64,000 nt of DNA from an uncultured bacterium (GCA_965662845.1 CBFIJD010000009.1:20564-84563); one strand, 5' to 3'. Shown: positions 1 to 64,000, counted from the stretch's first letter. Translations and numbers: made by a program. Notes: generated by a model from the sequence alone, not told the origin.

Positions 1-204
1 TGTGACGTTGATGCCGCACAGGTTGAGCCCACGGATGCCACGGATCGCCTCGGCGAGGTGCGCTCGTTCTACCGGAAACGGCACATAGACGGCGTCAAGA
101 TTGAGGCTTGCGAAGCCGGCGTTGTGCATGACAGGCGAGAGCGAGTGACTGACAGGATTCCCGATAACGCCATAAACTTGTGTGCTGCCTTTAAGAAAAT
201 CCAT
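1..204 (-). CDS. aroE: Shikimate dehydrogenase AroE, N-terminal part (gene runs off window start)
   Basis: Reverse-strand translation from ATG at 204: MDFLKGSTQVYGVIGNPVSHSLSPVMHNAGFASLNLDAVYVPF, the canonical AroE N-terminus. Not in ORF track because truncated by window edge. Confidence 0.7.
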   Translation of the reverse strand, partial: MDFLKGSTQVYGVIGNPVSHSLSPVMHNAGFASLNLDAVYVPFPVERAHLAEAIRGIRGLNLCGINVT

Positions 205-208
205 GTGT

Positions 209-478
209 TCACTCTGCTTCGTTGAAGCGATTGTTGATCAACTCCAAAACGGCGGCGAGGGCTGCTTCTTCGTCGCTCCCATGGGTTTCCACAGCGATCG
301 TCGTCCCCTTGGTTGCGGCGAGCATCAGCACCTCCATAATCGTTTTGGCGTTCGCTTGCTGAGGGCCTTTCTTGAGCGTGACGGAGGCCTGAAACTGCGT
401 TGCGACTCGTACAAGTTGAGCCGCAGCGCGAGCGTGTAGACCAAGGCGGTTGATGATCTGCACGTCTTGAGAGGTCAT
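209..478 (-). CDS. ptsH: Phosphocarrier protein HPr (Thr at position 46 instead of Ser)
   Basis: Internal ATG of 142-aa track ORF 209..637: MTSQDVQIINRLGLHARAAA...; His15 motif GLHARAA; ~89 aa. Start lies 1-2 nt after metK stop. Confidence 0.8.
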   Translation of the reverse strand: MTSQDVQIINRLGLHARAAAQLVRVATQFQASVTLKKGPQQANAKTIMEVLMLAATKGTTIAVETHGSDEEAALAAVLELINNRFNEAE

Positions 479-479
479 G

Positions 480-1637
480 TTACAGACCTGCTTGCTGGCG
501 CAAGGCGGTCGCTTTGTCGGTGCGTTCCCAAGTGAATTCGGGGATCTCTCGTCCAAAGTGGCCGTAAGCGGCGGTTTTTCGATAGATTGGGCGCAAGAGG
601 TCGAGAGCCTGCACAAAACTACCGGGCTTGAGTTCAAAGTTATCGCGGATCAGTTTGGCGATTAACTCTTCATCCACTTTGTGAGTTCCAAAGGTGTCAA
701 CCGAGACCGAGACGGGCTCTGCGACGCCGATGGCGTAGGCGAGCTGCACCTCACATCGTGAAGCCAGACCTGCTGCGACCACGTTCTTGGCGACATAACG
801 CGCGACATAAGCCGCGGAGCGGTCTACTTTAGAGGGGTCTTTGCCTGAGAAGGCCCCACCCCCGTGACGTCCCATCCCACCGTATGTATCAACGATGATC
901 TTGCGCCCCGTTAATCCTGCGTCGCCTTGAGGGCCCCCGATGACGAAACGGCCGGTGGGGTTGAGGTGATATTTGATATTGCCTTGATCAAACTCGGGCG
1001 GGATGACTTGTGCAATCACCTCGCTGCGCAGGTCTTCATGCAGTTTGGGCTGCTCAATTTCGGGGGCGTGCTGGGTGCTAATGACGACGGCGGTGACTTC
1101 GACCGGTTTGCCGTCTACATACCGAACCGTGACTTGGGATTTTCCGTCTGGACGAAGATAGGGCAGGATCCCGTTCTTGCGAACTTCGGTGAGGCGTGCG
1201 GTGAGGCGGTGCGCCAAGAGAACGGGCAGAGGCATCAGCTCTGGGGTCTCATCGCAAGCGAAGCCAAACATCAAGCCTTGGTCGCCGGCGCCTTGTTCTT
1301 TGTGCGCGGTTTCATCCACTCCCTGTGCAATGTCGGGAGACTGTCGGTCGAGCGCAATCAAGACGGCACAAGTGTGGTAGTCAAAGCCCATATCGGAGCT
1401 GGTGTAGCCAATCTCTTTGATAGTGCTGCGTACGATCTCTTGGAAGTCGACCTGTGCTTTGGTGGTGACTTCCCCAGCGATCACGGCCATGCCTGTGGTG
1501 ACAAGGGTCTCGCAGGCGACGCGACTGTGAGGGTCTTCTCTCAACATTGCATCTAAAATCGCGTCGGAGATGTTGTCAGAAATTTTATCAGGGTGGCCTT
1601 CGGTGACACTTTCAGAGGTGAATAGCATTTCGGGCAT
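480..1637 (-). CDS. metK: S-adenosylmethionine synthetase
   Basis: 385 aa; N-terminus [21 protein letters not shown] and overall MetK architecture. Confidence 0.95.
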
Positions 1638-1802
1638 AGAATTCCGTTGGGTTGGTTACCATGAGGGCGAACAAAGGTAGGTGCTTGCGCACGTGGTGAG
1701 GCGCTGCTGGCAGAGATGGATAGGCTGTAAGGCAGGCCCTTGGTGGATGTTGCTCGCGCGGTTGCGAAAAGCCATGACGAATACGGAAAAGCATCCCGCT
1801 TG

Positions 1803-4133
1803 TCAAGTCTCCTGGGGGTTGACAACTAACTTAAACGAGCTTCGTTTAAACTCGCGTCGGTCTAGAATTTCAAGGTAGTGAGAAGCAAGCTGGTGTAAAT
1901 TCTCCTCTTCCAAAAGAAAATCTTCTGGCGAGCAAATACGGAGCAGCTGCGAGAAATACAGACGCGCGTCAAAAACGTTCCGCTCATGATAGGCAAGGAC
2001 GCCCAAGTGATACAACACTTGGGGTTGATTCGCGGCTAGCTCTAAACTTTTGAGCAAGGCGTCGCGGGCTTTATTGGGATCATCAATCGAGAGGTAGAGC
2101 TTGCCTGCTTCTAAAAACAATTGTGCTCGCTCAACAGAGGATAAATTGGGCTGCTGAACTAGCTCATCTAAGCTCTGCAAGAAGATGCCTGGGTTGCATT
2201 TTCGGTTTTGCACTCTTGGGAAGTTAAGAATGGTGAAGGCTGACAAATGCTCGTCTTCTTCTGAAAGTTTCAACATCTTTGCGGTGAGAACTTCTGCGTA
2301 AATCGTAGAGCGAAAACGGGCATCGGTGCGGAATTCAAGTTGCGCGTCACAGTTCTTACAGTGCAAGACATCTGGAAACCACAAGTCCTGATCCTGTAGC
2401 AGGCGCCGTTGCTCTAGCAACTCTGCATCAATGTATAGTTTGTGAATCGGGTAGTGATAGCCGCTCTGACAGGCAGAACAGTAAATTCTGACATGCGGAT
2501 CGGTGTCTTGATGAAACTCTAATGGTTCATCAGGAGGTAACAAATCTTCTTTGTGGTGCAGCAAACAGAGCAAACAGAGCAGCTGCCGGACTGCGTTCTC
2601 CCCTTTGCGGTAGTATTGGAGCAGTGGCGGAATGAATCGTTCATCAGGCACTTTCTCAATTAAATTCAAGAGCTGATTGAAATGATGATGAATCAACAAA
2701 GGAAAGTGTTCCAACGCGCGTTCAATCACACTTTGATTGGGAAAGCGAACAAACAACTCTAAGGCGTAGTCCAGATGCTCATGCTGTCGTGTTTCGACTA
2801 ATCCGGGAAACCACTGATCATAAGTGTGAGAGAGCTGGAGCAACAGCGGTTCAATTCGATACTGCCAAGGCCGAGGTAAAACCATTGGAAAAGGGTACGC
2901 TTCTTGGGATAGGTCAGGGTTGATCAAGCGAAGCAGTGCCTCTTTCGGTTGGTTGGAGACGGAGGGAGACAATTGCCCAACAATCGTTCGACGCGTTTCT
3001 TCTGGTAACTCCAGCAGGGCTTCGAGAAACAGTCTCATCCACGTTTGCCGCAGTAACGGCGAATGATAAATCCGTAGCCCAGTTTCTAAGTTGAGCAGGG
3101 GATCTTCCAAAACCTCTGCTTCGCGCAAACGCAACCAACCCGACAAAGGCAAGAACAACAAAAGCACAAACTCTTGATCCTGAATTTTCAAAATCGTCGC
3201 GTCCCAATCTTTCTCGGCAATTCTGTGAAACTCTTGCAGACAGACCCACTCTGGAGTCTCGGCGTGCTGCTCCAAAGAAGTCTCCATCAGCTCTTGCAGC
3301 GACTGCAGCAGCGTGCGGATCTCATTTTGTTTGCGATGCAATTCAACCAACGACAAAACTCGCTGATAAGCGGACTCAATCGGCAAAGAGAGACTGCGCA
3401 AGCCTTCGAGATAGATCTCTTGAAGAGGAGTCCCAAATTGCAGCTGCCCTTGCAGCCAGTTCAGCAATTCAGTGCAATCGAAGATGCTCGCCAGATGATG
3501 AAAAAACTGCGGGTCAGTGTAATGTACCCGAAAGAAGCGGTAGTGCTGCATCAACAGGTCGACTTGTCGAGCATTTTGGGCGCTCTGGCACAAGCTGCCG
3601 AACAGCGTAAGCGCTTTGAGGTGGTTTTCGCGTTGCGACCACAACGCTTGTTCTAACCAAGCCCACGTCTTCAAATCTAATTCGTGTAGTAAGCAGTCAG
3701 CGGCACACTGTAAATCGGAAATTTGCAGCTCTTCAGCTTCCCAAAGGTTTGCAAACCAATGCTGAAGGGACGGTTGGACGGGCTCATATCCCATCTCAAC
3801 TAAGGCTAAGGCGCAGGACTGCTTAATGGGCCCTGTAGAGCGATTGAACATGCCATAGAGGGGGAACGCAAATTTCTGTAGCTTGTGGCGTCCGATCAGA
3901 TGCACGGCGGCTTCACGTACTTCTTGGATGTCGGATTCGAGGAGTAAGTGCACAAAGTCGGGCACCCGCTCTTGCCAGCACTCAATGAGTTGATATGTCG
4001 CCCACATCCGTACTTGGCGATGTTCCGAGCTGAGCAGCGCAAGCGTTTGCTCAAAGTTCAGCACGCGCACGTCGCTCGCTGCCGCGTTTATTTTTGGCAA
4101 CTGTAAGCTTCCCTGACTTATGTCTGTTTCCAT
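1803..4133 (-). CDS. Large hypothetical protein with N-terminal HEAT-like repeats, central Cys-rich (CxxC...CxxC) segment and C-terminal TPR-like repeats
   Basis: 776-aa ORF; HEAT-like HRQVRMWATYQL / DIQEVREAAVHLIG; CSACQSG...CKNCDAQ; C-terminal TPR-like LYHLGVLAYHERNVFDARLYF. Start uncertain (overlaps divergent hemW start). Confidence 0.5.
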   Translation of the reverse strand: METDISQGSLQLPKINAAASDVRVLNFEQTLALLSSEHRQVRMWATYQLIECWQERVPDFVHLLLESDIQEVREAAVHLIGRHKLQKFAFPLYGMFNRSTGPIKQSCALALVEMGYEPVQPSLQHWFANLWEAEELQISDLQCAADCLLHELDLKTWAWLEQALWSQRENHLKALTLFGSLCQSAQNARQVDLLMQHYRFFRVHYTDPQFFHHLASIFDCTELLNWLQGQLQFGTPLQEIYLEGLRSLSLPIESAYQRVLSLVELHRKQNEIRTLLQSLQELMETSLEQHAETPEWVCLQEFHRIAEKDWDATILKIQDQEFVLLLFLPLSGWLRLREAEVLEDPLLNLETGLRIYHSPLLRQTWMRLFLEALLELPEETRRTIVGQLSPSVSNQPKEALLRLINPDLSQEAYPFPMVLPRPWQYRIEPLLLQLSHTYDQWFPGLVETRQHEHLDYALELFVRFPNQSVIERALEHFPLLIHHHFNQLLNLIEKVPDERFIPPLLQYYRKGENAVRQLLCLLCLLHHKEDLLPPDEPLEFHQDTDPHVRIYCSACQSGYHYPIHKLYIDAELLEQRRLLQDQDLWFPDVLHCKNCDAQLEFRTDARFRSTIYAEVLTAKMLKLSEEDEHLSAFTILNFPRVQNRKCNPGIFLQSLDELVQQPNLSSVERAQLFLEAGKLYLSIDDPNKARDALLKSLELAANQPQVLYHLGVLAYHERNVFDARLYFSQLLRICSPEDFLLEEENLHQLASHYLEILDRREFKRSSFKLVVNPQET

Positions 4134-5274
4134 GCTCTCTGCACTGTATGTTCACATTCCGTTTTGTCACAGCATCTGTCCATTTTGTTCCTTTGCCGTA
4201 AGACGCAATCGCGCGACAGCACACAGCGGCTATTTGGAGGCTCTCCAGCAAGAACTGAAGCTGCGTTTGAGAGAGTCTGACGAAGTTCTGGCGCCGTTGC
4301 AAACTATCTACGTGGGGGGAGGCACGCCCTCTACCCTGACGAGCAAAGAAGTGCACCAGCTGATGCAAGCGATTCGCCAGCGCTGGGAATGCACTGCGGA
4401 CATTGAGATTGCATTTGAGTGCAATCCTGAAGACGTAACGCCAGAATATTTGGAGTCGCTTGGTTCGACGGGAATAACGCGCTTGAGTCTGGGGGGGCAG
4501 AGCTTCCAAGCCGAGACTCTGGAGCGTTTGCAACGAAATCACTCGCGAGCACAATTATTGACAGCTCTTGAGCATTTGCACAACTTCGGCTGGCAGAACT
4601 TCAACCTTGATTTGATGTTTGGCATTCCGCAGCAACGCTTAGAACAGTTTCAAGAGGATGTGTCTCAAGCGTTGCAGTCGCAGCCGCAGCATGTGTCTCT
4701 TTATGGCTTAGAACTGCCCGCAAACACGCCTTTTGGAAAAGACGCTGACATCCAGCGCTGGAGCGAAGAGACCCAAGCACTGAGCGAGGAAATGTATCTC
4801 TGGGCAGTGAAAACGCTCACCCAAGCCGGGTGGCTCCACTATGAAGTCTCTAACTTCGCGCGGCCTCAACACGAAGGACGGATGAATCAGCTAGTTTGGT
4901 CAGGGCAGCCCTATCTGGGGATCGGGGTCGGAGCCCACTCGTTTGTAGGAAACCGCCGATGGGGAAATGTGCGTTCATTGCAAAAGTACCACGCCTCGCT
5001 ACAGCGTGGAGACGCTCCGGTCGCTTTTGAAGAGAACTTAACCGACTCGCAGCGGGCGAATGAGTTCCTTATGTTGCAGCTGCGGCAAACTCGCGGCCTC
5101 AACCTGCAAGTGTGGAAGGAGCGTTTTGCGCCGTCGGCTTGGAGTGAAACATACCGAGAGCTGCTGAATAAGTGGGAAGAGGTGGGCTTAGTGAGACAAG
5201 AGGCCGAGGTCTTGAAGCTGACGCCTAGGGGACTTCTGGTGGCGGATGCGTTGACGCTGGAGTTGAGCCTTTAG
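4120..5274 (+). CDS. hemW: Radical SAM heme chaperone HemW / coproporphyrinogen III oxidase-like
   Basis: LYVHIPFCHSICPFC radical-SAM CxxxCxxC motif, HemN/HemW family layout, 384 aa. Confidence 0.85.
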   Translation: MSVSMLSALYVHIPFCHSICPFCSFAVRRNRATAHSGYLEALQQELKLRLRESDEVLAPLQTIYVGGGTPSTLTSKEVHQLMQAIRQRWECTADIEIAFECNPEDVTPEYLESLGSTGITRLSLGGQSFQAETLERLQRNHSRAQLLTALEHLHNFGWQNFNLDLMFGIPQQRLEQFQEDVSQALQSQPQHVSLYGLELPANTPFGKDADIQRWSEETQALSEEMYLWAVKTLTQAGWLHYEVSNFARPQHEGRMNQLVWSGQPYLGIGVGAHSFVGNRRWGNVRSLQKYHASLQRGDAPVAFEENLTDSQRANEFLMLQLRQTRGLNLQVWKERFAPSAWSETYRELLNKWEEVGLVRQEAEVLKLTPRGLLVADALTLELSL

Positions 5275-6140
5275 CGCATCGTCGCGGCGCTCTCTTCCCA
5301 CCAACGGATGTGCGTGGCGAGGCCTTCGGGGTGCAGAGTCTCCGAAGAACGGGTGGCGCTATGCGGAGCCAACAGGCCGCGTTCAAGGGGCCAGCTCTCA
5401 AGCGCCAAATGCAACGAAAAAGTGTTCATCGCTAAGGTCCGCAGACGCTCTTGCTCGGGCAGTCGCAAAAACGGGCTTTCCTCCCATCTGATTTGGCGTT
5501 GAGTGCGCTCCGCATAGAGCACGGCCTGAGGACGAGTGTGCGACAGCTGGAACATGGCGAGGCTGTCATGCAGCAAAAAACGATAAGACGGCAAAGCCGG
5601 CTCCCGCACCAACACCAACGCATGCTTCCAGTGATGCAGCCAGAACTGATGCTGCATATAGTAAGTAACCGCCGGACGCCACAACCAGTCAGTCTCCAAT
5701 TGAATGCCCGCCAAGCCCTGCTTGATCGCAACTTGCTCTAGCCAATCTAAAAGCAGCTCCCCAATTTGTTGTCCTCGAAAAGCAGGCCGCACATAGACGC
5801 TCCCAATGAACAAGCGAGAGGTCAGCCATTGGGGGCGCCGCACCGCGACAATCCCAATGCGTTCGGAGCCCTGTACGATCCAAAATTGCAGAAATTCTTT
5901 CCACGCATTGGGGTGGATTTGAGACTCGGTTGGGAGTAAGCAGCGACGCAGCCAGTAGCGTCGCGTTGTGTCATCCCACTGCAAGGGGTCGGCTTCGTGG
6001 AAGCAGCGATGTTCCACCAAGATCGCCAGATCAAAGTCTGCCCAGAGCGCCCGCTCGTGTGCCTCAGGGCGGATTGGTTCTAAAAAGCCGCACTCGCTGA
6101 TGGCGGCGCGGAGGGGATCGGTCGTCACAGCTGTCGACAT
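5271..6140 (-). CDS. GNAT family N-acetyltransferase with ~150-aa N-terminal extension
   Basis: C-terminal GNAT signature IGIVAVRR...VYVRPAFRGQQIGELLLDWLEQVAIKQG; 289 aa. Confidence 0.6.
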   Translation of the reverse strand: MSTAVTTDPLRAAISECGFLEPIRPEAHERALWADFDLAILVEHRCFHEADPLQWDDTTRRYWLRRCLLPTESQIHPNAWKEFLQFWIVQGSERIGIVAVRRPQWLTSRLFIGSVYVRPAFRGQQIGELLLDWLEQVAIKQGLAGIQLETDWLWRPAVTYYMQHQFWLHHWKHALVLVREPALPSYRFLLHDSLAMFQLSHTRPQAVLYAERTQRQIRWEESPFLRLPEQERLRTLAMNTFSLHLALESWPLERGLLAPHSATRSSETLHPEGLATHIRWWEESAATMR

Positions 6141-6142
6141 AT

Positions 6143-6793
6143 TCAGGCAAGAAAGACTTCAGGAAGTTGTGCGAGAATGGCGTTGTGCACCGCTTCAATG
6201 GATGGCGTTGCGTCGATGGCACGGCAGCGTTCAGAGTGTTGCTCCACGAGCGTTTGGAAAGACGTGGCAACGCGCTGAAAAAATGCGGTGGATTCCTGAT
6301 CGAAGCGCGTGGGCGCCTCGCTGTTCTTGTGTTGAGCACGCTGTGTCAAACGCTGCTGGGCAAGCGGCACAGGAAGCTGCAACACAAATGTTCGATCTGG
6401 CGAATGCGGCGCGATCTGCTCGTGCACAATGGACTGCAAAAAACGCAGATCGAGCTGTCGCCCACCGCCTTGATACGCCACCGTCGAGTCGTGGAAGCGG
6501 TCGCTGATTACATGAGTTCCGCTTGCAAGCGCAGGCAGAATCCGCGTCTGTAGATGCTGAATGCGGTCAGCCAGATAGAGCAACAGCTCCGCGGCAGGCA
6601 CGGGCGTTTCGATGTCTGGATGCAGCAACAGTCGCCGAATCTCTTGCCCAAGGGCGGTTCCTCCGGGCTCTCGTGTGAGCAGCACATTGTGTCCCAAGGA
6701 CTGTAAGTGTTCGGCGAGGAGCCGCGCTTGCGTGCTTTTGCCGCAGCCATCCAGACCTTCTAGGGATAGAAAAATGCCGCGTGTAGAGTTCAT
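6143..6793 (-). CDS. tmk: Thymidylate kinase
   Basis: LEGLDGCGKSTQ P-loop, TREPGGT, DRFxDSTVAYQG lid; 216 aa. Confidence 0.9.
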   Translation of the reverse strand: MNSTRGIFLSLEGLDGCGKSTQARLLAEHLQSLGHNVLLTREPGGTALGQEIRRLLLHPDIETPVPAAELLLYLADRIQHLQTRILPALASGTHVISDRFHDSTVAYQGGGRQLDLRFLQSIVHEQIAPHSPDRTFVLQLPVPLAQQRLTQRAQHKNSEAPTRFDQESTAFFQRVATSFQTLVEQHSERCRAIDATPSIEAVHNAILAQLPEVFLA

Positions 6794-7872
6794 GTGGGCT
6801 GCAACCGGAGGGGCAAGGTGACGCGGAACGTGGTGTGGCCAGGCTTGCTCTGCGCTTGAATTTCGCCTTGCAGCGCGTTGATCACGCCGTAAACGCGATA
6901 CAGGCCGAGCCCTTTGCGTTGCGGACCATGCGTAGTGAAGAAGGGCTCAAACACTCGATCGAGATTTTCGGGAGCAATGCCAGGGCCGTTGTCGGTGATG
7001 GTCAACTGTTGCTGGCCTGCTTCTGCGCGGAGCTGCACTTCAAGCTGTGGATTAGTGGTCTCTTGCAGGGCTTGCGCGGCGTTCCGAAACAATTCTCGCA
7101 TCAAATCGAGGATTTGTTGTTTAGGCAAAAACGAAGCGGGCGTTTCAGAGTTTAACTCCAGTTGCCGCTCGGTGTTCTCTGGAAACTGGTCGCGCTCTGC
7201 TTCCAAAGCCTCGCCTACGAGCTGCGCGAGGGAGAGCAGCTCTGATGTCTCGGTAACACTCCAGAACTCGCGTTTGAGCTCATGAAGCAAGTCTGCCGCT
7301 CGCCGAATGCCGCTTTCACAAGTGTCGATGAAACGGAAGCTCTTGGGGGATAGCTCTTGTTTGGCGAAGAGCCGCAAGTTAGTGAGCGCCATCTGGGCGG
7401 CTCCTAGCGGATTGAACAGCTCGTGCCCGATTTGCATCATCGAGTTGCCCATCGCGCGCCATTTCTCATTCAGCAATTGCTCTCGCCGCAAGCGTTGTAG
7501 CTGAAGGTGCGTATGAATCCGCGCCAGCACAATTTCTACCTTGAACGGCTTGGTGATGTAGTCTACGGCGCCAATCTCCAGACCGTGGACCTCGTCTACG
7601 GTCTCGCTGAGAGCGGTCATAAAGATGATGGGGATCTCCCGCGTGTAGGGGTTCGAGCGGATGCGTCGGCACGTCTCAAAACCATCTAACTCTGGCATCA
7701 TCACATCGAGCAGGATCAGATCGGGAGTGTCTCTTTCGAGGAGTTGAAGGGCATGTGTCCCGCTGGGACTGACGAGCACTTGGTAGTCTTGTCCGCTGAG
7801 AAAATCGAACAGGACGCCAAGATTTTGGGGCTGGTCGTCGACAAGGAGGATTTTGCCAGACTTTGCACTCAT
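6790..7872 (-). CDS. Response-regulator receiver fused to histidine kinase (REC-HisKA-HATPase)
   Basis: N-terminal REC (ILLVDDQ...DLILLDVMMPELDG...KPF) then H-box IGHELFNPL and HATPase G-boxes (DNGPGI, GLGL). 4-nt overlap with tmk. Confidence 0.8.
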   Translation of the reverse strand: MSAKSGKILLVDDQPQNLGVLFDFLSGQDYQVLVSPSGTHALQLLERDTPDLILLDVMMPELDGFETCRRIRSNPYTREIPIIFMTALSETVDEVHGLEIGAVDYITKPFKVEIVLARIHTHLQLQRLRREQLLNEKWRAMGNSMMQIGHELFNPLGAAQMALTNLRLFAKQELSPKSFRFIDTCESGIRRAADLLHELKREFWSVTETSELLSLAQLVGEALEAERDQFPENTERQLELNSETPASFLPKQQILDLMRELFRNAAQALQETTNPQLEVQLRAEAGQQQLTITDNGPGIAPENLDRVFEPFFTTHGPQRKGLGLYRVYGVINALQGEIQAQSKPGHTTFRVTLPLRLQPT

Positions 7873-7992
7873 AACGCTTCAAGGACAGATTAGAGAAAAT
7901 TCGGGTGCTGCAGGAACGTGACCATTTTGGAGTCGTACAGCGTGCCTTCATCCTCCTGCTCGCTGAAGCACAGGCAACTTCTGAGGTGAAGG

Positions 7993-9273
7993 TCAAGCGG
8001 AACGGCGCTGTTGTCGCCAGTGCCAAGCCCACGCAGGGGCCAATAACAGAAGCGCGAGACCCCACGCTTCGATGTCCACCCAAAACGCTAGGAAGAAACA
8101 ACCGCTGAGGCCCGCCCATGTGAGCCCAATCGGAAAGAGACGCTGCGCAGAGGGCATCAACAAAGCGGAGAGATTCGTGATGCCATAATACAAAAGCACT
8201 GTGACTGCGCTCAAAGACCACGTGAGGCCAACGTCCCCAATCAAGCACAAGGCGGCGATGACGCCTCCCATCACCCACACCGAGTGGTGCGGACTACCGC
8301 TGGAGTCAATCTCCGCGAACCAGCTGGGCAAGTCTTCTCGACGTCCCATGGCTAACAAAACGCGGGATAACCCCAGCACTAAGTTCAAGAGAACTCCGAG
8401 CATCGCAGTCACAGATCCCACTAAGATTAGAAACTGCTGGAAGCCCGACTGCCAAGCGTCAGCGATGCGCTCTAAGGGGACGGCTTGGGTGACAGCTCCC
8501 ATGTCTGTAGGCAGAGACGGCAAGTTGTCTGCGACCACCAAACCGACTCCACCGTACAGGATCACCGAGGTCCCTAACGTCCAGAACATTGCTTGGGGGA
8601 TGGTTTTGCGTGGATCGCGGACTTCTTCACTCATTGTCGCGATGCGTCCATAGCCAGTGTAGGCCACAAACATCAGCGCGGTTGCTTGGAAGATGTCGCC
8701 GAGTCCAATGTCGGGGCGGTGGTTCGTCCACTCTTCGCTGGCTTCTGCCGATAAGAACACACCGCCCAGCAGAAACATTCCGAGCACAAACAGCGTTGTG
8801 CCGACGATGTAGGTGTTGATTTGATTGGAACGCCGAATGCCCCGCGCGACGAGCCAAGTCATCGCCAAAGTCAGCAAAAAAGCCCCGGCTCTCAGCGTGC
8901 CCCCTGAGATGTTGATGCCCAGTGCGTACACGGTGTAGCTGACGGCTCCCAGCGCTGCGGTTGCCGCAGACGCACTCTTGGCAACCAAAAAGAGCCACCC
9001 CGCGCTCAATCCAGCCAAGGGGTGCACGCAGCGATAGCCGTATTCGTAGGTCCCGCCGCTCACAGGAAAAGCCGCCGCTAACTGAGCGCTATTGAGGCCG
9101 TTGCAAACTGCGACACCTCCAGCGAGCAAAATGGCGAGGACTACCCAATAGCCGCTGATCTCGGTGGCGAGGCCAACGCTCACAAAAATGCCAGTCCCTA
9201 CAATGGAGCCAAGCCCCAGGAAAACAGCACCCACGAGACCGACTTCCTGACGCAGAGAACCCTTCGCAGACAT
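7993..9273 (-). CDS. APC-family amino acid/polyamine permease
   Basis: 426 aa, ~12 predicted TM helices, GLGSIVGTGIFV motif typical of APC transporters. Confidence 0.8.
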   Translation of the reverse strand: MSAKGSLRQEVGLVGAVFLGLGSIVGTGIFVSVGLATEISGYWVVLAILLAGGVAVCNGLNSAQLAAAFPVSGGTYEYGYRCVHPLAGLSAGWLFLVAKSASAATAALGAVSYTVYALGINISGGTLRAGAFLLTLAMTWLVARGIRRSNQINTYIVGTTLFVLGMFLLGGVFLSAEASEEWTNHRPDIGLGDIFQATALMFVAYTGYGRIATMSEEVRDPRKTIPQAMFWTLGTSVILYGGVGLVVADNLPSLPTDMGAVTQAVPLERIADAWQSGFQQFLILVGSVTAMLGVLLNLVLGLSRVLLAMGRREDLPSWFAEIDSSGSPHHSVWVMGGVIAALCLIGDVGLTWSLSAVTVLLYYGITNLSALLMPSAQRLFPIGLTWAGLSGCFFLAFWVDIEAWGLALLLLAPAWAWHWRQQRRSA

Positions 9274-9317
9274 GCATGCTCCGTGGTTTGATGTTGATGG
9301 TTGAGACGTGAGCAGAG

Positions 9318-9337
9318 CAGCTCAGCAGCCTGAGCTG
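9318..9337. terminator. Perfect 8-bp stem / 4-nt loop hairpin (cagctcag-cagc-ctgagctg) between prkA stop and permease start
   Basis: Inverted repeat read directly; no clear U-tract on the minus strand, so rho-independent function uncertain. Confidence 0.35.
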
Positions 9338-9417
9338 AGGTGGTGTCGGATGTGCCAGACAGCTTTCAAGCGGTGCTTAGTCGCCCGCTGGGAGGACACG
9401 AACGACAGAGCCCTAAT

Positions 9418-11925
9418 TTAGCTGAGGATTTCTTTGAACGAGACAATTTCTTTACGGAGGGCATAGACAATGGTCGTGAGGGCGATGCTGCGCGAGTAAT
9501 TGTAGCGCTGGTGCATGTTGGTGATGATGCTTTCGACAAGGTTTTGCACCGCAGGTTCGTAGTTTTTGTAGAGATCGAGATCGTTCAATTTGTGGAAGAA
9601 GGCGTTGTGCAAGACTTCGGGGTTGATGTCATCTTCCATTTTTCGGTGTGACAGCGCGCGGGCATATTCTTGAGCGAAGCATCCGAGCAAGTTGTCATGA
9701 CGCGAGTTGATGATCGCTCGGTTGGGCTCTAGGACGAGGTCACCGCTGGACTGCAAATCGAGAAATTTCTGGGCCATCTCTTGGCGGAACAGCTCGTTGT
9801 CTCCCTCGGGTTGCAGCACTTCTTCCATTGACTCCATGTAGTTGAAGTCGGGCTCTTCGACTTTCTGTCCATTGGCGGGGTCAATGAAGCTGAACTTGGG
9901 AATCATCACATGCGCGAAGGCTTTGTTGCGTTGGGCGCGAGCCAGCAGGGCGTATTGCAGATATCGGCGGAGATCGGCTTCAATTTGTTTGGGGTCTCTG
10001 TCGACGGTACACACGGTGATTTCACGGCGAATGATGCTGAAGTAGAGGAATTTCACGACACTGACGAGCCCCTGATAGTCGCCGTAGTCTCCTTCGCCCT
10101 CCTCCAGGTCCCAGCGGTCAATTCTGCGCTCCATCAGCGGCTTGCGCTTGCGAGTGTAGCGGGTGTCAATTTCGAGCCAGTGATGCAGATCGGGCCCTTC
10201 TGAGATAATGCGTTTGAGTTGGCTGAGAAAAATGCCGACATGCACTTTGAGGCCGTCGGAACCGGCGACGGTATTTCGCATGACGTTTTGCAGTTGACGA
10301 ATGGAGATGCCGTTGCGGCCTTCGTTGGGATAGTGCTCTTTCCACAGCTCGCGCATGAATTCGTCGTCAATGAGGCGCAGCTCTTCTTCGTCGAAGAGCC
10401 CAGAGTCTCGCAAGGAGACCGCTTCGGGGTGGTGCGCGATGCGGTCGCGAAAGCTGCTCTCGTCGTGAAGTTGGAGCCCGACCCGCAGCGCCTCGTTGCG
10501 GAAGGGGTGCCAGTGTGGCAGCTTTTTGATCGTGTTGACGGGGTCTTCTGCGAGCGCGGAATAAATGAACAATTTCTGCTCAGGCGTAATGCTGAGATAA
10601 AGATCGATTTTGCGCTGGGGCCATGAGACTGGAAACCGTTTGCGCATCGGAGGTAGGAGGCGCGTCATCACAGAGTAGTACGACGCGACGCGCAGCAGGT
10701 TAGGATCGACGTCGTACTTCTCGCGCATGTTGGAGAGGTCGCGGCGCAAGATGTCGGTCTCAGAACTCGCGTCGAGGAGATAATTGACCGGTACTTTTTC
10801 GATGCGATCCAACAGCTTGGAAGAGGTCAGTTGATGGTCGAGAAGCTCCATCTCTTCGATGTTCGTGGTGAGGATCACCGTGCTATCGACCGCTGTTTGG
10901 GTCGATTCGATGGAGACTCGTCCGCTGCCGAGCAGCATCAACAGCGGCTTGTAGTCGCTCTCACGGATGCGCTCGCCGCTGACTCCAAACGCGTCGTGAA
11001 TGTGCAAAATGCCCCGATTGGCTCCGACAATGGAGCCCTCGTAGTGTTTCAGCGTTTTTCCAGGCAAGTGCTCATTAACAATCGCCATATCTTCGCTGTT
11101 CAGGTCGAAGGGGCTGACGTTGACCCGCAGGTGCTGCATGTCGTCAATATTCGAGATGCCCTTGGCTTGGGCGCCCGAGAACTCAATCTCTTCAATGCGC
11201 ACATATTCTTCTAGCAGCTCATAGAGCGTCAGGCCTTTGTTCTTGGGGTGGTTGATGAGTTCTTCCAAGATCTCGAGCGTCTTCTTGTCAAGGTTGGCGT
11301 TTTGATAAAAGGCGGGGATCATCAGATGCGCGCCGGAGTTTCGTTGCTGATTCAAATAATCGAACAGCTCTTGGCGTGGTCGGATCAAGCTGCCATCGTC
11401 TTTTTGCAACAACGTTGGGAAGAGCAACAGAGGGTTGTGATGAAAGGCGGAGTGCACCTCTACACTGCGGGTCTTCTCTTGGTTTTGGAAGAAGAAGAAG
11501 AAGGAGTAGAGTTTGATCTTCGCTTGTTTGGTATATTCTTCCACCGCGCGAATGATGAGGTCTACGACGTTGGTTTTGCCGGAAGCAGGTGGGCCGACGA
11601 GGATGATGCCTCGGTTGGGGCCGACTTCTTTGTCTGCCGATTCGATGATGTCGAGCACCTGTTTGATGCAGAACTCTTGTCCAAACACGGCGTTGATGCC
11701 GTTGCTGAAGGGGTCTTTGAAGACGTTGTAGCTGATCACGGGTTCGCCGCTGCGCACAACGATGTCGTAGCCAAAGTATTTGATGGCCTCAGAGATGATC
11801 GAGGAAGAGGTCTGGAGGTGCGTTTGGGGGGCTCGCTGGAATTCGTCGACGAACTCCGAGAAGCGAAGCGTGTGTTTGCGCTGGTAGCCCAGTAATTCAC
11901 GAAGTTGTAACGGCAGCTCAGGCAT
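9418..11925 (-). CDS. prkA: PrkA family serine protein kinase (AAA+ N-domain plus PrkA C-domain)
   Basis: GIILVGPPASGKTNVVDLI Walker A in the position of Bacillus PrkA LLLMGPVSGGKST; operon with spoVR and DUF444. Start set at MPELPL (ATG 11925, AGGAGG 5 nt upstream) rather than the track TTG/ATG at 11991. Confidence 0.8.
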   Translation of the reverse strand: MPELPLQLRELLGYQRKHTLRFSEFVDEFQRAPQTHLQTSSSIISEAIKYFGYDIVVRSGEPVISYNVFKDPFSNGINAVFGQEFCIKQVLDIIESADKEVGPNRGIILVGPPASGKTNVVDLIIRAVEEYTKQAKIKLYSFFFFFQNQEKTRSVEVHSAFHHNPLLLFPTLLQKDDGSLIRPRQELFDYLNQQRNSGAHLMIPAFYQNANLDKKTLEILEELINHPKNKGLTLYELLEEYVRIEEIEFSGAQAKGISNIDDMQHLRVNVSPFDLNSEDMAIVNEHLPGKTLKHYEGSIVGANRGILHIHDAFGVSGERIRESDYKPLLMLLGSGRVSIESTQTAVDSTVILTTNIEEMELLDHQLTSSKLLDRIEKVPVNYLLDASSETDILRRDLSNMREKYDVDPNLLRVASYYSVMTRLLPPMRKRFPVSWPQRKIDLYLSITPEQKLFIYSALAEDPVNTIKKLPHWHPFRNEALRVGLQLHDESSFRDRIAHHPEAVSLRDSGLFDEEELRLIDDEFMRELWKEHYPNEGRNGISIRQLQNVMRNTVAGSDGLKVHVGIFLSQLKRIISEGPDLHHWLEIDTRYTRKRKPLMERRIDRWDLEEGEGDYGDYQGLVSVVKFLYFSIIRREITVCTVDRDPKQIEADLRRYLQYALLARAQRNKAFAHVMIPKFSFIDPANGQKVEEPDFNYMESMEEVLQPEGDNELFRQEMAQKFLDLQSSGDLVLEPNRAIINSRHDNLLGCFAQEYARALSHRKMEDDINPEVLHNAFFHKLNDLDLYKNYEPAVQNLVESIITNMHQRYNYSRSIALTTIVYALRKEIVSFKEILS
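11488..11502. repeat. (GAA)5 trinucleotide repeat inside prkA encoding FFFFF
   Basis: gaagaagaagaagaa on plus strand; in-frame Phe5 run in PrkA. Confidence 0.8.
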
Positions 11926-11938
11926 GGGAACCTCCTGT

Positions 11939-13558
11939 TCAAATGCGGAAGGGTTTCTCCGAATTGCGCATACGCTCCAAGATGCTTTCAAACCGTACGG
12001 CGGTCACGACAGTTTCCTTGAAGAGATTCGCTGAGAAGGAATAAAGCCAGTTGCGCGACACCAGATAGACCGGCGCTTTCCAAATCATATTGAGGTTCTT
12101 CAGCGTCGGCTTGATCCAGTCTTTGCGCAAACGGCGACCATCATCACGGTGATACAGTAGCAAGCCGCCATCTTGGAAGTCAGTATCAATGATGTAAATA
12201 CGAGGGCGATAAAAGTGGGTGAAGAAGTTCAACATCTCGCCTTTGATCGGCTCAGGATCGATCCACACAAACTGTCGGTCTTCTTGCACGACGCTGTCTG
12301 GTGGAATGCGGAGGCGTTGGGCCTCGCGCTTGTGGAAGCGGTTCAGGTGAAACTCGTGAATCAGCTCGGGAGTCAAGAAGCGACGCAGAAACTCGTAGTC
12401 GGTTACTGTGCGAACCAGATGCTCCATATTTTTGATCGGGGCGTTGGAGCCATTGCGCTGCCAGTTGTCTTTGACCTCTTGGTTGGTCTCTTCAACGTAC
12501 TCAAGGCTCACTTTGCCGTCTCGGTACAGCTCTTCGATGTGGTTCCACATGTAGAACCCGAGATGATACGGGTTGCGCTGATAGTAAGGTCGTGGATAGC
12601 AGACTCCTGAGAACACCCGCGAGTAGTCGATGATACCTTTGACGGCTTTTTCTTTGAAGAGTTCGAGCATGATCTTCTTTTCCCAATACATCGCCCAGCC
12701 TTCGTTCATGATCTGTGTGCGGATCACAAAGTCGTGCGTAGAGTGGACGGCATACATGTAGTCCAGCAACACTTTCTCGCTGCGACTGGTGGGGGCGTGA
12801 TTTTTGAGAAATCCCAAAATGTCTTGGCAAGGCGCCTTGAGTTTGTAACCTCGACGACTCAGCGTCTCTTGACGCATTTTGGTTTGCATCTCGCGTTGCC
12901 ACGTCGTTTCGGGGCTGACCGAGTGGAGCAACGAATCCAAGGTAGAAGAAGAGGGAGAGAAGAGCGACGGAGTCTTCTCTTCGGGCACGTGCGTGTCGGT
13001 CTCTTGTTGGTGAGTGGTCTCGGTTTCAACGGAGCGAGCAAGGTTGAACTGCGAGTGGGGTGAAATGAGCGGGACGATGGATTCACAAGCGTTCCAAAAC
13101 TGTGAGTAGTGAATCTCGCCCATTTGTTGCCGCGCGCGCTCAGCTTGCCGCACCAAATACATCACCGTCTCGGTGCGATCGGAGGTTGAGTCTTTGAGGA
13201 CGTTCAACTCTGAAAATTCACAGTGTCCGACGACGTGAGCCATGACGGAGGCCTGCATCATCGGAGAGTTCGTGCTGTTCAGATAGGCGTAGGAGGGATT
13301 GCCTGTCTGCACCACCTCATAATAGATGCTGGATTCCTGCCCTGACTCCACCCGATATTTGCGGGTGACCATGCGTTTGCCTTCCCAAATATTCAGGGGG
13401 CTAGTGGGGTATACATATTTCTCAAGCAACGACATGAACTCCAAGCCGTCGAGAATGAAAAAGCGCATCTCTGGCAAAGTGCGCCCAAACGCGTTCGCGT
13501 GGTGGACGACGCGCTGCTCAAGAGCGTGGAGTTCCGGATCAGTTTGCACACTGCGCAT
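11939..13558 (-). CDS. spoVR: SpoVR family protein (YcgB-like)
   Basis: SIYYEVVQTGNPSYAYLNSTNSPMMQASVMAHVVGHCEFS aligns with B. subtilis SpoVR [20 protein letters not shown]...AHVLAHCDFF; 539 aa. Confidence 0.85.
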   Translation of the reverse strand: MRSVQTDPELHALEQRVVHHANAFGRTLPEMRFFILDGLEFMSLLEKYVYPTSPLNIWEGKRMVTRKYRVESGQESSIYYEVVQTGNPSYAYLNSTNSPMMQASVMAHVVGHCEFSELNVLKDSTSDRTETVMYLVRQAERARQQMGEIHYSQFWNACESIVPLISPHSQFNLARSVETETTHQQETDTHVPEEKTPSLFSPSSSTLDSLLHSVSPETTWQREMQTKMRQETLSRRGYKLKAPCQDILGFLKNHAPTSRSEKVLLDYMYAVHSTHDFVIRTQIMNEGWAMYWEKKIMLELFKEKAVKGIIDYSRVFSGVCYPRPYYQRNPYHLGFYMWNHIEELYRDGKVSLEYVEETNQEVKDNWQRNGSNAPIKNMEHLVRTVTDYEFLRRFLTPELIHEFHLNRFHKREAQRLRIPPDSVVQEDRQFVWIDPEPIKGEMLNFFTHFYRPRIYIIDTDFQDGGLLLYHRDDGRRLRKDWIKPTLKNLNMIWKAPVYLVSRNWLYSFSANLFKETVVTAVRFESILERMRNSEKPFRI

Positions 13559-13573
13559 AGGGCTACCGTGGGA

Positions 13574-14638
13574 TCAGTGATCAGAGAATAAGGTTTTGAT
13601 GACTTCAATCGTCTCGAGTTTGTCATTGAGCTCTCCGAGGCGAATGATGGAGTCGCGATAGAATTGCGTGGCCACCTGCCGGTTCAGCAAGCTCAGGCGC
13701 CCTGGTTGAACCTCGATAATCCCGATGCGATTGAAGATCGGGCGCATGTTCTCTTCCAAAATGCGCACAATCTCTTTGGCGTCATCATCAAACAGCTCGC
13801 CATCGCCGAAATAAAAGCCGTAGAAGTTTGTTGCAGCCGGGTCATATTCGTTGGTCGCAATTTGATGCACCAGCTGATAGACCGGCGCGGCATGGGTGCC
13901 ACCGGAGTTGCCTACTTGGTAAAACTCGTCGCCTTGCACTTCATACGCGTCGGCGTCATGCACAAAAAAACGATGCTCAACATTCTTGGGCCCATAATTA
14001 AAATCGATCCAATTTTGAATGAAGTTGACCAGCCGTTTCTCTAAGCGCAGGCGCTCGCCATACGTCGAGTACGAGATGTCTCCCATGTAAAAGACAACGG
14101 CTTTGAACTTGGGCTTCTCTACGCGCTCAGGGACTTTGTAGCGCCGATCTCGCCGCATGATTTGGAAGTCGTAGCGTCCTTGCTGCGGTGCGTAGACTTG
14201 CATGCCGATGCTGGTGCGCAGCGCTCGCTTAAAGGTGCGCTTTTTGTCCAGAACGATCCCGGAAGGCGCGAAGGTCTTGAACTCGTAGGAGACCTCTTTG
14301 ATTTTGCCGCGTCCCATTTTGGTTAGATTAGGCAAGCGCAGAGACTGCGCAACCCGCTCCATCAAAAATTGGAAGGGCACATTGAAGCGAATTTTTCCTC
14401 CGCCGCTGCCCGGACCGGCTCCTCCGGCTCCCCCACCTCCGTCCGATTCGTCGCCGTAAACAAAGGTTGGCGCAACGATGTCGTCAATCTCAACCAGAAC
14501 ATCGCTGCCTCGCTCTCCAAAGTTCTCCAGGTCTCCTTCGGTGAGGATCGTGTCAACGAGATTTTCTAGCTGTTCTTCGATGAACTCATTAAACGCGCCT
14601 TCTGACTCGCCTGAGTTGATGTGATCCGTTGCGTTCAT
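13574..14638 (-). CDS. yeaH: YeaH/YhbH family protein (DUF444, vWA-like)
   Basis: Gly-rich N-terminal tract DGGGGAGGAGPGSGGG and conserved FFVHDADAYEV region; constant partner of PrkA/SpoVR. Confidence 0.85.
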   Translation of the reverse strand: MNATDHINSGESEGAFNEFIEEQLENLVDTILTEGDLENFGERGSDVLVEIDDIVAPTFVYGDESDGGGGAGGAGPGSGGGKIRFNVPFQFLMERVAQSLRLPNLTKMGRGKIKEVSYEFKTFAPSGIVLDKKRTFKRALRTSIGMQVYAPQQGRYDFQIMRRDRRYKVPERVEKPKFKAVVFYMGDISYSTYGERLRLEKRLVNFIQNWIDFNYGPKNVEHRFFVHDADAYEVQGDEFYQVGNSGGTHAAPVYQLVHQIATNEYDPAATNFYGFYFGDGELFDDDAKEIVRILEENMRPIFNRIGIIEVQPGRLSLLNRQVATQFYRDSIIRLGELNDKLETIEVIKTLFSDH

Positions 14639-14825
14639 GCTAAATTTTTGGCGTTGTGCGTAGGTTTACAGCATTGAATGTGATCCACTTGCATCCTTCT
14701 AGGGCTAGAACATCTGTCACAGGGAAGCAATAGCTTTCGACAAAAAAACGTCCACAGAATCAAAGGCAGCTTGGAAAATTTCTGTTTTGATTTCAGAGGG
14801 TTGCTCAGGAAAGAGGACAGCGATT

Positions 14826-15557
14826 TTAGCGAGGGCTCTTTTCTGCGTTGGACAGTTGCCACGAGCGTAAAGCGAGCAAAAGTCCGGTCGGTTCGCGTTC
14901 ATGGGGTGGGAGCGCTGCGTCGATTTCCTGCAATTCGTGCAGACGTTGCATAAGGCGATCCAGTTCGCGCAGCAACAGGCGACGGGATTCGGGAGAAAGT
15001 TGGGGATTCGCGAAGCACCAGCGGTCATCGGCCTGCGAAAAGGAGCCGCTGAAGAAGTCTTTCAGCGCCGTTTTGCCATGCAGCTGCCAGAGAGGGCTCT
15101 CGGCTTGCCAGAGCAAACTGCGGTCAATGCAAAGTCGGACACGATCTTCGGGCAGCCACTCGATCAGGCCCAGCTGCTCCAGCTCGTGGAGGTTCCGGCG
15201 GATCTCTCCAGCCGTGAAGGAAAACTCTTCGACAATCGCAGGGACAGCCCACCCGTTGCAGAGCAGCAACAACAACAACATGAGCTGTGGTCGACAGGCC
15301 AGCTCTTGTTGTTGACGTTCGCTAAAGCCGGAGACCGCCGGGAGCCGTTCGCGGCTCATCTTGACCAAGTCATAGAGTTCGAGCCCCAAGACCCCACAAA
15401 TCTTTTCCAGACGCTTGAGGCTGAGAGATTGATCGGAAAACAGTCGCTTCACGCTGGACTCGCTCAATTTGAGGCGTTGGCCCAAGCTGCGATACGTAAT
15501 GCCTTTGATCTTCAGGTAGTGCTTGAGCGTCTCCAGTAGGCGGGCTGTCTGCGTCAT
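14826..15557 (-). CDS. XRE-family helix-turn-helix transcriptional regulator with uncharacterised C-terminal domain
   Basis: N-terminal Cro/C1-type HTH (ITYRSLGQRLKLSESSVKRLF); Leu-run LLLLLL from (CAA/TTG)n repeat; 243 aa. Confidence 0.6.
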   Translation of the reverse strand: MTQTARLLETLKHYLKIKGITYRSLGQRLKLSESSVKRLFSDQSLSLKRLEKICGVLGLELYDLVKMSRERLPAVSGFSERQQQELACRPQLMLLLLLLCNGWAVPAIVEEFSFTAGEIRRNLHELEQLGLIEWLPEDRVRLCIDRSLLWQAESPLWQLHGKTALKDFFSGSFSQADDRWCFANPQLSPESRRLLLRELDRLMQRLHELQEIDAALPPHEREPTGLLLALRSWQLSNAEKSPR

Positions 15558-15722
15558 AGCTTTCTGATACTACGAGTGCTGGAAAATAAGACTTTGAGAA
15601 TTCTACTTTTCATCGGGAGTGACGCTCGTTAGGATGCGTCGCAATTTTGGTTTCTTTCTTGAAGACCTCATCTGCGAAGGTTTTTCCTTCCCCCGCCCCC
15701 TCTAGGGAGAAGGAACAGGCAA

Positions 15723-15737
15723 CATCGGACACCGATG
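15723..15737. promoter_or_regulatory. Perfect palindrome CATCGG-aca-CCGATG in divergent regulator/NMO intergenic region
   Basis: Read directly; 6-bp arms, 3-nt spacer, between the XRE regulator (start 15557) and NMO gene (start 15852). Confidence 0.4.
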
Positions 15738-15851
15738 TCTTTTCCGAGATCTTCTTCCGCTTCGTTCCGCACTTCGCTATTCACTTTCTGGCCCCAAGCG
15801 CGCGATCGCAGCATTTCCCACCACAGCGTGAAAAAAATTGGAGAACAGCAC

Positions 15852-17141
15852 ATGACGAAAATGGTTGACGATTTCCGTTGGACTTTAGGCAAGCGCGAAA
15901 TAGTCCCAATCATCACAGGCGGCATGGGAGTAGACATCTCCACCGCAGCCCTAGCCTTAGAAGCCGCTCGCTTGGGCGGAATTGGGCATATCTCTGACGC
16001 GATGGTCCCAACTGTAACAGATCGTCGATACCAAACGCGTTTTGTTCAGGAGAAGTACCAGAAGTACAAATACAACGTCAACAATACGGAAAAATCTGAA
16101 GTGCAGTTTGATACTGATCAGGTAAAAGAAGCTGCGCGTCTGCACTCTAGCCGCACGATGGAAGCGAAGAAGGGCAAAGGCATGATCTTCGTCAATTGCA
16201 TGGAAAAACTCTCCATGAACAACCCGCGAGAGACACTACGTGCGCGCCTCGAAGGGGCCATGGATGGGGGCATTGATGGCATCACACTCAGCGCCGGGTT
16301 GCACCTTGGGTCGTTTGGCCTCATCGCCGACCATCCTCGTTTCCGTGACACGATGCTCGGAATTATCGTCTCGTCGGTGCGAGCGTTGAAGCCGTTTCTG
16401 AAGCGCGCGTCGAAAGTCGACCGGATGCCCGACTTTATCGTCGTGGAAGGGCCTCTCGCTGGAGGACACTTAGGCTTCGGCATGGACTGGGCTCAATTTG
16501 ATTTGAAGACGATCTTCTGCGAGGTTCGAGACTTCCTCAAAGCGAACGATTTGAACATTCCCGTGATTCCTGCGGGAGGAATCTTCACCGGAACCGACGC
16601 GGTTGAATATCTGGAAGACGGCGCGGCAGCCGTACAAGTGGCGACTCGCTTTACGGTCTCCGAAGAGTGCGGTCTGACGCCCAAAGCCAAGCAGGCTTAC
16701 TTCGCCGCGCAAGAAGCAGATGTGGTCGTGAATCAAGTGTCTCCGACGGGCTATCCCATGCGCATGCTCACCAACTCACCGGGGATCAATCAAGGAATTC
16801 GTCCGAATTGTGAAGCCTTCGGTTACATCCTCGACAGCGATGGCCACTGCGGCTACGTCGAAGCGTACAACCGCGAGGTGGAGCGTGTGGCGCAAACGGG
16901 GGAAAAGCTGATCGTGAAAGACAAAACCTGCCTCTGCACGCAGATGCGTAATCACAAAATTTGGACGTGTGGCCACTACGTCTATCGTTTGAAAGACACG
17001 ACGCGTCAACTTCCAGACGGCTCCTACCAGCTGCTCAGCGCAGAGCACATCTTTCAGGACTACCAGTATAGTCGCGAACACGAGGTGAAGTTGCCCGAAC
17101 TAGCGCAGAAGACTCCCGAACTGGAGACCGCCGTCGCTTGA
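15852..17141 (+). CDS. Nitronate monooxygenase (NMO)/FabK-like FMN oxidoreductase with Cys-rich C-terminal extension
   Basis: IVPIITGGMGVDIS, VVEGPLAGGHLGF, IPAGGIFTG motifs; ATG at 15852 with GGAG RBS (track ORF begins upstream at 15735). C-terminus CLCTQMRNHKIWTCGHY. Confidence 0.75.
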   Translation: MTKMVDDFRWTLGKREIVPIITGGMGVDISTAALALEAARLGGIGHISDAMVPTVTDRRYQTRFVQEKYQKYKYNVNNTEKSEVQFDTDQVKEAARLHSSRTMEAKKGKGMIFVNCMEKLSMNNPRETLRARLEGAMDGGIDGITLSAGLHLGSFGLIADHPRFRDTMLGIIVSSVRALKPFLKRASKVDRMPDFIVVEGPLAGGHLGFGMDWAQFDLKTIFCEVRDFLKANDLNIPVIPAGGIFTGTDAVEYLEDGAAAVQVATRFTVSEECGLTPKAKQAYFAAQEADVVVNQVSPTGYPMRMLTNSPGINQGIRPNCEAFGYILDSDGHCGYVEAYNREVERVAQTGEKLIVKDKTCLCTQMRNHKIWTCGHYVYRLKDTTRQLPDGSYQLLSAEHIFQDYQYSREHEVKLPELAQKTPELETAVA

Positions 17142-17151
17142 TTTGGAGAGG

Positions 17152-17178
17152 GGCTGCCCAAAAAGCAGCCTCTGTTTG
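17152..17178. terminator. Hairpin between convergent NMO and phoH-like genes
   Basis: gaggggctgc-ccaaaaa-gcagcctct imperfect inverted repeat followed by gtttggtttg. Confidence 0.4.
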
Positions 17179-17200
17179 GTTTGCCCTTCCCTGATGCCCG

Positions 17201-18511
17201 CTACAAGACGTTCGCCGCTAAGTCTGCCAGAGGCGACCGCTCCCCGTACAACAAAGTCACGTGTCCTGCCAAAGAATACGGCTTCAGCCGCTCGACTAAG
17301 GTGTTTAAGCCGTTTGATCCCTGATTCACATAAGGATTGTCGATTTGATGTGGGTCTCCCGTGAGCACAATTTTGGTGTCTTCTCCTGCGCGTGTAACGA
17401 TCGTTTTCATCTCGTGAGGCGTGAGGTTTTGTGCTTCGTCAACAATCATATATTGATGCGGGATGCTGCGTCCTCGAATGTAGGTTAACGGTTCCACAGT
17501 GATAAAGCCTTGGTCCATCAGCTCTTGGTAGCCTTTGGTGGTTCCTTTGCGACCGGAGCTGCTGATGAGCAGCTCCAAATTGTCAAAAATGGGCTGCATC
17601 CAGGGGTCTAGCTTTTCATTCAAATCGCCAGGCAGATAGCCGATGTCGCGCCCCATGGGAAAAATTGGACGAGAAACGAGCATACGAGTATAGCGATTTT
17701 CCATCAACATCAGGTGCAGGCCGACGGCAAGCGCCAACAGGGTTTTCCCGGTCCCAGCCTTGCCGTTCAGAGTGACGATGGGAATCTCTGGGTCGAGCAG
17801 CAGTTCGAGGGCGAGGTGTTGTTCTGGATTTCGCGGAATGATGCCCCACACGCCTTCATCATGCATGAATGGTCGCAAGTGCCCGATTCCGTGATCATAA
17901 ATCGCCATTTCGGTGTCGTGCTCGTCTTCTTCATTGGTGATCAGCACGCCTTCATTGGGGAGCCATTCAATCTCACGGTTCAAGATGTGTCGGTCACGAA
18001 AATGCCGCAGGTCTGCGTTGCTGACGGTGACTCGATGGAGCCCGGCGTAGGGTTCGTCTTGCAGGCGGGCCCCGTCGTAGCTAATCGTCGGGATTTGCAG
18101 GACGTTGGCTTTCACACGGACGTTGGTGTCTTGCGTGACCAAAGTGACGTCGGTGCGCTGCTTCATCAGGTTGTAAGCGACCAGCAGCGTGCGATTGCAG
18201 GAACGCTCCAAGTCTAGCTCTTCGGGGAACTCCACCATGGTTGGGTTGCCCATTGGAATGAGCAGACGTCCCTCATTGGGGAGGTTGATGCCTTCGGTAA
18301 GGTTTCCTTGTTGTCGATACTGATCCAAAATTTGCGAAACTGTGCGAGCGCTGTTGCCGGTGGCGCTCATCACACTTTTGAATTTGTCGATCTCTTCAAT
18401 CACATGTAGCGGCACCACGACATCCGCTCCGGGGAATGCATTCACGGACGCTGGATCGTAGAGCAGCACGTTGGTGTCGAGCACATAAAGGGGAGCTTGA
18501 GGTTCTTCCAT
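17201..18511 (-). CDS. PhoH2-type protein: N-terminal PIN domain fused to PhoH-like ATPase
   Basis: LYVLDTNVLLYDP PIN start; GKAGTGKTLLALAVGL Walker A; 436 aa. Confidence 0.8.
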   Translation of the reverse strand: MEEPQAPLYVLDTNVLLYDPASVNAFPGADVVVPLHVIEEIDKFKSVMSATGNSARTVSQILDQYRQQGNLTEGINLPNEGRLLIPMGNPTMVEFPEELDLERSCNRTLLVAYNLMKQRTDVTLVTQDTNVRVKANVLQIPTISYDGARLQDEPYAGLHRVTVSNADLRHFRDRHILNREIEWLPNEGVLITNEEDEHDTEMAIYDHGIGHLRPFMHDEGVWGIIPRNPEQHLALELLLDPEIPIVTLNGKAGTGKTLLALAVGLHLMLMENRYTRMLVSRPIFPMGRDIGYLPGDLNEKLDPWMQPIFDNLELLISSSGRKGTTKGYQELMDQGFITVEPLTYIRGRSIPHQYMIVDEAQNLTPHEMKTIVTRAGEDTKIVLTGDPHQIDNPYVNQGSNGLNTLVERLKPYSLAGHVTLLYGERSPLADLAANVL

Positions 18512-18590
18512 GAGGGGGAGACAAGGAAAGGGTGAAGGCGCCTGTGTGCTAGCTTGAGCTTTCGCAAAAGATCGCTACAGTGAGCCGTTT

Positions 18591-19469
18591 TTGGCATGCC
18601 GCAGCCAACACGCCGTGAAAGATTCGAAGTGGGAACAAAGTTGCATGCGCTGCCAAATGTCAAGAAGAACCTCACCAACTTGCACCACGTGGTCACCTTT
18701 GTCAGCATCTGATCGCTCCTCATTACCTGTTCTCCCTGCCTCCCAAACGCCTGCTTGGGCCTCGCATTGGCGAGTGGCGCGCGCGACACAGCTGACGCTC
18801 GGGGTCTCTGCTCAAGCAGTACGCCACGCGTGGCAAAACCGACTCACGCGGCAGCGCGCGGATGAACTCTTCCAGCGCTGGGCGCAGCGCTTGCTTATGT
18901 TGGTCAACACAAAGTACCAAATGTTCCACAGCACCCAGATTGAGCTGGAGCCCAATCGGCCGTATATGCTGATGAGCAACCACCGCAGTTTTTATGACAT
19001 TCCGTTGCTGGTGGCGGCGTTTCCTTACTCCTTGCGCATGATCGCCAAAAAAGAGCTGTTTCGCGTGCCCATTTGGGGCGCAGGCATGAACGCCGCAGAG
19101 TTCGTGTCCATGGATCGCACCAACCGCGAGAAGGCACAGCGCTCGCTGGAGAAAGCTCGTCGACTAATGCAAGATGGCGTGATGCTTTGGATTGCTCCAG
19201 AGGGGACGCGCTCTCGAAATGGCCAATTGCAGCCGTTCAAAAAGGGGGGCTTCCTCTTGGCGTTGCAGACCGGCGCAACGATCATCCCCGTGGGGTTGCG
19301 AGGTACCGAACAAATTATGCAGCCCGATAGCTATCGGCTCACGCTGGGCTGTTCCACCGAAGTGCATGTGGGGACGCCCGTCGATGCTTCCCAATATTCT
19401 GTCTCTCAACGCGCGAAATTGATGCGTGAAGTGGAAATCCAAATCCGTGCTTTGGCCGGAGAATCCTGA
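18591..19469 (+). CDS. plsC: 1-acyl-sn-glycerol-3-phosphate acyltransferase
   Basis: NHRSFYD (HX4D) and PEGTRS motifs; true start probably internal to the 292-aa ORF. Confidence 0.7.
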   Translation: MACRSQHAVKDSKWEQSCMRCQMSRRTSPTCTTWSPLSASDRSSLPVLPASQTPAWASHWRVARATQLTLGVSAQAVRHAWQNRLTRQRADELFQRWAQRLLMLVNTKYQMFHSTQIELEPNRPYMLMSNHRSFYDIPLLVAAFPYSLRMIAKKELFRVPIWGAGMNAAEFVSMDRTNREKAQRSLEKARRLMQDGVMLWIAPEGTRSRNGQLQPFKKGGFLLALQTGATIIPVGLRGTEQIMQPDSYRLTLGCSTEVHVGTPVDASQYSVSQRAKLMREVEIQIRALAGES

Positions 19470-19499
19470 ACTTCTCACCTTTTTCACGAGCAACGTTTT

Positions 19500-19973
19500 A
19501 TGTCGTCCCGGATGCTTACAGGCCTGCAACCAGAAACTCTGAGCGATCAACAGAAGACTTGGTTTGCGGTGGCGGTTTGTCACGCGATTGTCGCCGACGG
19601 CAACATCGACCCGAGTGAGTTGCAATACTTAGAGCAAGCGCTCTCGTTTTTGTCGTCTAAGTCGCAAGTTGATCAACTCGTGCAGAACGTCAAAGACCAA
19701 AAGCTTCCCAAGCTTGACCGGTTTCCGCAAGCCACTCGTGATTTAGAAGTGCGCATCTTCATTGAGCTGGCGCTCATTACCACGGTTGACGACGTGATCA
19801 GCACACGCGAGATCGACTTTTTGCTGACGATTGGACGCAAACTCGGCTTCGGACCTGAGTTCTCAAAAGTGTTGATTCGCTGGTCATCCGAAGGGATTAT
19901 TTGGCGCACCAAAATGCACAAACTCATCAACGCAGGCACCGAGCTCCCGCCTGAATATGCCGCAACTTCATGA
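19500..19973 (+). CDS. TerB-like / DjlA N-terminal-like domain protein
   Basis: 157 aa, paired amphipathic helices with DPSELQYLEQA and TREIDFLLTIGRKLG resembling TerB fold; overlaps next gene by 4 nt. Confidence 0.5.
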   Translation: MSSRMLTGLQPETLSDQQKTWFAVAVCHAIVADGNIDPSELQYLEQALSFLSSKSQVDQLVQNVKDQKLPKLDRFPQATRDLEVRIFIELALITTVDDVISTREIDFLLTIGRKLGFGPEFSKVLIRWSSEGIIWRTKMHKLINAGTELPPEYAATS

Positions 19974-21040
19974 TCCCAGTTTCTGAGAATCAGGCGACGA
20001 CGATTCGGCTGCTCACATTCTTTGCAGGCGGCCTCTTTGTGATTGCCTGCGGATTCATTCTGCAGACGCTCTCCAGCATCCTCATCCCTTTCTTTGTCGC
20101 CCTCTTCTTAGCATACTTAGCTGAGCCGCTGCAGAAAGTGCTGACCCGCTTTCGCTTTCCCGCCAGTTTGCGCGTGCTGGTGGTGCTGCTGACATCTGCC
20201 TTGCTGCTCTATCTTGTGGGGCAGTTGGTTTTCAGCAGCGTCAACGCCCTCACGGCGAATTTGCCGCGCTACGAAGCGCGCGTGATGAACATGATCCAGC
20301 AGATCTCAAGCGCGTTAGACATTCCGCCTGCCGACTTGCAAAAGTTCATTGACACCTTTCAGTGGGGCGACCACCTGACTCCCAGCTCGATTGCCTCTTT
20401 GGTCGGACAGGGCCTCGGAAACTTCGTAGAGTTTTTGACAAACCTGTTCTTGGTGTTGCTCTACCTGGTTTATCTGCTCTTTGAGCGAGAGACGTTCATT
20501 TTGCGTCTAGAGCGCTCGTTCTCGAAGCGGAGCGGAGCGGGGCCGCTCGTTCACGTGATTCATCGTATCAACGAGCAAATCGCGAGCTATCTCAATATCA
20601 AAACCGGCATCTCTGCGCTGACGGGAGCAGTGATCGCGGTGACGCTGTTGCTCTTCGGGGTGGACTTCGCGCTCTTCTGGGGGGTGCTCGCGTTCTTGCT
20701 GAACTTCATTCCTTCGGTGGGTTCCATCATCGCGACGCTGCCTCCGATTTTGATCTCCTTTTTGCAGTTTGAAACCTTCACGGAGCCGCTGGTGATCTCG
20801 GTGATTTTGATCTCTACGCAGGTTGTGGTTGGCAACGTGCTGGAACCCAAAGTGATGGGCGACAGCCTGGGCATGAGCCCGCTGATTGTGATTCTGGCGT
20901 TGATTTTTTGGGGCTGGCTTTGGGGGCCGGTGGGGATGATCCTGTCGGTTCCGATTGTCTCGGCCTTCCGCATTGTTTGCGAAAATATCGAACCGTTGCG
21001 CCCGATTGGTCGCTTCCTCACAGACCCGAAACCCCATTAG
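19970..21040 (+). CDS. AI-2E family (PerM/UPF0118) transporter
   Basis: 356 aa, 8 TM helices, conserved layout of AI-2E family. Confidence 0.8.
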   Translation: MIPVSENQATTIRLLTFFAGGLFVIACGFILQTLSSILIPFFVALFLAYLAEPLQKVLTRFRFPASLRVLVVLLTSALLLYLVGQLVFSSVNALTANLPRYEARVMNMIQQISSALDIPPADLQKFIDTFQWGDHLTPSSIASLVGQGLGNFVEFLTNLFLVLLYLVYLLFERETFILRLERSFSKRSGAGPLVHVIHRINEQIASYLNIKTGISALTGAVIAVTLLLFGVDFALFWGVLAFLLNFIPSVGSIIATLPPILISFLQFETFTEPLVISVILISTQVVVGNVLEPKVMGDSLGMSPLIVILALIFWGWLWGPVGMILSVPIVSAFRIVCENIEPLRPIGRFLTDPKPH

Positions 21041-21051
21041 AGTGAGTCGTT

Positions 21052-21981
21052 ATGTTGCGCACTGCTGTGATTGGTGTTGGCTACCTCGGACGGTTTCACG
21101 CACAAAAATATGCGTCGCTACCGGATTGTGAGCTCGTCGGCGTTGTGGACTCGGATCCAGACCGAGCCGCGAGCGTGGCGCAAGAGGTTCAAACGCAAGC
21201 ATTCAGCGATTACCAAGCGCTGCTAGGCAAGGTAGACGCCGTGAGCATTGTGGTCCCGACGAGTCATCACTACGCGCTGACCAAACCCTTTCTGGAAGCG
21301 GGCACTCACGTTCTGCTTGAGAAGCCCTTTGCGACGACTGTGGCAGAAGCGGAAGAGCTGGAACAGCTGGCCCAAACCAAAAACCTTGTGTTGCAAATTG
21401 GACACTTGGAGCGCTTCAACGTGGTGTTCACCGAGTTTCAGTCGCTCATTGATCGGCCGCGCTTCATCGAAAACATTCGCATCGCGCCGTTCCCTCAGCG
21501 AGCGACAGACGTGGATGTGATCCTCGACTTGATGATCCATGACATTGACTTAGTCCTCGCGGTCGCGGGAAGCATGCCGGTGAGCGTAGAGAGCACGGGC
21601 GTTCCCATTTTGACTCGCCACGTGGACTTGGCGCATGCCCGGTTGCGCTTTGCCGATGGCTGCGTCGCGAGTCTGACGGCTAGCCGCGTGTCAGACAAAG
21701 CGGAGCGCAAGATGCGAATTTTTCAATCGGGGCTGTACCTCTCGCTCAATTATGGAACGGGCGAAGCGCGCAAACTACAGATTGATTTGGATGCAGAACT
21801 CCGCCCCGAAGATCTGCAACCAGAGACGTACCAGCTTGAACGCGGAGACGCTCTCATGCTGGAAGTTCAAGACTTCTTGCGCTGCGTGCGAGAAGGCGTG
21901 GCCCCACAAGTTTCTGCGCAAGACGGACGACAAGCTCTGCAAGTCGCGTGGGAAGTGAAGCAACAAATTGATCAGCTCTAA
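21052..21981 (+). CDS. Gfo/Idh/MocA family NAD(P)-dependent oxidoreductase
   Basis: LRTAVIGVGYLGRFHAQ Rossmann N-terminus, EKP motif (LLEKPFA). Confidence 0.75.
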   Translation: MLRTAVIGVGYLGRFHAQKYASLPDCELVGVVDSDPDRAASVAQEVQTQAFSDYQALLGKVDAVSIVVPTSHHYALTKPFLEAGTHVLLEKPFATTVAEAEELEQLAQTKNLVLQIGHLERFNVVFTEFQSLIDRPRFIENIRIAPFPQRATDVDVILDLMIHDIDLVLAVAGSMPVSVESTGVPILTRHVDLAHARLRFADGCVASLTASRVSDKAERKMRIFQSGLYLSLNYGTGEARKLQIDLDAELRPEDLQPETYQLERGDALMLEVQDFLRCVREGVAPQVSAQDGRQALQVAWEVKQQIDQL

Positions 21982-23090
21982 TGCTCACCCGCTCGCTATT
22001 TTTTCAGCTCATCCCCCCATATCTGCTGGCCGTGTTCGTGCTGACGTTCATCATGTCGATGGACACGGTCTATAAACTCATCAACCTGATCGTCTCCCGT
22101 GGGGTCGATGTGGGGAGCGTGGGGCGCATGCTGCTCTATCGCATGCCGCAGTTCTTGTCGGTGACGTTGCCGATTGCGGTGGTGATCGCGGTGGTGGTGG
22201 TGCTGGTGCGCCTCTCGTCCGACTTGGAGATCACGGCGATGCGCGCCTCTGGAGTGAGTGCTTGGCAACTGGCGAAGCCCGTGCTGCTGTTTGGTGTGTT
22301 GGCGACGACGCTGGATTTGTCGATCACCTTGTGGGCACAGCCTGCAGGCTACGCCGCGTATGAGGCGGAGACGATCAAACTCTTGAAATCCCAAACCGCC
22401 AAGACCGTGAAGCCCGGCGTGCTGAACTTCGATTTCAACGGCAAAGTTCTCTATGTCGAGGAAAAGACGGAAGATGAAGAGCTGCGCGGGGTGTTCATTA
22501 CAGATCGAGAGCTACGCCCGAACTCGCTCGTCTCTCTCTCCAACAGCGGCAGGATTGTTGTGCGGGATGAGGAACAGGATGTCCTGCTTCATCTCAAACA
22601 GGGAGAAATGCACACTGGCGACGAAGAAGGCGGCTATCGCATCCTGCAATTTGAAGAGTTTCAATATCAGTTCCGCCCCCCCGCTATCGCAGACACTCCC
22701 GACCGCAAAGTGTGGGGGATCTCCACGCTTGAATTGCTAGAAAGAACGGATCTCTCCGCCCAACGCGAGATGCAACTGCGGTTGACGACTCCCTTCGCCT
22801 GTCTGGCCTTCGCCCTTGCCACCATTGGTGTTGGCATGGTGGACCCGCGTCGCGGGCGTTCCAACGCCTATTTGCAAGCGCTCGCGCTGGTGGTGGCTCA
22901 CTACATTCTGTGGTCGATGTGCAAAGAACTCACGACAGGCAAAGACAATCAAACACCTCTTGTGCTTTGGGTTCCCCCTGTCTGCATTCTCTGCTTCGGT
23001 CTTTATCAACTGCAACGCATCAACCGCAACTGGCCCGGTCCTGTCGAATGGCTTATCTCACAAATTTATCGCCCACGCCTCGCGCGTTGA
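21981..23090 (+). CDS. LptF/LptG (YjgP/YjgQ) family LPS export permease
   Basis: 369 aa, 6 TM with large periplasmic loop, N-terminal FQLIPPYLLAVFVLTFIM typical of LptF/G. Confidence 0.7.
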   Translation: MLTRSLFFQLIPPYLLAVFVLTFIMSMDTVYKLINLIVSRGVDVGSVGRMLLYRMPQFLSVTLPIAVVIAVVVVLVRLSSDLEITAMRASGVSAWQLAKPVLLFGVLATTLDLSITLWAQPAGYAAYEAETIKLLKSQTAKTVKPGVLNFDFNGKVLYVEEKTEDEELRGVFITDRELRPNSLVSLSNSGRIVVRDEEQDVLLHLKQGEMHTGDEEGGYRILQFEEFQYQFRPPAIADTPDRKVWGISTLELLERTDLSAQREMQLRLTTPFACLAFALATIGVGMVDPRRGRSNAYLQALALVVAHYILWSMCKELTTGKDNQTPLVLWVPPVCILCFGLYQLQRINRNWPGPVEWLISQIYRPRLAR

Positions 23091-23731
23091 TCTCTCCAGT
23101 CTTTACCTGGTTTGCGCTGATTGCCCTCTCGTGGGGGACGCCTGTGCTGGCTGTGACGCTGCAAGATGTGCAAGAGCGCTATCTCGCGATTCGTAGTTTT
23201 GCTGGAACCTTCACGCAACAGACAGCCTCCCTGAACTCAGAAATCCCGGTGCGGCAAGCCCAAGGAACCATCGCTTACGAACGCCCTGGCAAGATGCGCT
23301 GGGAATACGGCGCTCCTGAAGAACAGCTTCTGGTGACCGATGGTGAGACGCTCTGGTTGTTTGATCCGCTGTTGGAGAATGTGACCATCCAAGCGTTGGC
23401 CGCCGTCACCGACGGAACGGCGCTGGCGTTTTTGTTGGGGGTGGGAGAGCTGACGGAAGATTTTACGCAACGGCGGGTGACGCAGTCGCTGTTGTCTGAA
23501 GAGGAAGGTTGGGAAGTGTTAGAGCTCGTGCCGAATCTGCCCGTGGCAAATGTGGAGTTTGTGCAGCTCGGCGTGGCGCCCGACACGGGCGATTTACAAG
23601 CCTTGCTCGTGATGGATCGCGCCGGCAGCTACCGCACGATTGTGTTCCGCGATCTGAGCTATGATGTGACGTTGGACGCCGCGCTGTTTACCTTCGAGAT
23701 CACGCCGCGCATGGAAGTGATTCGCCCCTAG
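23048..23731 (+). CDS. lolA: Outer-membrane lipoprotein carrier protein LolA-like
   Basis: Signal peptide MAYLTNL...ALIALSWGTPVLA then LolA-like TLQDVQERYLAIRSFAGTFTQ...GTIAYERPGKMRWEY...TLWLFDP. Internal ATG of the 22910 track ORF. Confidence 0.7.
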   Translation: MAYLTNLSPTPRALISPVFTWFALIALSWGTPVLAVTLQDVQERYLAIRSFAGTFTQQTASLNSEIPVRQAQGTIAYERPGKMRWEYGAPEEQLLVTDGETLWLFDPLLENVTIQALAAVTDGTALAFLLGVGELTEDFTQRRVTQSLLSEEEGWEVLELVPNLPVANVEFVQLGVAPDTGDLQALLVMDRAGSYRTIVFRDLSYDVTLDAALFTFEITPRMEVIRP

Positions 23732-23998
23732 TTCTGTGCGCAGGGGGCGTTTTGACAGCAAACGTTGGTCTACCTAACAGCGCCCAAGCCTCTGCAACAG
23801 CCGCCTTGGCAGCCACTCCAAAAGATCTTTGGCGAATCCAACACGCAGCCACTCACAGAGATGGGGCCGGTATCCGAGCAGAATGGGCGGCTTTCGTCAC
23901 AAATAGTCCGAAGAGCGTCTCTTCGATGAGTTGCCTGAAGGCGAGCCCCCCAAACTCTTGGAAAGCTTGGGGCTGCGTCGGAGGACGTCGGAGAATGA

Positions 23999-26638
23999 TC
24001 AAAGGGATTCTTGGCGTTTGCTCGTCGTGATGTCGCGCGCGATGCCGATCATGAGGGAACTCTCGTCGATTTTTTGCGAGCTGCCAAAGATTTCGACCCA
24101 GCGGATCTGATCGTCTGGTAGCTGAAGGCGATAGACCGCGTTGGCATTTTCCCCGGCCGCAATTTGTTCCCACAGCGCGCGCGCGATCTCTAGGTCGGCT
24201 GCATGAGTTTGGTGTAGCACCGCTGTGGTGGTCAAGACCTCTGCTGTCGTGAGCCCAAATAGGTCGCGGAGTTGACCGCTCGGTTGCACAAACGTATGCG
24301 CGGTGAGGTCAACTTGAAACGAGACAAAGCCTGCAATTTGGAGGCTCATCGCCAGCTCCCACAACAAGCGCTCCCGTCCTTGCTCTTGTTGTTCTTGCGA
24401 CGTGATGTCTTGCACAATTCCCAACAGCTTCACTTGGCCGTGGCTCTCTTTGATTTCACTGCTCAGCTCCAGCCAGCGCAGTCCGCGTTTGGGGTGCTGA
24501 ATGCGGAACCGCAAACGCGCGCTTTGATCGAGTCGCAATTCCTCGGCGGCGCGTTGCACCATCGGCAAATCATCGGGATGCAGGTTCTCTAGCAGGTCGT
24601 CAATCTCGATCCAGTCAAAGCCCTCGACCCCAAACAAGTCCAAACAACGCCAGTCTGCTTGCACCTGCTCCATCTCAATATCGGGCTGCCAATAGACACC
24701 GAGACCGGCGACTTCTAGGCTCAAGTTCAGCTTGTCCAGCAGCTGCTCTCGTTCTCGTTGAACCTCTTTCTCGATGGTGATGTCGCGGGACAAACCGACG
24801 ACGTAAGGCTGGCCATGGATGGTGCGCAGGTGTCGATGCGTTCGGACCCAGCGCCAGCCACCTTGTGGGTGCTGAATGCGGACGTCAAAGACGCTGCGCT
24901 GACACCGCCCTCCCAACAAGTCTCGGTTGCTGCCTCGCACCATCTCTACGTCGTCAGGGTGCATGCGGGAGGTGATATCGGCGATGCTTATTTCATGCTC
25001 CGGCGCAAAGCCGACTAACTCTCGGAAGCGCTCGTCGGCTTCGGTGTAGCGCTCGGTGAGAGGATCTAAGCGAAAGGTTCCGAACTCTCCAGAGGCGATG
25101 CTCATCTCTAGGTTTTCTAGCAACTGCAGCCGCTCGTTCTCATGAGCCGATTTGTTCTCGTGAATGTCGCGCGCGATTGCGGAGACCTTGCGATGTCCAT
25201 CAGCGATGCTCTGCATGGCGACTCCTTCCATCCAACGCCACGAGCCATCGGCTTGCAGGGTGCGATATTCCACGGTCTCGGGGTCATGCTTCCGAGCCCC
25301 ACGGAGGATTCCCCGCAAAATTTCTGTGCGATCTTCAGGGTGAATGCGCTGGGTAATGAGCTGAGGGGTGGGGGGCTCTCCCCGCTCGGTGAGGCCATAC
25401 AGCTCGCACATGCGGGCGTCAAACTGATCAAAAGTGCGTGTGCTCAAGTCAAACTGTTGAAAGCCAAATTTGCCGAGTCGCATGGCTAACTGTAAGCGAC
25501 CGAGCAACAAAGCGTTCTCTTGTTCTGCGAGTTTGCGCTGTGTGATCTCGAAGCGAATGGCGAGGTAGCGTTCGGGGCGTCCGCGGTCGTCTTGGATGGG
25601 CACAATAGTGGTGTCGACCCAGTAGAAGCTGCCGTCTTTGGCTTGATTGCAGATCTCTCCGCGCCACACGTGACCACGGCTGATGGAGCGCCAGAGGTCG
25701 ACATAGAGGTCGTCAGTGTGTTGCCCCGACTTGAGCAAGCGATGGTTCTGGCCGATCAACTCAGCGCGATCATAGCCGGAGATGTCGCAGAACTTGTTGT
25801 TCACATAAGTAATGCTGCCTCGCCGGTCTGTGATCGCGACGATGGCGCTTTGGTCAAGGGAGTATTGATAGCTCTCCAGCAGGCGCTGTGTTTGGTGTGA
25901 CTCGGTGATGTCTTGGACGGCGCCAACGATCTCGGCGGTTCCATCGGGCAGGCGCTGCAAGGTGGCTTCGGTTTGCATCCAGCGCAACCCTTGAGAGGGC
26001 AGATGAACTTGAAAGATCAAGGGAGTGGGCTGCAAGCCAGCAGCGATATCTGCCAGCCACTGTTGGATGGGTGCGTGATCTGTTGGATTGACTCGCGTGA
26101 GCGCTTGCTCAAGATGAATCTCTGTCTGCGGAGTCATTTCCCACAAAGGGTAGTGTTCGGCGCTCCACCACAGCTGTTGTTGCTCCACATGAAAGCGCCA
26201 ATAGGCAGAGCGAATGAGCACACGCACGCGCCGCGAGAGCTGTTGTTCTTCTTGAAGCTCTCTGAGCAGGCGCTGCGGTTCTTCAGCGCGCTTGCGAGCG
26301 GCTGGGAGGTCTGTGAGCGCACCGCAGGAGTCGTCACCGCCGCGTGTGCTGCGCTGCTGTGGGCGCTTGGGGAGGGGAGAGCTTTGGGGGGAGGGGCCCC
26401 GTTGCGGAGAGCTGGCGAGGTGCGTTTGCAGTTCGTTCAGGGCCCGAATGGCGGGGTCGTTCTCAGGGTTAGGGAGCGGTTCGAGGGGGTGGTCAAGCGG
26501 CATGGAGCCGAGCAACTGGAGACGCTCTTGAATTTGGCGAAGTTGGTTGGGAGACGGCATGGTGAGATGAAGATTGTGAGAAAAATCGTGTGTAGACGTA
26601 GCGCACTCAACATACGAGCGAACGGCGGCAATCCGCAA
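23999..26638 (-). CDS. Multi-PAS/PAC domain protein without recognisable output domain
   Basis: 879 aa with at least five PAS/PAC units (e.g. ITDRRGSITYVNNKFCDISGY, WRWMEG, WRWVRT); no kinase, GGDEF, EAL or HTH seen. Start ambiguous (TTG at 26638 or ATG at 26560). Confidence 0.7.
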   Translation of the reverse strand: MRIAAVRSYVECATSTHDFSHNLHLTMPSPNQLRQIQERLQLLGSMPLDHPLEPLPNPENDPAIRALNELQTHLASSPQRGPSPQSSPLPKRPQQRSTRGGDDSCGALTDLPAARKRAEEPQRLLRELQEEQQLSRRVRVLIRSAYWRFHVEQQQLWWSAEHYPLWEMTPQTEIHLEQALTRVNPTDHAPIQQWLADIAAGLQPTPLIFQVHLPSQGLRWMQTEATLQRLPDGTAEIVGAVQDITESHQTQRLLESYQYSLDQSAIVAITDRRGSITYVNNKFCDISGYDRAELIGQNHRLLKSGQHTDDLYVDLWRSISRGHVWRGEICNQAKDGSFYWVDTTIVPIQDDRGRPERYLAIRFEITQRKLAEQENALLLGRLQLAMRLGKFGFQQFDLSTRTFDQFDARMCELYGLTERGEPPTPQLITQRIHPEDRTEILRGILRGARKHDPETVEYRTLQADGSWRWMEGVAMQSIADGHRKVSAIARDIHENKSAHENERLQLLENLEMSIASGEFGTFRLDPLTERYTEADERFRELVGFAPEHEISIADITSRMHPDDVEMVRGSNRDLLGGRCQRSVFDVRIQHPQGGWRWVRTHRHLRTIHGQPYVVGLSRDITIEKEVQREREQLLDKLNLSLEVAGLGVYWQPDIEMEQVQADWRCLDLFGVEGFDWIEIDDLLENLHPDDLPMVQRAAEELRLDQSARLRFRIQHPKRGLRWLELSSEIKESHGQVKLLGIVQDITSQEQQEQGRERLLWELAMSLQIAGFVSFQVDLTAHTFVQPSGQLRDLFGLTTAEVLTTTAVLHQTHAADLEIARALWEQIAAGENANAVYRLQLPDDQIRWVEIFGSSQKIDESSLMIGIARDITTSKRQESL

Positions 26639-26919
26639 ACCTTATGTCAGAGTTGGATCAGGAAATATGTTCACACGCCGGCGCGTAGAGCTTCGGCTCT
26701 CTGTGATGCAGGGACTGAGCGCGCTGGGGGGATGCGCGGTTTTGGGGGAGATAAGAAAATTGAGACGGGTTTCTTGTTTTAGGAAATTCGACAAGACATT
26801 ACGCTAGGATTCTGTTAGCGTCGCGAATTCTTCACGCCTAAAATGGTAGAAGATTTGATTCACGCGTATGATGCGTTGCAATTTTCTCAAGAAATAACAA
26901 TCAAAGAGGGAGGCTTGTT

Positions 26920-28878
26920 ATGGCAGAAACGAATGCTCAGGTGTTTCACGTCCCCGAATCATTCAAAGATGCCCTAATCAACGAAGAGCTTTACGAGCAG
27001 ATGTATCAGGAATCCATAGAGGATCCTGAAGGGTTTTGGGCAAAACAGGCCGAGCGCATCCACTGGTTCAAGAAGTGGGATAAAGTCAGAGAGGTGGACT
27101 ACCACACGGCAGACATCAAGTGGTACTTGGGTGGCAAGACCAACGTCTCGTACAACTGTTTAGACCGCCATTTGGAAGGTGCAAAGCGCAATCAGGCCGC
27201 GTTGATTTGGGAAGGTGACGATCCACACTCTGTCCGCACGTACACCTATCTGCAGCTGCACCGTGAGGTCAGCCGCTTCGCGAACGTGCTCAAAAAACAC
27301 GGCGTCACGAAGGGCGACCGCGTTGTGCTCTATCTCCCGATGATTCCAGAGCTGCCGATTGCCATGTTGGCTTGTGCTCGGATTGGTGCGATTCACTCCA
27401 TTGTGTTTGGTGGGTTTAGCTCTGATGCGCTGCGCAGCCGCATTGAGGACTGCACGCCCAAGCTCGTTGTGACGGCAGACGGGGGGTTTCGTGGTGGCAA
27501 GAACGTGCCGTTGAAGCACAACTGCGACAAGGCGATGGAAGGGATGGAGACGATCACCTCCTGTATTGTGGTCAAGCACACCGGCGTACCGGTGGAGATT
27601 ACGACTCCACGCGACCACTGGTGGCACACGGAAATTCACTCCAAAGACATCTCGAATCAATGCCCAGCGGAAGAGCTGGACGCGGAAGATCCGCTTTTCA
27701 TTCTCTACACCTCCGGCTCCACAGGGAAGCCAAAGGGCGTGTTGCACACGACCGGGGGCTACATCACCTATGCGTCGTTAACGCATCAATATGTGTTTGA
27801 TTACCGTGATGGAGAAACGTACTGGTGTACGGCTGACATTGGTTGGGTGACCGGACACACATACATCGTGTATGGGCCGCTCGCGAACGGTGCGACGTCT
27901 GTCATGTTCGAAGGAGTCCCCAACTATCCACAGTGGGACCGCTTCTGGGACATTGTTGAGAAGCATCAAGTCAACATCTTGTACACGGCGCCGACGGCGA
28001 TTCGTGTGATCGCGAAAGAAGGAGATGAGAACGTAGAGAAGCACGACCTGAGCAGCTTACGCTTGCTGGGATCTGTGGGGGAGCCGATCAACCCAGAGGC
28101 GTGGCTGTGGTATCACCGTGTGGTTGGCAAGGAGAAGTGCCCGATTGTGGATACATGGTGGCAGACAGAGACGGGCGGGATTTTGATTTCACCCCTGCCT
28201 GGGGCAACGAAGCTCAAGCCGGGTTCGGCGACGCGCCCCTTCTTTGGCGTCCAACCTGTGTTGGTTGACCCGCAAACCGGCGAAGAACTGGAAGGAGCGA
28301 CAGAAGGGGCGCTGTGTTTGAAGGACTCATGGCCCGGTCAAATGCGTAGCGTTTATGGAGACGCCGAGCGTTTCTACAACACCTACTTTGTGCAATACAA
28401 AGGCATGTATTTCACGGGGGACGGTGCTCGACGCGACGAAGATGGCTACTTCTGGATTACGGGCCGCATCGACGACGTGATCAACGTCTCGGGGCACCGG
28501 ATGGGCACCGCAGAGATTGAGTCCGCGTTGGTGCTGCACAAAGATGTGGCAGAAGCTGCCGTGGTGGGCTTCCCCCACAAAGTGAAGGGCCAAGGCATCT
28601 ATGCGTATGTCACCGTCAATAATGAAGTGACTCCCAACGAAGAGCTACACACCGAGCTTGTGAAGTTGGTGCGTAAGGAGATTGGGCCAATCGCTACCCT
28701 TGACGTGATCCAGTGGGCGCCAGGGCTGCCGAAGACGCGCAGTGGAAAAATCATGCGCCGCATTTTGCGCAAAATCGCCGAGAACCAGTCCGATAGCATC
28801 GGAGATACTTCAACACTGGCCGATCCATCGGTTGTAGAGAACCTCGTCGAGAACCGTATGAAGACCGGCGAAGAATAG
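26920..28878 (+). CDS. acs: Acetyl-coenzyme A synthetase
   Basis: 652 aa; [14 protein letters not shown]-binding motif, Acs-type N- and C-termini. Confidence 0.95.
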
Positions 28879-28934
28879 TTTCTACCACCAAAATACTTTT
28901 CTAACATTTTTCTTGTAATACCTTCCCCCACTTC

Positions 28935-28955
28935 GTCCGCCCGCATTGGGCGGAC
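28935..28955 (+). terminator. 8-bp perfect stem hairpin gtccgccc-gcatt-gggcggac downstream of acs
   Basis: Read directly; followed by moderately T-containing tract. Confidence 0.45.
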
Positions 28956-28991
28956 AGTCTCGCTTACTTATCACCTCCCAAGGAGACCTCC

Positions 28992-30173
28992 ATGGCAGAA
29001 AATGTTGTCATCGTAGCCGCTGGACGCACCGCTGTCGCCAACTTCAACGGCAGCCTCGCCTCCGTTAATCCGGCGGATTTGGGCGCAACCGTGATCAAAG
29101 GTTTGCTAGAGCGTGCCAAGCTTACGCCTGAGCAAATTGACGAAGTCATCCTCGGTCAAGTGCTCACAGCGGCGAACGGACAAAATCCTGCGCGCCAAGC
29201 GGCGATCAAGGCTGGCATTCCAGAAACGACTCCGGCCATGACCATCAACAAAGTTTGTGGCAGCGGCCTGAAGTCCATTCATCTCGCAGCCCAAGCGATC
29301 AAGTGTGGTGACGCCGAGATCATCATCGCTGGTGGGCAAGAGAACATGAGCCAAGCTCCGCACGCGCTCCTGAACTCACGCAATGGGCAGCGCATGGGCG
29401 ATTGGCAAATGACAGACACCATGATCAAAGACGGTCTGTGGTGTGCCTTCAACGACTATCACATGGGCATCACAGCCGAGAACATTGCCGACAAATACGA
29501 GATCTCTCGTGAAGAGCAGGATCAGTTTGCGCTGCGGTCTCAAAATCTCGCTGAGAAGGCGCAAGCCGAAGGCAAATTTGAAGAAGAGATCATCCCAGTG
29601 GAAATCCCACAGCGCAAAGGTGACCCCATCGTCTTCAAAGAGGATGAGTTCATCCGCAAAGGCGCGACTATCGAGGGTATCCAAAAGCCGCGACCAGCGT
29701 TCAAGAAAGACGGAACCGTCACTGCGGCGAACGCCTCTGGGATCAACGACGGCGCAGCCGCCGTCATCGTCATGTCAGAGAGCAAAGCCAAAGAGCTGGG
29801 TCTGGAGATCTTGGCGACCGTGAAAGCGTATGCAAGCGGCGGCGTTGACCCTGCAATCATGGGGATGGGGCCAGTTCCTTCGACGCAGAAATGCCTAGAG
29901 AAAGCAGGTTGGACGCTGGCAGACGTAGATGTGATTGAAGCCAACGAAGCGTTCGCTGCTCAGTCACTGGGTGTCTCGAAGGAGCTTGGTTTTGACATCG
30001 AGAAGGTGAACGTCAATGGGGGCGCGATCGCGATTGGCCACCCGATTGGCGCCTCTGGTTGTCGAGTGTTTGTGACGTTGCTGCACGAGATGAAGCGTCG
30101 CGACGCAAAGAAAGGTCTGGCGACCTTGTGTATCGGTGGTGGACAAGGCGTGGCGTTGGCCGTTGAGCGCTAA
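28992..30173 (+). CDS. phaA: Acetyl-CoA C-acetyltransferase (beta-ketothiolase)
   Basis: 393 aa thiolase; NKVCGSGLK active-site Cys region, C-terminal GGGQG. Confidence 0.9.
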
Positions 30174-30239
30174 GTCTCGGTTCGTTCTTTCAATAATTTC
30201 AGCGGCCAATCAGGCCGCTAACACCCCATAGGAGTGAAT

Positions 30240-31028
30240 ATGGATCTTAAAGAAAAAGTCGTCGTTGTAACGGGTGGTGGTCGTGGACTGGGGCGCGCGT
30301 TCGCGTTGGCGTTGGCCGAAAAAGGGGCCAACTTGGCTCTTGTTGACCTCAACGAAGAAGACTTGGAAGCTACCAAGAGCATGGTCGTCGAGAAAGGTGC
30401 CAAGGCGAACATCTACACCACCAACGTTGCGAAAGAAGAAGAAGTGGTCGCGCTGTTCGACAAGGTTGTAGCAGATTTTGGTTCTGTGGACGGTCTGATC
30501 AACAACGCGGGCATCACCCGTGATGGTTTGATCGTGCGCAAGAAGAAGATCAAAGACGAAGCCGGCAATGTGACCGGCGAAGAAATCCAGAAGATGAGCC
30601 TGCAAAACTGGCAGATGGTGATCGATGTGAACTTGACGGGTGTGTTCCTCTGCGCCCGCGAGTTCTTCGAGAAGCAGCTCCAGCTGGGGAGCAGCGGCGT
30701 CTGCATCAACATCTCCAGCATTTCTCGCAATGGAAATATGGGGCAGACCAACTACACCGCCACCAAGGCCGGTGTCGCCGAAATGACGGTGACCTGGGCT
30801 AAAGAGATGGCCCCGTATGGTGTACGCTGCGCCGCCATCGCGCCGGGCTACATCAACACCGAGATGGTCGCCGCCATCCGTGACGACGTGAAGCAGAAGA
30901 TTATCGACCAGGTGCCATTAAAGCGCTTGGGCGAGCCTTCAGAAATCGCAAACACCGCCGTCTTCATTCTGGAGAATGATTACATCAGCGGTCGCGTGAT
31001 TGAAGTAGACGGCGCTCTGCGCATCTAA
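30240..31028 (+). CDS. phaB: Acetoacetyl-CoA reductase (SDR family)
   Basis: VTGGGRGLGRA cofactor motif, NAG, YxxxK; ATG at 30240 six nt after AGGAG. Confidence 0.85.
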   Translation: MDLKEKVVVVTGGGRGLGRAFALALAEKGANLALVDLNEEDLEATKSMVVEKGAKANIYTTNVAKEEEVVALFDKVVADFGSVDGLINNAGITRDGLIVRKKKIKDEAGNVTGEEIQKMSLQNWQMVIDVNLTGVFLCAREFFEKQLQLGSSGVCINISSISRNGNMGQTNYTATKAGVAEMTVTWAKEMAPYGVRCAAIAPGYINTEMVAAIRDDVKQKIIDQVPLKRLGEPSEIANTAVFILENDYISGRVIEVDGALRI

Positions 31029-31159
31029 CGCAATGTCGAGCAGGCCTAAGCCTGTTCGCCGGCTTGACTGCGAGCCTCTCACGGGAGGTTCCATCGTCAC
31101 GCCGGCGGCTGTGATGTCCCCCCTGAATCCCCTCAAACAATGTGAACGGAGCAAGGATT

Positions 31160-32893
31160 ATGTCGACCCAGACCGAACAGATGTCCCAGCAGCAAATGCA
31201 GGATTTCTTCACCACAATGATCTCGAAAATGAACGAACAGTCCACCAACGTGGATCCGTTTGGCGCTATGAAGTCAATGCAGCAAGTGGCCGAAGCATGG
31301 GTCAAAAATCCGCAGGAGCTGACCGAGTCCATGAACGACTGGAGCAAGCGCATTGGCGAAGTGAACATGAAAGTGTGGAACGAATTCGTGACGAAATCGC
31401 GCGAATCCATGGAGAAAGGAGAGTTTGGCAAGGTACCAAAAGTCGAAGAGATGCCTTACTTCGGCTGGATTCAAGAGTATTACAAACTCTATGCGGATTT
31501 TTTGCAGGAGAGCATCAAGCGCACGCCAGATGTCCCCGACCGCGTGAAAGACAAAGCGCGCTTCTGGACCGAGCAAATGGTCAGCGCCATCGCTCCCAAC
31601 AACTACTTCTGGACGAACCCCGGCGCGATCCGTGAGTTTATGGACACCGAAGGCAAGAGCCTGATGAAAGGGTTTGAAAATTGGGTCAAAGACCTGAAGG
31701 AACAGATGCCTCAAATGGTAGACAAGACGCCTTTTGAAGTCGGGAAAAACCTCGCGAACAGCCCCGGAAAAGTGGTGTATCGCAACGAATTGATGGAGTT
31801 GATTCAGTACCAAGCAACGACCGATCAAGCGCACCAAGTGCCGATCTTGATCACGCCTCCGTGGATTAACAAATTCTACATTCTCGACCTCAACGAGAAG
31901 AACAGCTTTGTGCGCAACCTAGTGAACAATGGCTTCACCGTCTTCATGATTAGCTGGAAAAACCCAACAGCAGAAATGCGGGAAACCGGGCTGGAAGACT
32001 ACATGACCAAGGGGCCAATCGAGGCTTCAAATGTCGTGAAAGAAATCACTGGCGCGCCAAGCGTACACGTCGTGGGCTACTGCATTGGCGGTTCAATGTT
32101 GGCGACGACGATGGGGTGGCTAAACGCGGATGAGAACAAATCTAAGAACAACTTCAGCAGCTTCACCCTGTTGACCACGCTGGTGGATTTCGAGCAGCCT
32201 GGGGATCTCGGATTGTTTGTAGACGAAGACTCGCTGAAGTTTGTTGAGAAGACGATGGCCGAGCATGGCTTCCTCGATGGCAAGCAGATGGGGACGACTT
32301 ATCGCATGCTCAAAGCCGATGGCCTGATCTGGAATTATGTCGTGAACAACTACCTCTATGGGAAGACACCTCCTCCAATCGATATGTTGTTCTGGAACGA
32401 GGACTCCACCCGCTTGCCGGAGAAAGCACACTCGTACTATCTGCGTGAATACTACATCAACAACAACCTCTGCAAAGGGAAGGTGGAGCTGTTGGGCACT
32501 AAGGTGGACCTCAAGAAGATCACTCAGCCGCTGTACTCAGTCTCGGCAGAGAAAGATCACATCACACCGTGGAAGCAAGTCTTCAAGACTGGCCTCAACA
32601 CGAGCGGCCCCGTGCGCTTCGCGTTGTCCACTTCCGGACACATCGCTGGTGTCGTCAATCCTCCGTTGAATCCACCAAAGCGCGCTTACTGGGCCGGACC
32701 CGTAGATCAGAAGAAAGACACCGACCCCGCAGCGTGGCAGCAGTCGATCAAGCAAGTCCCGGGCACATGGTGGGAAGACTGGACGCAGTGGCTGAAGACG
32801 CAATGTGGCGAAATGGCAGCCTTGCCCCCAATTGGGAGCCGCAAGCACAAAGTCCTAGGTGATGCTCCAGGAACCTATGTAGTCGAGAAGTAA
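31160..32893 (+). CDS. phaC: Class I poly(3-hydroxyalkanoate) synthase
   Basis: Lipase box GYCIGG, ~578 aa, PhaC N-terminal region; ATG at 31160 after AAGGA. Confidence 0.9.
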   Translation: MSTQTEQMSQQQMQDFFTTMISKMNEQSTNVDPFGAMKSMQQVAEAWVKNPQELTESMNDWSKRIGEVNMKVWNEFVTKSRESMEKGEFGKVPKVEEMPYFGWIQEYYKLYADFLQESIKRTPDVPDRVKDKARFWTEQMVSAIAPNNYFWTNPGAIREFMDTEGKSLMKGFENWVKDLKEQMPQMVDKTPFEVGKNLANSPGKVVYRNELMELIQYQATTDQAHQVPILITPPWINKFYILDLNEKNSFVRNLVNNGFTVFMISWKNPTAEMRETGLEDYMTKGPIEASNVVKEITGAPSVHVVGYCIGGSMLATTMGWLNADENKSKNNFSSFTLLTTLVDFEQPGDLGLFVDEDSLKFVEKTMAEHGFLDGKQMGTTYRMLKADGLIWNYVVNNYLYGKTPPPIDMLFWNEDSTRLPEKAHSYYLREYYINNNLCKGKVELLGTKVDLKKITQPLYSVSAEKDHITPWKQVFKTGLNTSGPVRFALSTSGHIAGVVNPPLNPPKRAYWAGPVDQKKDTDPAAWQQSIKQVPGTWWEDWTQWLKTQCGEMAALPPIGSRKHKVLGDAPGTYVVEK

Positions 32894-32967
32894 CCCCCTC
32901 CCCTCTGCCGGGCCCTACGGGTCCGGTTCCTGCACCCAAACCCTCCCTCTGTTCTCATCCTCCAACC

Positions 32968-34179
32968 TTGTTCTTCTCTGTTTTCATGTCACTCAAGCGA
33001 CTGTTTTTCATATCTGTTTTTTTATGCTCTTCTCTCGCCTCATTCGCACAGTCTCCTTCAACAGATGCTGCGCCGCTCACCCAGCAATCTTTCTTAGAAA
33101 ACTACCGGGAAGCGGTCTACAACCTGTATCTGCCCGAACAACGGGAAGCGCTGCTCAACCAGCTCACCCAGCTGCCGGAGCTGGAGCGCGTGACGATGCG
33201 AGCGTTGCTGGCGTATAGCGAGTTCGCGCTCAACTTTGACGGCAAAACGGACGCGCCGCGTGAGCAAGCTTTCCGGGAAACCGCAGAAGATGCCTCGGTG
33301 AAGTTACAAGAGCACTTAGACCGCACCCCTGACGACCTCTCGGCCAAGTTGAACCTCGGCGTCGTCTATGGACTTTGGGCAGGGGTGGCATTGAGTCATG
33401 AGCAGAGCTACCTCAAGGCATATCGCTATGGAAATCGAGGCGTCGCTCTCTTAGATGAAGTGTATGAGCAGGATCCAAACCTGCACGACGTGCAACTCAG
33501 CTCGGGCGTGCTCAAGCTGATGATTGCCCAGTCTGCGTGGTATGTGCGGTGGGTCGCGCCGATGGTCCTAGACAGCGGCTCGATCGATGCCGGCGTCGAG
33601 CACCTCAACACGGTCTTGCGCAAAGGACGCTACGTTCAAGATGAAGCATTGCTCGCGCATGTTCTGTTGTTGTGGGGAGACGTCCCACCGAAGCAGCTGC
33701 GCGCGAGCGTGCAGGCGTTGCTGCAGTTTGTGCGACGCTATCCGGATAATTTGCAGCTATATGTCGTGTTGGCGCGAGGCTACTGGCTGCTGGGCGAATA
33801 TGACGTGGCGAATTATTATGCGCTGCAAGGACTCCGACAATTGCAGCAGCACCGAGGTGCGTTCGTGCGAGAGCACGGGATCGAGATGCAATCCTTTCTC
33901 TTGTATTGGCACTATCGCTATTTGGCAGACCAGAAAGAGTGGGTGCGTATGCTGCGTCAAACACAACAGCAGCCGGAAGAAGGCATTCAGGCAACCTTTC
34001 GTGCGGTGGCCCTCTGGAATATGGGGCAGTATGACAAAGCCCGAGAGGTCGCTACGACTGCGTTGCAGGGCTTAGAAACCAAAAAAGTCGCAATGCCTCT
34101 CTTCATGGTGCCATTCCTCTTCGAGTTGACCCCGTCCTTAGAAAACATCTTGCGCAACGAAATCCTCCAGCAAAGCTAA
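32968..34179 (+). CDS. Secreted hypothetical protein with TPR-like helical repeats
   Basis: Signal peptide LFFISVFLCSSLASFAQSP; helical repeat content; 403 aa. Confidence 0.5.
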   Translation: MFFSVFMSLKRLFFISVFLCSSLASFAQSPSTDAAPLTQQSFLENYREAVYNLYLPEQREALLNQLTQLPELERVTMRALLAYSEFALNFDGKTDAPREQAFRETAEDASVKLQEHLDRTPDDLSAKLNLGVVYGLWAGVALSHEQSYLKAYRYGNRGVALLDEVYEQDPNLHDVQLSSGVLKLMIAQSAWYVRWVAPMVLDSGSIDAGVEHLNTVLRKGRYVQDEALLAHVLLLWGDVPPKQLRASVQALLQFVRRYPDNLQLYVVLARGYWLLGEYDVANYYALQGLRQLQQHRGAFVREHGIEMQSFLLYWHYRYLADQKEWVRMLRQTQQQPEEGIQATFRAVALWNMGQYDKAREVATTALQGLETKKVAMPLFMVPFLFELTPSLENILRNEILQQS

Positions 34180-34180
34180 C

Positions 34181-35380
34181 ATGACTCACACCGAAGTTGC
34201 GGTGATTGGCGGCGGAATCGTAGGACTTGCCACTGCCTATCACTGGTCTCAATTGCACCCGAACCGCAAAGTAGTCGTCCTCGAAAAAGAAGCCGCGATC
34301 GCTCAGCACCAGACCGGTCACAACTCCGGCGTGCTCCACTCGGGAATCTATTACAAGCCTGGATCGCTCAAAGCCACCAACTGCCGCGCGGGAAAAAAGC
34401 GTATGGAAGCCTTTTGTGAGCAGGAAAACATCCCATTTGAACTCTGCGGAAAAGTGATCGTGGCCACGCATGAAGGCGAGTTTGAAGCGCTCCATAACAT
34501 CTATGAACGCGGCCAAGAAAATGGCGTCAGCTGCGAAATGATAGACCAACACCGCTTGTTAGAGCTGGAGCCACATGTGCAGGGGCTGCGCGCGATCCAT
34601 GTGCCAGAAGCCGGAATTGTGGACTATAAAGCCGTCTGTCAGCGTCTAGCAGAACGCATCCAAGAAACCGGCGAGAACCAGATCAAGTGCGGAGCCGCAG
34701 TCACAAACGTCGAACAGAGAACAGAAGAAATCATCTTGCAGACCACGACAGGCGAAGTGTCATGCCGCTATGTGATCAACTGTGCGGGGTTGCAATCGGA
34801 TAAAGTGATGGCCCTGACTGGCCAAACAGCAGACGTTCAGATTGTGCCGTTTCGAGGGGAGTACTTTCTGGTGAATCCAGCGAAAAAGCACCTGTGTCAA
34901 AATCTCATTTATCCAGTGCCCAACCCAGAATTTCCGTTTTTGGGAGTGCACTTTACACGCATGATTGACGGTGCTTTGGAGTGCGGGCCGAACGCGGTCT
35001 TGGCCTTCGCCCGAGAAGGCTATCGTAAGACAGATGTGGTGCCGACAGAATTGTGGGAAGCGTTGCGTTATCCAGGCTTTCAGAAGCTAGCGCTGAAGTA
35101 TTGGAAGATCGGGCTGGGCGAGATGTGGCGCTCCCTATCGAAAGAGGCCTTTGTGACCGCCTTGCAGCGTTTGATCCCAGAGGTGACTTCCGAAGATTTG
35201 ACAGCAGCTCCGGCCGGAGTAAGAGCCCAAGCGGTCTCAAAGGACGGTCAACTGATCGATGATTTTTTGATTCAGGAGAGTGAGCGCGTGTTGAACGTGT
35301 GCAACGCTCCCTCTCCCGCTGCGACCGCCTCTTTGAATATCGGGAGGTTGTTAGCGGAGAAGTTGGAGACTCGGCTGTGA
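34181..35380 (+). CDS. lhgO: L-2-hydroxyglutarate oxidase/dehydrogenase
   Basis: Collinear match to E. coli LhgO: VIGGGIVG, HQTGHNSGV, FRGEY, LGVHFTRMIDG, NAPSPAATASL. Confidence 0.9.
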   Translation: MTHTEVAVIGGGIVGLATAYHWSQLHPNRKVVVLEKEAAIAQHQTGHNSGVLHSGIYYKPGSLKATNCRAGKKRMEAFCEQENIPFELCGKVIVATHEGEFEALHNIYERGQENGVSCEMIDQHRLLELEPHVQGLRAIHVPEAGIVDYKAVCQRLAERIQETGENQIKCGAAVTNVEQRTEEIILQTTTGEVSCRYVINCAGLQSDKVMALTGQTADVQIVPFRGEYFLVNPAKKHLCQNLIYPVPNPEFPFLGVHFTRMIDGALECGPNAVLAFAREGYRKTDVVPTELWEALRYPGFQKLALKYWKIGLGEMWRSLSKEAFVTALQRLIPEVTSEDLTAAPAGVRAQAVSKDGQLIDDFLIQESERVLNVCNAPSPAATASLNIGRLLAEKLETRL

Positions 35381-35394
35381 CCGGGAAGAGAAGC

Positions 35395-35555
35395 TATTGA
35401 ATTTGACGGGAGCTTAACTGTTGGAGGATGTGCTGGCGCTGCTGCGAAGAATAGTCGCGCCAAGAGGCGATCTCTTCCAAGGTGCGTTTGCAGCCCAAAC
35501 AGTGGGTGGTCGCTTCGTTCAGTTTGCAAATTCCCACGCAGGGAGAGGGGGCGGA
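35395..35555 (-). CDS. DUF1289 family small Cys-rich protein (not in ORF track, 53 aa)
   Basis: Minus-strand translation MSSSAPSPCVGICKLNEATTHCLGCKRTLEEIASWRDYSSQQRQHILQQLSSRQIQ*; CxGxCxL...CxGCxRTxEEIxxW signature of DUF1289. Confidence 0.6.
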
Positions 35556-35560
35556 TGAAC

Positions 35561-35881
35561 TCATTTGGGAACCGCAACTGCGGACATCTCAACGCAGGTT
35601 TCATCGCCTTGCGAGTAGCGTCGAACCTCTTGTGTGCGAGGTAGATAGCGGTTGCGGTCTCCGGCCACAGAGCGCAGGTGAAACTCAGCGGCCTTGCGAG
35701 CGTTTCTGGCGGCCTCGCGCGGAGTCGCTGAACAGGCTGTGCCGGTTGTGATGACGTCGGTTCCGCCGTTGTCGACCACGGAGTAGGTGGGGTCATAGTC
35801 CGTCCGAAAGCGCTCTGCCGTGCTGCTACATCCCACAAAAAGCAGCCCGCAAGCGAGGCCAGCGATCAACTTAGCGTACAT
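35561..35881 (-). CDS. Small lipoprotein
   Basis: Lipobox AGLACGLLFVGC|SS; 106 aa; stop is 5 nt upstream of the DUF1289 start. Confidence 0.55.
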   Translation of the reverse strand: MYAKLIAGLACGLLFVGCSSTAERFRTDYDPTYSVVDNGGTDVITTGTACSATPREAARNARKAAEFHLRSVAGDRNRYLPRTQEVRRYSQGDETCVEMSAVAVPK

Positions 35882-36701
35882 ACGGTGTGTCCAAAACGAA
35901 GTCTAAGTCTTGAGTTCCTAAGGGCAACAGCTCGGTGGAGCGCCCTGCAATCTCTCCCTGCGCTGCTTGAAAAGGTTGCCCATCTTTGTCGGAAATAATG
36001 CGCAGAGAGTAAGAGCCGGAGAGCGGTGCGCCTCCCATCGCGTGTGCGGATCCGATGCTGAATTCTTGTGGAAAAGAGACCTGATCCAGAATCCGAAAGG
36101 CGGCGGGGCGCCCAAGCTCCATATCGAACAAGAGGACGATGAGCCGGTCGTTAGCGTTCCAGTTGGACTGCAATTCTGGTGCGACTCTGATGGTTCCACT
36201 GATCATTTTGCTAGGATCGTCGTTTTGGGGAGGAGTTCCCAAAAGCTCTTGCGGGAAGTTACGGAAGGGGCGGTCCAACGTGTAAGTGACGGCTTTGCTG
36301 CCCAAAGGGAGGGGTGAGGTCAACTCGCCGATCAACTCTCCAGGGGCTGGCTGGTTGGGGTTGCCATCTTTGTCCGTGAAGACCAAGAGTCGGTAAGAGC
36401 CGGAGAGCTCTCTCCCTGGAGGCGCATCCACTTGCCCGACAGAGAAGGTCATGGGAGGCAAGAAGGGGTTGAGCATGTGCTGTGCAACCGGAAACATTGT
36501 CTCTGGGTCTAAGAGGACGATGTAGGCGTTGTCGGTTTTGACGATGGCACCGATGGTCTCTGGTGTCGCTTGGATGGTCCCGCTGATCGAAGCTGCCAGT
36601 TTGGCGGACTCACGATTGACCTCGCGCATGAGGGCATAGCCGATCAGCGCGACGATGACAGTGATAATGCCCGTGTAAATCAGCGTATTGCGACGCTTCA
36701 T
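35871..36701 (-). CDS. N-terminally membrane-anchored protein with two tandem ~110-aa homologous domains
   Basis: TM LIYTGIITVIVALIGYALM; internal duplication (LSGSYRLLVFTDKDGNPNQPAPGELIGELTSPLPLG vs LSGSYSLRIISDKDGQPFQAAQGEIAGRSTELLPLG). Start ATG overlaps gltD stop (ATGA). Confidence 0.6.
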   Translation of the reverse strand: MKRRNTLIYTGIITVIVALIGYALMREVNRESAKLAASISGTIQATPETIGAIVKTDNAYIVLLDPETMFPVAQHMLNPFLPPMTFSVGQVDAPPGRELSGSYRLLVFTDKDGNPNQPAPGELIGELTSPLPLGSKAVTYTLDRPFRNFPQELLGTPPQNDDPSKMISGTIRVAPELQSNWNANDRLIVLLFDMELGRPAAFRILDQVSFPQEFSIGSAHAMGGAPLSGSYSLRIISDKDGQPFQAAQGEIAGRSTELLPLGTQDLDFVLDTPYVR

Positions 36702-38218
36702 GCGAGTACTTCCGCTTGAGGAGAGGTTGGCAAGGCAGACGTCCCCATGAGATAGGTGTCGATGCTGCGTGCCGCTTCACGACCTTCCCAGATCGCCCAC
36801 ACAACCAGCGAGGCTCCCCGCTTCGCGTCGCCAGCGACAAATACACCGTCGACCGAGGTGCGGAAGTCGTTGTCTGCCGACACATGGAACATGGGCTGCT
36901 CGCCGTTTTCCAGCATTGTTTTGACGGTTTCAGGCGGGACGGGTTCTGACTTTCCACGCACATTCATTTGCACCCCAAGGCCATCGAGCAAGCCATCCAC
37001 TTTGGGGCCGAGAAAGCCCATCGCTAACAGCACCATGTCGACCTCTATGGTGAACTCGCTGCCTTCAATACGCTGCATTTGGGGGCGCCCACCTTCTTGG
37101 GGAACCCACTCGACGCGCACCGCTTGTAAGCCGCTGACATTGCCTTGACCATCATCCAAGACTTTCTCTGTCAGAATATTGGCGCGACAGTCGGGCTCGG
37201 CTTCTTCGTGTACGGGAGTAGGGCGCGGTTGCATGTTCACAATTTCAAATTGATGAACGCGGCGGTTGGCGCCCTGTCGGTTCAAATTCCCCAAACAATC
37301 TGCAGCCGTGAAGCCTCCACCTAGGATCGCAGCGGTTTTGCCGCTCGCTTCGACATCTGTATCGCGTGGTGCCTCTCCGGCGACAAAGCGATTGCGCTGG
37401 GGCAGATAATCCATTGCGTAGTGCACTCCTTTGAGCCCGGCCCCTTCGGTTGTGAGGCTGCGTGCGTGTTGTGCGCCGGTAGCCAGCAAAATCGCGTCAA
37501 ACTGGCTGCGCAGCTCTTCGACGGTGATGTCTTGGCCCACTTGGCACTTGGTAATGAATTGCACTCCTTCGGCCTGCATTTGATCCACACGCCGTTGGAC
37601 GTGAATCTTCTCCAGCTTGAAGTCGGGGATGCCATAAATGAGCAGCCCGCCAATGCGATCATCTTTTTCGTAGACGGTGACGTCATGCCCTGCTCGGCGC
37701 AGCTGTTGGGCGGCGGCTAAACCGGCGGGCCCGGAGCCGATCACGGCGACACGCTTGCCGGTCAATTGCTTGGGCGGTTGTGGGGTCACCCAGCCATTCT
37801 CCCAACCTTGATCGGCGATGTGCTTCTCAATTTGTTCGATAGTCACCGAGTTCTTTTTGCACTGTCTCTCTTGTGGGTCCAGCGTGTAGTAGGCATTGAG
37901 CACACAAGATTCTTCACAGGGAGCGGGGCAGATTCGTCCGGTGAACTCTGGAAAGTTATTGGTGCTGTGCAAGTTGTCTAAGGCTTCTTTCCAGTTTCCA
38001 CGATAGACAAGGTCGTTCCAGTCTGGGATTTGGTTCCCTAGCGGACAACCGGTGTGGCAGAAGGGGATCCCGCAGTCCATACAGCGAGAGGCCTGCGTTC
38101 GGATCTCTTGCTCGCTGTAGTGGACGTCATATTCCCGGAAATCCCGCACGCGCTCTGGAATCGGGCGGCGAGGTACATCTTGCTTAGCGTGTTCTAGAAA
38201 ACCTGTATCTTTTCCCAT
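36698..38218 (-). CDS. gltD: Glutamate synthase (NADPH) small subunit
   Basis: 506 aa; two Fe-S Cys clusters at N-terminus, VAVIGSGPAGLAAA FAD/NAD motif. Confidence 0.9.
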   Translation of the reverse strand: MGKDTGFLEHAKQDVPRRPIPERVRDFREYDVHYSEQEIRTQASRCMDCGIPFCHTGCPLGNQIPDWNDLVYRGNWKEALDNLHSTNNFPEFTGRICPAPCEESCVLNAYYTLDPQERQCKKNSVTIEQIEKHIADQGWENGWVTPQPPKQLTGKRVAVIGSGPAGLAAAQQLRRAGHDVTVYEKDDRIGGLLIYGIPDFKLEKIHVQRRVDQMQAEGVQFITKCQVGQDITVEELRSQFDAILLATGAQHARSLTTEGAGLKGVHYAMDYLPQRNRFVAGEAPRDTDVEASGKTAAILGGGFTAADCLGNLNRQGANRRVHQFEIVNMQPRPTPVHEEAEPDCRANILTEKVLDDGQGNVSGLQAVRVEWVPQEGGRPQMQRIEGSEFTIEVDMVLLAMGFLGPKVDGLLDGLGVQMNVRGKSEPVPPETVKTMLENGEQPMFHVSADNDFRTSVDGVFVAGDAKRGASLVVWAIWEGREAARSIDTYLMGTSALPTSPQAEVLA

Positions 38219-38227
38219 CAGATCTCC

Positions 38228-41200
38228 TTATGCGGCTTGGTGGTTCATGCTTTCAAGTACGAGTCGGTATTCGGTAGGCATCACTCTGACGAACTGAGAG
38301 AGGGTTTGTTCCCAATTCTCCAGCAAGCGTTCGGCTCGTTGGCTTTGGGTGTATTGACGGTGTTTGGTGATTTCTTCGCGGACCCACTGGGCTTCTTCCG
38401 GGTTTTGAATCGGCCCAAGCTCGACCATGCCCTGATTGCAGAGCTGATGGAAGCGTTGATGCTCGTCAAAGATGTAGGCGATGCCGCCGCTCATACCTGC
38501 GGCAAAGTTGCGACCGGTGACACCCAAGACGATGACACGCCCGCCCGTCATATACTCACAGCCATGATCGCCGACTCCTTCTACAACCGCGGTGGCGCCG
38601 CTGTTGCGCACAGCGAAGCGTTCGCCAGCGATGCCATTGAAGTATGCGGTGCCTTGGGTTGCCCCATAAAGGACGGTGTTGCCGATGAGGATGTTCTCGT
38701 CAGCTAGATAGGAAGCATTGCGTGGTGGATACACGATCAGTGTTCCGCCGCTGAGCCCCTTGCCCGTGTAATCGTTGGCGTCACCTTCCAGTTCTAAAGT
38801 GACCCCCGGAGCTAGAAAGGCTCCGAAGCTCTGGCCCGCAGAACCTCTCAGGTTACAGTGAATGGTGTGCGGTGGCAGCCCCTCAGCGCCGTAACGCTCG
38901 GCGACTCGCCCGCTGAGCATCGTCCCGACAGCGCGGTCAATATTTTTGACAGGCATCTCGATGCGTACGGCTTTGCGCTCTTCTAGCGCAGGCTGCGCTT
39001 GCGCGATCAATTGATGATCAATTTGTGTGGAGAGACCGTGGTCTTGTTCTTGGGTGCAGTAACGAGTGTCGTTGGCACCTACCTCAACTTGGTGAAGCAG
39101 CCCATCCAGCTTGACGTGCTTTGCTTTCCAGTGGTCGATGTCTGAGCGCTGCACCAGCATGTCGCTGCGACCGACCATCTCATCAAAGGTGCGGAATCCA
39201 CATTGCGCCATGATCTCACGGACTTCTTCCGCGACCATAAAGAAGTAGTTGATGACGTGTTCAGGTTGCCCAACGAACTTCTTCCGCAGCTCTGGATCTT
39301 GCGTGGCGATGCCGACGGGACAGGTGTTGAGGTGACATTTGCGCATCATGATACAGCCGATAGCGATCAAGGGCGCGGTCGAGAAGCCAAACTCCTCTGC
39401 TCCAAGCATGGCCGCAATCGCGACGTCACGACCGGTCTTGAGTTGTCCGTCGGTTTGTAAGCGCACGCGCCCACGCAAGCGGTTCAGCAGCAGAGTTTGG
39501 TGCGCTTCGGAAATCCCCAACTCCCAGGGCACGCCCGCATATTTGATGGAGGTCAACGGAGAGGCTCCTGTGCCACCGTCGTGGCCGGCGATGACGATCA
39601 TGTCAGCGTGCGTTTTGGCCACTCCAGCCGCGATGGTTCCAACGCCAGCTTCCGAGACGAGCTTGACGGTGATGCGGGCCTTGGGGTTCGCGTTTTTGAG
39701 ATCGAAAATCAGCTGCGCGAGGTCTTCAATCGAGTAGATGTCATGGTGGGGCGGTGGCGAAATCAGGGTCACCCCTGGGGTGGAGTGTCGAACTTTCGCG
39801 ATCTCTTGGCTGACTTTCTTGCCAGGGAGCTGCCCGCCCTCTCCAGGCTTGGCTCCTTGGGCAACTTTGATCTGCAACTCAATGCAGTTGACCAGGTAGT
39901 GAATAGTGACTCCAAAACGCCCGGATGCCACTTGCTTGATGCGGCTCATGGGCCAGTCACCATTTTCGTGCTTCTCAAAGCGCACCGGATCTTCCCCTCC
40001 TTCGCCGCTGTTGCTGCGCGCTCCGATGCGGTTCATCGCTATGGCCAGTGTCTGGTGGGCCTCCGTGCTGATGGAACCCAACGACATAGCTCCAGTTGCA
40101 AAGCGTCGGACAATTTCTTTGGCTGGTTCCACGTCTGCCAGCGGGACTGCGGCTCCAGCTCGGAAAGTCAACAGGCTACGCGGCGCGGCGAGCTTGCGAG
40201 TCTGCTCGTTGATCATCTGTGAGAACTGCCGGTAGACTTCGCGGCTATTTTCTTGAGCAGCCTTTTGCAGGGTTTGCGTCGTGTAGGGATTGACCTGATG
40301 ATACTCCCCTCGTCGGCGCCAGTAGTAGTTTCCGCCGACATCAAGAGTGGAGCGCACATCTGGAGAGTCATTGTAGGCCTCGGCGTGGCGGCGGAGTGCT
40401 TCTTCAGCGATGACATCAACGCCAATGCCGCTGATGCGAGATGGTGTCCCTGAGAAATAGGTGCGGACTACGTCTTCATGGAGGCCGATGGCTTCAAAAA
40501 TTTGCGCGCCTCGGTAACTCTGAATGGTAGAAATCCCCATCTTTGCGAAGACTTTGAGCATCCCCTTGCGGATCGCTTTGAGATAGTTGGTCGTGGCTTG
40601 TTCGAGCGTCAACGTGGCAGGCAAGGTCTCTTCTGAGAGCATCTGCTCGAAGGTTTCAAAGGCGAGGTAAGGATTCACGGCGCCCGCCCCATAGCCGACG
40701 AGCAGGCAGAAGTGGGCGATTTCTCGGGCTTCTCCTGTCTCTAAGATGATGCTGGAAGAGCTGCGCATTTTTTGGCGGATCAGGTGATGGTGCACCGCTC
40801 CGGTCGCCAAGAGCGCCGGGATGGCGACGTGTTCCCGCCCGACACCGCGGTCGCTCAAGATCAAATATTCTTTGCCTGCACGAATCGCGGCCTCGGCTTC
40901 CTGACACAGTCGCTCTAGGGCTTGCTCTAGCCCTGCGGGGCCTGCGCTGACAGGAACGAGCAAAGAGAGCCTTGCCGCGCCATCGAGGTGGTGGAGCTTG
41001 CAAAGTTCTTCGTTGGTGAGGATGGGGGTCTCTAGTTTAATCAGGCGAGCGTGTCCAGGCTCTGGGCGGAGAATATTGCCTTCGCCACCAAGATGTGAGG
41101 TCAGCGACATCACCATCTCTTCGCGGATCGAGTCAATCGGTGGATTGCTGACCTGCGCAAAGATTTGCTTGAAGTAATTGTAGAGCAGTTGGGGGCGATC

Positions 41201-42712
41201 AGACAAAACCGCCAGCGGGGCGTCGTTGCCCATGGAGCCAGTTGCCTCTCCCCCGTCGGTTATCATGGGAGCGAGCAACACATTGAGATCTTCTATGGTG
41301 TAGCCGAACAGCTTTTGACGTTCGAGGAGCGTGTTGGCGTCAGTGGTAGGGACATCGGCTGGAGCGGGCAACGCTTCGAGGGTGAGGACCTGCTCGTTCA
41401 GCCACTGCTGATAAGGCTGGGCTTGACAGATCTCTTGCTTCAACTCTTCGTCGCTGATGATGCGACCTTCGCGGGTGTCTACCAAGAACATCTTTCCTGG
41501 TTGCAGTCGACCTTTCTGAATGATGCGGGCCGGATCGATGTCTACCGCGCCGACTTCGGAGGCCATAATCACGAGGTCATCATCGGTCACGATGTAGCGA
41601 GCAGGGCGCAGTCCATTTCGATCCAGCGTTGCTCCAATTTGAATTCCGTCCGTAAATGCCAAGGCGGCGGGGCCATCCCACGGTTCCATCATGTGCTCAT
41701 GATATTCGTAGAAGGCACGCTTTTCTGCGGCCATTCCGGGGCTGTTTTCCCAAGCTTCTGGAACCAGCATCATCATGGCGTGGGACAGCGAATAGCCAGA
41801 CAAGACCAAAAATTCGAGAACGTTGTCCAAGCAAGCGGAGTCGCTTCCGCGTGGGACAATGATCGGCAGCAGGTCGCGGATGTTCTCGTAAAGAGGGCTC
41901 TCGAGCTTCTCTTGGCGAGACTTCATCCAGTTGATGTTGCCACGCAGCGTGTTGATTTCCCCGTTGTGAGCAAGGTAGCGGAAGGGCTGCGCGAGGTCCC
42001 ATCGGGGGAAGGTGTTGGTGGGGAAGCGTGTGTGCGAGAGCGCGATGCCACTCACAAAGCGCTCGTCAGCAAGGTCGAGGTAGAAGCGGTCCATCTGCTC
42101 TGGCATGAGCATGCCCTTGTAGGCAATCGTGCGCGTCGACATGCTGGTGATTACAAACTCTTCTATGTCTTGAAGAGTATTGCGAATTTCGTTGCGAGCC
42201 ACATACAGCAGGCGCTCGAAGGCTTGTTGATCGGCGGCTTGGCCTCTGCCAATGAACAACTGACAAATGACCGGCATGGCTTCGCTCGCTTGTTGCCCAA
42301 CGTGCCGCGTGTCCACAGGGACGTCACGCCAACCGAGCTTGGGCAACCCATTCTCTTCTAGAATATTGACGACAGCCTCGACGCAATGCTTCTGTTGCTT
42401 TTGGTCTTGAGGCAAGAAGATCGTGGCTACGCCGTAGTCGCCAAATGCAGGCAGCGAGACGCTCATCCGTGCACACTCCTCTCTGAAAAACGCGTCTGGA
42501 ATCTGAAGGAGAATCCCCGCACCGTCGCCAGTCTCTGGGTCTGCGCCAATCGCTCCGCGATGGGTCAGGTTACAAAGCAGTTGCAATCCTTGTCGGACAA
42601 TCTGATGAGACTGTTGATTGTGAATATGAACGACAAAGCCCACGCCACAGCTATCGTGTTCGAGTTGTGGGTCGTAAAGTCCTTGCTGGCGAGGATACTG
42701 ATTGCTGCTCAT
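38228..42712 (-). CDS. gltB: Glutamate synthase large subunit
   Basis: ~1494 aa; N-terminal amidotransferase ...DSCGVGF, FMN and GXGXXG domains; start at MSSNQYP after AAGGAAGG RBS (track ORF extends to 42772). Confidence 0.95.
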   Translation of the reverse strand: MSSNQYPRQQGLYDPQLEHDSCGVGFVVHIHNQQSHQIVRQGLQLLCNLTHRGAIGADPETGDGAGILLQIPDAFFREECARMSVSLPAFGDYGVATIFLPQDQKQQKHCVEAVVNILEENGLPKLGWRDVPVDTRHVGQQASEAMPVICQLFIGRGQAADQQAFERLLYVARNEIRNTLQDIEEFVITSMSTRTIAYKGMLMPEQMDRFYLDLADERFVSGIALSHTRFPTNTFPRWDLAQPFRYLAHNGEINTLRGNINWMKSRQEKLESPLYENIRDLLPIIVPRGSDSACLDNVLEFLVLSGYSLSHAMMMLVPEAWENSPGMAAEKRAFYEYHEHMMEPWDGPAALAFTDGIQIGATLDRNGLRPARYIVTDDDLVIMASEVGAVDIDPARIIQKGRLQPGKMFLVDTREGRIISDEELKQEICQAQPYQQWLNEQVLTLEALPAPADVPTTDANTLLERQKLFGYTIEDLNVLLAPMITDGGEATGSMGNDAPLAVLSDRPQLLYNYFKQIFAQVSNPPIDSIREEMVMSLTSHLGGEGNILRPEPGHARLIKLETPILTNEELCKLHHLDGAARLSLLVPVSAGPAGLEQALERLCQEAEAAIRAGKEYLILSDRGVGREHVAIPALLATGAVHHHLIRQKMRSSSSIILETGEAREIAHFCLLVGYGAGAVNPYLAFETFEQMLSEETLPATLTLEQATTNYLKAIRKGMLKVFAKMGISTIQSYRGAQIFEAIGLHEDVVRTYFSGTPSRISGIGVDVIAEEALRRHAEAYNDSPDVRSTLDVGGNYYWRRRGEYHQVNPYTTQTLQKAAQENSREVYRQFSQMINEQTRKLAAPRSLLTFRAGAAVPLADVEPAKEIVRRFATGAMSLGSISTEAHQTLAIAMNRIGARSNSGEGGEDPVRFEKHENGDWPMSRIKQVASGRFGVTIHYLVNCIELQIKVAQGAKPGEGGQLPGKKVSQEIAKVRHSTPGVTLISPPPHHDIYSIEDLAQLIFDLKNANPKARITVKLVSEAGVGTIAAGVAKTHADMIVIAGHDGGTGASPLTSIKYAGVPWELGISEAHQTLLLNRLRGRVRLQTDGQLKTGRDVAIAAMLGAEEFGFSTAPLIAIGCIMMRKCHLNTCPVGIATQDPELRKKFVGQPEHVINYFFMVAEEVREIMAQCGFRTFDEMVGRSDMLVQRSDIDHWKAKHVKLDGLLHQVEVGANDTRYCTQEQDHGLSTQIDHQLIAQAQPALEERKAVRIEMPVKNIDRAVGTMLSGRVAERYGAEGLPPHTIHCNLRGSAGQSFGAFLAPGVTLELEGDANDYTGKGLSGGTLIVYPPRNASYLADENILIGNTVLYGATQGTAYFNGIAGERFAVRNSGATAVVEGVGDHGCEYMTGGRVIVLGVTGRNFAAGMSGGIAYIFDEHQRFHQLCNQGMVELGPIQNPEEAQWVREEITKHRQYTQSQRAERLLENWEQTLSQFVRVMPTEYRLVLESMNHQAA

Positions 42713-42932
42713 TGCCTTCCTTGCTGAGGTCTGATTGGTCGTAAAGTGCGGAAGCGCGGCGCATCCGTTCACTCCGCCGTGCGACGAAGCGGGGACAAGA
42801 GTCTGCGGATGGCTGGGTCGTGCCCGTGGAACGGTGACAACAATTGCGAGGGGTTCGCTTCCTGTGGAGGATGCTGGGAGTCGACGGCTTCCGGGGGAGA
42901 AGTGGAAGAGTGCTATTTGAAGTCGACTTAGA

Positions 42933-42960
42933 CCGAATGTGACAAAATATTATCATTCGG
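42933..42960. promoter_or_regulatory. Interrupted palindrome CCGAATG-N14-CATTCGG upstream of ccoI
   Basis: Read directly in the 460-bp gltB/ccoI intergenic region; second palindrome AGGCAA-gatctg-TTGCCT at 43005..43022. Confidence 0.35.
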
Positions 42961-43172
42961 ATTCTTGAAAAGCAACCTGCAATAATCTCTGTTTTTTGCT
43001 GGAAAGGCAAGATCTGTTGCCTCAAAAAGTTACAACGACAAGCCGCGAGTAACGCCAGATTCTTTGGGAAGTTGCAAGCCGCTATAGGTAACTTTACGAA
43101 TAGCTGGTAAAAATTCGCATTGCAATACTACGCGAACTTTTTGTTCGTCTTCATTCTGGGCCCCAAAAAACT

Positions 43173-45617
43173 ATGCAAAATCAGTCTTCTTCTTGCTGTC
43201 CTTCTACGACACAAGCGCCTACGTCTGGCTCATGCTGTCCGAGTAAGCAAGCCGCGGTGGCTGAGCCCACGCCAAAAATTCAGATCGCGCCCGACGCTCA
43301 ACGCCACGCAAGCACTCCTGATCTTGACTCCGTGGTGTTTCGCAAACACTACGTCACCGCAAAAGACGGAGTCAGCGAAATTACTCTGCTCATGAAGGGA
43401 ATTCGCTGTGCAGCCTGTGTGAACCAGAACGAGACCGCGATCGAAGCCTTAGAAGGCGTGGAGGAGTTTCGCATCAATTACAGCAACCATCGCGGGATAC
43501 TACGCTGGGACGCGGACAAGCTGTCGCTACAAACCGTGATGGACGTGATCCAAAGTCTTGGATATGACGCGACGCCTCATTGTACGACCTCCCACGAGTC
43601 CGACCTAGATTCCCAGCGCCAGAGTGACTACATCCGCCTTGTGGTCGCGGTCTTTTGTTCCATGAACCTGATGTGGATCGCGATTGCTCAGTATGCAGGA
43701 TATTTCTCAGGGATTTCTCAACGTGCGACCGATCTGTTCAATCTGGCTGGATTTATTCTGGCGACGCCCGTCTTATTTTATGCGGGGCAGCCCTTTTTCA
43801 AAGGCGCGCTAGCCGGGATGCGCAACCGCATGCTCTCGATGGATTTCCAGATCGCCGCCAGCACTTCCATCATCTACCTCTACAGCATTTACGCCGCGAT
43901 TAGTCGCAGCGGAGAGACCTACTTTGAAGCCGTGGCGATGTTCATTATGTTCATCTCTATCGGTAAATATTTGGAGCTGATCGCCACACAGCGCATCACA
44001 GAGATTAGCCGTCATCTCAAGACGCTCCTGCCGTTTGCGGCGACAAGGATTGTAGACGGCAAGCGCGAGACCGTAGAGCTAGACCAAATTGAGACAGGCT
44101 GGATTCTGGAGACGCAGCCGGGCGAGCGAATTGTGGCCGATGGCAAAGTGTTGAATGGTACCTCTAGCGTTGACGAGTCGCATCTCACGGGGGAGTCGCT
44201 GCCAGTCATCAAAACGCAAGGCGCAGAAGTGAGCAGTGGGAGTATCAATTTGGAGGGCGTGTTGCGCTATGAGGTCGTGCGCCCTGTGCAAGAGTCTACG
44301 ATTTCGCGCATCATCAACTTGGTGGAAGACGCCCTGGGGCGAAAGCCACGCACTCGCCTGCTGGCAGATTCTCTGACGAAATATTTTGTCACCTTTATGA
44401 CGGTCATTGCCTCCGCCGTGTTTGCCTACGAGCTGTTATATGCAGGCGGGCTAGAGGTCGCGATTGTCCACGCGGTCTCTGTGTTGATCATCGCTTGTCC
44501 TTGTGCGCTATCGCTAGCGACCCCGATTGCCGTTTTGACAGGGATTTCCACCGCCACCGAACAAAAAATCCTCTTTCGTAGTGGGACGCAGTTCGAGACG
44601 CTCTGCAACATCACGGATGTGGTCTTAGACAAGACAGGCACTCTGACAGAGGGCAACCCCGCTGTGAATGAACATCGCAGCGCATTAGACGCCCCGCTGG
44701 TATTGGCGCAAGCGTTGACACAGAACTCTCGGCACCCTATCTCTAAGGCTGTAGAGCGATATTGCGCACAACAGGAGACCTCGACGGGCGATCTCCCTGA
44801 TTTGCAAGACTTTCAAGAGATCCCAGGGCAAGGAGTGCGTGCGCTCTGGAATGACAAAACCGTGTTGGGAGGGAATCCTGCGTTTTTGCTAGAGCAAGGA
44901 GTCACGTTTAGCGAAGCACAGCAGCAAGACTTGCAGCGATTTCGCTCGCAATGCCAAACGCTGTTCTTGCTGGCGCTGGACGGCGAACTTGTGGAGACCT
45001 ACGCGATCAGTGATCCGCTCAGACAAGAGAGCGCAGAGACCGTGCAGCACTTGCAGTCGTTGGGGTTGCGGGTGCATTTGCTGACGGGCGATCATCAGAC
45101 GGTGGCTGAAAAGGTCGCGCAACGCTGCGGCATTCCGATGACGCTGGTGCGAGCTTCTGTGCAGCCGGAACAAAAGCAGGCATACGTAGAGCAGATGCAT
45201 CAAGAGGAGCGCGTGGTGATCATGGTGGGCGATGGCATCAATGATGCGCCGTCCCTCGCAAAAGCTGACATCGGCATCGCGATGGGGACTTCAGCAGACA
45301 AAGCCCTGGAAATCTCGGATATCGTGTTGCTGAGCAATGATTTGCGGGCCATTCCCCAAGCGATGCAGATCGCCCGAGGAACCTTTCGCTTAGTGCGCCA
45401 GAACATGAAACTCTCACTTGTCTACAACTTGATTGCGATTCCGCTCGCCGTGGTAGGCTGGGTCATTCCGTTAATCGCCGCTCTCTCCATGTCGTTCTCA
45501 TCGCTGATGGTCGTGCTGAACTCGTTGCGTGCGCGACACGGGCTCCGACAAAAGCTCAAGCAATCCAAGTCCACAGCCGCACCAAGACCGGCGACCCAAC
45601 GACCACGCGCGATATGA
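43173..45617 (+). CDS. ccoI: Heavy-metal (Cu) translocating P1B-type ATPase, CcoI/FixI-like
   Basis: HMA domain GIRCAACV, CPC (IIACPCALSLATP), DKTGTLT, GDGINDAP; N-terminal SSSCCPS...SCCPS; ATGA-coupled to ccoS. Confidence 0.85.
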   Translation: MQNQSSSCCPSTTQAPTSGSCCPSKQAAVAEPTPKIQIAPDAQRHASTPDLDSVVFRKHYVTAKDGVSEITLLMKGIRCAACVNQNETAIEALEGVEEFRINYSNHRGILRWDADKLSLQTVMDVIQSLGYDATPHCTTSHESDLDSQRQSDYIRLVVAVFCSMNLMWIAIAQYAGYFSGISQRATDLFNLAGFILATPVLFYAGQPFFKGALAGMRNRMLSMDFQIAASTSIIYLYSIYAAISRSGETYFEAVAMFIMFISIGKYLELIATQRITEISRHLKTLLPFAATRIVDGKRETVELDQIETGWILETQPGERIVADGKVLNGTSSVDESHLTGESLPVIKTQGAEVSSGSINLEGVLRYEVVRPVQESTISRIINLVEDALGRKPRTRLLADSLTKYFVTFMTVIASAVFAYELLYAGGLEVAIVHAVSVLIIACPCALSLATPIAVLTGISTATEQKILFRSGTQFETLCNITDVVLDKTGTLTEGNPAVNEHRSALDAPLVLAQALTQNSRHPISKAVERYCAQQETSTGDLPDLQDFQEIPGQGVRALWNDKTVLGGNPAFLLEQGVTFSEAQQQDLQRFRSQCQTLFLLALDGELVETYAISDPLRQESAETVQHLQSLGLRVHLLTGDHQTVAEKVAQRCGIPMTLVRASVQPEQKQAYVEQMHQEERVVIMVGDGINDAPSLAKADIGIAMGTSADKALEISDIVLLSNDLRAIPQAMQIARGTFRLVRQNMKLSLVYNLIAIPLAVVGWVIPLIAALSMSFSSLMVVLNSLRARHGLRQKLKQSKSTAAPRPATQRPRAI

Positions 45618-45832
45618 ATGTCTTGCCGATGTTGCTCGGCATCTCACTGGTGCTCGGCCTGATTGGACTGGTTGGTTTCATCTGGGGAATCAAACGGGGA
45701 ATGTTTGAAGACCCTGAGCGCGTACGGCACAAAATTTTGCTCGACGACGAAGAAGAGGAACAATACCAACAAATGCTCCAACAAAAATCGGAATCCCCCT
45801 CCGCAGTTGACAAATCCGACACCCACAACTGA
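45614..45832 (+). CDS. ccoS: cbb3-type cytochrome oxidase maturation protein CcoS/FixS
   Basis: 72 aa, single TM then FIWGIKRGMFEDPERVRHKILLDDEEEE matching the CcoS consensus. Confidence 0.8.
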   Translation: MNVLPMLLGISLVLGLIGLVGFIWGIKRGMFEDPERVRHKILLDDEEEEQYQQMLQQKSESPSAVDKSDTHN

Positions 45833-45837
45833 AGGCT

Positions 45838-46245
45838 ATGCTCAACGTCCACACCATCTTAGTCCCGACCGATTGTACAGAGCGCTCCCGCCACGCAGTC
45901 CGCTACGCGACCGAATTGGCGCACCAATTCCAAGCGAGCATTCGACTATTGCACATAGTTGAGGGCGAAAGCGGACGAAGCAACCTCCCCAAAGAGGCGC
46001 TCGAACATTTTTGGAAGACCTTTTTCTGCAACTGCCCTTGCGATCTTGTGGTGCGGAGCGGGGATCCTTGCTCCGAAATTCTGGGGTATGTGCTGGAAGA
46101 GCCTGTGGACTTGATTGTCATGAACATGACGCGCCAGCGCAGCCTCGGCAGCAATCTCAACGGACACATCACCGAGAACGTCACGCGCTACAGCCCCTGC
46201 CCCGTCCTCTGCGTCAAAGAGACGCCAAACCCGCCTGCAACCTGA
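45838..46245 (+). CDS. Universal stress protein
   Basis: 135 aa UspA fold: ILVPTDCTERSRHAVRYATELA ... DLIVMNMTRQ ... VTRYSPCPVLCV. Confidence 0.8.
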   Translation: MLNVHTILVPTDCTERSRHAVRYATELAHQFQASIRLLHIVEGESGRSNLPKEALEHFWKTFFCNCPCDLVVRSGDPCSEILGYVLEEPVDLIVMNMTRQRSLGSNLNGHITENVTRYSPCPVLCVKETPNPPAT

Positions 46246-46297
46246 CGGTTCTCTGCCTTCTCACAACGCTCGCCGATTCTCTGAGACACTGCCAAGC

Positions 46298-48541
46298 ATG
46301 GACTCGCGTATCTCCGCGTTTGTCGACGCGATCGACACCTTATTTCTGATTCTCACCCCAGACGGTCGCATCCAAGCCTTCAATCGCGTTTGTCAAGAGG
46401 TGACCGGCTACACGCTGGAGGAGGTGCAAGGCCAATACGTCTGGGATCAATTTTTTTCCACGCGCGAGAAGCAGTTTCTGAACTCACTGTTTCAGCAAGT
46501 CCAACACCCGCCGTATCGCAACAGCTACGAAAATCTCTGGATTACCAAAGATGGGCAATATCGGCTGATCTCGTTCACCAACTGCGCGATTGTTGCGGAG
46601 GGGCGGGTGCGGCAAATCTGTGTGACCGGTGTGGATATCACGCAGCATCGCCGAATGACCGAAGAGCTGTGGAAGTATCGCATTCTGCTGGAAGAGCAAG
46701 TGCGGAAGCGCACCGCAGAGCTGAAAGCCTCCCAGACGCGCTTTGCCGGAATTCTGGAGATTTCGGAAGCGGCGATTGTCTCCGCAGATGAGTTCTTCAA
46801 CATCATTATCTTCAACCGAGGCGCCGAAAAAACCTTTGGTTACGAAGCGTCGGAAGTGATTGGACAACCGCTCAACATCCTGCTGCCGAAGCGTTTTCAT
46901 GCGGGCCACAACCAGTTCATGCGTCGCTTTCTGGAGAGCGATCAGCCTTCCCGCAATATGAGCGAGCGCTCTGAGATTTATGGAACTCGCAAGGACGGCA
47001 GTGAGTTCGTGGCCGAGGCGACGATTTCGAAGCTGACCATCAACGACGAAATGATTCTGACGGCGATGTTGCAGGACATTACGGAGCGCAGACGCATTGA
47101 ACTAGAGCTGCGCAACGCGAAAGAGCAGGCTGAGGCGTCTAACCTTGCGAAGACCCAGTTTTTGGCGAACATGAGCCATGAGATTCGCACGCCTTTGAAT
47201 TCGATCGTCGGGCTCAGTCAAATTCTGATGCATCGGAGCCGAGATCTTTCGCTGCCGAGGGAATTTCAAGATTATTTAGAAGACATCCGTGTGAGCGGCG
47301 AGAACCTCTCTGAGCTGATCAATAACATTCTCGACCTCTCCAAAATTGAGGCGGGAAAACAGGTAGCTTGCTTGGATGCGGTGAATCTGCGTGTGCTGGT
47401 GCAGGGGGTGTATCAAATCAACAAAGTCCAAGCCCTCGAAAAAGATATTCGCTTCTCATACTACTTAGAGCCGACACTGCCACCGATGATTCAGTCAGAC
47501 CGCACGATGCTGAATCAAATTTTGATGAACCTGATTGGCAACGCGATCAAGTTCACGCCCTCCGGCAAGTCGGTAGAGCTTCAGGTGCGCCAAGAGAAGA
47601 GCGAACTGATCTTGGATGTGATTGACCAAGGCATCGGGATCCCAGCCGAACACCAGCAGGCGATTTTTGAGTCCTTCGAGCAAGCGGATAAGTCGATCAC
47701 CCGCGCTTTTGGCGGCAGCGGTTTGGGGCTCTCCATCACGCACAGCATGGTGCAGAGTTTGTCTGGAAACATTGAACTGCGCAGTGACGCTGGCCGAGGG
47801 GCGTGTTTTACGGTGCGGCTGCCCTTGAATCCCGTTTCCGAAAGCGCCGGCGAGCTGCCGGATCATGCGTTTGATCTGCGGTTTGCCGAGGACAACTTGG
47901 TGCTGCTGGTCGAAGACAATCTGAAGAATCAGAAGATGATGCAGGCGCTCTTTTCAGATCTGGGCTTGCCGCTGGAAGTCGCTTCTAACGGTCCTGCTGC
48001 GCTGGAGTTGGTTCAGGCGCATCGACCTGACTTGGTGTTGATGGACATGCACATGCCAGAAATGGACGGCTTAGAGACCACGAAGCGTCTGTTGCAACTT
48101 GAGAACGGGAGCGATGTGCCGGTCGTCATTCTCTCTGCGGATGCTTTCCTCTACCAACAAGAAGAAGCGCTGGCGACCGGGATTGCGGGGTATCTCACGA
48201 AGCCGCTGGATTTCCGCAAACTGTTCCCCGTGTTGCAGCGCTATTTGCGTTGGCATGCAGAAAATCCAGAGACTCCCGATACGCTTGCCGCGGACGGTCT
48301 GACGCCTGAGACCATTGTTCAACTGCAAGCGTGCTGCATGCAGCTCCGCGATACGCCGTTGTTTCTGGCCGATGACATCATTCGCCTCGTGCAGCAGATG
48401 ATTCAACTTTGTGGTGAGACGGACACTCCGTTTGTGCCGCTGTTACAGCAAGTTGAGTATGCAATGTTCAACCGAGCATCGCAGACGGTTCCTGATCTCA
48501 TTGATAAACTCTGTAGTTTGCTGGAAGACCTGCAACCCTGA
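46298..48541 (+). CDS. Hybrid sensor histidine kinase: PAS-PAS-HisKA-HATPase-REC plus C-terminal helical (possible HPt-like) tail
   Basis: Two PAS units, H-box MSHEIRTPLNSIVG, HATPase (DQGIGIP, GGSGLGL), REC (LVLLVEDN...DLVLMDMHMPEMDG...KP). Confidence 0.85.
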   Translation: MDSRISAFVDAIDTLFLILTPDGRIQAFNRVCQEVTGYTLEEVQGQYVWDQFFSTREKQFLNSLFQQVQHPPYRNSYENLWITKDGQYRLISFTNCAIVAEGRVRQICVTGVDITQHRRMTEELWKYRILLEEQVRKRTAELKASQTRFAGILEISEAAIVSADEFFNIIIFNRGAEKTFGYEASEVIGQPLNILLPKRFHAGHNQFMRRFLESDQPSRNMSERSEIYGTRKDGSEFVAEATISKLTINDEMILTAMLQDITERRRIELELRNAKEQAEASNLAKTQFLANMSHEIRTPLNSIVGLSQILMHRSRDLSLPREFQDYLEDIRVSGENLSELINNILDLSKIEAGKQVACLDAVNLRVLVQGVYQINKVQALEKDIRFSYYLEPTLPPMIQSDRTMLNQILMNLIGNAIKFTPSGKSVELQVRQEKSELILDVIDQGIGIPAEHQQAIFESFEQADKSITRAFGGSGLGLSITHSMVQSLSGNIELRSDAGRGACFTVRLPLNPVSESAGELPDHAFDLRFAEDNLVLLVEDNLKNQKMMQALFSDLGLPLEVASNGPAALELVQAHRPDLVLMDMHMPEMDGLETTKRLLQLENGSDVPVVILSADAFLYQQEEALATGIAGYLTKPLDFRKLFPVLQRYLRWHAENPETPDTLAADGLTPETIVQLQACCMQLRDTPLFLADDIIRLVQQMIQLCGETDTPFVPLLQQVEYAMFNRASQTVPDLIDKLCSLLEDLQP

Positions 48542-48609
48542 CTCGCTTGCAATGACAGAACAAGTATGTAACGTTTCCGCGCTCACACAGACCCTTCACG
48601 GAGACGTTC

Positions 48610-49554
48610 ATGTCTGGCACCAAAACGTTCTACTGGCTACAGTGTGGCGGCTGTAGCGGCGACACCCTCTCGATCCTGAATCTCAGCAATCCTAGCCTGC
48701 CGAGTTTGCTGCAATCTCTCCAAATTGAAGTCCTGTTTTGGCCTTCTCTCACCAGTCACACGCCTCACGAACAAGCGGAGCTGCTCGCGGAGCTGCGCTC
48801 TGGTCAACGTCCTCTGGATTTCTTCTGTGTGGAAGGCAACGTCGTGCAAGGGCCTGACGGCACGGGCATGATGGATACTTTTCGAGGAGAGCCCAAACGA
48901 GACATCGTGCGTGATCTAGCACAACAAGCGGAATACGTCATCGCGGTGGGCACCTGCGCCGCGTACGGAGGTTTTGGGGTGGACGACGACATGGACGGGG
49001 TCGGCTTGCAGTTCAAACGTTGGGAGCGCGGTGGATTTCTTGGCGCCGAGTTTCGGTCTCGCGCCGGAGTGCCTGTGATCAACCTTGGTGGCTGCCCTGT
49101 CCACAGCGATGTGCTCGGCGACGTGCTCACGCTGCTTTGTGCTGGGGCTCCGCTTGAGTTGACCGATACGCAGCAACCAGCAGACTGGTATGGCATGACG
49201 GTGCATCAAGGGTGCACTCGCAACGAATACCACGAGTATCGTGTGGAAGAGAGCGACTTTGGCGAGTTTGGGTGCATGTTCTTTCACATGGGCTGCAAAG
49301 GCCCTGTAACGTTTTCGGCGTGCAACAAAACGCTTTGGAATGGTCGTAATTCCAAGACACGTGCCGGGGTGCCGTGCTTTGGCTGCACGCGCCCTGACTT
49401 TCCACAAGAAGACCCCTTCTTTGAAACCCCTCAGATTGCTGATACGCCCATTGAGCTGCCTGCTGGCGTAGAGCGGTACAAGTATCTCGCTTACAAAGGA
49501 ATGGCTGCCGTCGCGGCGCCAGAGCGCATCAAGTCTCGTCAAAATCGCATTTGA
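48610..49554 (+). CDS. [NiFe]-hydrogenase small subunit, cytoplasmic type (no Tat signal)
   Basis: WLQCGGCSGD proximal-cluster CxxC, medial/distal cluster Cys/His (HQGCTRN, GCKGP, CFGCT); N-terminus MSGTKTFYW lacks RRxFxK. Confidence 0.85.
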   Translation: MSGTKTFYWLQCGGCSGDTLSILNLSNPSLPSLLQSLQIEVLFWPSLTSHTPHEQAELLAELRSGQRPLDFFCVEGNVVQGPDGTGMMDTFRGEPKRDIVRDLAQQAEYVIAVGTCAAYGGFGVDDDMDGVGLQFKRWERGGFLGAEFRSRAGVPVINLGGCPVHSDVLGDVLTLLCAGAPLELTDTQQPADWYGMTVHQGCTRNEYHEYRVEESDFGEFGCMFFHMGCKGPVTFSACNKTLWNGRNSKTRAGVPCFGCTRPDFPQEDPFFETPQIADTPIELPAGVERYKYLAYKGMAAVAAPERIKSRQNRI

Positions 49555-49564
49555 GCACTACGAA

Positions 49565-51094
49565 ATGAGCGCCACACGCAACATTGAAGTCCCGCTCAAT
49601 CGGGTCGAAGGTGACCTTGAAATTCGGGTGGAGCTAGACGGGCACACCGTCACCCGCGCATGGAGCAAAGGGACGCTATACCGTGGTTTTGAGAACATGA
49701 TTCGTGGTCGCGCGGCGAGAGATGCCCTAGTGGTGATGCCTCGGATCTGTGGCATTTGTGGCACGTCGCATCTCTATGCCGCTACGTTGGTGCTGGAGAA
49801 GATCATCGGGCTGCGCCCCCCAGCCGACGCGGTTCGTTTGCGGAACGTCTCTCTGCTCGCGGAACAAGTCCAGAACGACTTGCGACAAGCTTTCTTAATG
49901 TTCACGCCCGACTTGACCAATCCCGCGTTTGCCGCGCATCCCGACTACGCCGAAGCCCAAGAGCGCTATGCTCCCTTTGAAGGGCGCTCTGTGCACAGCG
50001 TGATTGAGTGCAGCCGCCTGCCGGTGGAAGTGATTGCGATTTTGGGAGGACAGTGGCCGCACTCTTCTTACATGGTCCCCGGTGGCCTCGCGACGGTTCC
50101 CAGTGTGATTGATCGGCTCAAATGTCGGCAACTTCTTGAGCAGTGTCTGCGTCACTACGAACGGCGGATTTTAGGCTGTTCAGTGGAGCGCTGGAACGAC
50201 GTCCAGTCCCTCGCCGACTTAGAGCAATGGCTAGAAGAAACGCCGTCGCACAGAAATTCAGATGTTGGATTTTTGCTGCGTTTCGGGCGCGATATTGGCT
50301 TGGAGCGCCTCGGAGAAGGGGTAGACACGTTCCTGAGTTTTGGCTCTTGTCCAAGTCCGGAAGGTGACGGGGCCTTTGTCCCTAGTGGAATCGTGAGCGG
50401 GCAAGTTCGGCAGCCGTTTGAACAACGGCATATTACAGAACAAGTGGCGTCCTCGTGGTTCCGCCCCTATGAGGGAGGGCTGCATCCTTCAGAAGGCAAA
50501 ACCGAGCCGCAATACAATGCGTCTGACGAGCGCCGCTACACTTGGGCCAAAGCGCCGCGCTATGAAGGGCAGCCAGCGGAGACCGGCGCGTTTGCGGAGA
50601 GTTTGGTTGCCGGGCATCCACTGTTCACGGATTGGTTGGCACAGCGTGGGGCGAATGTGCTGGCGCGTGTCATCGCTCGCGTTGTGCGCCCCGCGTTGGT
50701 TTTGCCGCAAATGATCGCTTGGCTGAATGAGAGCGTGGGAAGTGACCACTTCTACCAAAATCCGGGAGCATTGTTCGATGGAGAAGGCGCGGGGCTGTTG
50801 CACGCCGCTCGCGGGGCGCTGGGACATTGGGCGCGCGTCAAAAATAACAAAATCGAGCACTATCAAGTCATCACACCGACGGCTTGGAATGGTTCTCCTC
50901 GAGATGAGAAGGGCGTTTGTGGCCCTTGGGAAACGGCGCTGGCGAATACAGAAATCAAAGACCCTGAGAACCCCATCGAGCTTGGAATGATCGTGCGCTC
51001 GTTTGACCCTTGCTTAGTCTGCACCGTGCACACGTATCGTCCAAACGGTCAGCCTTTAGGAGAATATCGTCTGGGGATGAAAGGGACGAGATGA
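49565..51094 (+). CDS. [NiFe]-hydrogenase large subunit
   Basis: L1 motif RICGICGTSH and L2 motif DPCLVCTVH, with ~20-aa C-terminal tail after the His; 509 aa. Confidence 0.9.
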   Translation: MSATRNIEVPLNRVEGDLEIRVELDGHTVTRAWSKGTLYRGFENMIRGRAARDALVVMPRICGICGTSHLYAATLVLEKIIGLRPPADAVRLRNVSLLAEQVQNDLRQAFLMFTPDLTNPAFAAHPDYAEAQERYAPFEGRSVHSVIECSRLPVEVIAILGGQWPHSSYMVPGGLATVPSVIDRLKCRQLLEQCLRHYERRILGCSVERWNDVQSLADLEQWLEETPSHRNSDVGFLLRFGRDIGLERLGEGVDTFLSFGSCPSPEGDGAFVPSGIVSGQVRQPFEQRHITEQVASSWFRPYEGGLHPSEGKTEPQYNASDERRYTWAKAPRYEGQPAETGAFAESLVAGHPLFTDWLAQRGANVLARVIARVVRPALVLPQMIAWLNESVGSDHFYQNPGALFDGEGAGLLHAARGALGHWARVKNNKIEHYQVITPTAWNGSPRDEKGVCGPWETALANTEIKDPENPIELGMIVRSFDPCLVCTVHTYRPNGQPLGEYRLGMKGTR

Positions 51095-52491
51095 TGGTGG
51101 AGAGCGCAGATATCACAGAGGAGCTGGAGCGGTTACAGCAAGAAAACGAACGGTTGCGCGAAGAGGTCGAGACGTATCGCTTGTCGAGCGAACTACAAGA
51201 ACAGATGGTGCTATATCGCTACAAAGAACTGTCGGAGGCGCTGGAGCGCTATCACGATTCCAGTGAGCAGCTGCGGAGCATCTTGCGCTCTGTGCGGGAT
51301 CCTGTGATTGGGGTGAGCGGCGACGGCGCGATTGACTTGTGGAACCAAGGAGCGGAGCAGCTCTTCGGCTATGCGGAGTCGGAAGCCGTGGGACAGAACA
51401 TCCACAAGCTGTTGGCTCCTGTTGCTTTGCAGGAGCAAGCACACGCAGGAGTCCGCCAGTTCCGCAAAAACGGCAAAGGCCCGCTGGTGGGTACTGTCCG
51501 TGAAGTGGAAGCGGTCTGTGCCGATGGGACGATCCTTCCCATTGAGATTGGCCTGACGTCCTATCAGCGGCAAGGCGGGTGGCACGCGGTGGGAGTCTGC
51601 CGCGATTTGCGACATCGCAAAGAACATGAACAAACCCAGCAACAGCTAGCGTATCAATCAGGAATGGCAGAGATCGCAGCGACCGTTCTGCACAATGTAG
51701 GGAACGTCGTGCAGGCAATGACCGGTCACTTAGGCAAGTGCGAGCGGAATTTGGGAGAATTGCAAAAAACAGCCAGTATGGTGCGCCAGTTGGTCTCAAT
51801 GCTACCGACAGATGCGAAGTTCTTTGTGAAGCCCAAGGCCGAACCCCAGCCACTGGAGCCTTTACTGGAAGAGGTCGCGCGCATTCTCGTCGATCTCAAA
51901 CAACAGCGCCTGCAACCGGCACTGGAGTCTTTGCAGCAAGGGATGGAGCACATCACAGAAGTACTCCATGTGCAACGTGAGATGGCGCGAGGTGCAAAAG
52001 TAAACTCGGGCCAAGGGTTTCCGCTAGAGCCGTTGTTAGAACAAGCTGTCGCGTTGTTTCAAGAGCCCCTACAACGGCAACAAATCCAAGTTGAAATCTC
52101 GGTTGCAGACCATGTCCCCGCGCTCGACTTACCGAGAAACCCCTTGCAGCAGGCGGTGTTGAACTTATTGAAGAACGCCTTAGAAGCTATCTGTGAGCGA
52201 AAACAACAAGAACCAGAAGTCGAAGGTTGGATTCGCATTCAAGGCTCATATCGCGAAAATCGCCTCTATCTCTCCGTCTCCGACAATGGCGTTGGTGTGG
52301 CGCCAGAGTTTCAAGACAAACTGTTTCGTTTTGGTGAGAGTACGAAACGTGCGGGCTCAGGGATGGGGCTGCACAGCGTCGCAAACTTTGTGCAGTCGCA
52401 ACAAGGCAGCATCCAATTTCAGAGCGAGGGGCTCCGACAGGGATCTCTCGTGCAACTCACTTTCCCCCTCCCTCCAGAAATCAGCTCATGA
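51091..52491 (+). CDS. Soluble PAS-domain histidine kinase, HoxJ/HupT-like
   Basis: ATG overlaps hydrogenase large-subunit stop (ATGA). Coiled-coil then PAS (VIGVSGDGAIDLWNQGAEQLFGY), H-box LHNVGNV, N/G boxes LLKNALEA, DNGVGV, GSGMGL. Confidence 0.8.
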   Translation: MMVESADITEELERLQQENERLREEVETYRLSSELQEQMVLYRYKELSEALERYHDSSEQLRSILRSVRDPVIGVSGDGAIDLWNQGAEQLFGYAESEAVGQNIHKLLAPVALQEQAHAGVRQFRKNGKGPLVGTVREVEAVCADGTILPIEIGLTSYQRQGGWHAVGVCRDLRHRKEHEQTQQQLAYQSGMAEIAATVLHNVGNVVQAMTGHLGKCERNLGELQKTASMVRQLVSMLPTDAKFFVKPKAEPQPLEPLLEEVARILVDLKQQRLQPALESLQQGMEHITEVLHVQREMARGAKVNSGQGFPLEPLLEQAVALFQEPLQRQQIQVEISVADHVPALDLPRNPLQQAVLNLLKNALEAICERKQQEPEVEGWIRIQGSYRENRLYLSVSDNGVGVAPEFQDKLFRFGESTKRAGSGMGLHSVANFVQSQQGSIQFQSEGLRQGSLVQLTFPLPPEISS

Positions 52492-53762
52492 ATCAGCGAA
52501 TTCTTGTGATTGAAGACAGCCCACAGGTCGTGGAATGGTATTTTTCGGTTTTACAGCCCGAACAATCGGCGACGACACATCTGCAAGCGCTAATGGGCCA
52601 AGCGGAGGATGTGTCCGCTAGCGCAACGAAACCGCACTTTGAGGTGGTTGTGGCTCATCAGGGGGAAGAAGGAGTGCAACAGTTTGCGGACGCTCATGCT
52701 CAAGGCAGGCCGTTCGCGGTGGCTTTTGTGGATATGCGGATGCCTCCGGGCATTGACGGATTAGAGACGGCACGACGACTACGACAGATTGACGAGCGCC
52801 TGTATGTTGTGATCGCGACAGCCTTTAGTGACCATGAAGTCGATGAGATTCAAGCTGCGCTGCAGCATGATGTGATGCTGTTGCGAAAGCCGTTCACAGG
52901 AGAGGAGCTGCTGCAACATGCTCGGAATCTTTGCAATAGCTGGAATCGTGACGACGAGCTGCACCAACTTCGTCTGGGATTAGAAGCTCAGGTGGAAGCC
53001 CGCACGCAAGAGCTTATTTCTCAGAGGGAACAACTAGAACACGCTTCGCGGCTGGCTTCGTTAGGAGCCTTGGCAGGGGGAATCGCGCATGAGTTGCGTT
53101 CCCCGCTGGCAGCGCTGCGCATGAACTTAGAGAGCATGCAGCTGGGCGTTAGCTCTGGGAACTGGGCTTCAGAGAAAACATTGCAGCAAATCTCACGATC
53201 TCTGCACATCTTAGACAAGACCAGCTCCGTGCTGCACCAAATGCGTAAGTTTGGGCATCCTCACCAAGAGTCGGAGGTCTCCCAAGCGATCTCGCTGAGC
53301 GAGGTCTTGCAGGGGGTACTGTTGCTTAGCCGGAACCTGTTGAACAAGGAAGGAGTGCAGCTGCTGTTAGACATTCCCTCCGACCTGCCGACATTTCCGG
53401 GGAACGCCGTTCAGATTGAGCAAGTGTTACTCAATTTGGTGAACAATGCGCGGCATGCGATGTTAGAAAGTCCGATGAAGCAGCTGACGTTTCGTGCTTA
53501 TACAGCGGAGCAATGCTTGGTCGTCGAGGTGGAAGACACGGGCTGCGGCATGTCGGAAGAGGTGCAAGAGCGGATGTTTACCCCGTTTTTCACAACCAAG
53601 GACCCCGATCAGGGGCTAGGCTTAGGGATGGATATTGTGAAGCAGGTGATAGAGCGGCATCAGGGGAAGATCGCAGTGCGCAGTGTGTTAGAAGAAGGCT
53701 CTTGTTTCACACTGCGCTTTCCACTGACGCGTAGCAAGGGGATCGCGGGCAAGGGGGAGTAG
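52488..53762 (+). CDS. Receiver domain fused to histidine kinase (REC-HisKA-HATPase)
   Basis: ATGA overlap with preceding kinase; REC with insert (ILVIEDSP...FVDMRMPPGIDG...KPF), H-box IAHELRSPL, HATPase (DTGCGM, GLGLGM). Confidence 0.8.
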   Translation: MNQRILVIEDSPQVVEWYFSVLQPEQSATTHLQALMGQAEDVSASATKPHFEVVVAHQGEEGVQQFADAHAQGRPFAVAFVDMRMPPGIDGLETARRLRQIDERLYVVIATAFSDHEVDEIQAALQHDVMLLRKPFTGEELLQHARNLCNSWNRDDELHQLRLGLEAQVEARTQELISQREQLEHASRLASLGALAGGIAHELRSPLAALRMNLESMQLGVSSGNWASEKTLQQISRSLHILDKTSSVLHQMRKFGHPHQESEVSQAISLSEVLQGVLLLSRNLLNKEGVQLLLDIPSDLPTFPGNAVQIEQVLLNLVNNARHAMLESPMKQLTFRAYTAEQCLVVEVEDTGCGMSEEVQERMFTPFFTTKDPDQGLGLGMDIVKQVIERHQGKIAVRSVLEEGSCFTLRFPLTRSKGIAGKGE

Positions 53763-53766
53763 GCGA

Positions 53767-54855
53767 CTATTCGGTGTCGTCCACCTCCGTCTCTGCTTCA
53801 GCGTCGGCAGGGTAGTGCCCCGTCAAGTCCATACCGAGCGAAAGTCCCATCGTTTCGAGAACCGTTTTGATTTCGTTGAGAGACTTGCGGCCAAAGTTTT
53901 TGAACTTGAGCAATTCGGGTTCACTCTTCTGCACCAACTCGCCGATGCTTTCAATCTTCGCATTTTGCAAGCAGTTGATGCTGCGCACAGAAAGCTCTAG
54001 CTCGTGGATGCTGCGGGGCAGGTGCCGCACCCAGTCGGGGGGTTCGGGAGCCGTCTCTTGCAAGGGTTCTTCGGAGCGTGTGACGATGGTTTCATCAAAA
54101 TTGATGAACAGTTGCAGCTGCTCTTTGAAGAACTGCGCAGCGTCGCCGATCGCTTCTTGGGGTTTGATAGAGCCGTTTGTCCAAAGCTCAAAGATCAGGC
54201 GATCATAGTCGGTTTTCTGCTCAAAACGAGCGTTTTCAACTTCGTAATTGATCCGGCGGATAGGCGAGTGGTGCGAGTCTAAGAAGAATGTCCCCGTTGG
54301 AAGTTCCACATTCTGATTCTCTTCCGCAGTGATGTACCCACAGTTCATGCGTAAGAATATTTTGATTTTCAGCGCTGCGCCTTCCGCTAAGTGCGCGATC
54401 ACATGAGACGGATTGAGGATCTCTGCTTTTTCGGGATCGTTGATGTCACCAGCGCGGAGCACACCAGGCCCTTGGGCGTTCATTTCCAACTCCACGATCC
54501 CGTCATAAAGCTGGTTCACCTGCACTTCTTTTAGGTTCAACAGCAGCTGGGTGACGTTCTCTCGAATGCCTTCTAAGGATGCGAACTCGTCGGTAACTCC
54601 TTCAATTTGCACAGCAAAGACCGCGCTGCCTTCGGTGGCGGCCAACAAGACTCTGCGCAGTGCGTTCCCCAGTGTGATGGCAAATCCTCGCTCCAGCGGT
54701 TCCACAATGAAGCGTCCATAAGAGGAGCTGAGAGTGCCGGGCTCAACCCGTAGGCCGCGAGGAATGGAGATGCGAGTCCAGTTCTGGGCAGACAGATGTG
54801 GAGAATCTTGGTTGTTCATTGGTGGTACAGGGACCCAGTTCTCAGCCTGGCTCAT
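53767..54855 (-). CDS. rpoA: DNA-directed RNA polymerase subunit alpha
   Basis: VEPLERGFAITLGNALRRVLL NTD and CTD ELSVRSINCLQNAKIESIGELV...FGRKSLNEIK; no flanking rpsD/rplQ. Confidence 0.9.
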   Translation of the reverse strand: MSQAENWVPVPPMNNQDSPHLSAQNWTRISIPRGLRVEPGTLSSSYGRFIVEPLERGFAITLGNALRRVLLAATEGSAVFAVQIEGVTDEFASLEGIRENVTQLLLNLKEVQVNQLYDGIVELEMNAQGPGVLRAGDINDPEKAEILNPSHVIAHLAEGAALKIKIFLRMNCGYITAEENQNVELPTGTFFLDSHHSPIRRINYEVENARFEQKTDYDRLIFELWTNGSIKPQEAIGDAAQFFKEQLQLFINFDETIVTRSEEPLQETAPEPPDWVRHLPRSIHELELSVRSINCLQNAKIESIGELVQKSEPELLKFKNFGRKSLNEIKTVLETMGLSLGMDLTGHYPADAEAETEVDDTE

Positions 54856-55050
54856 GATCCTCCTATGCAGAAGAGTTCCTGGAAATAGAAGCCGAGCGCA
54901 CAGATGTTGGTGCGATCAAACGAGAAGTTACGCGCTGTTTTCTTATTGGGGTTCTTAGTGAGTGCGGAGGGTATGCGTTTTTGCAGGGGCGGAAGAGACA
55001 CGCTTGCTCTGCTACGAAAGGAGTTTTGAAGACCGATGAAAGCAAAGGAG

Positions 55051-55127
55051 TGGCGGGGTCGACGGGGCTCGAACCCGCGACCTCTGGCGTGACAGGCCAG
55101 CGTTCTGACCAACTGAACTACGACCCC
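55051..55127 (-). tRNA. tRNA-Asp (anticodon GTC)
   Basis: Cloverleaf folded by hand: acceptor ggggtcg/cgacccc, U8A9, D-stem gttc/gaac, anticodon stem ctggc/gccag loop ctGTCac, T-arm gcggg-ttcgagc-cccgt, 3' CCA encoded. Confidence 0.9.
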
Positions 55128-55171
55128 GCATTGGGTAGAAACACTACTTGAGATGGTAGTGTTAGAGAAGG

Positions 55172-55247
55172 TGGTGGGCGCTACAAGGATCGAACTTGTG
55201 ACCTACGGTTTGTAAGACCGCCGCTCTCCCAGCTGAGCTAAGCGCCC
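55172..55247 (-). tRNA. tRNA-Val (anticodon TAC)
   Basis: 76 nt: acceptor gggcgct/agcgccc, D-arm gctc-agctggga-gagc, anticodon loop ctTACaa, T-arm acaag-ttcgatc-cttgt, CCA encoded. Confidence 0.9.
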
Positions 55248-55298
55248 AACGAAAGCTCAATAGAATATCGGATAAGACGCTCGATGGCAAGTGTTTTT

Positions 55299-55784
55299 TC
55301 AGGATGTTTGTGAGGTCGGCGCTGTGAACGTCGCAGCCACAAAAAAAACAACCCCCAAGCTAATGAAGCAGTCGGCCAAGTTATTCACAAAAAAGCTGTA
55401 GTCGTACCACCGAAAGTGGAAAAAGTCGGTGACGTGTCCAAACCACGCGCGGTCGATGAGATTGCCAATGGCTCCAGGCAAAATCCAAGTCAGTCCCTGC
55501 TGAGTCCACAGGTCTAAGGTTGGCCAGTAGCGCAGTTGATAGTAGAGCATCCCTGCGACGGCCAGCGTTGAGATCCCAATCAACAAGGGCAGGCGAAAGG
55601 TGTCGTCTAAGTCCGCGAGCAGGCTGAAGCTCACACCGCGATTTTGGACGTGCGTCAGATCTAAAAAGTTGGGTAGCAGGGGCGTCAACTCATACAGCGG
55701 GACACTCGCGCGGATCCAAACTTTGGAAGCGAAATCAATGGTGAGGAGGCAGATCATGACCACGCCAGAGACCCACAATCTCAT
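55299..55784 (-). CDS. lspA: Lipoprotein signal peptidase (signal peptidase II)
   Basis: 161 aa, 4 TM, conserved FSLLAD and GAIGNLIDR motifs; 4-nt overlap with hisS. Confidence 0.85.
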   Translation of the reverse strand: MRLWVSGVVMICLLTIDFASKVWIRASVPLYELTPLLPNFLDLTHVQNRGVSFSLLADLDDTFRLPLLIGISTLAVAGMLYYQLRYWPTLDLWTQQGLTWILPGAIGNLIDRAWFGHVTDFFHFRWYDYSFFVNNLADCFISLGVVFFVAATFTAPTSQTS

Positions 55785-57073
55785 AATGGCCTCTCCGCCG
55801 AGTTCAGAGCAGCAGTCAGTTCCACAGTGGCGATACTGCGTTGTTCGCGCTGCGCCAGATTGCGCAACACAACCTCTCCGCGCGCCAGCTCGTCTGGAAA
55901 CAAAAACACAGCATGCGCTACGTCAAGAGCCCCGGCCAACTGGAGCGCTTTTTTCATTTTCATCCCACCAAATTCTGTCTTCACCCGCCAACCTGCTTGG
56001 CGCAGCTGATGCGAAATCCCTAGAGCCGCTGCGTCGTGTTCCTTGTCCAGAGCAAAGACCATCACATCAAGAGGATGCTGCAATTCAGGCAACTTTTTGA
56101 GATCTGCGAGCAGCTCCAAAATCACGACATCTCCGAAGCCGAGGCCAACTGCTGGGATCGGTTGTCCTCCATAAGCAGAGAGCAGTGAGTCATAGCGCCC
56201 GCCGCCGCAAATCGCACGAAACGACTTCGTAGGCGTGTTCATCTCAAAGACGGTCCCCGTGTAGTAGGAGAGCCCCCGCACAATGGAGATGTCAAACTGC
56301 ACAAATTCACGCAGTCCGAGCGCATCGAGGTGCTGCAGCAGCTGTCGCAGCGGTTCTAGCGCGGTTGGATCGTGCAGTTGGGCCGAGACTTCTTCTAGGT
56401 CTTGGAGTTGCAGAAACTCCAGCAGTTGTGTGGTTTGTTCCGTTGAGAGCCCTTGTGCGCCCAGTTCGTTGCCAAAAACGTCTGCGGGGAGTTTGTCGCG
56501 CTTGTCCATCACGACAAGTACGGCAGCTTGTTGTTCTTCGGGAACCGCGAGCTGCGTGAGGATCGCGTTCAAGATCTGTCGGTTATTGAGGAAGACTCTG
56601 ACGTCATTGTGGTCCAGATTCATCGCTTGGACGGCTCGCCACAAGGTGCCCAGCAGCTCTGCTTCTGCGAGCGTCTCCGACTGTCCGATAATATCTAGGT
56701 TCCATTGATAGTGCTCGCGCTTGCGTCCACGAGTCATGCGCTCATAACGGAAGCATTGGGGAATCGAGAACCAACGCAGAGGGAACGAGAGGGTTTTTTG
56801 CTGCTGTAAGATCATGCGTGCCAAAGACGGCGTCATCTCAGGCCGCAAGCTCAGCTGCCGGTCACTCTTGTCTGTGAAGTGGTAGAGCTGTTGGCTGATT
56901 TCGTCTCCGGCTTTGCGCACATACAACTCTTCGTGTTCCAACACACAGGCGTCATATTCTTCAAATCCCGCTTCGATGGCCGTTTGACGCCAGATGTCAA
57001 ACAACCAGTTGCGCAACCGCATCTGGGGAGGGAAAAAGTCACGTGTCCCCTTAACGGGCTGTAGATCAATCAT
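55781..57073 (-). CDS. hisS: Histidine--tRNA ligase
   Basis: 430 aa; class II aaRS motifs, N-terminus MIDLQPVKGTRDFFP typical of HisS. Confidence 0.95.
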   Translation of the reverse strand: MIDLQPVKGTRDFFPPQMRLRNWLFDIWRQTAIEAGFEEYDACVLEHEELYVRKAGDEISQQLYHFTDKSDRQLSLRPEMTPSLARMILQQQKTLSFPLRWFSIPQCFRYERMTRGRKREHYQWNLDIIGQSETLAEAELLGTLWRAVQAMNLDHNDVRVFLNNRQILNAILTQLAVPEEQQAAVLVVMDKRDKLPADVFGNELGAQGLSTEQTTQLLEFLQLQDLEEVSAQLHDPTALEPLRQLLQHLDALGLREFVQFDISIVRGLSYYTGTVFEMNTPTKSFRAICGGGRYDSLLSAYGGQPIPAVGLGFGDVVILELLADLKKLPELQHPLDVMVFALDKEHDAAALGISHQLRQAGWRVKTEFGGMKMKKALQLAGALDVAHAVFLFPDELARGEVVLRNLAQREQRSIATVELTAALNSAERPL

Positions 57074-57085
57074 GAAAGTTTTGCA

Positions 57086-58105
57086 TCAAGAGGCGAAGAC
57101 GAGCTGGGTGATTTGCTGAAAGTCGTCCCAAGCAGCAGGTAGCGCGCTACGGTTGCGCAGCAGATATGAGGGGTGAAAAGTGGGGAGCACAGGCCATTGT
57201 TGATAGTGATGAATGTTTCCGCGCATTTTGGTGATGCCAGGAGAGCCGGGGAGCAGCGCTTGTGTGGGGACGTTGCCTAACGTAACAATCAGCTTCGGGT
57301 TGACCAGCTCAATCTGTCGCTGCAGGATCGGCAAGCACTGAGTGATTTCTTCCGAGTGGGGGTTCCGATTGCCGGGTGGCCGGCACTTGACCACATTGGA
57401 AATGTACACATCTGCGCGAGCGATCCCAATGGATTCAATCATTTTGGTCAGCAGCTGGCCGGCTTTGCCCACGAAGGGTTCCCCTTGGCGATCTTCCTCT
57501 GCGCCGGGCCCTTCGCCCACAAAAAAAATGGAGCTGCGTTCTCCACCAACTCCAAACACAAACTGCGTTCTCGTTGGCCCTAGTGGACAGCGCTGGCACT
57601 CGCAATGTTGCTGAAACAACTTGGTCAACGAGTCGGCTTGCGCGATGAGTGGCCCCTCGGGTGGGCGTTGGCGCGGCGCCTCGGTGGGTTGCCGGAAAAG
57701 CGGGACTTGTGCCGAGGGGGGCGTGTCTGCCTCGGCCAAATGTTGTTCTTGCGCGTCTATCTTGGCTTGAGCACAAGACATTTTGAGCTGTTGCTTCAGG
57801 TGTTGTAGCGATTGCCCAGAGCGCTCTTGCAAGTGTTGGGGCAATTCACCGAAGTGCATCTCTCGGCCCGTGTCAGATGGCATGTGCGGCATCAACTCAT
57901 AGAGGCCGTCCACAAGCTCACAGAGCTCGACCTTGGGCAGAGTCTCTTGGTTCAGGTAATTGCAGTTTTTCTTCTGCAGCCACTTTAGCTGATTTTCAAG
58001 ATAGAGAAGCAAGCTTGGGTAGTCCACGAGACAAACATGGGAAAAGGTTGGACGAGTAGGCCACGATTGATTCGCAATTTCAGAATCGAGCGATGGCGTA
58101 TCCAA
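57086..58105 (-). CDS. Family 4 uracil-DNA glycosylase with ~165-aa N-terminal extension of unknown function
   Basis: C-terminal CECQRCPL...VFGVG...FFVGEGPGAEEDRQGEPFVGKAGQLL...NVVKCRPP = family 4 UDG motifs. Confidence 0.75.
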   Translation of the reverse strand: MDTPSLDSEIANQSWPTRPTFSHVCLVDYPSLLLYLENQLKWLQKKNCNYLNQETLPKVELCELVDGLYELMPHMPSDTGREMHFGELPQHLQERSGQSLQHLKQQLKMSCAQAKIDAQEQHLAEADTPPSAQVPLFRQPTEAPRQRPPEGPLIAQADSLTKLFQQHCECQRCPLGPTRTQFVFGVGGERSSIFFVGEGPGAEEDRQGEPFVGKAGQLLTKMIESIGIARADVYISNVVKCRPPGNRNPHSEEITQCLPILQRQIELVNPKLIVTLGNVPTQALLPGSPGITKMRGNIHHYQQWPVLPTFHPSYLLRNRSALPAAWDDFQQITQLVFAS

Positions 58106-58157
58106 ATCTTTTTATTCTGACACGCCTGTAACGGGATGCAAAGTTTCAGGAAGCGAC

Positions 58158-59507
58158 TCACAGGATGTAGCGGCTAAGATCCTGATTTTTGAGCAGACTG
58201 GTGACGCGACTCTTGATGTAGTCTGGAGTCACCGTAATCGTCTGGCCTTCTAGCTGCGGCGCCTCAAAGCTGACCTCTTCCAGCAGCTGCTCCATGATGG
58301 TGTGCAGCCGGCGCGCGCCAATATTTTCAGAGTCTTCGTTGATCACACAGGCGATGCGAGCAATCTCGCGGATCGCTTCGGTGGTGAATTCAAGCGTCAC
58401 TTGCTCGGTTTTCAGCAGTTCCGTGTATTGTGTGATCAATGCGTTGCGTGGTTCTGTGAGAATCCGCACGAAGTCGTCTTCGTTGAGGGATTTGAGCTCA
58501 ACACGAATCGGGAAACGGCCTTGTAGCTCTGGAATCAGATCGGAGGGCTTGGCTAGGTGAAAAGCGCCGGCAGCAATGAACAAGATGTGTTCGGTGCGGA
58601 CAGGGCCGTATTTCGTGTTGATTGTTGAACCTTCGACGATGGGGAGCAGATCGCGTTGTACACCCTCGCGAGAGACATCCGGCCCTTGCATCGCTCCTCG
58701 TCGAGAAGCCACCTTGTCAATCTCATCCAAAAAGACAATCCCAGTCTGCTCTACGCGAACGACGGCTTCTCGCGCAACCTCATCCATATCAATCAATTTG
58801 CCCACTTCTTCTTGCTGCAAAATCGTGCGGGCATCCGCGATTTTCATTTTGCGGCGCTTGGTTCGCTTCGGCATCAAGTTTGACAACATGTCGCGGATGT
58901 TCATGTCCATGTTGTCATTCATCGAGACAGGCATGAACTCCATCATGGGGCCAGAGCTGCGTTCGGCCACATCGAGTTCGATGGCTTTGTCATCTAGCAG
59001 TCCATCGCGGAGTTTTTGACGAAATTTTTCACGAGTAGCGTGGTTGGTGGGGAGGCCCTGCTCGTCTTTCCCTGCGGCTGGCAGCAACAGATCTAGGATG
59101 CGTTCTTCTGTCATTTGGGCGGCTTCTTCGGTTTTGCGCCGCATGTGTTCTTGTTTGACCATCCCAATGGCTGACTCTGTTAAATCTCGAATCATGGACT
59201 CCACATCGCGCCCCACGTAGCCGACTTCCGTAAATTTAGAGGCTTCGACTTTGAGGAAGGGGGCGCTCACAAGGCGTGCGATTCGGCGGGCTATCTCGGT
59301 TTTTCCGACCCCAGTGGGCCCCATCATGATGATGTTTTTGGGCAGGATCTCGTCTTTGATGTCTTCAGGAAGCTGCATGCGCCGCCAGCGGTTGCGGAGC
59401 GCCACGGCCATGGCTTTCTTCGCGTCCGCTTGCCCAATGATGTATTTGTCGAGAGCGCTGACGATCTCGTGAGGAGTCTGGTTGTGTTCTGGCAGTTGAA
59501 TTTCCAT
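58158..59507 (-). CDS. hslU: ATP-dependent protease ATPase subunit HslU
   Basis: 449 aa; [24 protein letters not shown] Walker A, I-domain insertion. Confidence 0.95.
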
Positions 59508-59530
59508 AAAACGTGGGCTTGTGCGGGAGG

Positions 59531-60058
59531 TTAAGCAGCTGTGTCAATCTCTTCGTAGTGTATTTGGTCATTCGTATAGATGCAAATCTCTGCCGCAATC
59601 CGCATAGATTTTTCGGCAATTTGTAGCGCGCTGAGATCCGTGTCAGCTAGCGCTCGTGCCGCAGACAACGCATACATTCCCCCTGAACCAATACCAATCA
59701 ATCCGTCGTCGGGTTCAATCACATCACCGTTCCCTGAGATGATGAGGGAGGCTTCGGCGCTGCAAACGGCCAGCAAGGCCTCTAGGTTGCGCAGCATCTT
59801 GTTCGTGCGCCATTCTTTGGCCAGTTCCACGGCAGAGCGGACCAGCTTCCCGTTGTACTGCTCTAATTTTTCATCAAATTTTTCAAAGAGTGTGAACGCG
59901 TCGGCTGTCGAGCCGGCAAATCCAGCGATGACCTTGTCATCATAAGTGCGACGGATTTTGCGAGCAGAGGCTTTGGTGACCGTGTTGCCCATCGAGACCT
60001 GCCCATCGCCGGCCATTACAACTCGATCGTTTTTGCGAACGCAGAGGATGGTTGTCAT
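59531..60058 (-). CDS. hslV: ATP-dependent protease subunit HslV
   Basis: MTTILCVRK with Thr2 nucleophile, GSGG motif; 175 aa. Confidence 0.95.
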
Positions 60059-60080
60059 GAAAACTCGCGTTTAATGATTT

Positions 60081-60665
60081 CTAAGAAGATTGAGCGGCAG
60101 AGGCAGCATAGAAGTCGCGAAAATAACCCCAACCTGTCCACACGGTGACACCTGTGGCGAACCATAATAAAAGGGTGCCGATCTCATGGCAGGGGAGCCA
60201 GAGGGTGGGGAAATGAATCATCAGGAAGCCAATCGCAAACATCTGGGAGAACGTTTTCAGCTTGCCCCCAGAGTTGGCGGCGATTACGGTGCCTTCCGCC
60301 GCTGCGATGGATCGCAGCCCGGTCACGGCCAATTCACGCATCAAAATCAAGGCGACAAGCATCCCCTCGGCGCGACCAATTTCGACCAAAACAACCAGCA
60401 GCGCCGCCACTAGCATCTTGTCTGCGAGCGGATCTAAGAGCTTTCCTAATTTGCTGGTGGACTTCTGATGACGCGCGAGGACGCCGTCCCAGTAATCGGT
60501 CAGACAGGAGAAGACAAAGAGAACCCACGCAAACAATAGAGTGGCATGACTTTCGCGACCAAACCAAACCAGCGCAAACAAAACAGGTATCGAGAAAATA
60601 CGCAGCAGTGTGAGTTGGTTGGGAGTGATGAAGCGGGAAAAAAACTGCAGTAGGGGGGTGGACAT
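60081..60665 (-). CDS. pgsA: CDP-diacylglycerol--glycerol-3-phosphate 3-phosphatidyltransferase
   Basis: CDP-alcohol phosphatidyltransferase motif DYWDGVLAR...GKLLDPLADK; 194 aa. Confidence 0.8.
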   Translation of the reverse strand: MSTPLLQFFSRFITPNQLTLLRIFSIPVLFALVWFGRESHATLLFAWVLFVFSCLTDYWDGVLARHQKSTSKLGKLLDPLADKMLVAALLVVLVEIGRAEGMLVALILMRELAVTGLRSIAAAEGTVIAANSGGKLKTFSQMFAIGFLMIHFPTLWLPCHEIGTLLLWFATGVTVWTGWGYFRDFYAASAAQSS

Positions 60666-60751
60666 CCTGCTTGTAATCCAAACGAATATTGTTATATTGC
60701 GCTGCGCAAAAGAGGAAAAATCTAATTCATTTTCAATAGCATGTCCACAGC

Positions 60752-60766
60752 GTTTTCACTGAAAAC
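60752..60766. promoter_or_regulatory. Perfect palindrome GTTTTCA-C-TGAAAAC ~25 nt upstream of hemA start
   Basis: Read directly; second perfect palindrome TTGCGC-T-GCGCAA at 60697..60709 in same pgsA/hemA divergent region. Confidence 0.4.
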
Positions 60767-60790
60767 ATCTTTGGGACAGTAGGAGGATCT

Positions 60791-62113
60791 GTGAAATTAG
60801 GCGTTCTTGGATGGAGTTATCGACAGACTCCCATCGAACTCAGAGATCGGATTGCGCTCTCAACCGTACAACAACAAGAGGTCGCTGAAAAATTGCGACA
60901 GCTCCTGCCGCTGCAAGAGCTAACGATCCTCTCTACCTGCAATCGCACCGAATTCTACTTCTCCGCGCCCAACTGCGAAGAGGTCACCAAGCACCTCAAA
61001 GAAATCTTAATCCAACGCTGGAATGTAGAAGAACTCCACACCCAAGCCTACGAGTACTTCCACCTGGACGCAGCGCGCCACCTGTTTCGCGTCGCTTCGA
61101 GCTTAGACTCGATGATTTTGGGAGAGCCCCAAATCCTTGGTCAACTAAAAGACTCCTACCAGCGCTTTGAAGAGTGGAAGTGGGTGGGTAGCCAGTTTCA
61201 TTCCCTGTTTCCCCGTGCGTTTCACGCCGCCAAACGCATCCGCACAGAGACGAGCATCTCCAATTTTGCGGTCTCGATTAGCTACGCTGCGGTCGAACTC
61301 GCCAAACGCATCTTTAGTGACCTGCGCCAACAGTCCGTTCTCATCATCGGGGCCGGAGAGATGGCAGAGTTGGCTCTGCAACATCTGCGTCGTCAAGGCT
61401 TTGACCAACTGTATGTCATCAACCGCACATACCCGAACGCCGTGCAGCTGGCCGAAAAATTTGGAGGACATGCCCTGCGCTTTGAACAGCTCGAAGAGAA
61501 CCTTTGCCGCGCCGACATTATCATCAGCTCAACCGGCGCAAGTCACTTCATCTTGACGCAGTCCATGGTGAGGAAGTGTCTCAAAAATCGCCGTGGTCGC
61601 TCCATGTTCTTGATTGACATCGCGGTCCCACGCGACATTGAGCCGGAAATCAATGAACTCCCCGGAGCCTACTGCTACGACATTGACGATTTGCAAAACG
61701 TGGTTCAGCGGAACCAGCAAGAACGAGAGCGCCAAGCAGAGCAGGCAGGAGAGATCCTGGAGCAAGAGATTGAGAAAGTGCACGATTGGTTCCGCGCGCG
61801 CTCGGCTGTTCCAACCATCAAGAAGCTGCGTGAAAGCTACCACACGATCGGCCAAGCTGAATTGGAGAAAGCGCTTCGACGTCTGCAAGATCTCTCTCCA
61901 GAGCAGCAACAAATCGTGGAGCGTATGGTCTACAATCTCGTCAACAAACTGCTGCATCCACCAACCAAAAATCTGCGTGAACTTGGACGCCGTGAGGAAG
62001 CGCACCTCTACCTGAACGCGCTTCAAGAGCTATTCGCCTTAGAAGAAGACACCAAGCCCGACTCTCTCTCCGAAAAGCGCCACCTCAAGCTCGTCCATGG
62101 AGCGCAGCAATGA
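60791..62113 (+). CDS. hemA: Glutamyl-tRNA reductase
   Basis: GTG start after AGGAGG; LSTCNRTEFY active-site Cys motif, NADPH-binding GAGEMAE; 440 aa. Confidence 0.9.
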   Translation: MKLGVLGWSYRQTPIELRDRIALSTVQQQEVAEKLRQLLPLQELTILSTCNRTEFYFSAPNCEEVTKHLKEILIQRWNVEELHTQAYEYFHLDAARHLFRVASSLDSMILGEPQILGQLKDSYQRFEEWKWVGSQFHSLFPRAFHAAKRIRTETSISNFAVSISYAAVELAKRIFSDLRQQSVLIIGAGEMAELALQHLRRQGFDQLYVINRTYPNAVQLAEKFGGHALRFEQLEENLCRADIIISSTGASHFILTQSMVRKCLKNRRGRSMFLIDIAVPRDIEPEINELPGAYCYDIDDLQNVVQRNQQERERQAEQAGEILEQEIEKVHDWFRARSAVPTIKKLRESYHTIGQAELEKALRRLQDLSPEQQQIVERMVYNLVNKLLHPPTKNLRELGRREEAHLYLNALQELFALEEDTKPDSLSEKRHLKLVHGAQQ

Positions 62114-63036
62114 AGCCGCTGCGCATCGCAACACGCAAAAGCCGGTTGGCGCTCTGGCAAGCCACCTGGGTGCGCGATCAAATCGTCAAGCAATTCCCCG
62201 AACAGCCAGTTGAACTCGTGCCGATGTCTACGCAAGGAGATCGCATCTTGGATCGGTCTCTGTCCGAGATTGGCGGCAAAGGCTTGTTCATCAAAGAATT
62301 GGAACAGGCGATGTTAGCTGGCTCCGCCGATCTGGCCGTTCACAGCATGAAAGACATGACCGCGCATGTGCCCACAGGGCTGACAATCTCAGTGATTACA
62401 GAGCGAGAAGATCCGGGAGATGCCTTCGTCTCGAACAACTATGCCTCGCTGGAGGAACTCCCCCAGGGCGCGGTTGTAGGAACTAGCTCGCTGCGTCGGA
62501 TGTGCCAAGTGCGCCATCACCGCCCAGATCTGAACGTGCGCTCTTTGCGGGGCAATGTGGAGACACGCCTGCGCAAACTGGATGAAGGGGAGTACGACGC
62601 GATTATTCTCGCCGTGGCCGGGCTCAAGCGCCTTGAACTCGATCAACGCATCGCTCAGATCTTGCCGCAAGAGCAAATGCTGCCCGCGATTGCTCAAGGC
62701 GTCATTGGCATCGAGACCCGCGCGGAGGATCACGAGACGCTGCGCTGGTTATCGCATTTGCAGCACACAGACACCCTGTCGTGCCTCACGGCAGAGCGCA
62801 AAGTCATGGCGATGCTAGAAGGCAATTGCCACGTTCCTCTCGCCGGATATTGCACGCTCCATGGAGAGGAGCTGCACCTCCGCGCTCGCATCGGTTCTCC
62901 AGACGGAGCAACGCTCCTGCACGCAGAAAGTCGCGCCCATCGTGACCAAGCCTTAGCGCTAGGGGAACAGGTCGCGCAGGAGCTGCTCGCTCAAGGGGGA
63001 CAGCACATCTTGGATGAATTCCGCCCCGCGCCGTGA
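62110..63036 (+). CDS. hemC: Hydroxymethylbilane synthase (porphobilinogen deaminase)
   Basis: LRIATRKSRLALWQA, FIKELE motifs; 4-nt overlap with hemA. Confidence 0.9.
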   Translation: MKPLRIATRKSRLALWQATWVRDQIVKQFPEQPVELVPMSTQGDRILDRSLSEIGGKGLFIKELEQAMLAGSADLAVHSMKDMTAHVPTGLTISVITEREDPGDAFVSNNYASLEELPQGAVVGTSSLRRMCQVRHHRPDLNVRSLRGNVETRLRKLDEGEYDAIILAVAGLKRLELDQRIAQILPQEQMLPAIAQGVIGIETRAEDHETLRWLSHLQHTDTLSCLTAERKVMAMLEGNCHVPLAGYCTLHGEELHLRARIGSPDGATLLHAESRAHRDQALALGEQVAQELLAQGGQHILDEFRPAP

Positions 63037-64000
63037 ATCCTCTCCCTGCCACGCTGGATGAGCTGCGAGAGCGCTGCCTCGTGGACTTCTCGTCTCAGGT
63101 CGCCCTCCAGACCAACCCAACCGCTCTGACCTTCGCTGAGTTTTGGCGCGCCGTAGACGAACAGCAACGGCAGCTGCCGGCTCTCTCCCCGCGCTCGCCT
63201 GTAGGCGTAATCTCTCCCAACTCCCCCGACTTGGTTTTGCATCTTTTTGCGCTCTGGCAAGCGGGCGTCGTCGCCGCTCCATTGAACCCAGCATTTCCTG
63301 AAAAATTGCGGACGTCGCTTTTACAAGAGATTGGAGCCACTGCGGTGTGGGAGCACACCGGCGAGGGGATCAGCCGTTGGTCTCTCCTCGCTGGACGCTC
63401 TGAAGTTCCGGCGCCGATTGATGTGTTGATTTGCACATCGGGCAGCACAGGGCCTCCCAAGGCGGTGGGACTTTCCATGGCGAATTTTTTGTGGAACGCA
63501 GCCGGCTCGGCGCAGAACATCGAGGTCACTCCGCAGGATCGGTGGTTGCTCTCGTTGCCGTTATTTCATGTGGGGGGATTGTCTATTCTGTTTCGCACGC
63601 TGTTGGCTGGAGCGGCGAGCGTGATGAGCCTTGAGAAAATTTCTTGGGAACTCATCAACGAGGAGCAGATTACGCATCTGTCTTTGGTCCCGACCCAGCT
63701 GCAAAAACTACTGGCCTCGCGACCACGGGTGTGTCCCCCGTTGAAGGCGGTTCTCCTCGGAGGAGCGGCCATTCCAGCGAGTCTGCTGACGGAGGCTGTA
63801 GCGACGGGATTGCCCATCCACACTTCTTACGGCTGCACAGAGATGGCCTCACAAGTCGCGACAACGCCCCGACTTCAAGCACCCGCGTTCCGTCGTTCTG
63901 CGCCCGTATTGCCCTTTCGAGAAGCGCAAATTGCAGAAGATGGACGCATTCAACTGCGAGGAAAAACGAGGTTTCATGGCTACTGGCGCGACGGCGCGCT
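63033..64000 (+). CDS. AMP-dependent synthetase/ligase (MenE-like acyl-CoA ligase), C-terminus beyond window
   Basis: GTG start overlapping hemC stop; ICTSGSTGPPKAV AMP-binding motif, YGCTE motif. Confidence 0.65.
   Translation, partial: MNPLPATLDELRERCLVDFSSQVALQTNPTALTFAEFWRAVDEQQRQLPALSPRSPVGVISPNSPDLVLHLFALWQAGVVAAPLNPAFPEKLRTSLLQEIGATAVWEHTGEGISRWSLLAGRSEVPAPIDVLICTSGSTGPPKAVGLSMANFLWNAAGSAQNIEVTPQDRWLLSLPLFHVGGLSILFRTLLAGAASVMSLEKISWELINEEQITHLSLVPTQLQKLLASRPRVCPPLKAVLLGGAAIPASLLTEAVATGLPIHTSYGCTEMASQVATTPRLQAPAFRRSAPVLPFREAQIAEDGRIQLRGKTRFHGYWRDGA

Follow-up and report, generated by a model that had tools for sequence, protein, structure and literature searches.

The hydrogenase-kinase locus described here (the query) belongs to an uncultivated SAR324-like bacterium and lies within a 64-kb stretch of DNA (the window). 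It is made up of five co-directional genes on the + strand, spanning positions 46298–53762, which encode a hybrid histidine kinase (HK1), the small and large subunits of a [NiFe] hydrogenase and two further histidine kinases (HK2 and HK3) (Table 1). A sequence-only reading of the same DNA had described a hydrogenase pair flanked by three kinases, with a PAS-PAS hybrid kinase carrying a receiver upstream and a PAS kinase followed by a receiver-kinase fusion downstream; all of these genes are present and Pfam agrees on their domains. The large subunit/HK2 and HK2/HK3 junctions are ATGA start/stop overlaps, read directly in the sequence, and the gene order is the same in three independent assemblies. 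Directly upstream, as had also been proposed, are ccoI, ccoS and a universal stress protein gene (usp), identified from Pfam and from JGI gene calls on a near-identical contig; these may or may not be co-transcribed with the hydrogenase-kinase genes.

Table 1. Features of the query locus and its upstream neighbours (positions in the window)
Feature	Position	Strand	Length, domains or motif	Source
ccoI/fixI P-type ATPase	43173–45617	+		Pfam; JGI gene calls, near-identical contig L006
ccoS/fixS	45614–45832	+		JGI gene calls, near-identical contig L006; translation
Universal stress protein (usp)	45838–46245	+		Pfam; JGI gene calls, contig L006
HK1	46298–48541	+	747 aa; PAS, PAS, HisKA, HATPase_c, Response_reg	Pfam
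[NiFe] hydrogenase small subunit	48610–49554	+	314 aa; Oxidored_q6 + NiFe_hyd_SSU_C	Pfam
[NiFe] hydrogenase large subunit	49565–51094	+	509 aa; NiFeSe_Hases, E 3e-76	Pfam
Large subunit, L1	49742–49771	+	residues 60–69; RICGICGTSH	
Large subunit, L2	51005–51031	+	residues 481–489; DPCLVCTVH	
Large subunit, C-terminal extension	51032–51091	+	20 aa	
HK2	51091–52491	+	466 aa; PAS + HATPase_c	Pfam
HK3	52488–53762	+	424 aa; REC + HisKA + HATPase_c	Pfam

The window was searched by tblastn with the C. necator pHG1 Hox/Hyp set and four endopeptidases (E≤0.01), and its other large ORFs were checked by Pfam scans. No hyp gene, endopeptidase, HoxA-type regulator or second hydrogenase was found in the 64 kb, nor any σ54 AAA+ or other DNA-binding response regulator, nor a GGDEF, EAL or HD-GYP domain, consistent with the earlier description of three kinases and two receivers with neither a DNA-binding regulator nor hyp or second hydrogenase genes.

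The small subunit begins with MSGTKTFYWLQC and has no twin-arginine signal. Alignment with small subunits of groups 2a, 2b, 2c and 1d gives as candidate iron-sulphur ligands Cys15/Asp18/Cys116/Cys162 (proximal), Cys238/Cys256/Cys259 (medial) and His199/Cys202/Cys222/Cys229 (distal). Cys15 occupies the column of the first canonical proximal-cluster cysteine, whilst the second is replaced by Asp18, a position that is Asp throughout the query clade and Asn in the group 2a hydrogenase Huc. The sequence-only reading was correct on the distal-cluster His (His199) and the missing Tat signal, but its CxxC motif (Cys12, Cys15) is offset from the canonical proximal CxxC, Cys12 being an extra residue. 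The large subunit carries the L1 and L2 motifs that had been read in it and, beyond the L2 His, a C-terminal extension, TYRPNGQPLGEYRLGMKGTR, of the length expected (about 20 residues). Alignments show the Ni-Fe and iron-sulphur ligands of both subunits to be intact. Comparison of the two subunit genes with a near-identical population variant gave 28 synonymous and 4 non-synonymous differences (pN/pS about 0.04–0.05); the pair is under purifying selection.

The phosphotransfer residues of the kinases and receivers are likewise intact. HK1 is soluble (H-box His294, receiver Asp583) and extends beyond its receiver by a helical tail of ~100 aa, which was modelled with AF2 as a helical bundle (pLDDT 72) and for which the Hpt-like matches in Foldseek were below significance. 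Where related loci encode a hybrid kinase after the hydrogenase, HK1 is its best match among the proteins of the window (32–34% over 380–490 aa). HK2 is soluble and consists of an N-terminal coiled coil, a FixL-like PAS domain (His118, Arg137) and HATPase_c; its H-box (VLH201NVGNV) is of a non-Pfam type, with a family pattern, AGMAEIAxxVLHNVGNV, common to 87 of 119 homologues, and the search for close orthologues yielded none beyond its own species. The proposed resemblance of HK2 to HoxJ/HupT holds for the order of domains but not for sequence, with 24.5% identity to HoxJ and a different H-box family. HK3 is a REC (Asp82)-HisKA (His201)-HATPase fusion, whose kinase core is the window's best match to HoxJ (30% over 260 aa).

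The hydrogenase was placed using a neighbour-joining (NJ) tree, with diguanylate cyclase (DGC)-linked references picked by gene architecture (Ideonella) rather than taken from a curated HydDB set. The query, on a long basal branch, falls in a kinase-linked sister clade of the DGC-linked group (clade support 70%), and this clade and the DGC/PDE-linked clade were monophyletic in 189 of 200 bootstraps (94.5%). Group 2a without the query was monophyletic in 200/200, whereas the union of 2a with the kinase-linked clade was recovered in 1/200; group 2a membership was rejected on this basis and on the lack of Huc-type accessory genes in the window. The query L2 (SFDPCLVCTVH) fits the published group 2c consensus, SFDxCLVCTVH (PMC4853749). 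The hydrogenase is therefore best explained, by NJ tree and L2 motif, as a member of a broadly defined group 2c lineage. This group is listed in HydDB as 'diguanylate cyclase-linked (putative)' and has been regarded as a class of putative H2 sensors since 2016 (Greening et al. 2016; Sondergaard et al. 2016, PMC5037454); no experimental characterisation of a group 2c enzyme was found in the searched literature. The sequence-only reading had suggested an undescribed variant of H2 signalling, but given this motif and grouping the locus is better regarded, as far as sequence can tell, as an unusual member of an already named putative sensor class than as a new kind of system.

The query shares with group 2c a cytosolic small/large pair without a Tat signal, the Asp at the second proximal-cluster position and a predicted signalling role with non-DNA-binding output, and in the NJ tree it groups with loci, among them one on an Ideonella dechloratans plasmid, in which the small and large subunit genes are followed by an endopeptidase and then a PAS-GGDEF-EAL gene. 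However, it is only 45% identical to the DGC-linked representative, the partner in its clade is a histidine kinase instead of a PAS-GGDEF-EAL protein, and its own locus encodes three kinases but neither a c-di-GMP enzyme nor an adjacent endopeptidase.

The H2 sensors with a described mechanism, HoxBC and HupUV of group 2b, both turn on uptake hydrogenase genes (PMC6978683; PMC11023054) and combine a soluble [NiFe] hydrogenase with a soluble PAS histidine kinase (PMC6978683). The query hydrogenase is similarly Tat-less, soluble and encoded beside a soluble PAS histidine kinase (compare the pHG1 locus), and has Ile at the first gas-channel position (HoxC Ile62), as do all aligned group 2 sequences. 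In contrast, its identity to HoxC is 35% and the second gas-channel position is Met, not Phe. The group 2b L1 ends in Gln (RxCGICSxSQ; SVSQ or SISQ in the references) and that of the query in His; HoxC and the HupV homologue end at the L2 His (CTVH), 20 residues earlier than the query, as is typical of group 2b, whose large subunits mature without an endopeptidase; and HoxB/HupU small subunits have an extra C-terminal peptide that the query lacks. The C. necator and Rhodobacter capsulatus systems also include a σ54, NtrC-type HoxA/HupR regulator and a target uptake hydrogenase, neither of which is in the query window. The locus differs from HoxBC-HoxJ-HoxA and HupUV-HupT-HupR in each feature listed in the sequence-only reading, and membership of group 2b was rejected: the query and 2b (35–38% identity) were monophyletic in 0/200 bootstraps, L1 ends in His and not Gln, the tail is present and there is no HoxA/HupR-type regulator.

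Linkage to kinases is a general feature of the query clade. In a survey of 39 evaluable metagenomic loci, based on crude in-house gene calls and self-built HMMs, a histidine kinase was encoded on the same strand no more than three genes after the hydrogenase in 35 and anywhere nearby in 37, and 21 of the downstream kinases were of the hybrid type. Precomputed Pfam annotation shows the same architecture in Magnetospirillum XM-1, a Planctomycete MAG and a third contig; the linkage is kept in loci from many sample types, and named close homologues occur in Chloroflexi, Planctomycetes, Riflebacteria, Deltaproteobacteria, Kiritimatiellaeota, Acidobacteriota and Magnetospirillum. The receivers found are stand-alone REC in 21 loci, REC-SpoIIE in 4 and REC-HD-GYP in 3, with REC-STAS also present; the classes linked in related loci are stand-alone REC, REC-GGDEF, REC-HD-GYP, REC-PP2C and REC-STAS. 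GGDEF proteins occur in 7 of the 39 loci, and the c-di-GMP enzymes of the clade are mainly encoded after the kinase, as proteins of the REC-GGDEF or REC-HD-GYP type. None of the linked receivers found in the 39 loci has a DNA-binding domain. Both the C-terminal tail and the lack of a HoxA-type regulator, which had been taken as oddities of the query, are the rule among related loci and so normal for the clade.

What is particular to the query is the hybrid kinase upstream of the hydrogenase, the absence of an adjacent endopeptidase in spite of the longest tail (the endopeptidase gene follows the large subunit in 13/39 related loci), and the PAS domains of its kinases. A PAS type of ~140 aa, found in 24 hydrogenase-adjacent signalling proteins at 119–227 bits, scores only 31 and 22 bits in the window kinases, which have two FixL-like PAS domains instead; that the hydrogenase couples directly to a PAS domain is thus less certain for the query than for its relatives.

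On balance, the subunit pair is probably a cytoplasmic hydrogenase that mainly reports H2 to histidine kinases rather than feeding a respiratory chain, and the best reading of the locus as a whole is a putative H2 input passed through a multi-kinase relay to a non-transcriptional output. Oxidation of H2 at the Ni-Fe site would reduce the iron-sulphur chain of the small subunit, and the PAS domain of an associated kinase, which we infer to be in physical contact with the hydrogenase, would read its redox or conformational state. HK2 is the first candidate reader, being translationally coupled to the large subunit, and HK1 the second, as the counterpart of the hydrogenase-linked kinases of related loci. 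A change in hydrogenase state would alter kinase autophosphorylation, phosphoryl groups would be transferred to the HK1 and HK3 receivers, and HK3 could act as a receiver-gated kinase upstream of a response regulator whose gene lies elsewhere. If related loci are a guide, the relay probably ends in c-di-GMP turnover, a CheY-like protein or partner switching through PP2C/STAS, and not in direct DNA binding. A non-transcriptional or multi-step output had been suggested earlier and is supported by the linked receivers of related loci, which are never DNA-binding.

The sensor reading is favoured by the intact metal-ligand motifs and phosphotransfer residues, the conserved H-box family of HK2, the placement with the DGC/PDE-linked clade and the 2c L2 consensus, the conserved hydrogenase-kinase linkage without adjoining electron-acceptor genes, the purifying selection, and the start/stop overlaps that tie the large subunit, HK2 and HK3 together. 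It is weakened by the L1 His and cleavable tail, which resemble those of catalytic uptake enzymes, by the missing Gln and tail-less signatures of proven 2b sensors, by the lack of an endopeptidase or hyp gene in the 64 kb, and because 'sensor' is a prediction even for the named group 2c.

In a different reading, which we regard as unlikely, the enzyme is a metabolic, Huc/2a-like cytosolic hydrogenase for H2 uptake or recycling and the kinases regulate it or merely share its regulation. Its closest solved structures are the large and small subunits of Mycobacterium smegmatis Huc (PDB 7UTD/8DQV; 41% identity; E 3e-109 and 1e-78), and with group 2a, which includes cyanobacterial HupSL, it shares a cytosolic location, a cleavable C-terminal tail and an L1 with His, as in catalytic enzymes; some relatives have an adjacent maturation endopeptidase, and the distal His ligand of the standard electron-exit cluster is retained. 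However, where the query has Asp18 in the proximal and His199 in the distal cluster, Huc carries Asn and Thr, respectively. Group 2a loci have DUF1641/NifU/NHL/hyp neighbours (NifU and hyp genes also in the present survey), whereas no cytochrome b, HucE/NifU/NHL-type partner or diaphorase was found beside the hydrogenase in the window or the 39 related loci, which agrees with the earlier idea of an H2-sensing module and supports a hydrogenase tied to signalling proteins and not to respiratory partners. Nor was a DNA-binding regulator found by which the kinases could control hydrogenase transcription, and both the near-absent bootstrap support for a union with 2a and the kinase linkage kept across many sample types and phyla argue against this reading.

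It is doubtful, and slightly less likely again, that the locus is a combined H2 and O2/redox sensor. In such a sensor, heme would be bound by two FixL-like PAS domains, that of HK2 and PAS2 of HK1, and would either be reduced by the hydrogenase or let O2 gate the kinases, so that the relay would report H2 only under a given oxygen regime. The best solved match of the HK2 PAS is the FixL heme-PAS (E 8e-16; NCBIfam FixL, E 1.4e-32). In an alignment with 16 FixL-family PAS domains (BjFixL numbering), His204 of HK1-PAS2 falls exactly in the column of the proximal heme ligand His200 and an Arg in the Arg206 column, and Arg137 of HK2 falls in the Arg220 column, the two Arg columns being those for propionate/O2 binding. 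Both PAS domains resemble the FixL heme domain most closely. However, HK1-PAS2 lacks an Arg220 equivalent, and HK2 His118 is one column off, aligning only if two loop indels are assumed. Identity to the FixL PAS is ~30%, sequence does not allow a cofactor to be predicted, the related loci have a different PAS type, the HK2 kinase core is of the HNVGN H-box family and not the FixL HisKA type, and no FixJ-type regulator adjoins. The co-directional ccoI-ccoS and usp genes would fit such a sensor, but among the loci compared ccoI/ccoS adjoin the hydrogenase in this species only. Of the earlier suggestion of O2/redox integration, the ccoI/ccoS adjacency thus gives no support by itself and the FixL-like PAS domains provide a weak independent lead.

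An inactive remnant, with a large subunit that is not matured and kinases that act independently, is very improbable: the lack of hyp and endopeptidase genes in the 64 kb and the long basal branch are in its favour, but the ligands are intact, synonymous differences prevail between population variants, synteny is identical in the three assemblies, and maturation genes are often unlinked, 26/39 related loci also having no adjacent endopeptidase.

For the favoured sensor reading, the significance lies mainly in the clade, a widespread lineage of probable H2 sensors that, judging by its loci, would signal via kinases and not DNA-binding regulators. Metagenomes contain a large kinase-linked branch of the group 2c lineage, whose linked receivers suggest outputs through CheY-like proteins, c-di-GMP and PP2C/STAS partner switching. 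If true, H2 would inform choices of lifestyle (biofilm, motility, stress sigma factors) in addition to inducing the synthesis of hydrogenase. A bolder and improbable combination would make this branch a widespread H2-sensing system driving second-messenger and partner-switch outputs rather than transcription factors, and the query a rewired version that lost the adjacent endopeptidase and the PAS-kinase type common in the clade and is coupled instead, in a cascade of three kinases, to PAS kinases of the FixL type that may bind heme, integrating H2 and O2 in one phosphorelay. The query itself, an outlier set apart by its kinases, is of interest mainly for comparison. Magnetospirillum sp. XM-1, which has the same architecture, is represented by a complete 4.8-Mb genome record and Paramagnetospirillum magneticum encodes a close large-subunit homologue; such carriers, if genetically workable, make the question of H2 sensing directly testable.

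The five-gene hydrogenase locus was found as the sequence-only reading had described it, with all genes in place on the + strand and both ATGA overlaps seen directly in the sequence. Its three histidine kinases (HK1, HK2 and HK3) showed the expected architectures in a domain search, and their phospho-acceptors are complete (HK1 His294 and Asp583, HK2 His201, HK3 Asp82 and His201). The small subunit, which starts with MSGTKTFYWLQC, has no twin-arginine signal, and the large subunit extends 20 residues past its second Ni-Fe motif (L2). A tblastn search of the window with the full Hox/Hyp complement of C. necator pHG1 plus four endopeptidases matched only the two subunits and the kinase cores, and Pfam scans of the large ORFs that remained returned housekeeping genes, one further REC-kinase and one five-PAS protein; as had been claimed for hyp genes and a DNA-binding regulator, neither these nor an endopeptidase was detected in the 64 kb by either approach. 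Despite the presence of ccoI/fixI and ccoS/fixS, no ccoNOQP was found within the window, and a promoter and terminator scan of 42700-55300 gave counts at or below shuffled expectation.

Features of the hydrogenase locus and of other genes in the window
Feature	Position	Strand	Description
HK1	46298-48541	+	747 aa; PAS-PAS-HisKA-HATPase-REC, ~100-aa tail
Hydrogenase small subunit	48610-49554	+	314 aa; Oxidored_q6 and NiFe_hyd_SSU_C
Small subunit Cys15-Asp18	48652-48663	+	
Hydrogenase large subunit	49565-51094	+	509 aa; L1 RICGICGTSH (residues 60-69), L2 DPCLVCTVH (residues 481-489)
HK2	51091-52491	+	soluble PAS kinase
HK3	52488-53762	+	REC-HisKA-HATPase fusion
ccoI/fixI, ccoS/fixS	43173-45832	+	upstream of HK1, same direction as hydrogenase locus; upstream neighbour gltB on opposite strand
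usp		+	upstream of HK1, same direction as hydrogenase locus
rpoA	53767-54855	-	alone, apart from ribosomal-protein genes; convergent with HK3, four bases between stop codons
REC-kinase	6790-7872	-	orphan; 360 aa
Five-PAS protein	23999-26638	-	879 aa; five PAS_3 repeats, no recognisable output domain
PrkA-like kinase, DUF444 (YeaH-like) protein, SpoVR-like protein	9418-14638	-	in a row; conserved stress/starvation trio
ORF	1803-4133	-	776 aa; no Pfam match at E<=1e-5
ORF	32968-34179	+	403 aa; no Pfam match at E<=1e-5
ORF	35871-36701	-	276 aa; no Pfam match at E<=1e-5

The locus appears to belong, as a divergent member, to group 2c, a lineage that has a name but is putative and uncharacterised; there it sits in a kinase-linked branch that is common in metagenomes and for which no description was found in the literature searched. 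Group 2c is defined here second-hand, through PMC4853749 and PMC5037454, and the L2 of the window's large subunit agrees with the 2c consensus SFDxCLVCTVH given in PMC4853749. Reference sequences were taken from annotated plasmids and comprised HoxC/HoxB/HoxJ/HoxA and HoxG of pHG1, one HupUV-HupT locus, three 2a loci and, as the diguanylate cyclase (DGC)-linked reference, the Ideonella dechloratans locus, which shows the gene order that marks HydDB group 2c (small subunit, large subunit, endopeptidase, PAS-GGDEF-EAL). The window's large subunit shares 35% identity with HoxC, 41% with the Huc-type 2a reference, 45% with the Ideonella enzyme and 53-56% with many metagenomic and genomic homologues. 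In a neighbour-joining (NJ) tree of 79 large subunits (200 bootstraps, numpy implementation), group 2a, group 2b and the DGC-linked clade were each monophyletic in 200/200 replicates; the kinase-linked clade including the window's enzyme was recovered in 139/200 and joined the DGC-linked clade in 189/200. The enzyme grouped with 2b in 0/200 replicates, and its clade with 2a in 1/200; on these values and the large-subunit alignment, membership of either group was rejected.

The closest solved structures are those of M. smegmatis Huc, a group 2a enzyme (large subunit E 3e-109, small subunit E 1e-78). A metabolic 2a-like enzyme, with the kinases merely neighbours or regulators, would share this likeness; set beside the bootstrap values, and the hyp and NifU genes that lie downstream of 2a loci in the survey below, we regard it as unlikely.

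Individual residues separate the enzyme from both groups. HoxC and HupV (2b) end at the L2 His and their L1 closes with Gln, whereas the window's enzyme, its clade, 2a and 1d have an L1 His and a tail, and the gas-channel pair is Ile/Met here as against Ile62/Phe110 in HoxC. The extra C-terminal peptide of HoxB/HupU is missing from the small subunit, which retains the distal His, unlike Huc with its Thr at that position. The CxxC noticed earlier exists (Cys12/Cys15), but in the alignment it sits three residues off the canonical proximal-cluster register, with Asp18 at the canonical second proximal Cys; Asp at this position is common to the window's enzyme, its clade and the DGC-linked representative, while Huc has Asn, and a 3Cys+1Asp proximal cluster is tabulated for a group 1h enzyme (PMC11023054). 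The same review (Table 1 and text) calls the C. necator and R. capsulatus regulatory hydrogenases "2c", at odds with the HydDB table, in which histidine-kinase-linked sensors are 2b (PMC5037454), and these clashing labels confuse literature searching. The likeness of the locus to HoxBC-HoxJ (PMC6978683) is functional and not one of family membership. A single large-subunit search of species-representative genomes, among which the window's genome apparently is not included, gave one unrelated Peptococcaceae locus (27% identity).

Three homologous loci were read from precomputed Pfam annotation. The linked genes are a HycI-family endopeptidase, a hybrid kinase, a stand-alone REC and a second hybrid kinase in L002 (NCBI assembly contig); an endopeptidase and a PAS hybrid kinase, with REC, REC-SpoIIE (PP2C) and STAS genes divergently transcribed, in L004 (Magnetospirillum sp. 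XM-1); and an endopeptidase, a HisKA-HATPase-REC-Hpt kinase and REC-SpoIIE in L005 (Planctomycete contig). In a scan of metagenomes, a profile of 30 sequences confirmed 555 relatives and returned 80 loci, which were surveyed using a domain-prioritised ORF picker and HMMs that we built iteratively from Pfam-delimited seeds. Loci were placed in the clade by sequence identity, with the NJ tree as support: in 48, the large subunit shares at least 46% identity with that of the window and resembles it more than it does the Ideonella enzyme, and 39 of these were evaluable, with at least 1.5 kb downstream.

By our own gene calls and HMMs, and with some loci closely related to one another, a histidine kinase lies no more than three genes downstream on the same strand in 35 of the 39 loci and nearby in 37, a hybrid kinase downstream in 21, a stand-alone REC nearby in 21, an endopeptidase immediately downstream in 13, an Hpt domain in 8, and GGDEF, REC-SpoIIE and STAS proteins nearby in 7, 4 and 2 respectively. 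Extra kinases or receivers occur in about half of the related loci. Among their longer REC proteins, Pfam identified three as REC-HD-GYP and one as REC-STAS, and no DNA-binding output domain was found by Pfam among the linked receivers checked. In the Ideonella-like clade, the large subunit is followed by an endopeptidase and then PAS-PAS-GGDEF-EAL.

Because the survey shows them in the relatives, the missing HoxA/HupR-type regulator and the retained tail, which the sequence-only reading had singled out as unusual, are the norm of this lineage. That reading pointed in the right direction (sensory, not HoxBC-like, with a non-transcriptional output) but overstated the novelty, since its undescribed variant of H2 signalling appears to fall in an already named, putative lineage. 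Literature searches on a kinase-linked 2c clade, c-di-GMP-linked H2 sensing and hybrid-kinase H2 sensing returned nothing relevant. The clade-level picture is more useful than the single locus, and Magnetospirillum strains bear the canonical version.

Other kinase-linked arrangements were seen in the survey. In L029, L030, L034, L044, L047 and L049 (large subunit at ~8.3-11.5 kb), the two subunits are followed by a PAS-PAS-PAS-kinase (~700 aa) and a stand-alone REC (~121-157 aa), without an adjacent endopeptidase; the large-subunit tails are only 4-6 residues long, which looks like independent drift to the tail-less 2b-like state. L029 (upstream of 9344), L030 and L044 carry a second, divergent hydrogenase set directly upstream, consisting of a small subunit, a large subunit (477 aa, ~30% identical to that of the window), an endopeptidase and a ~990-aa kinase, so that two kinase-linked hydrogenases stand in tandem. 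L075, L078 and L086 form a separate kinase-linked group that diverges close to the base of group 2 and possibly represents a further sensor lineage: the large subunit (475-490 aa, ~40% identical to every reference, 4-residue tail) is followed in all three by a 412-433-aa kinase and then by a REC-PAS-kinase-REC protein (L075 and L078) or a stand-alone REC (L086).

The window's locus departs from its clade in several ways. Its 20-aa tail is the longest of the surveyed set, yet an endopeptidase is not adjacent, and the start of HK2 occupies the place of the relatives' protease gene. HK1 is the closest counterpart of the relatives' hybrid kinases (32-34% identity) but lies upstream of the hydrogenase, whereas theirs lie downstream. 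In 24 hydrogenase-adjacent signalling proteins, a distinctive PAS type of ~140 aa was found (119-227 bits) that bears an EWTY motif and an insertion in its F-helix region; most PAS kinases that follow these hydrogenases have it as their first domain (e.g. L029:9344-11425, L004:11729-14011), as does one PAS-PAS-GGDEF protein (L033). This candidate hydrogenase-coupling domain is missing from the window's kinases, which score as generic against it (HK1-PAS2 31 bits, HK2-PAS 22 bits). The HK1 tail has no Pfam match to Hpt at E<=10 and contains no HxxKG histidine or candidate phospho-His; an AF2 single-sequence model predicts a helical bundle (pLDDT 72), whose top Foldseek matches are Hpt proteins at non-significant values (E 0.26-0.8).

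No close orthologue of HK2 was found outside its own species, the next match being 25-33% identical, and Pfam detects no HisKA. The H-box AGMAEIAxxVLHNVGNV lies in the dimerisation and His-phosphotransfer domain that Pfam misses, and 87 of 119 homologues share it, those with names being mostly from Myxococcota and Planctomycetota; this conserved HNVGN-type H-box shows that HK2 is a real kinase. Orthology with HoxJ was rejected on the H-box type and an identity of 24.5%, and the resemblance proposed earlier holds only for domain order.

HK2-PAS and HK1-PAS2 are FixL-like; for HK2, the best solved match is the FixL heme domain (E 8e-16) and the best NCBIfam match is FixL (E 1.4e-32). When aligned with 16 FixL-family PAS domains, HK1 places His204 in the heme-ligand (His200) column and an Arg in the Arg206 column, and HK2 places Arg137 in the Arg220 column, with His118 one column away. 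These columns are a lead towards heme binding and not proof that it occurs. A combined H2/O2 sensor acting through a heme-PAS, which would refine H2 sensing by the locus without contradicting it, is more doubtful still than a 2a-like enzyme.

On balance, we lean towards the hydrogenase as an H2-sensing input to a kinase relay, with confidence limited because no experimental test of any 2c-lineage member was found in the literature searched. The hydrogenase would oxidise H2 slowly, and the redox or conformational state of the small subunit would be sensed by a kinase PAS domain. HK2 would be the first candidate reader, because it is translationally coupled, and HK1 the second, because it is homologous to the relatives' partner kinases. 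The signal could then pass on via the receivers of HK1 and HK3, with HK3 working as a receiver-gated kinase on a regulator whose gene lies elsewhere; going by the relatives, this regulator would probably be a c-di-GMP enzyme, a PP2C/STAS switch or a CheY-like protein.

Gene order is identical across the NCBI contig, a JGI contig and a Logan assembly. Relative to the JGI variant, the subunit genes carry 28 synonymous and 4 non-synonymous substitutions (pN/pS about 0.04-0.05) and HK1 carries 6 and 0; small as these numbers are, they indicate purifying selection. The metal ligands of the hydrogenase are all intact, and an unmatured remnant is highly improbable.

LptF/G and LolA in the window indicate a diderm host. 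Its RpoA has an N-terminal extension, and the best matches are 375-aa proteins of 55-58% identity, the few named ones being from SAR324 and unclassified "Deltaproteobacteria" MAGs; the host lineage is poorly sampled. The receiver of the orphan REC-kinase is 47% identical to that of the REC-PP2C protein beside the L005 Planctomycete hydrogenase, and this kinase might belong to the same network as an additional node.
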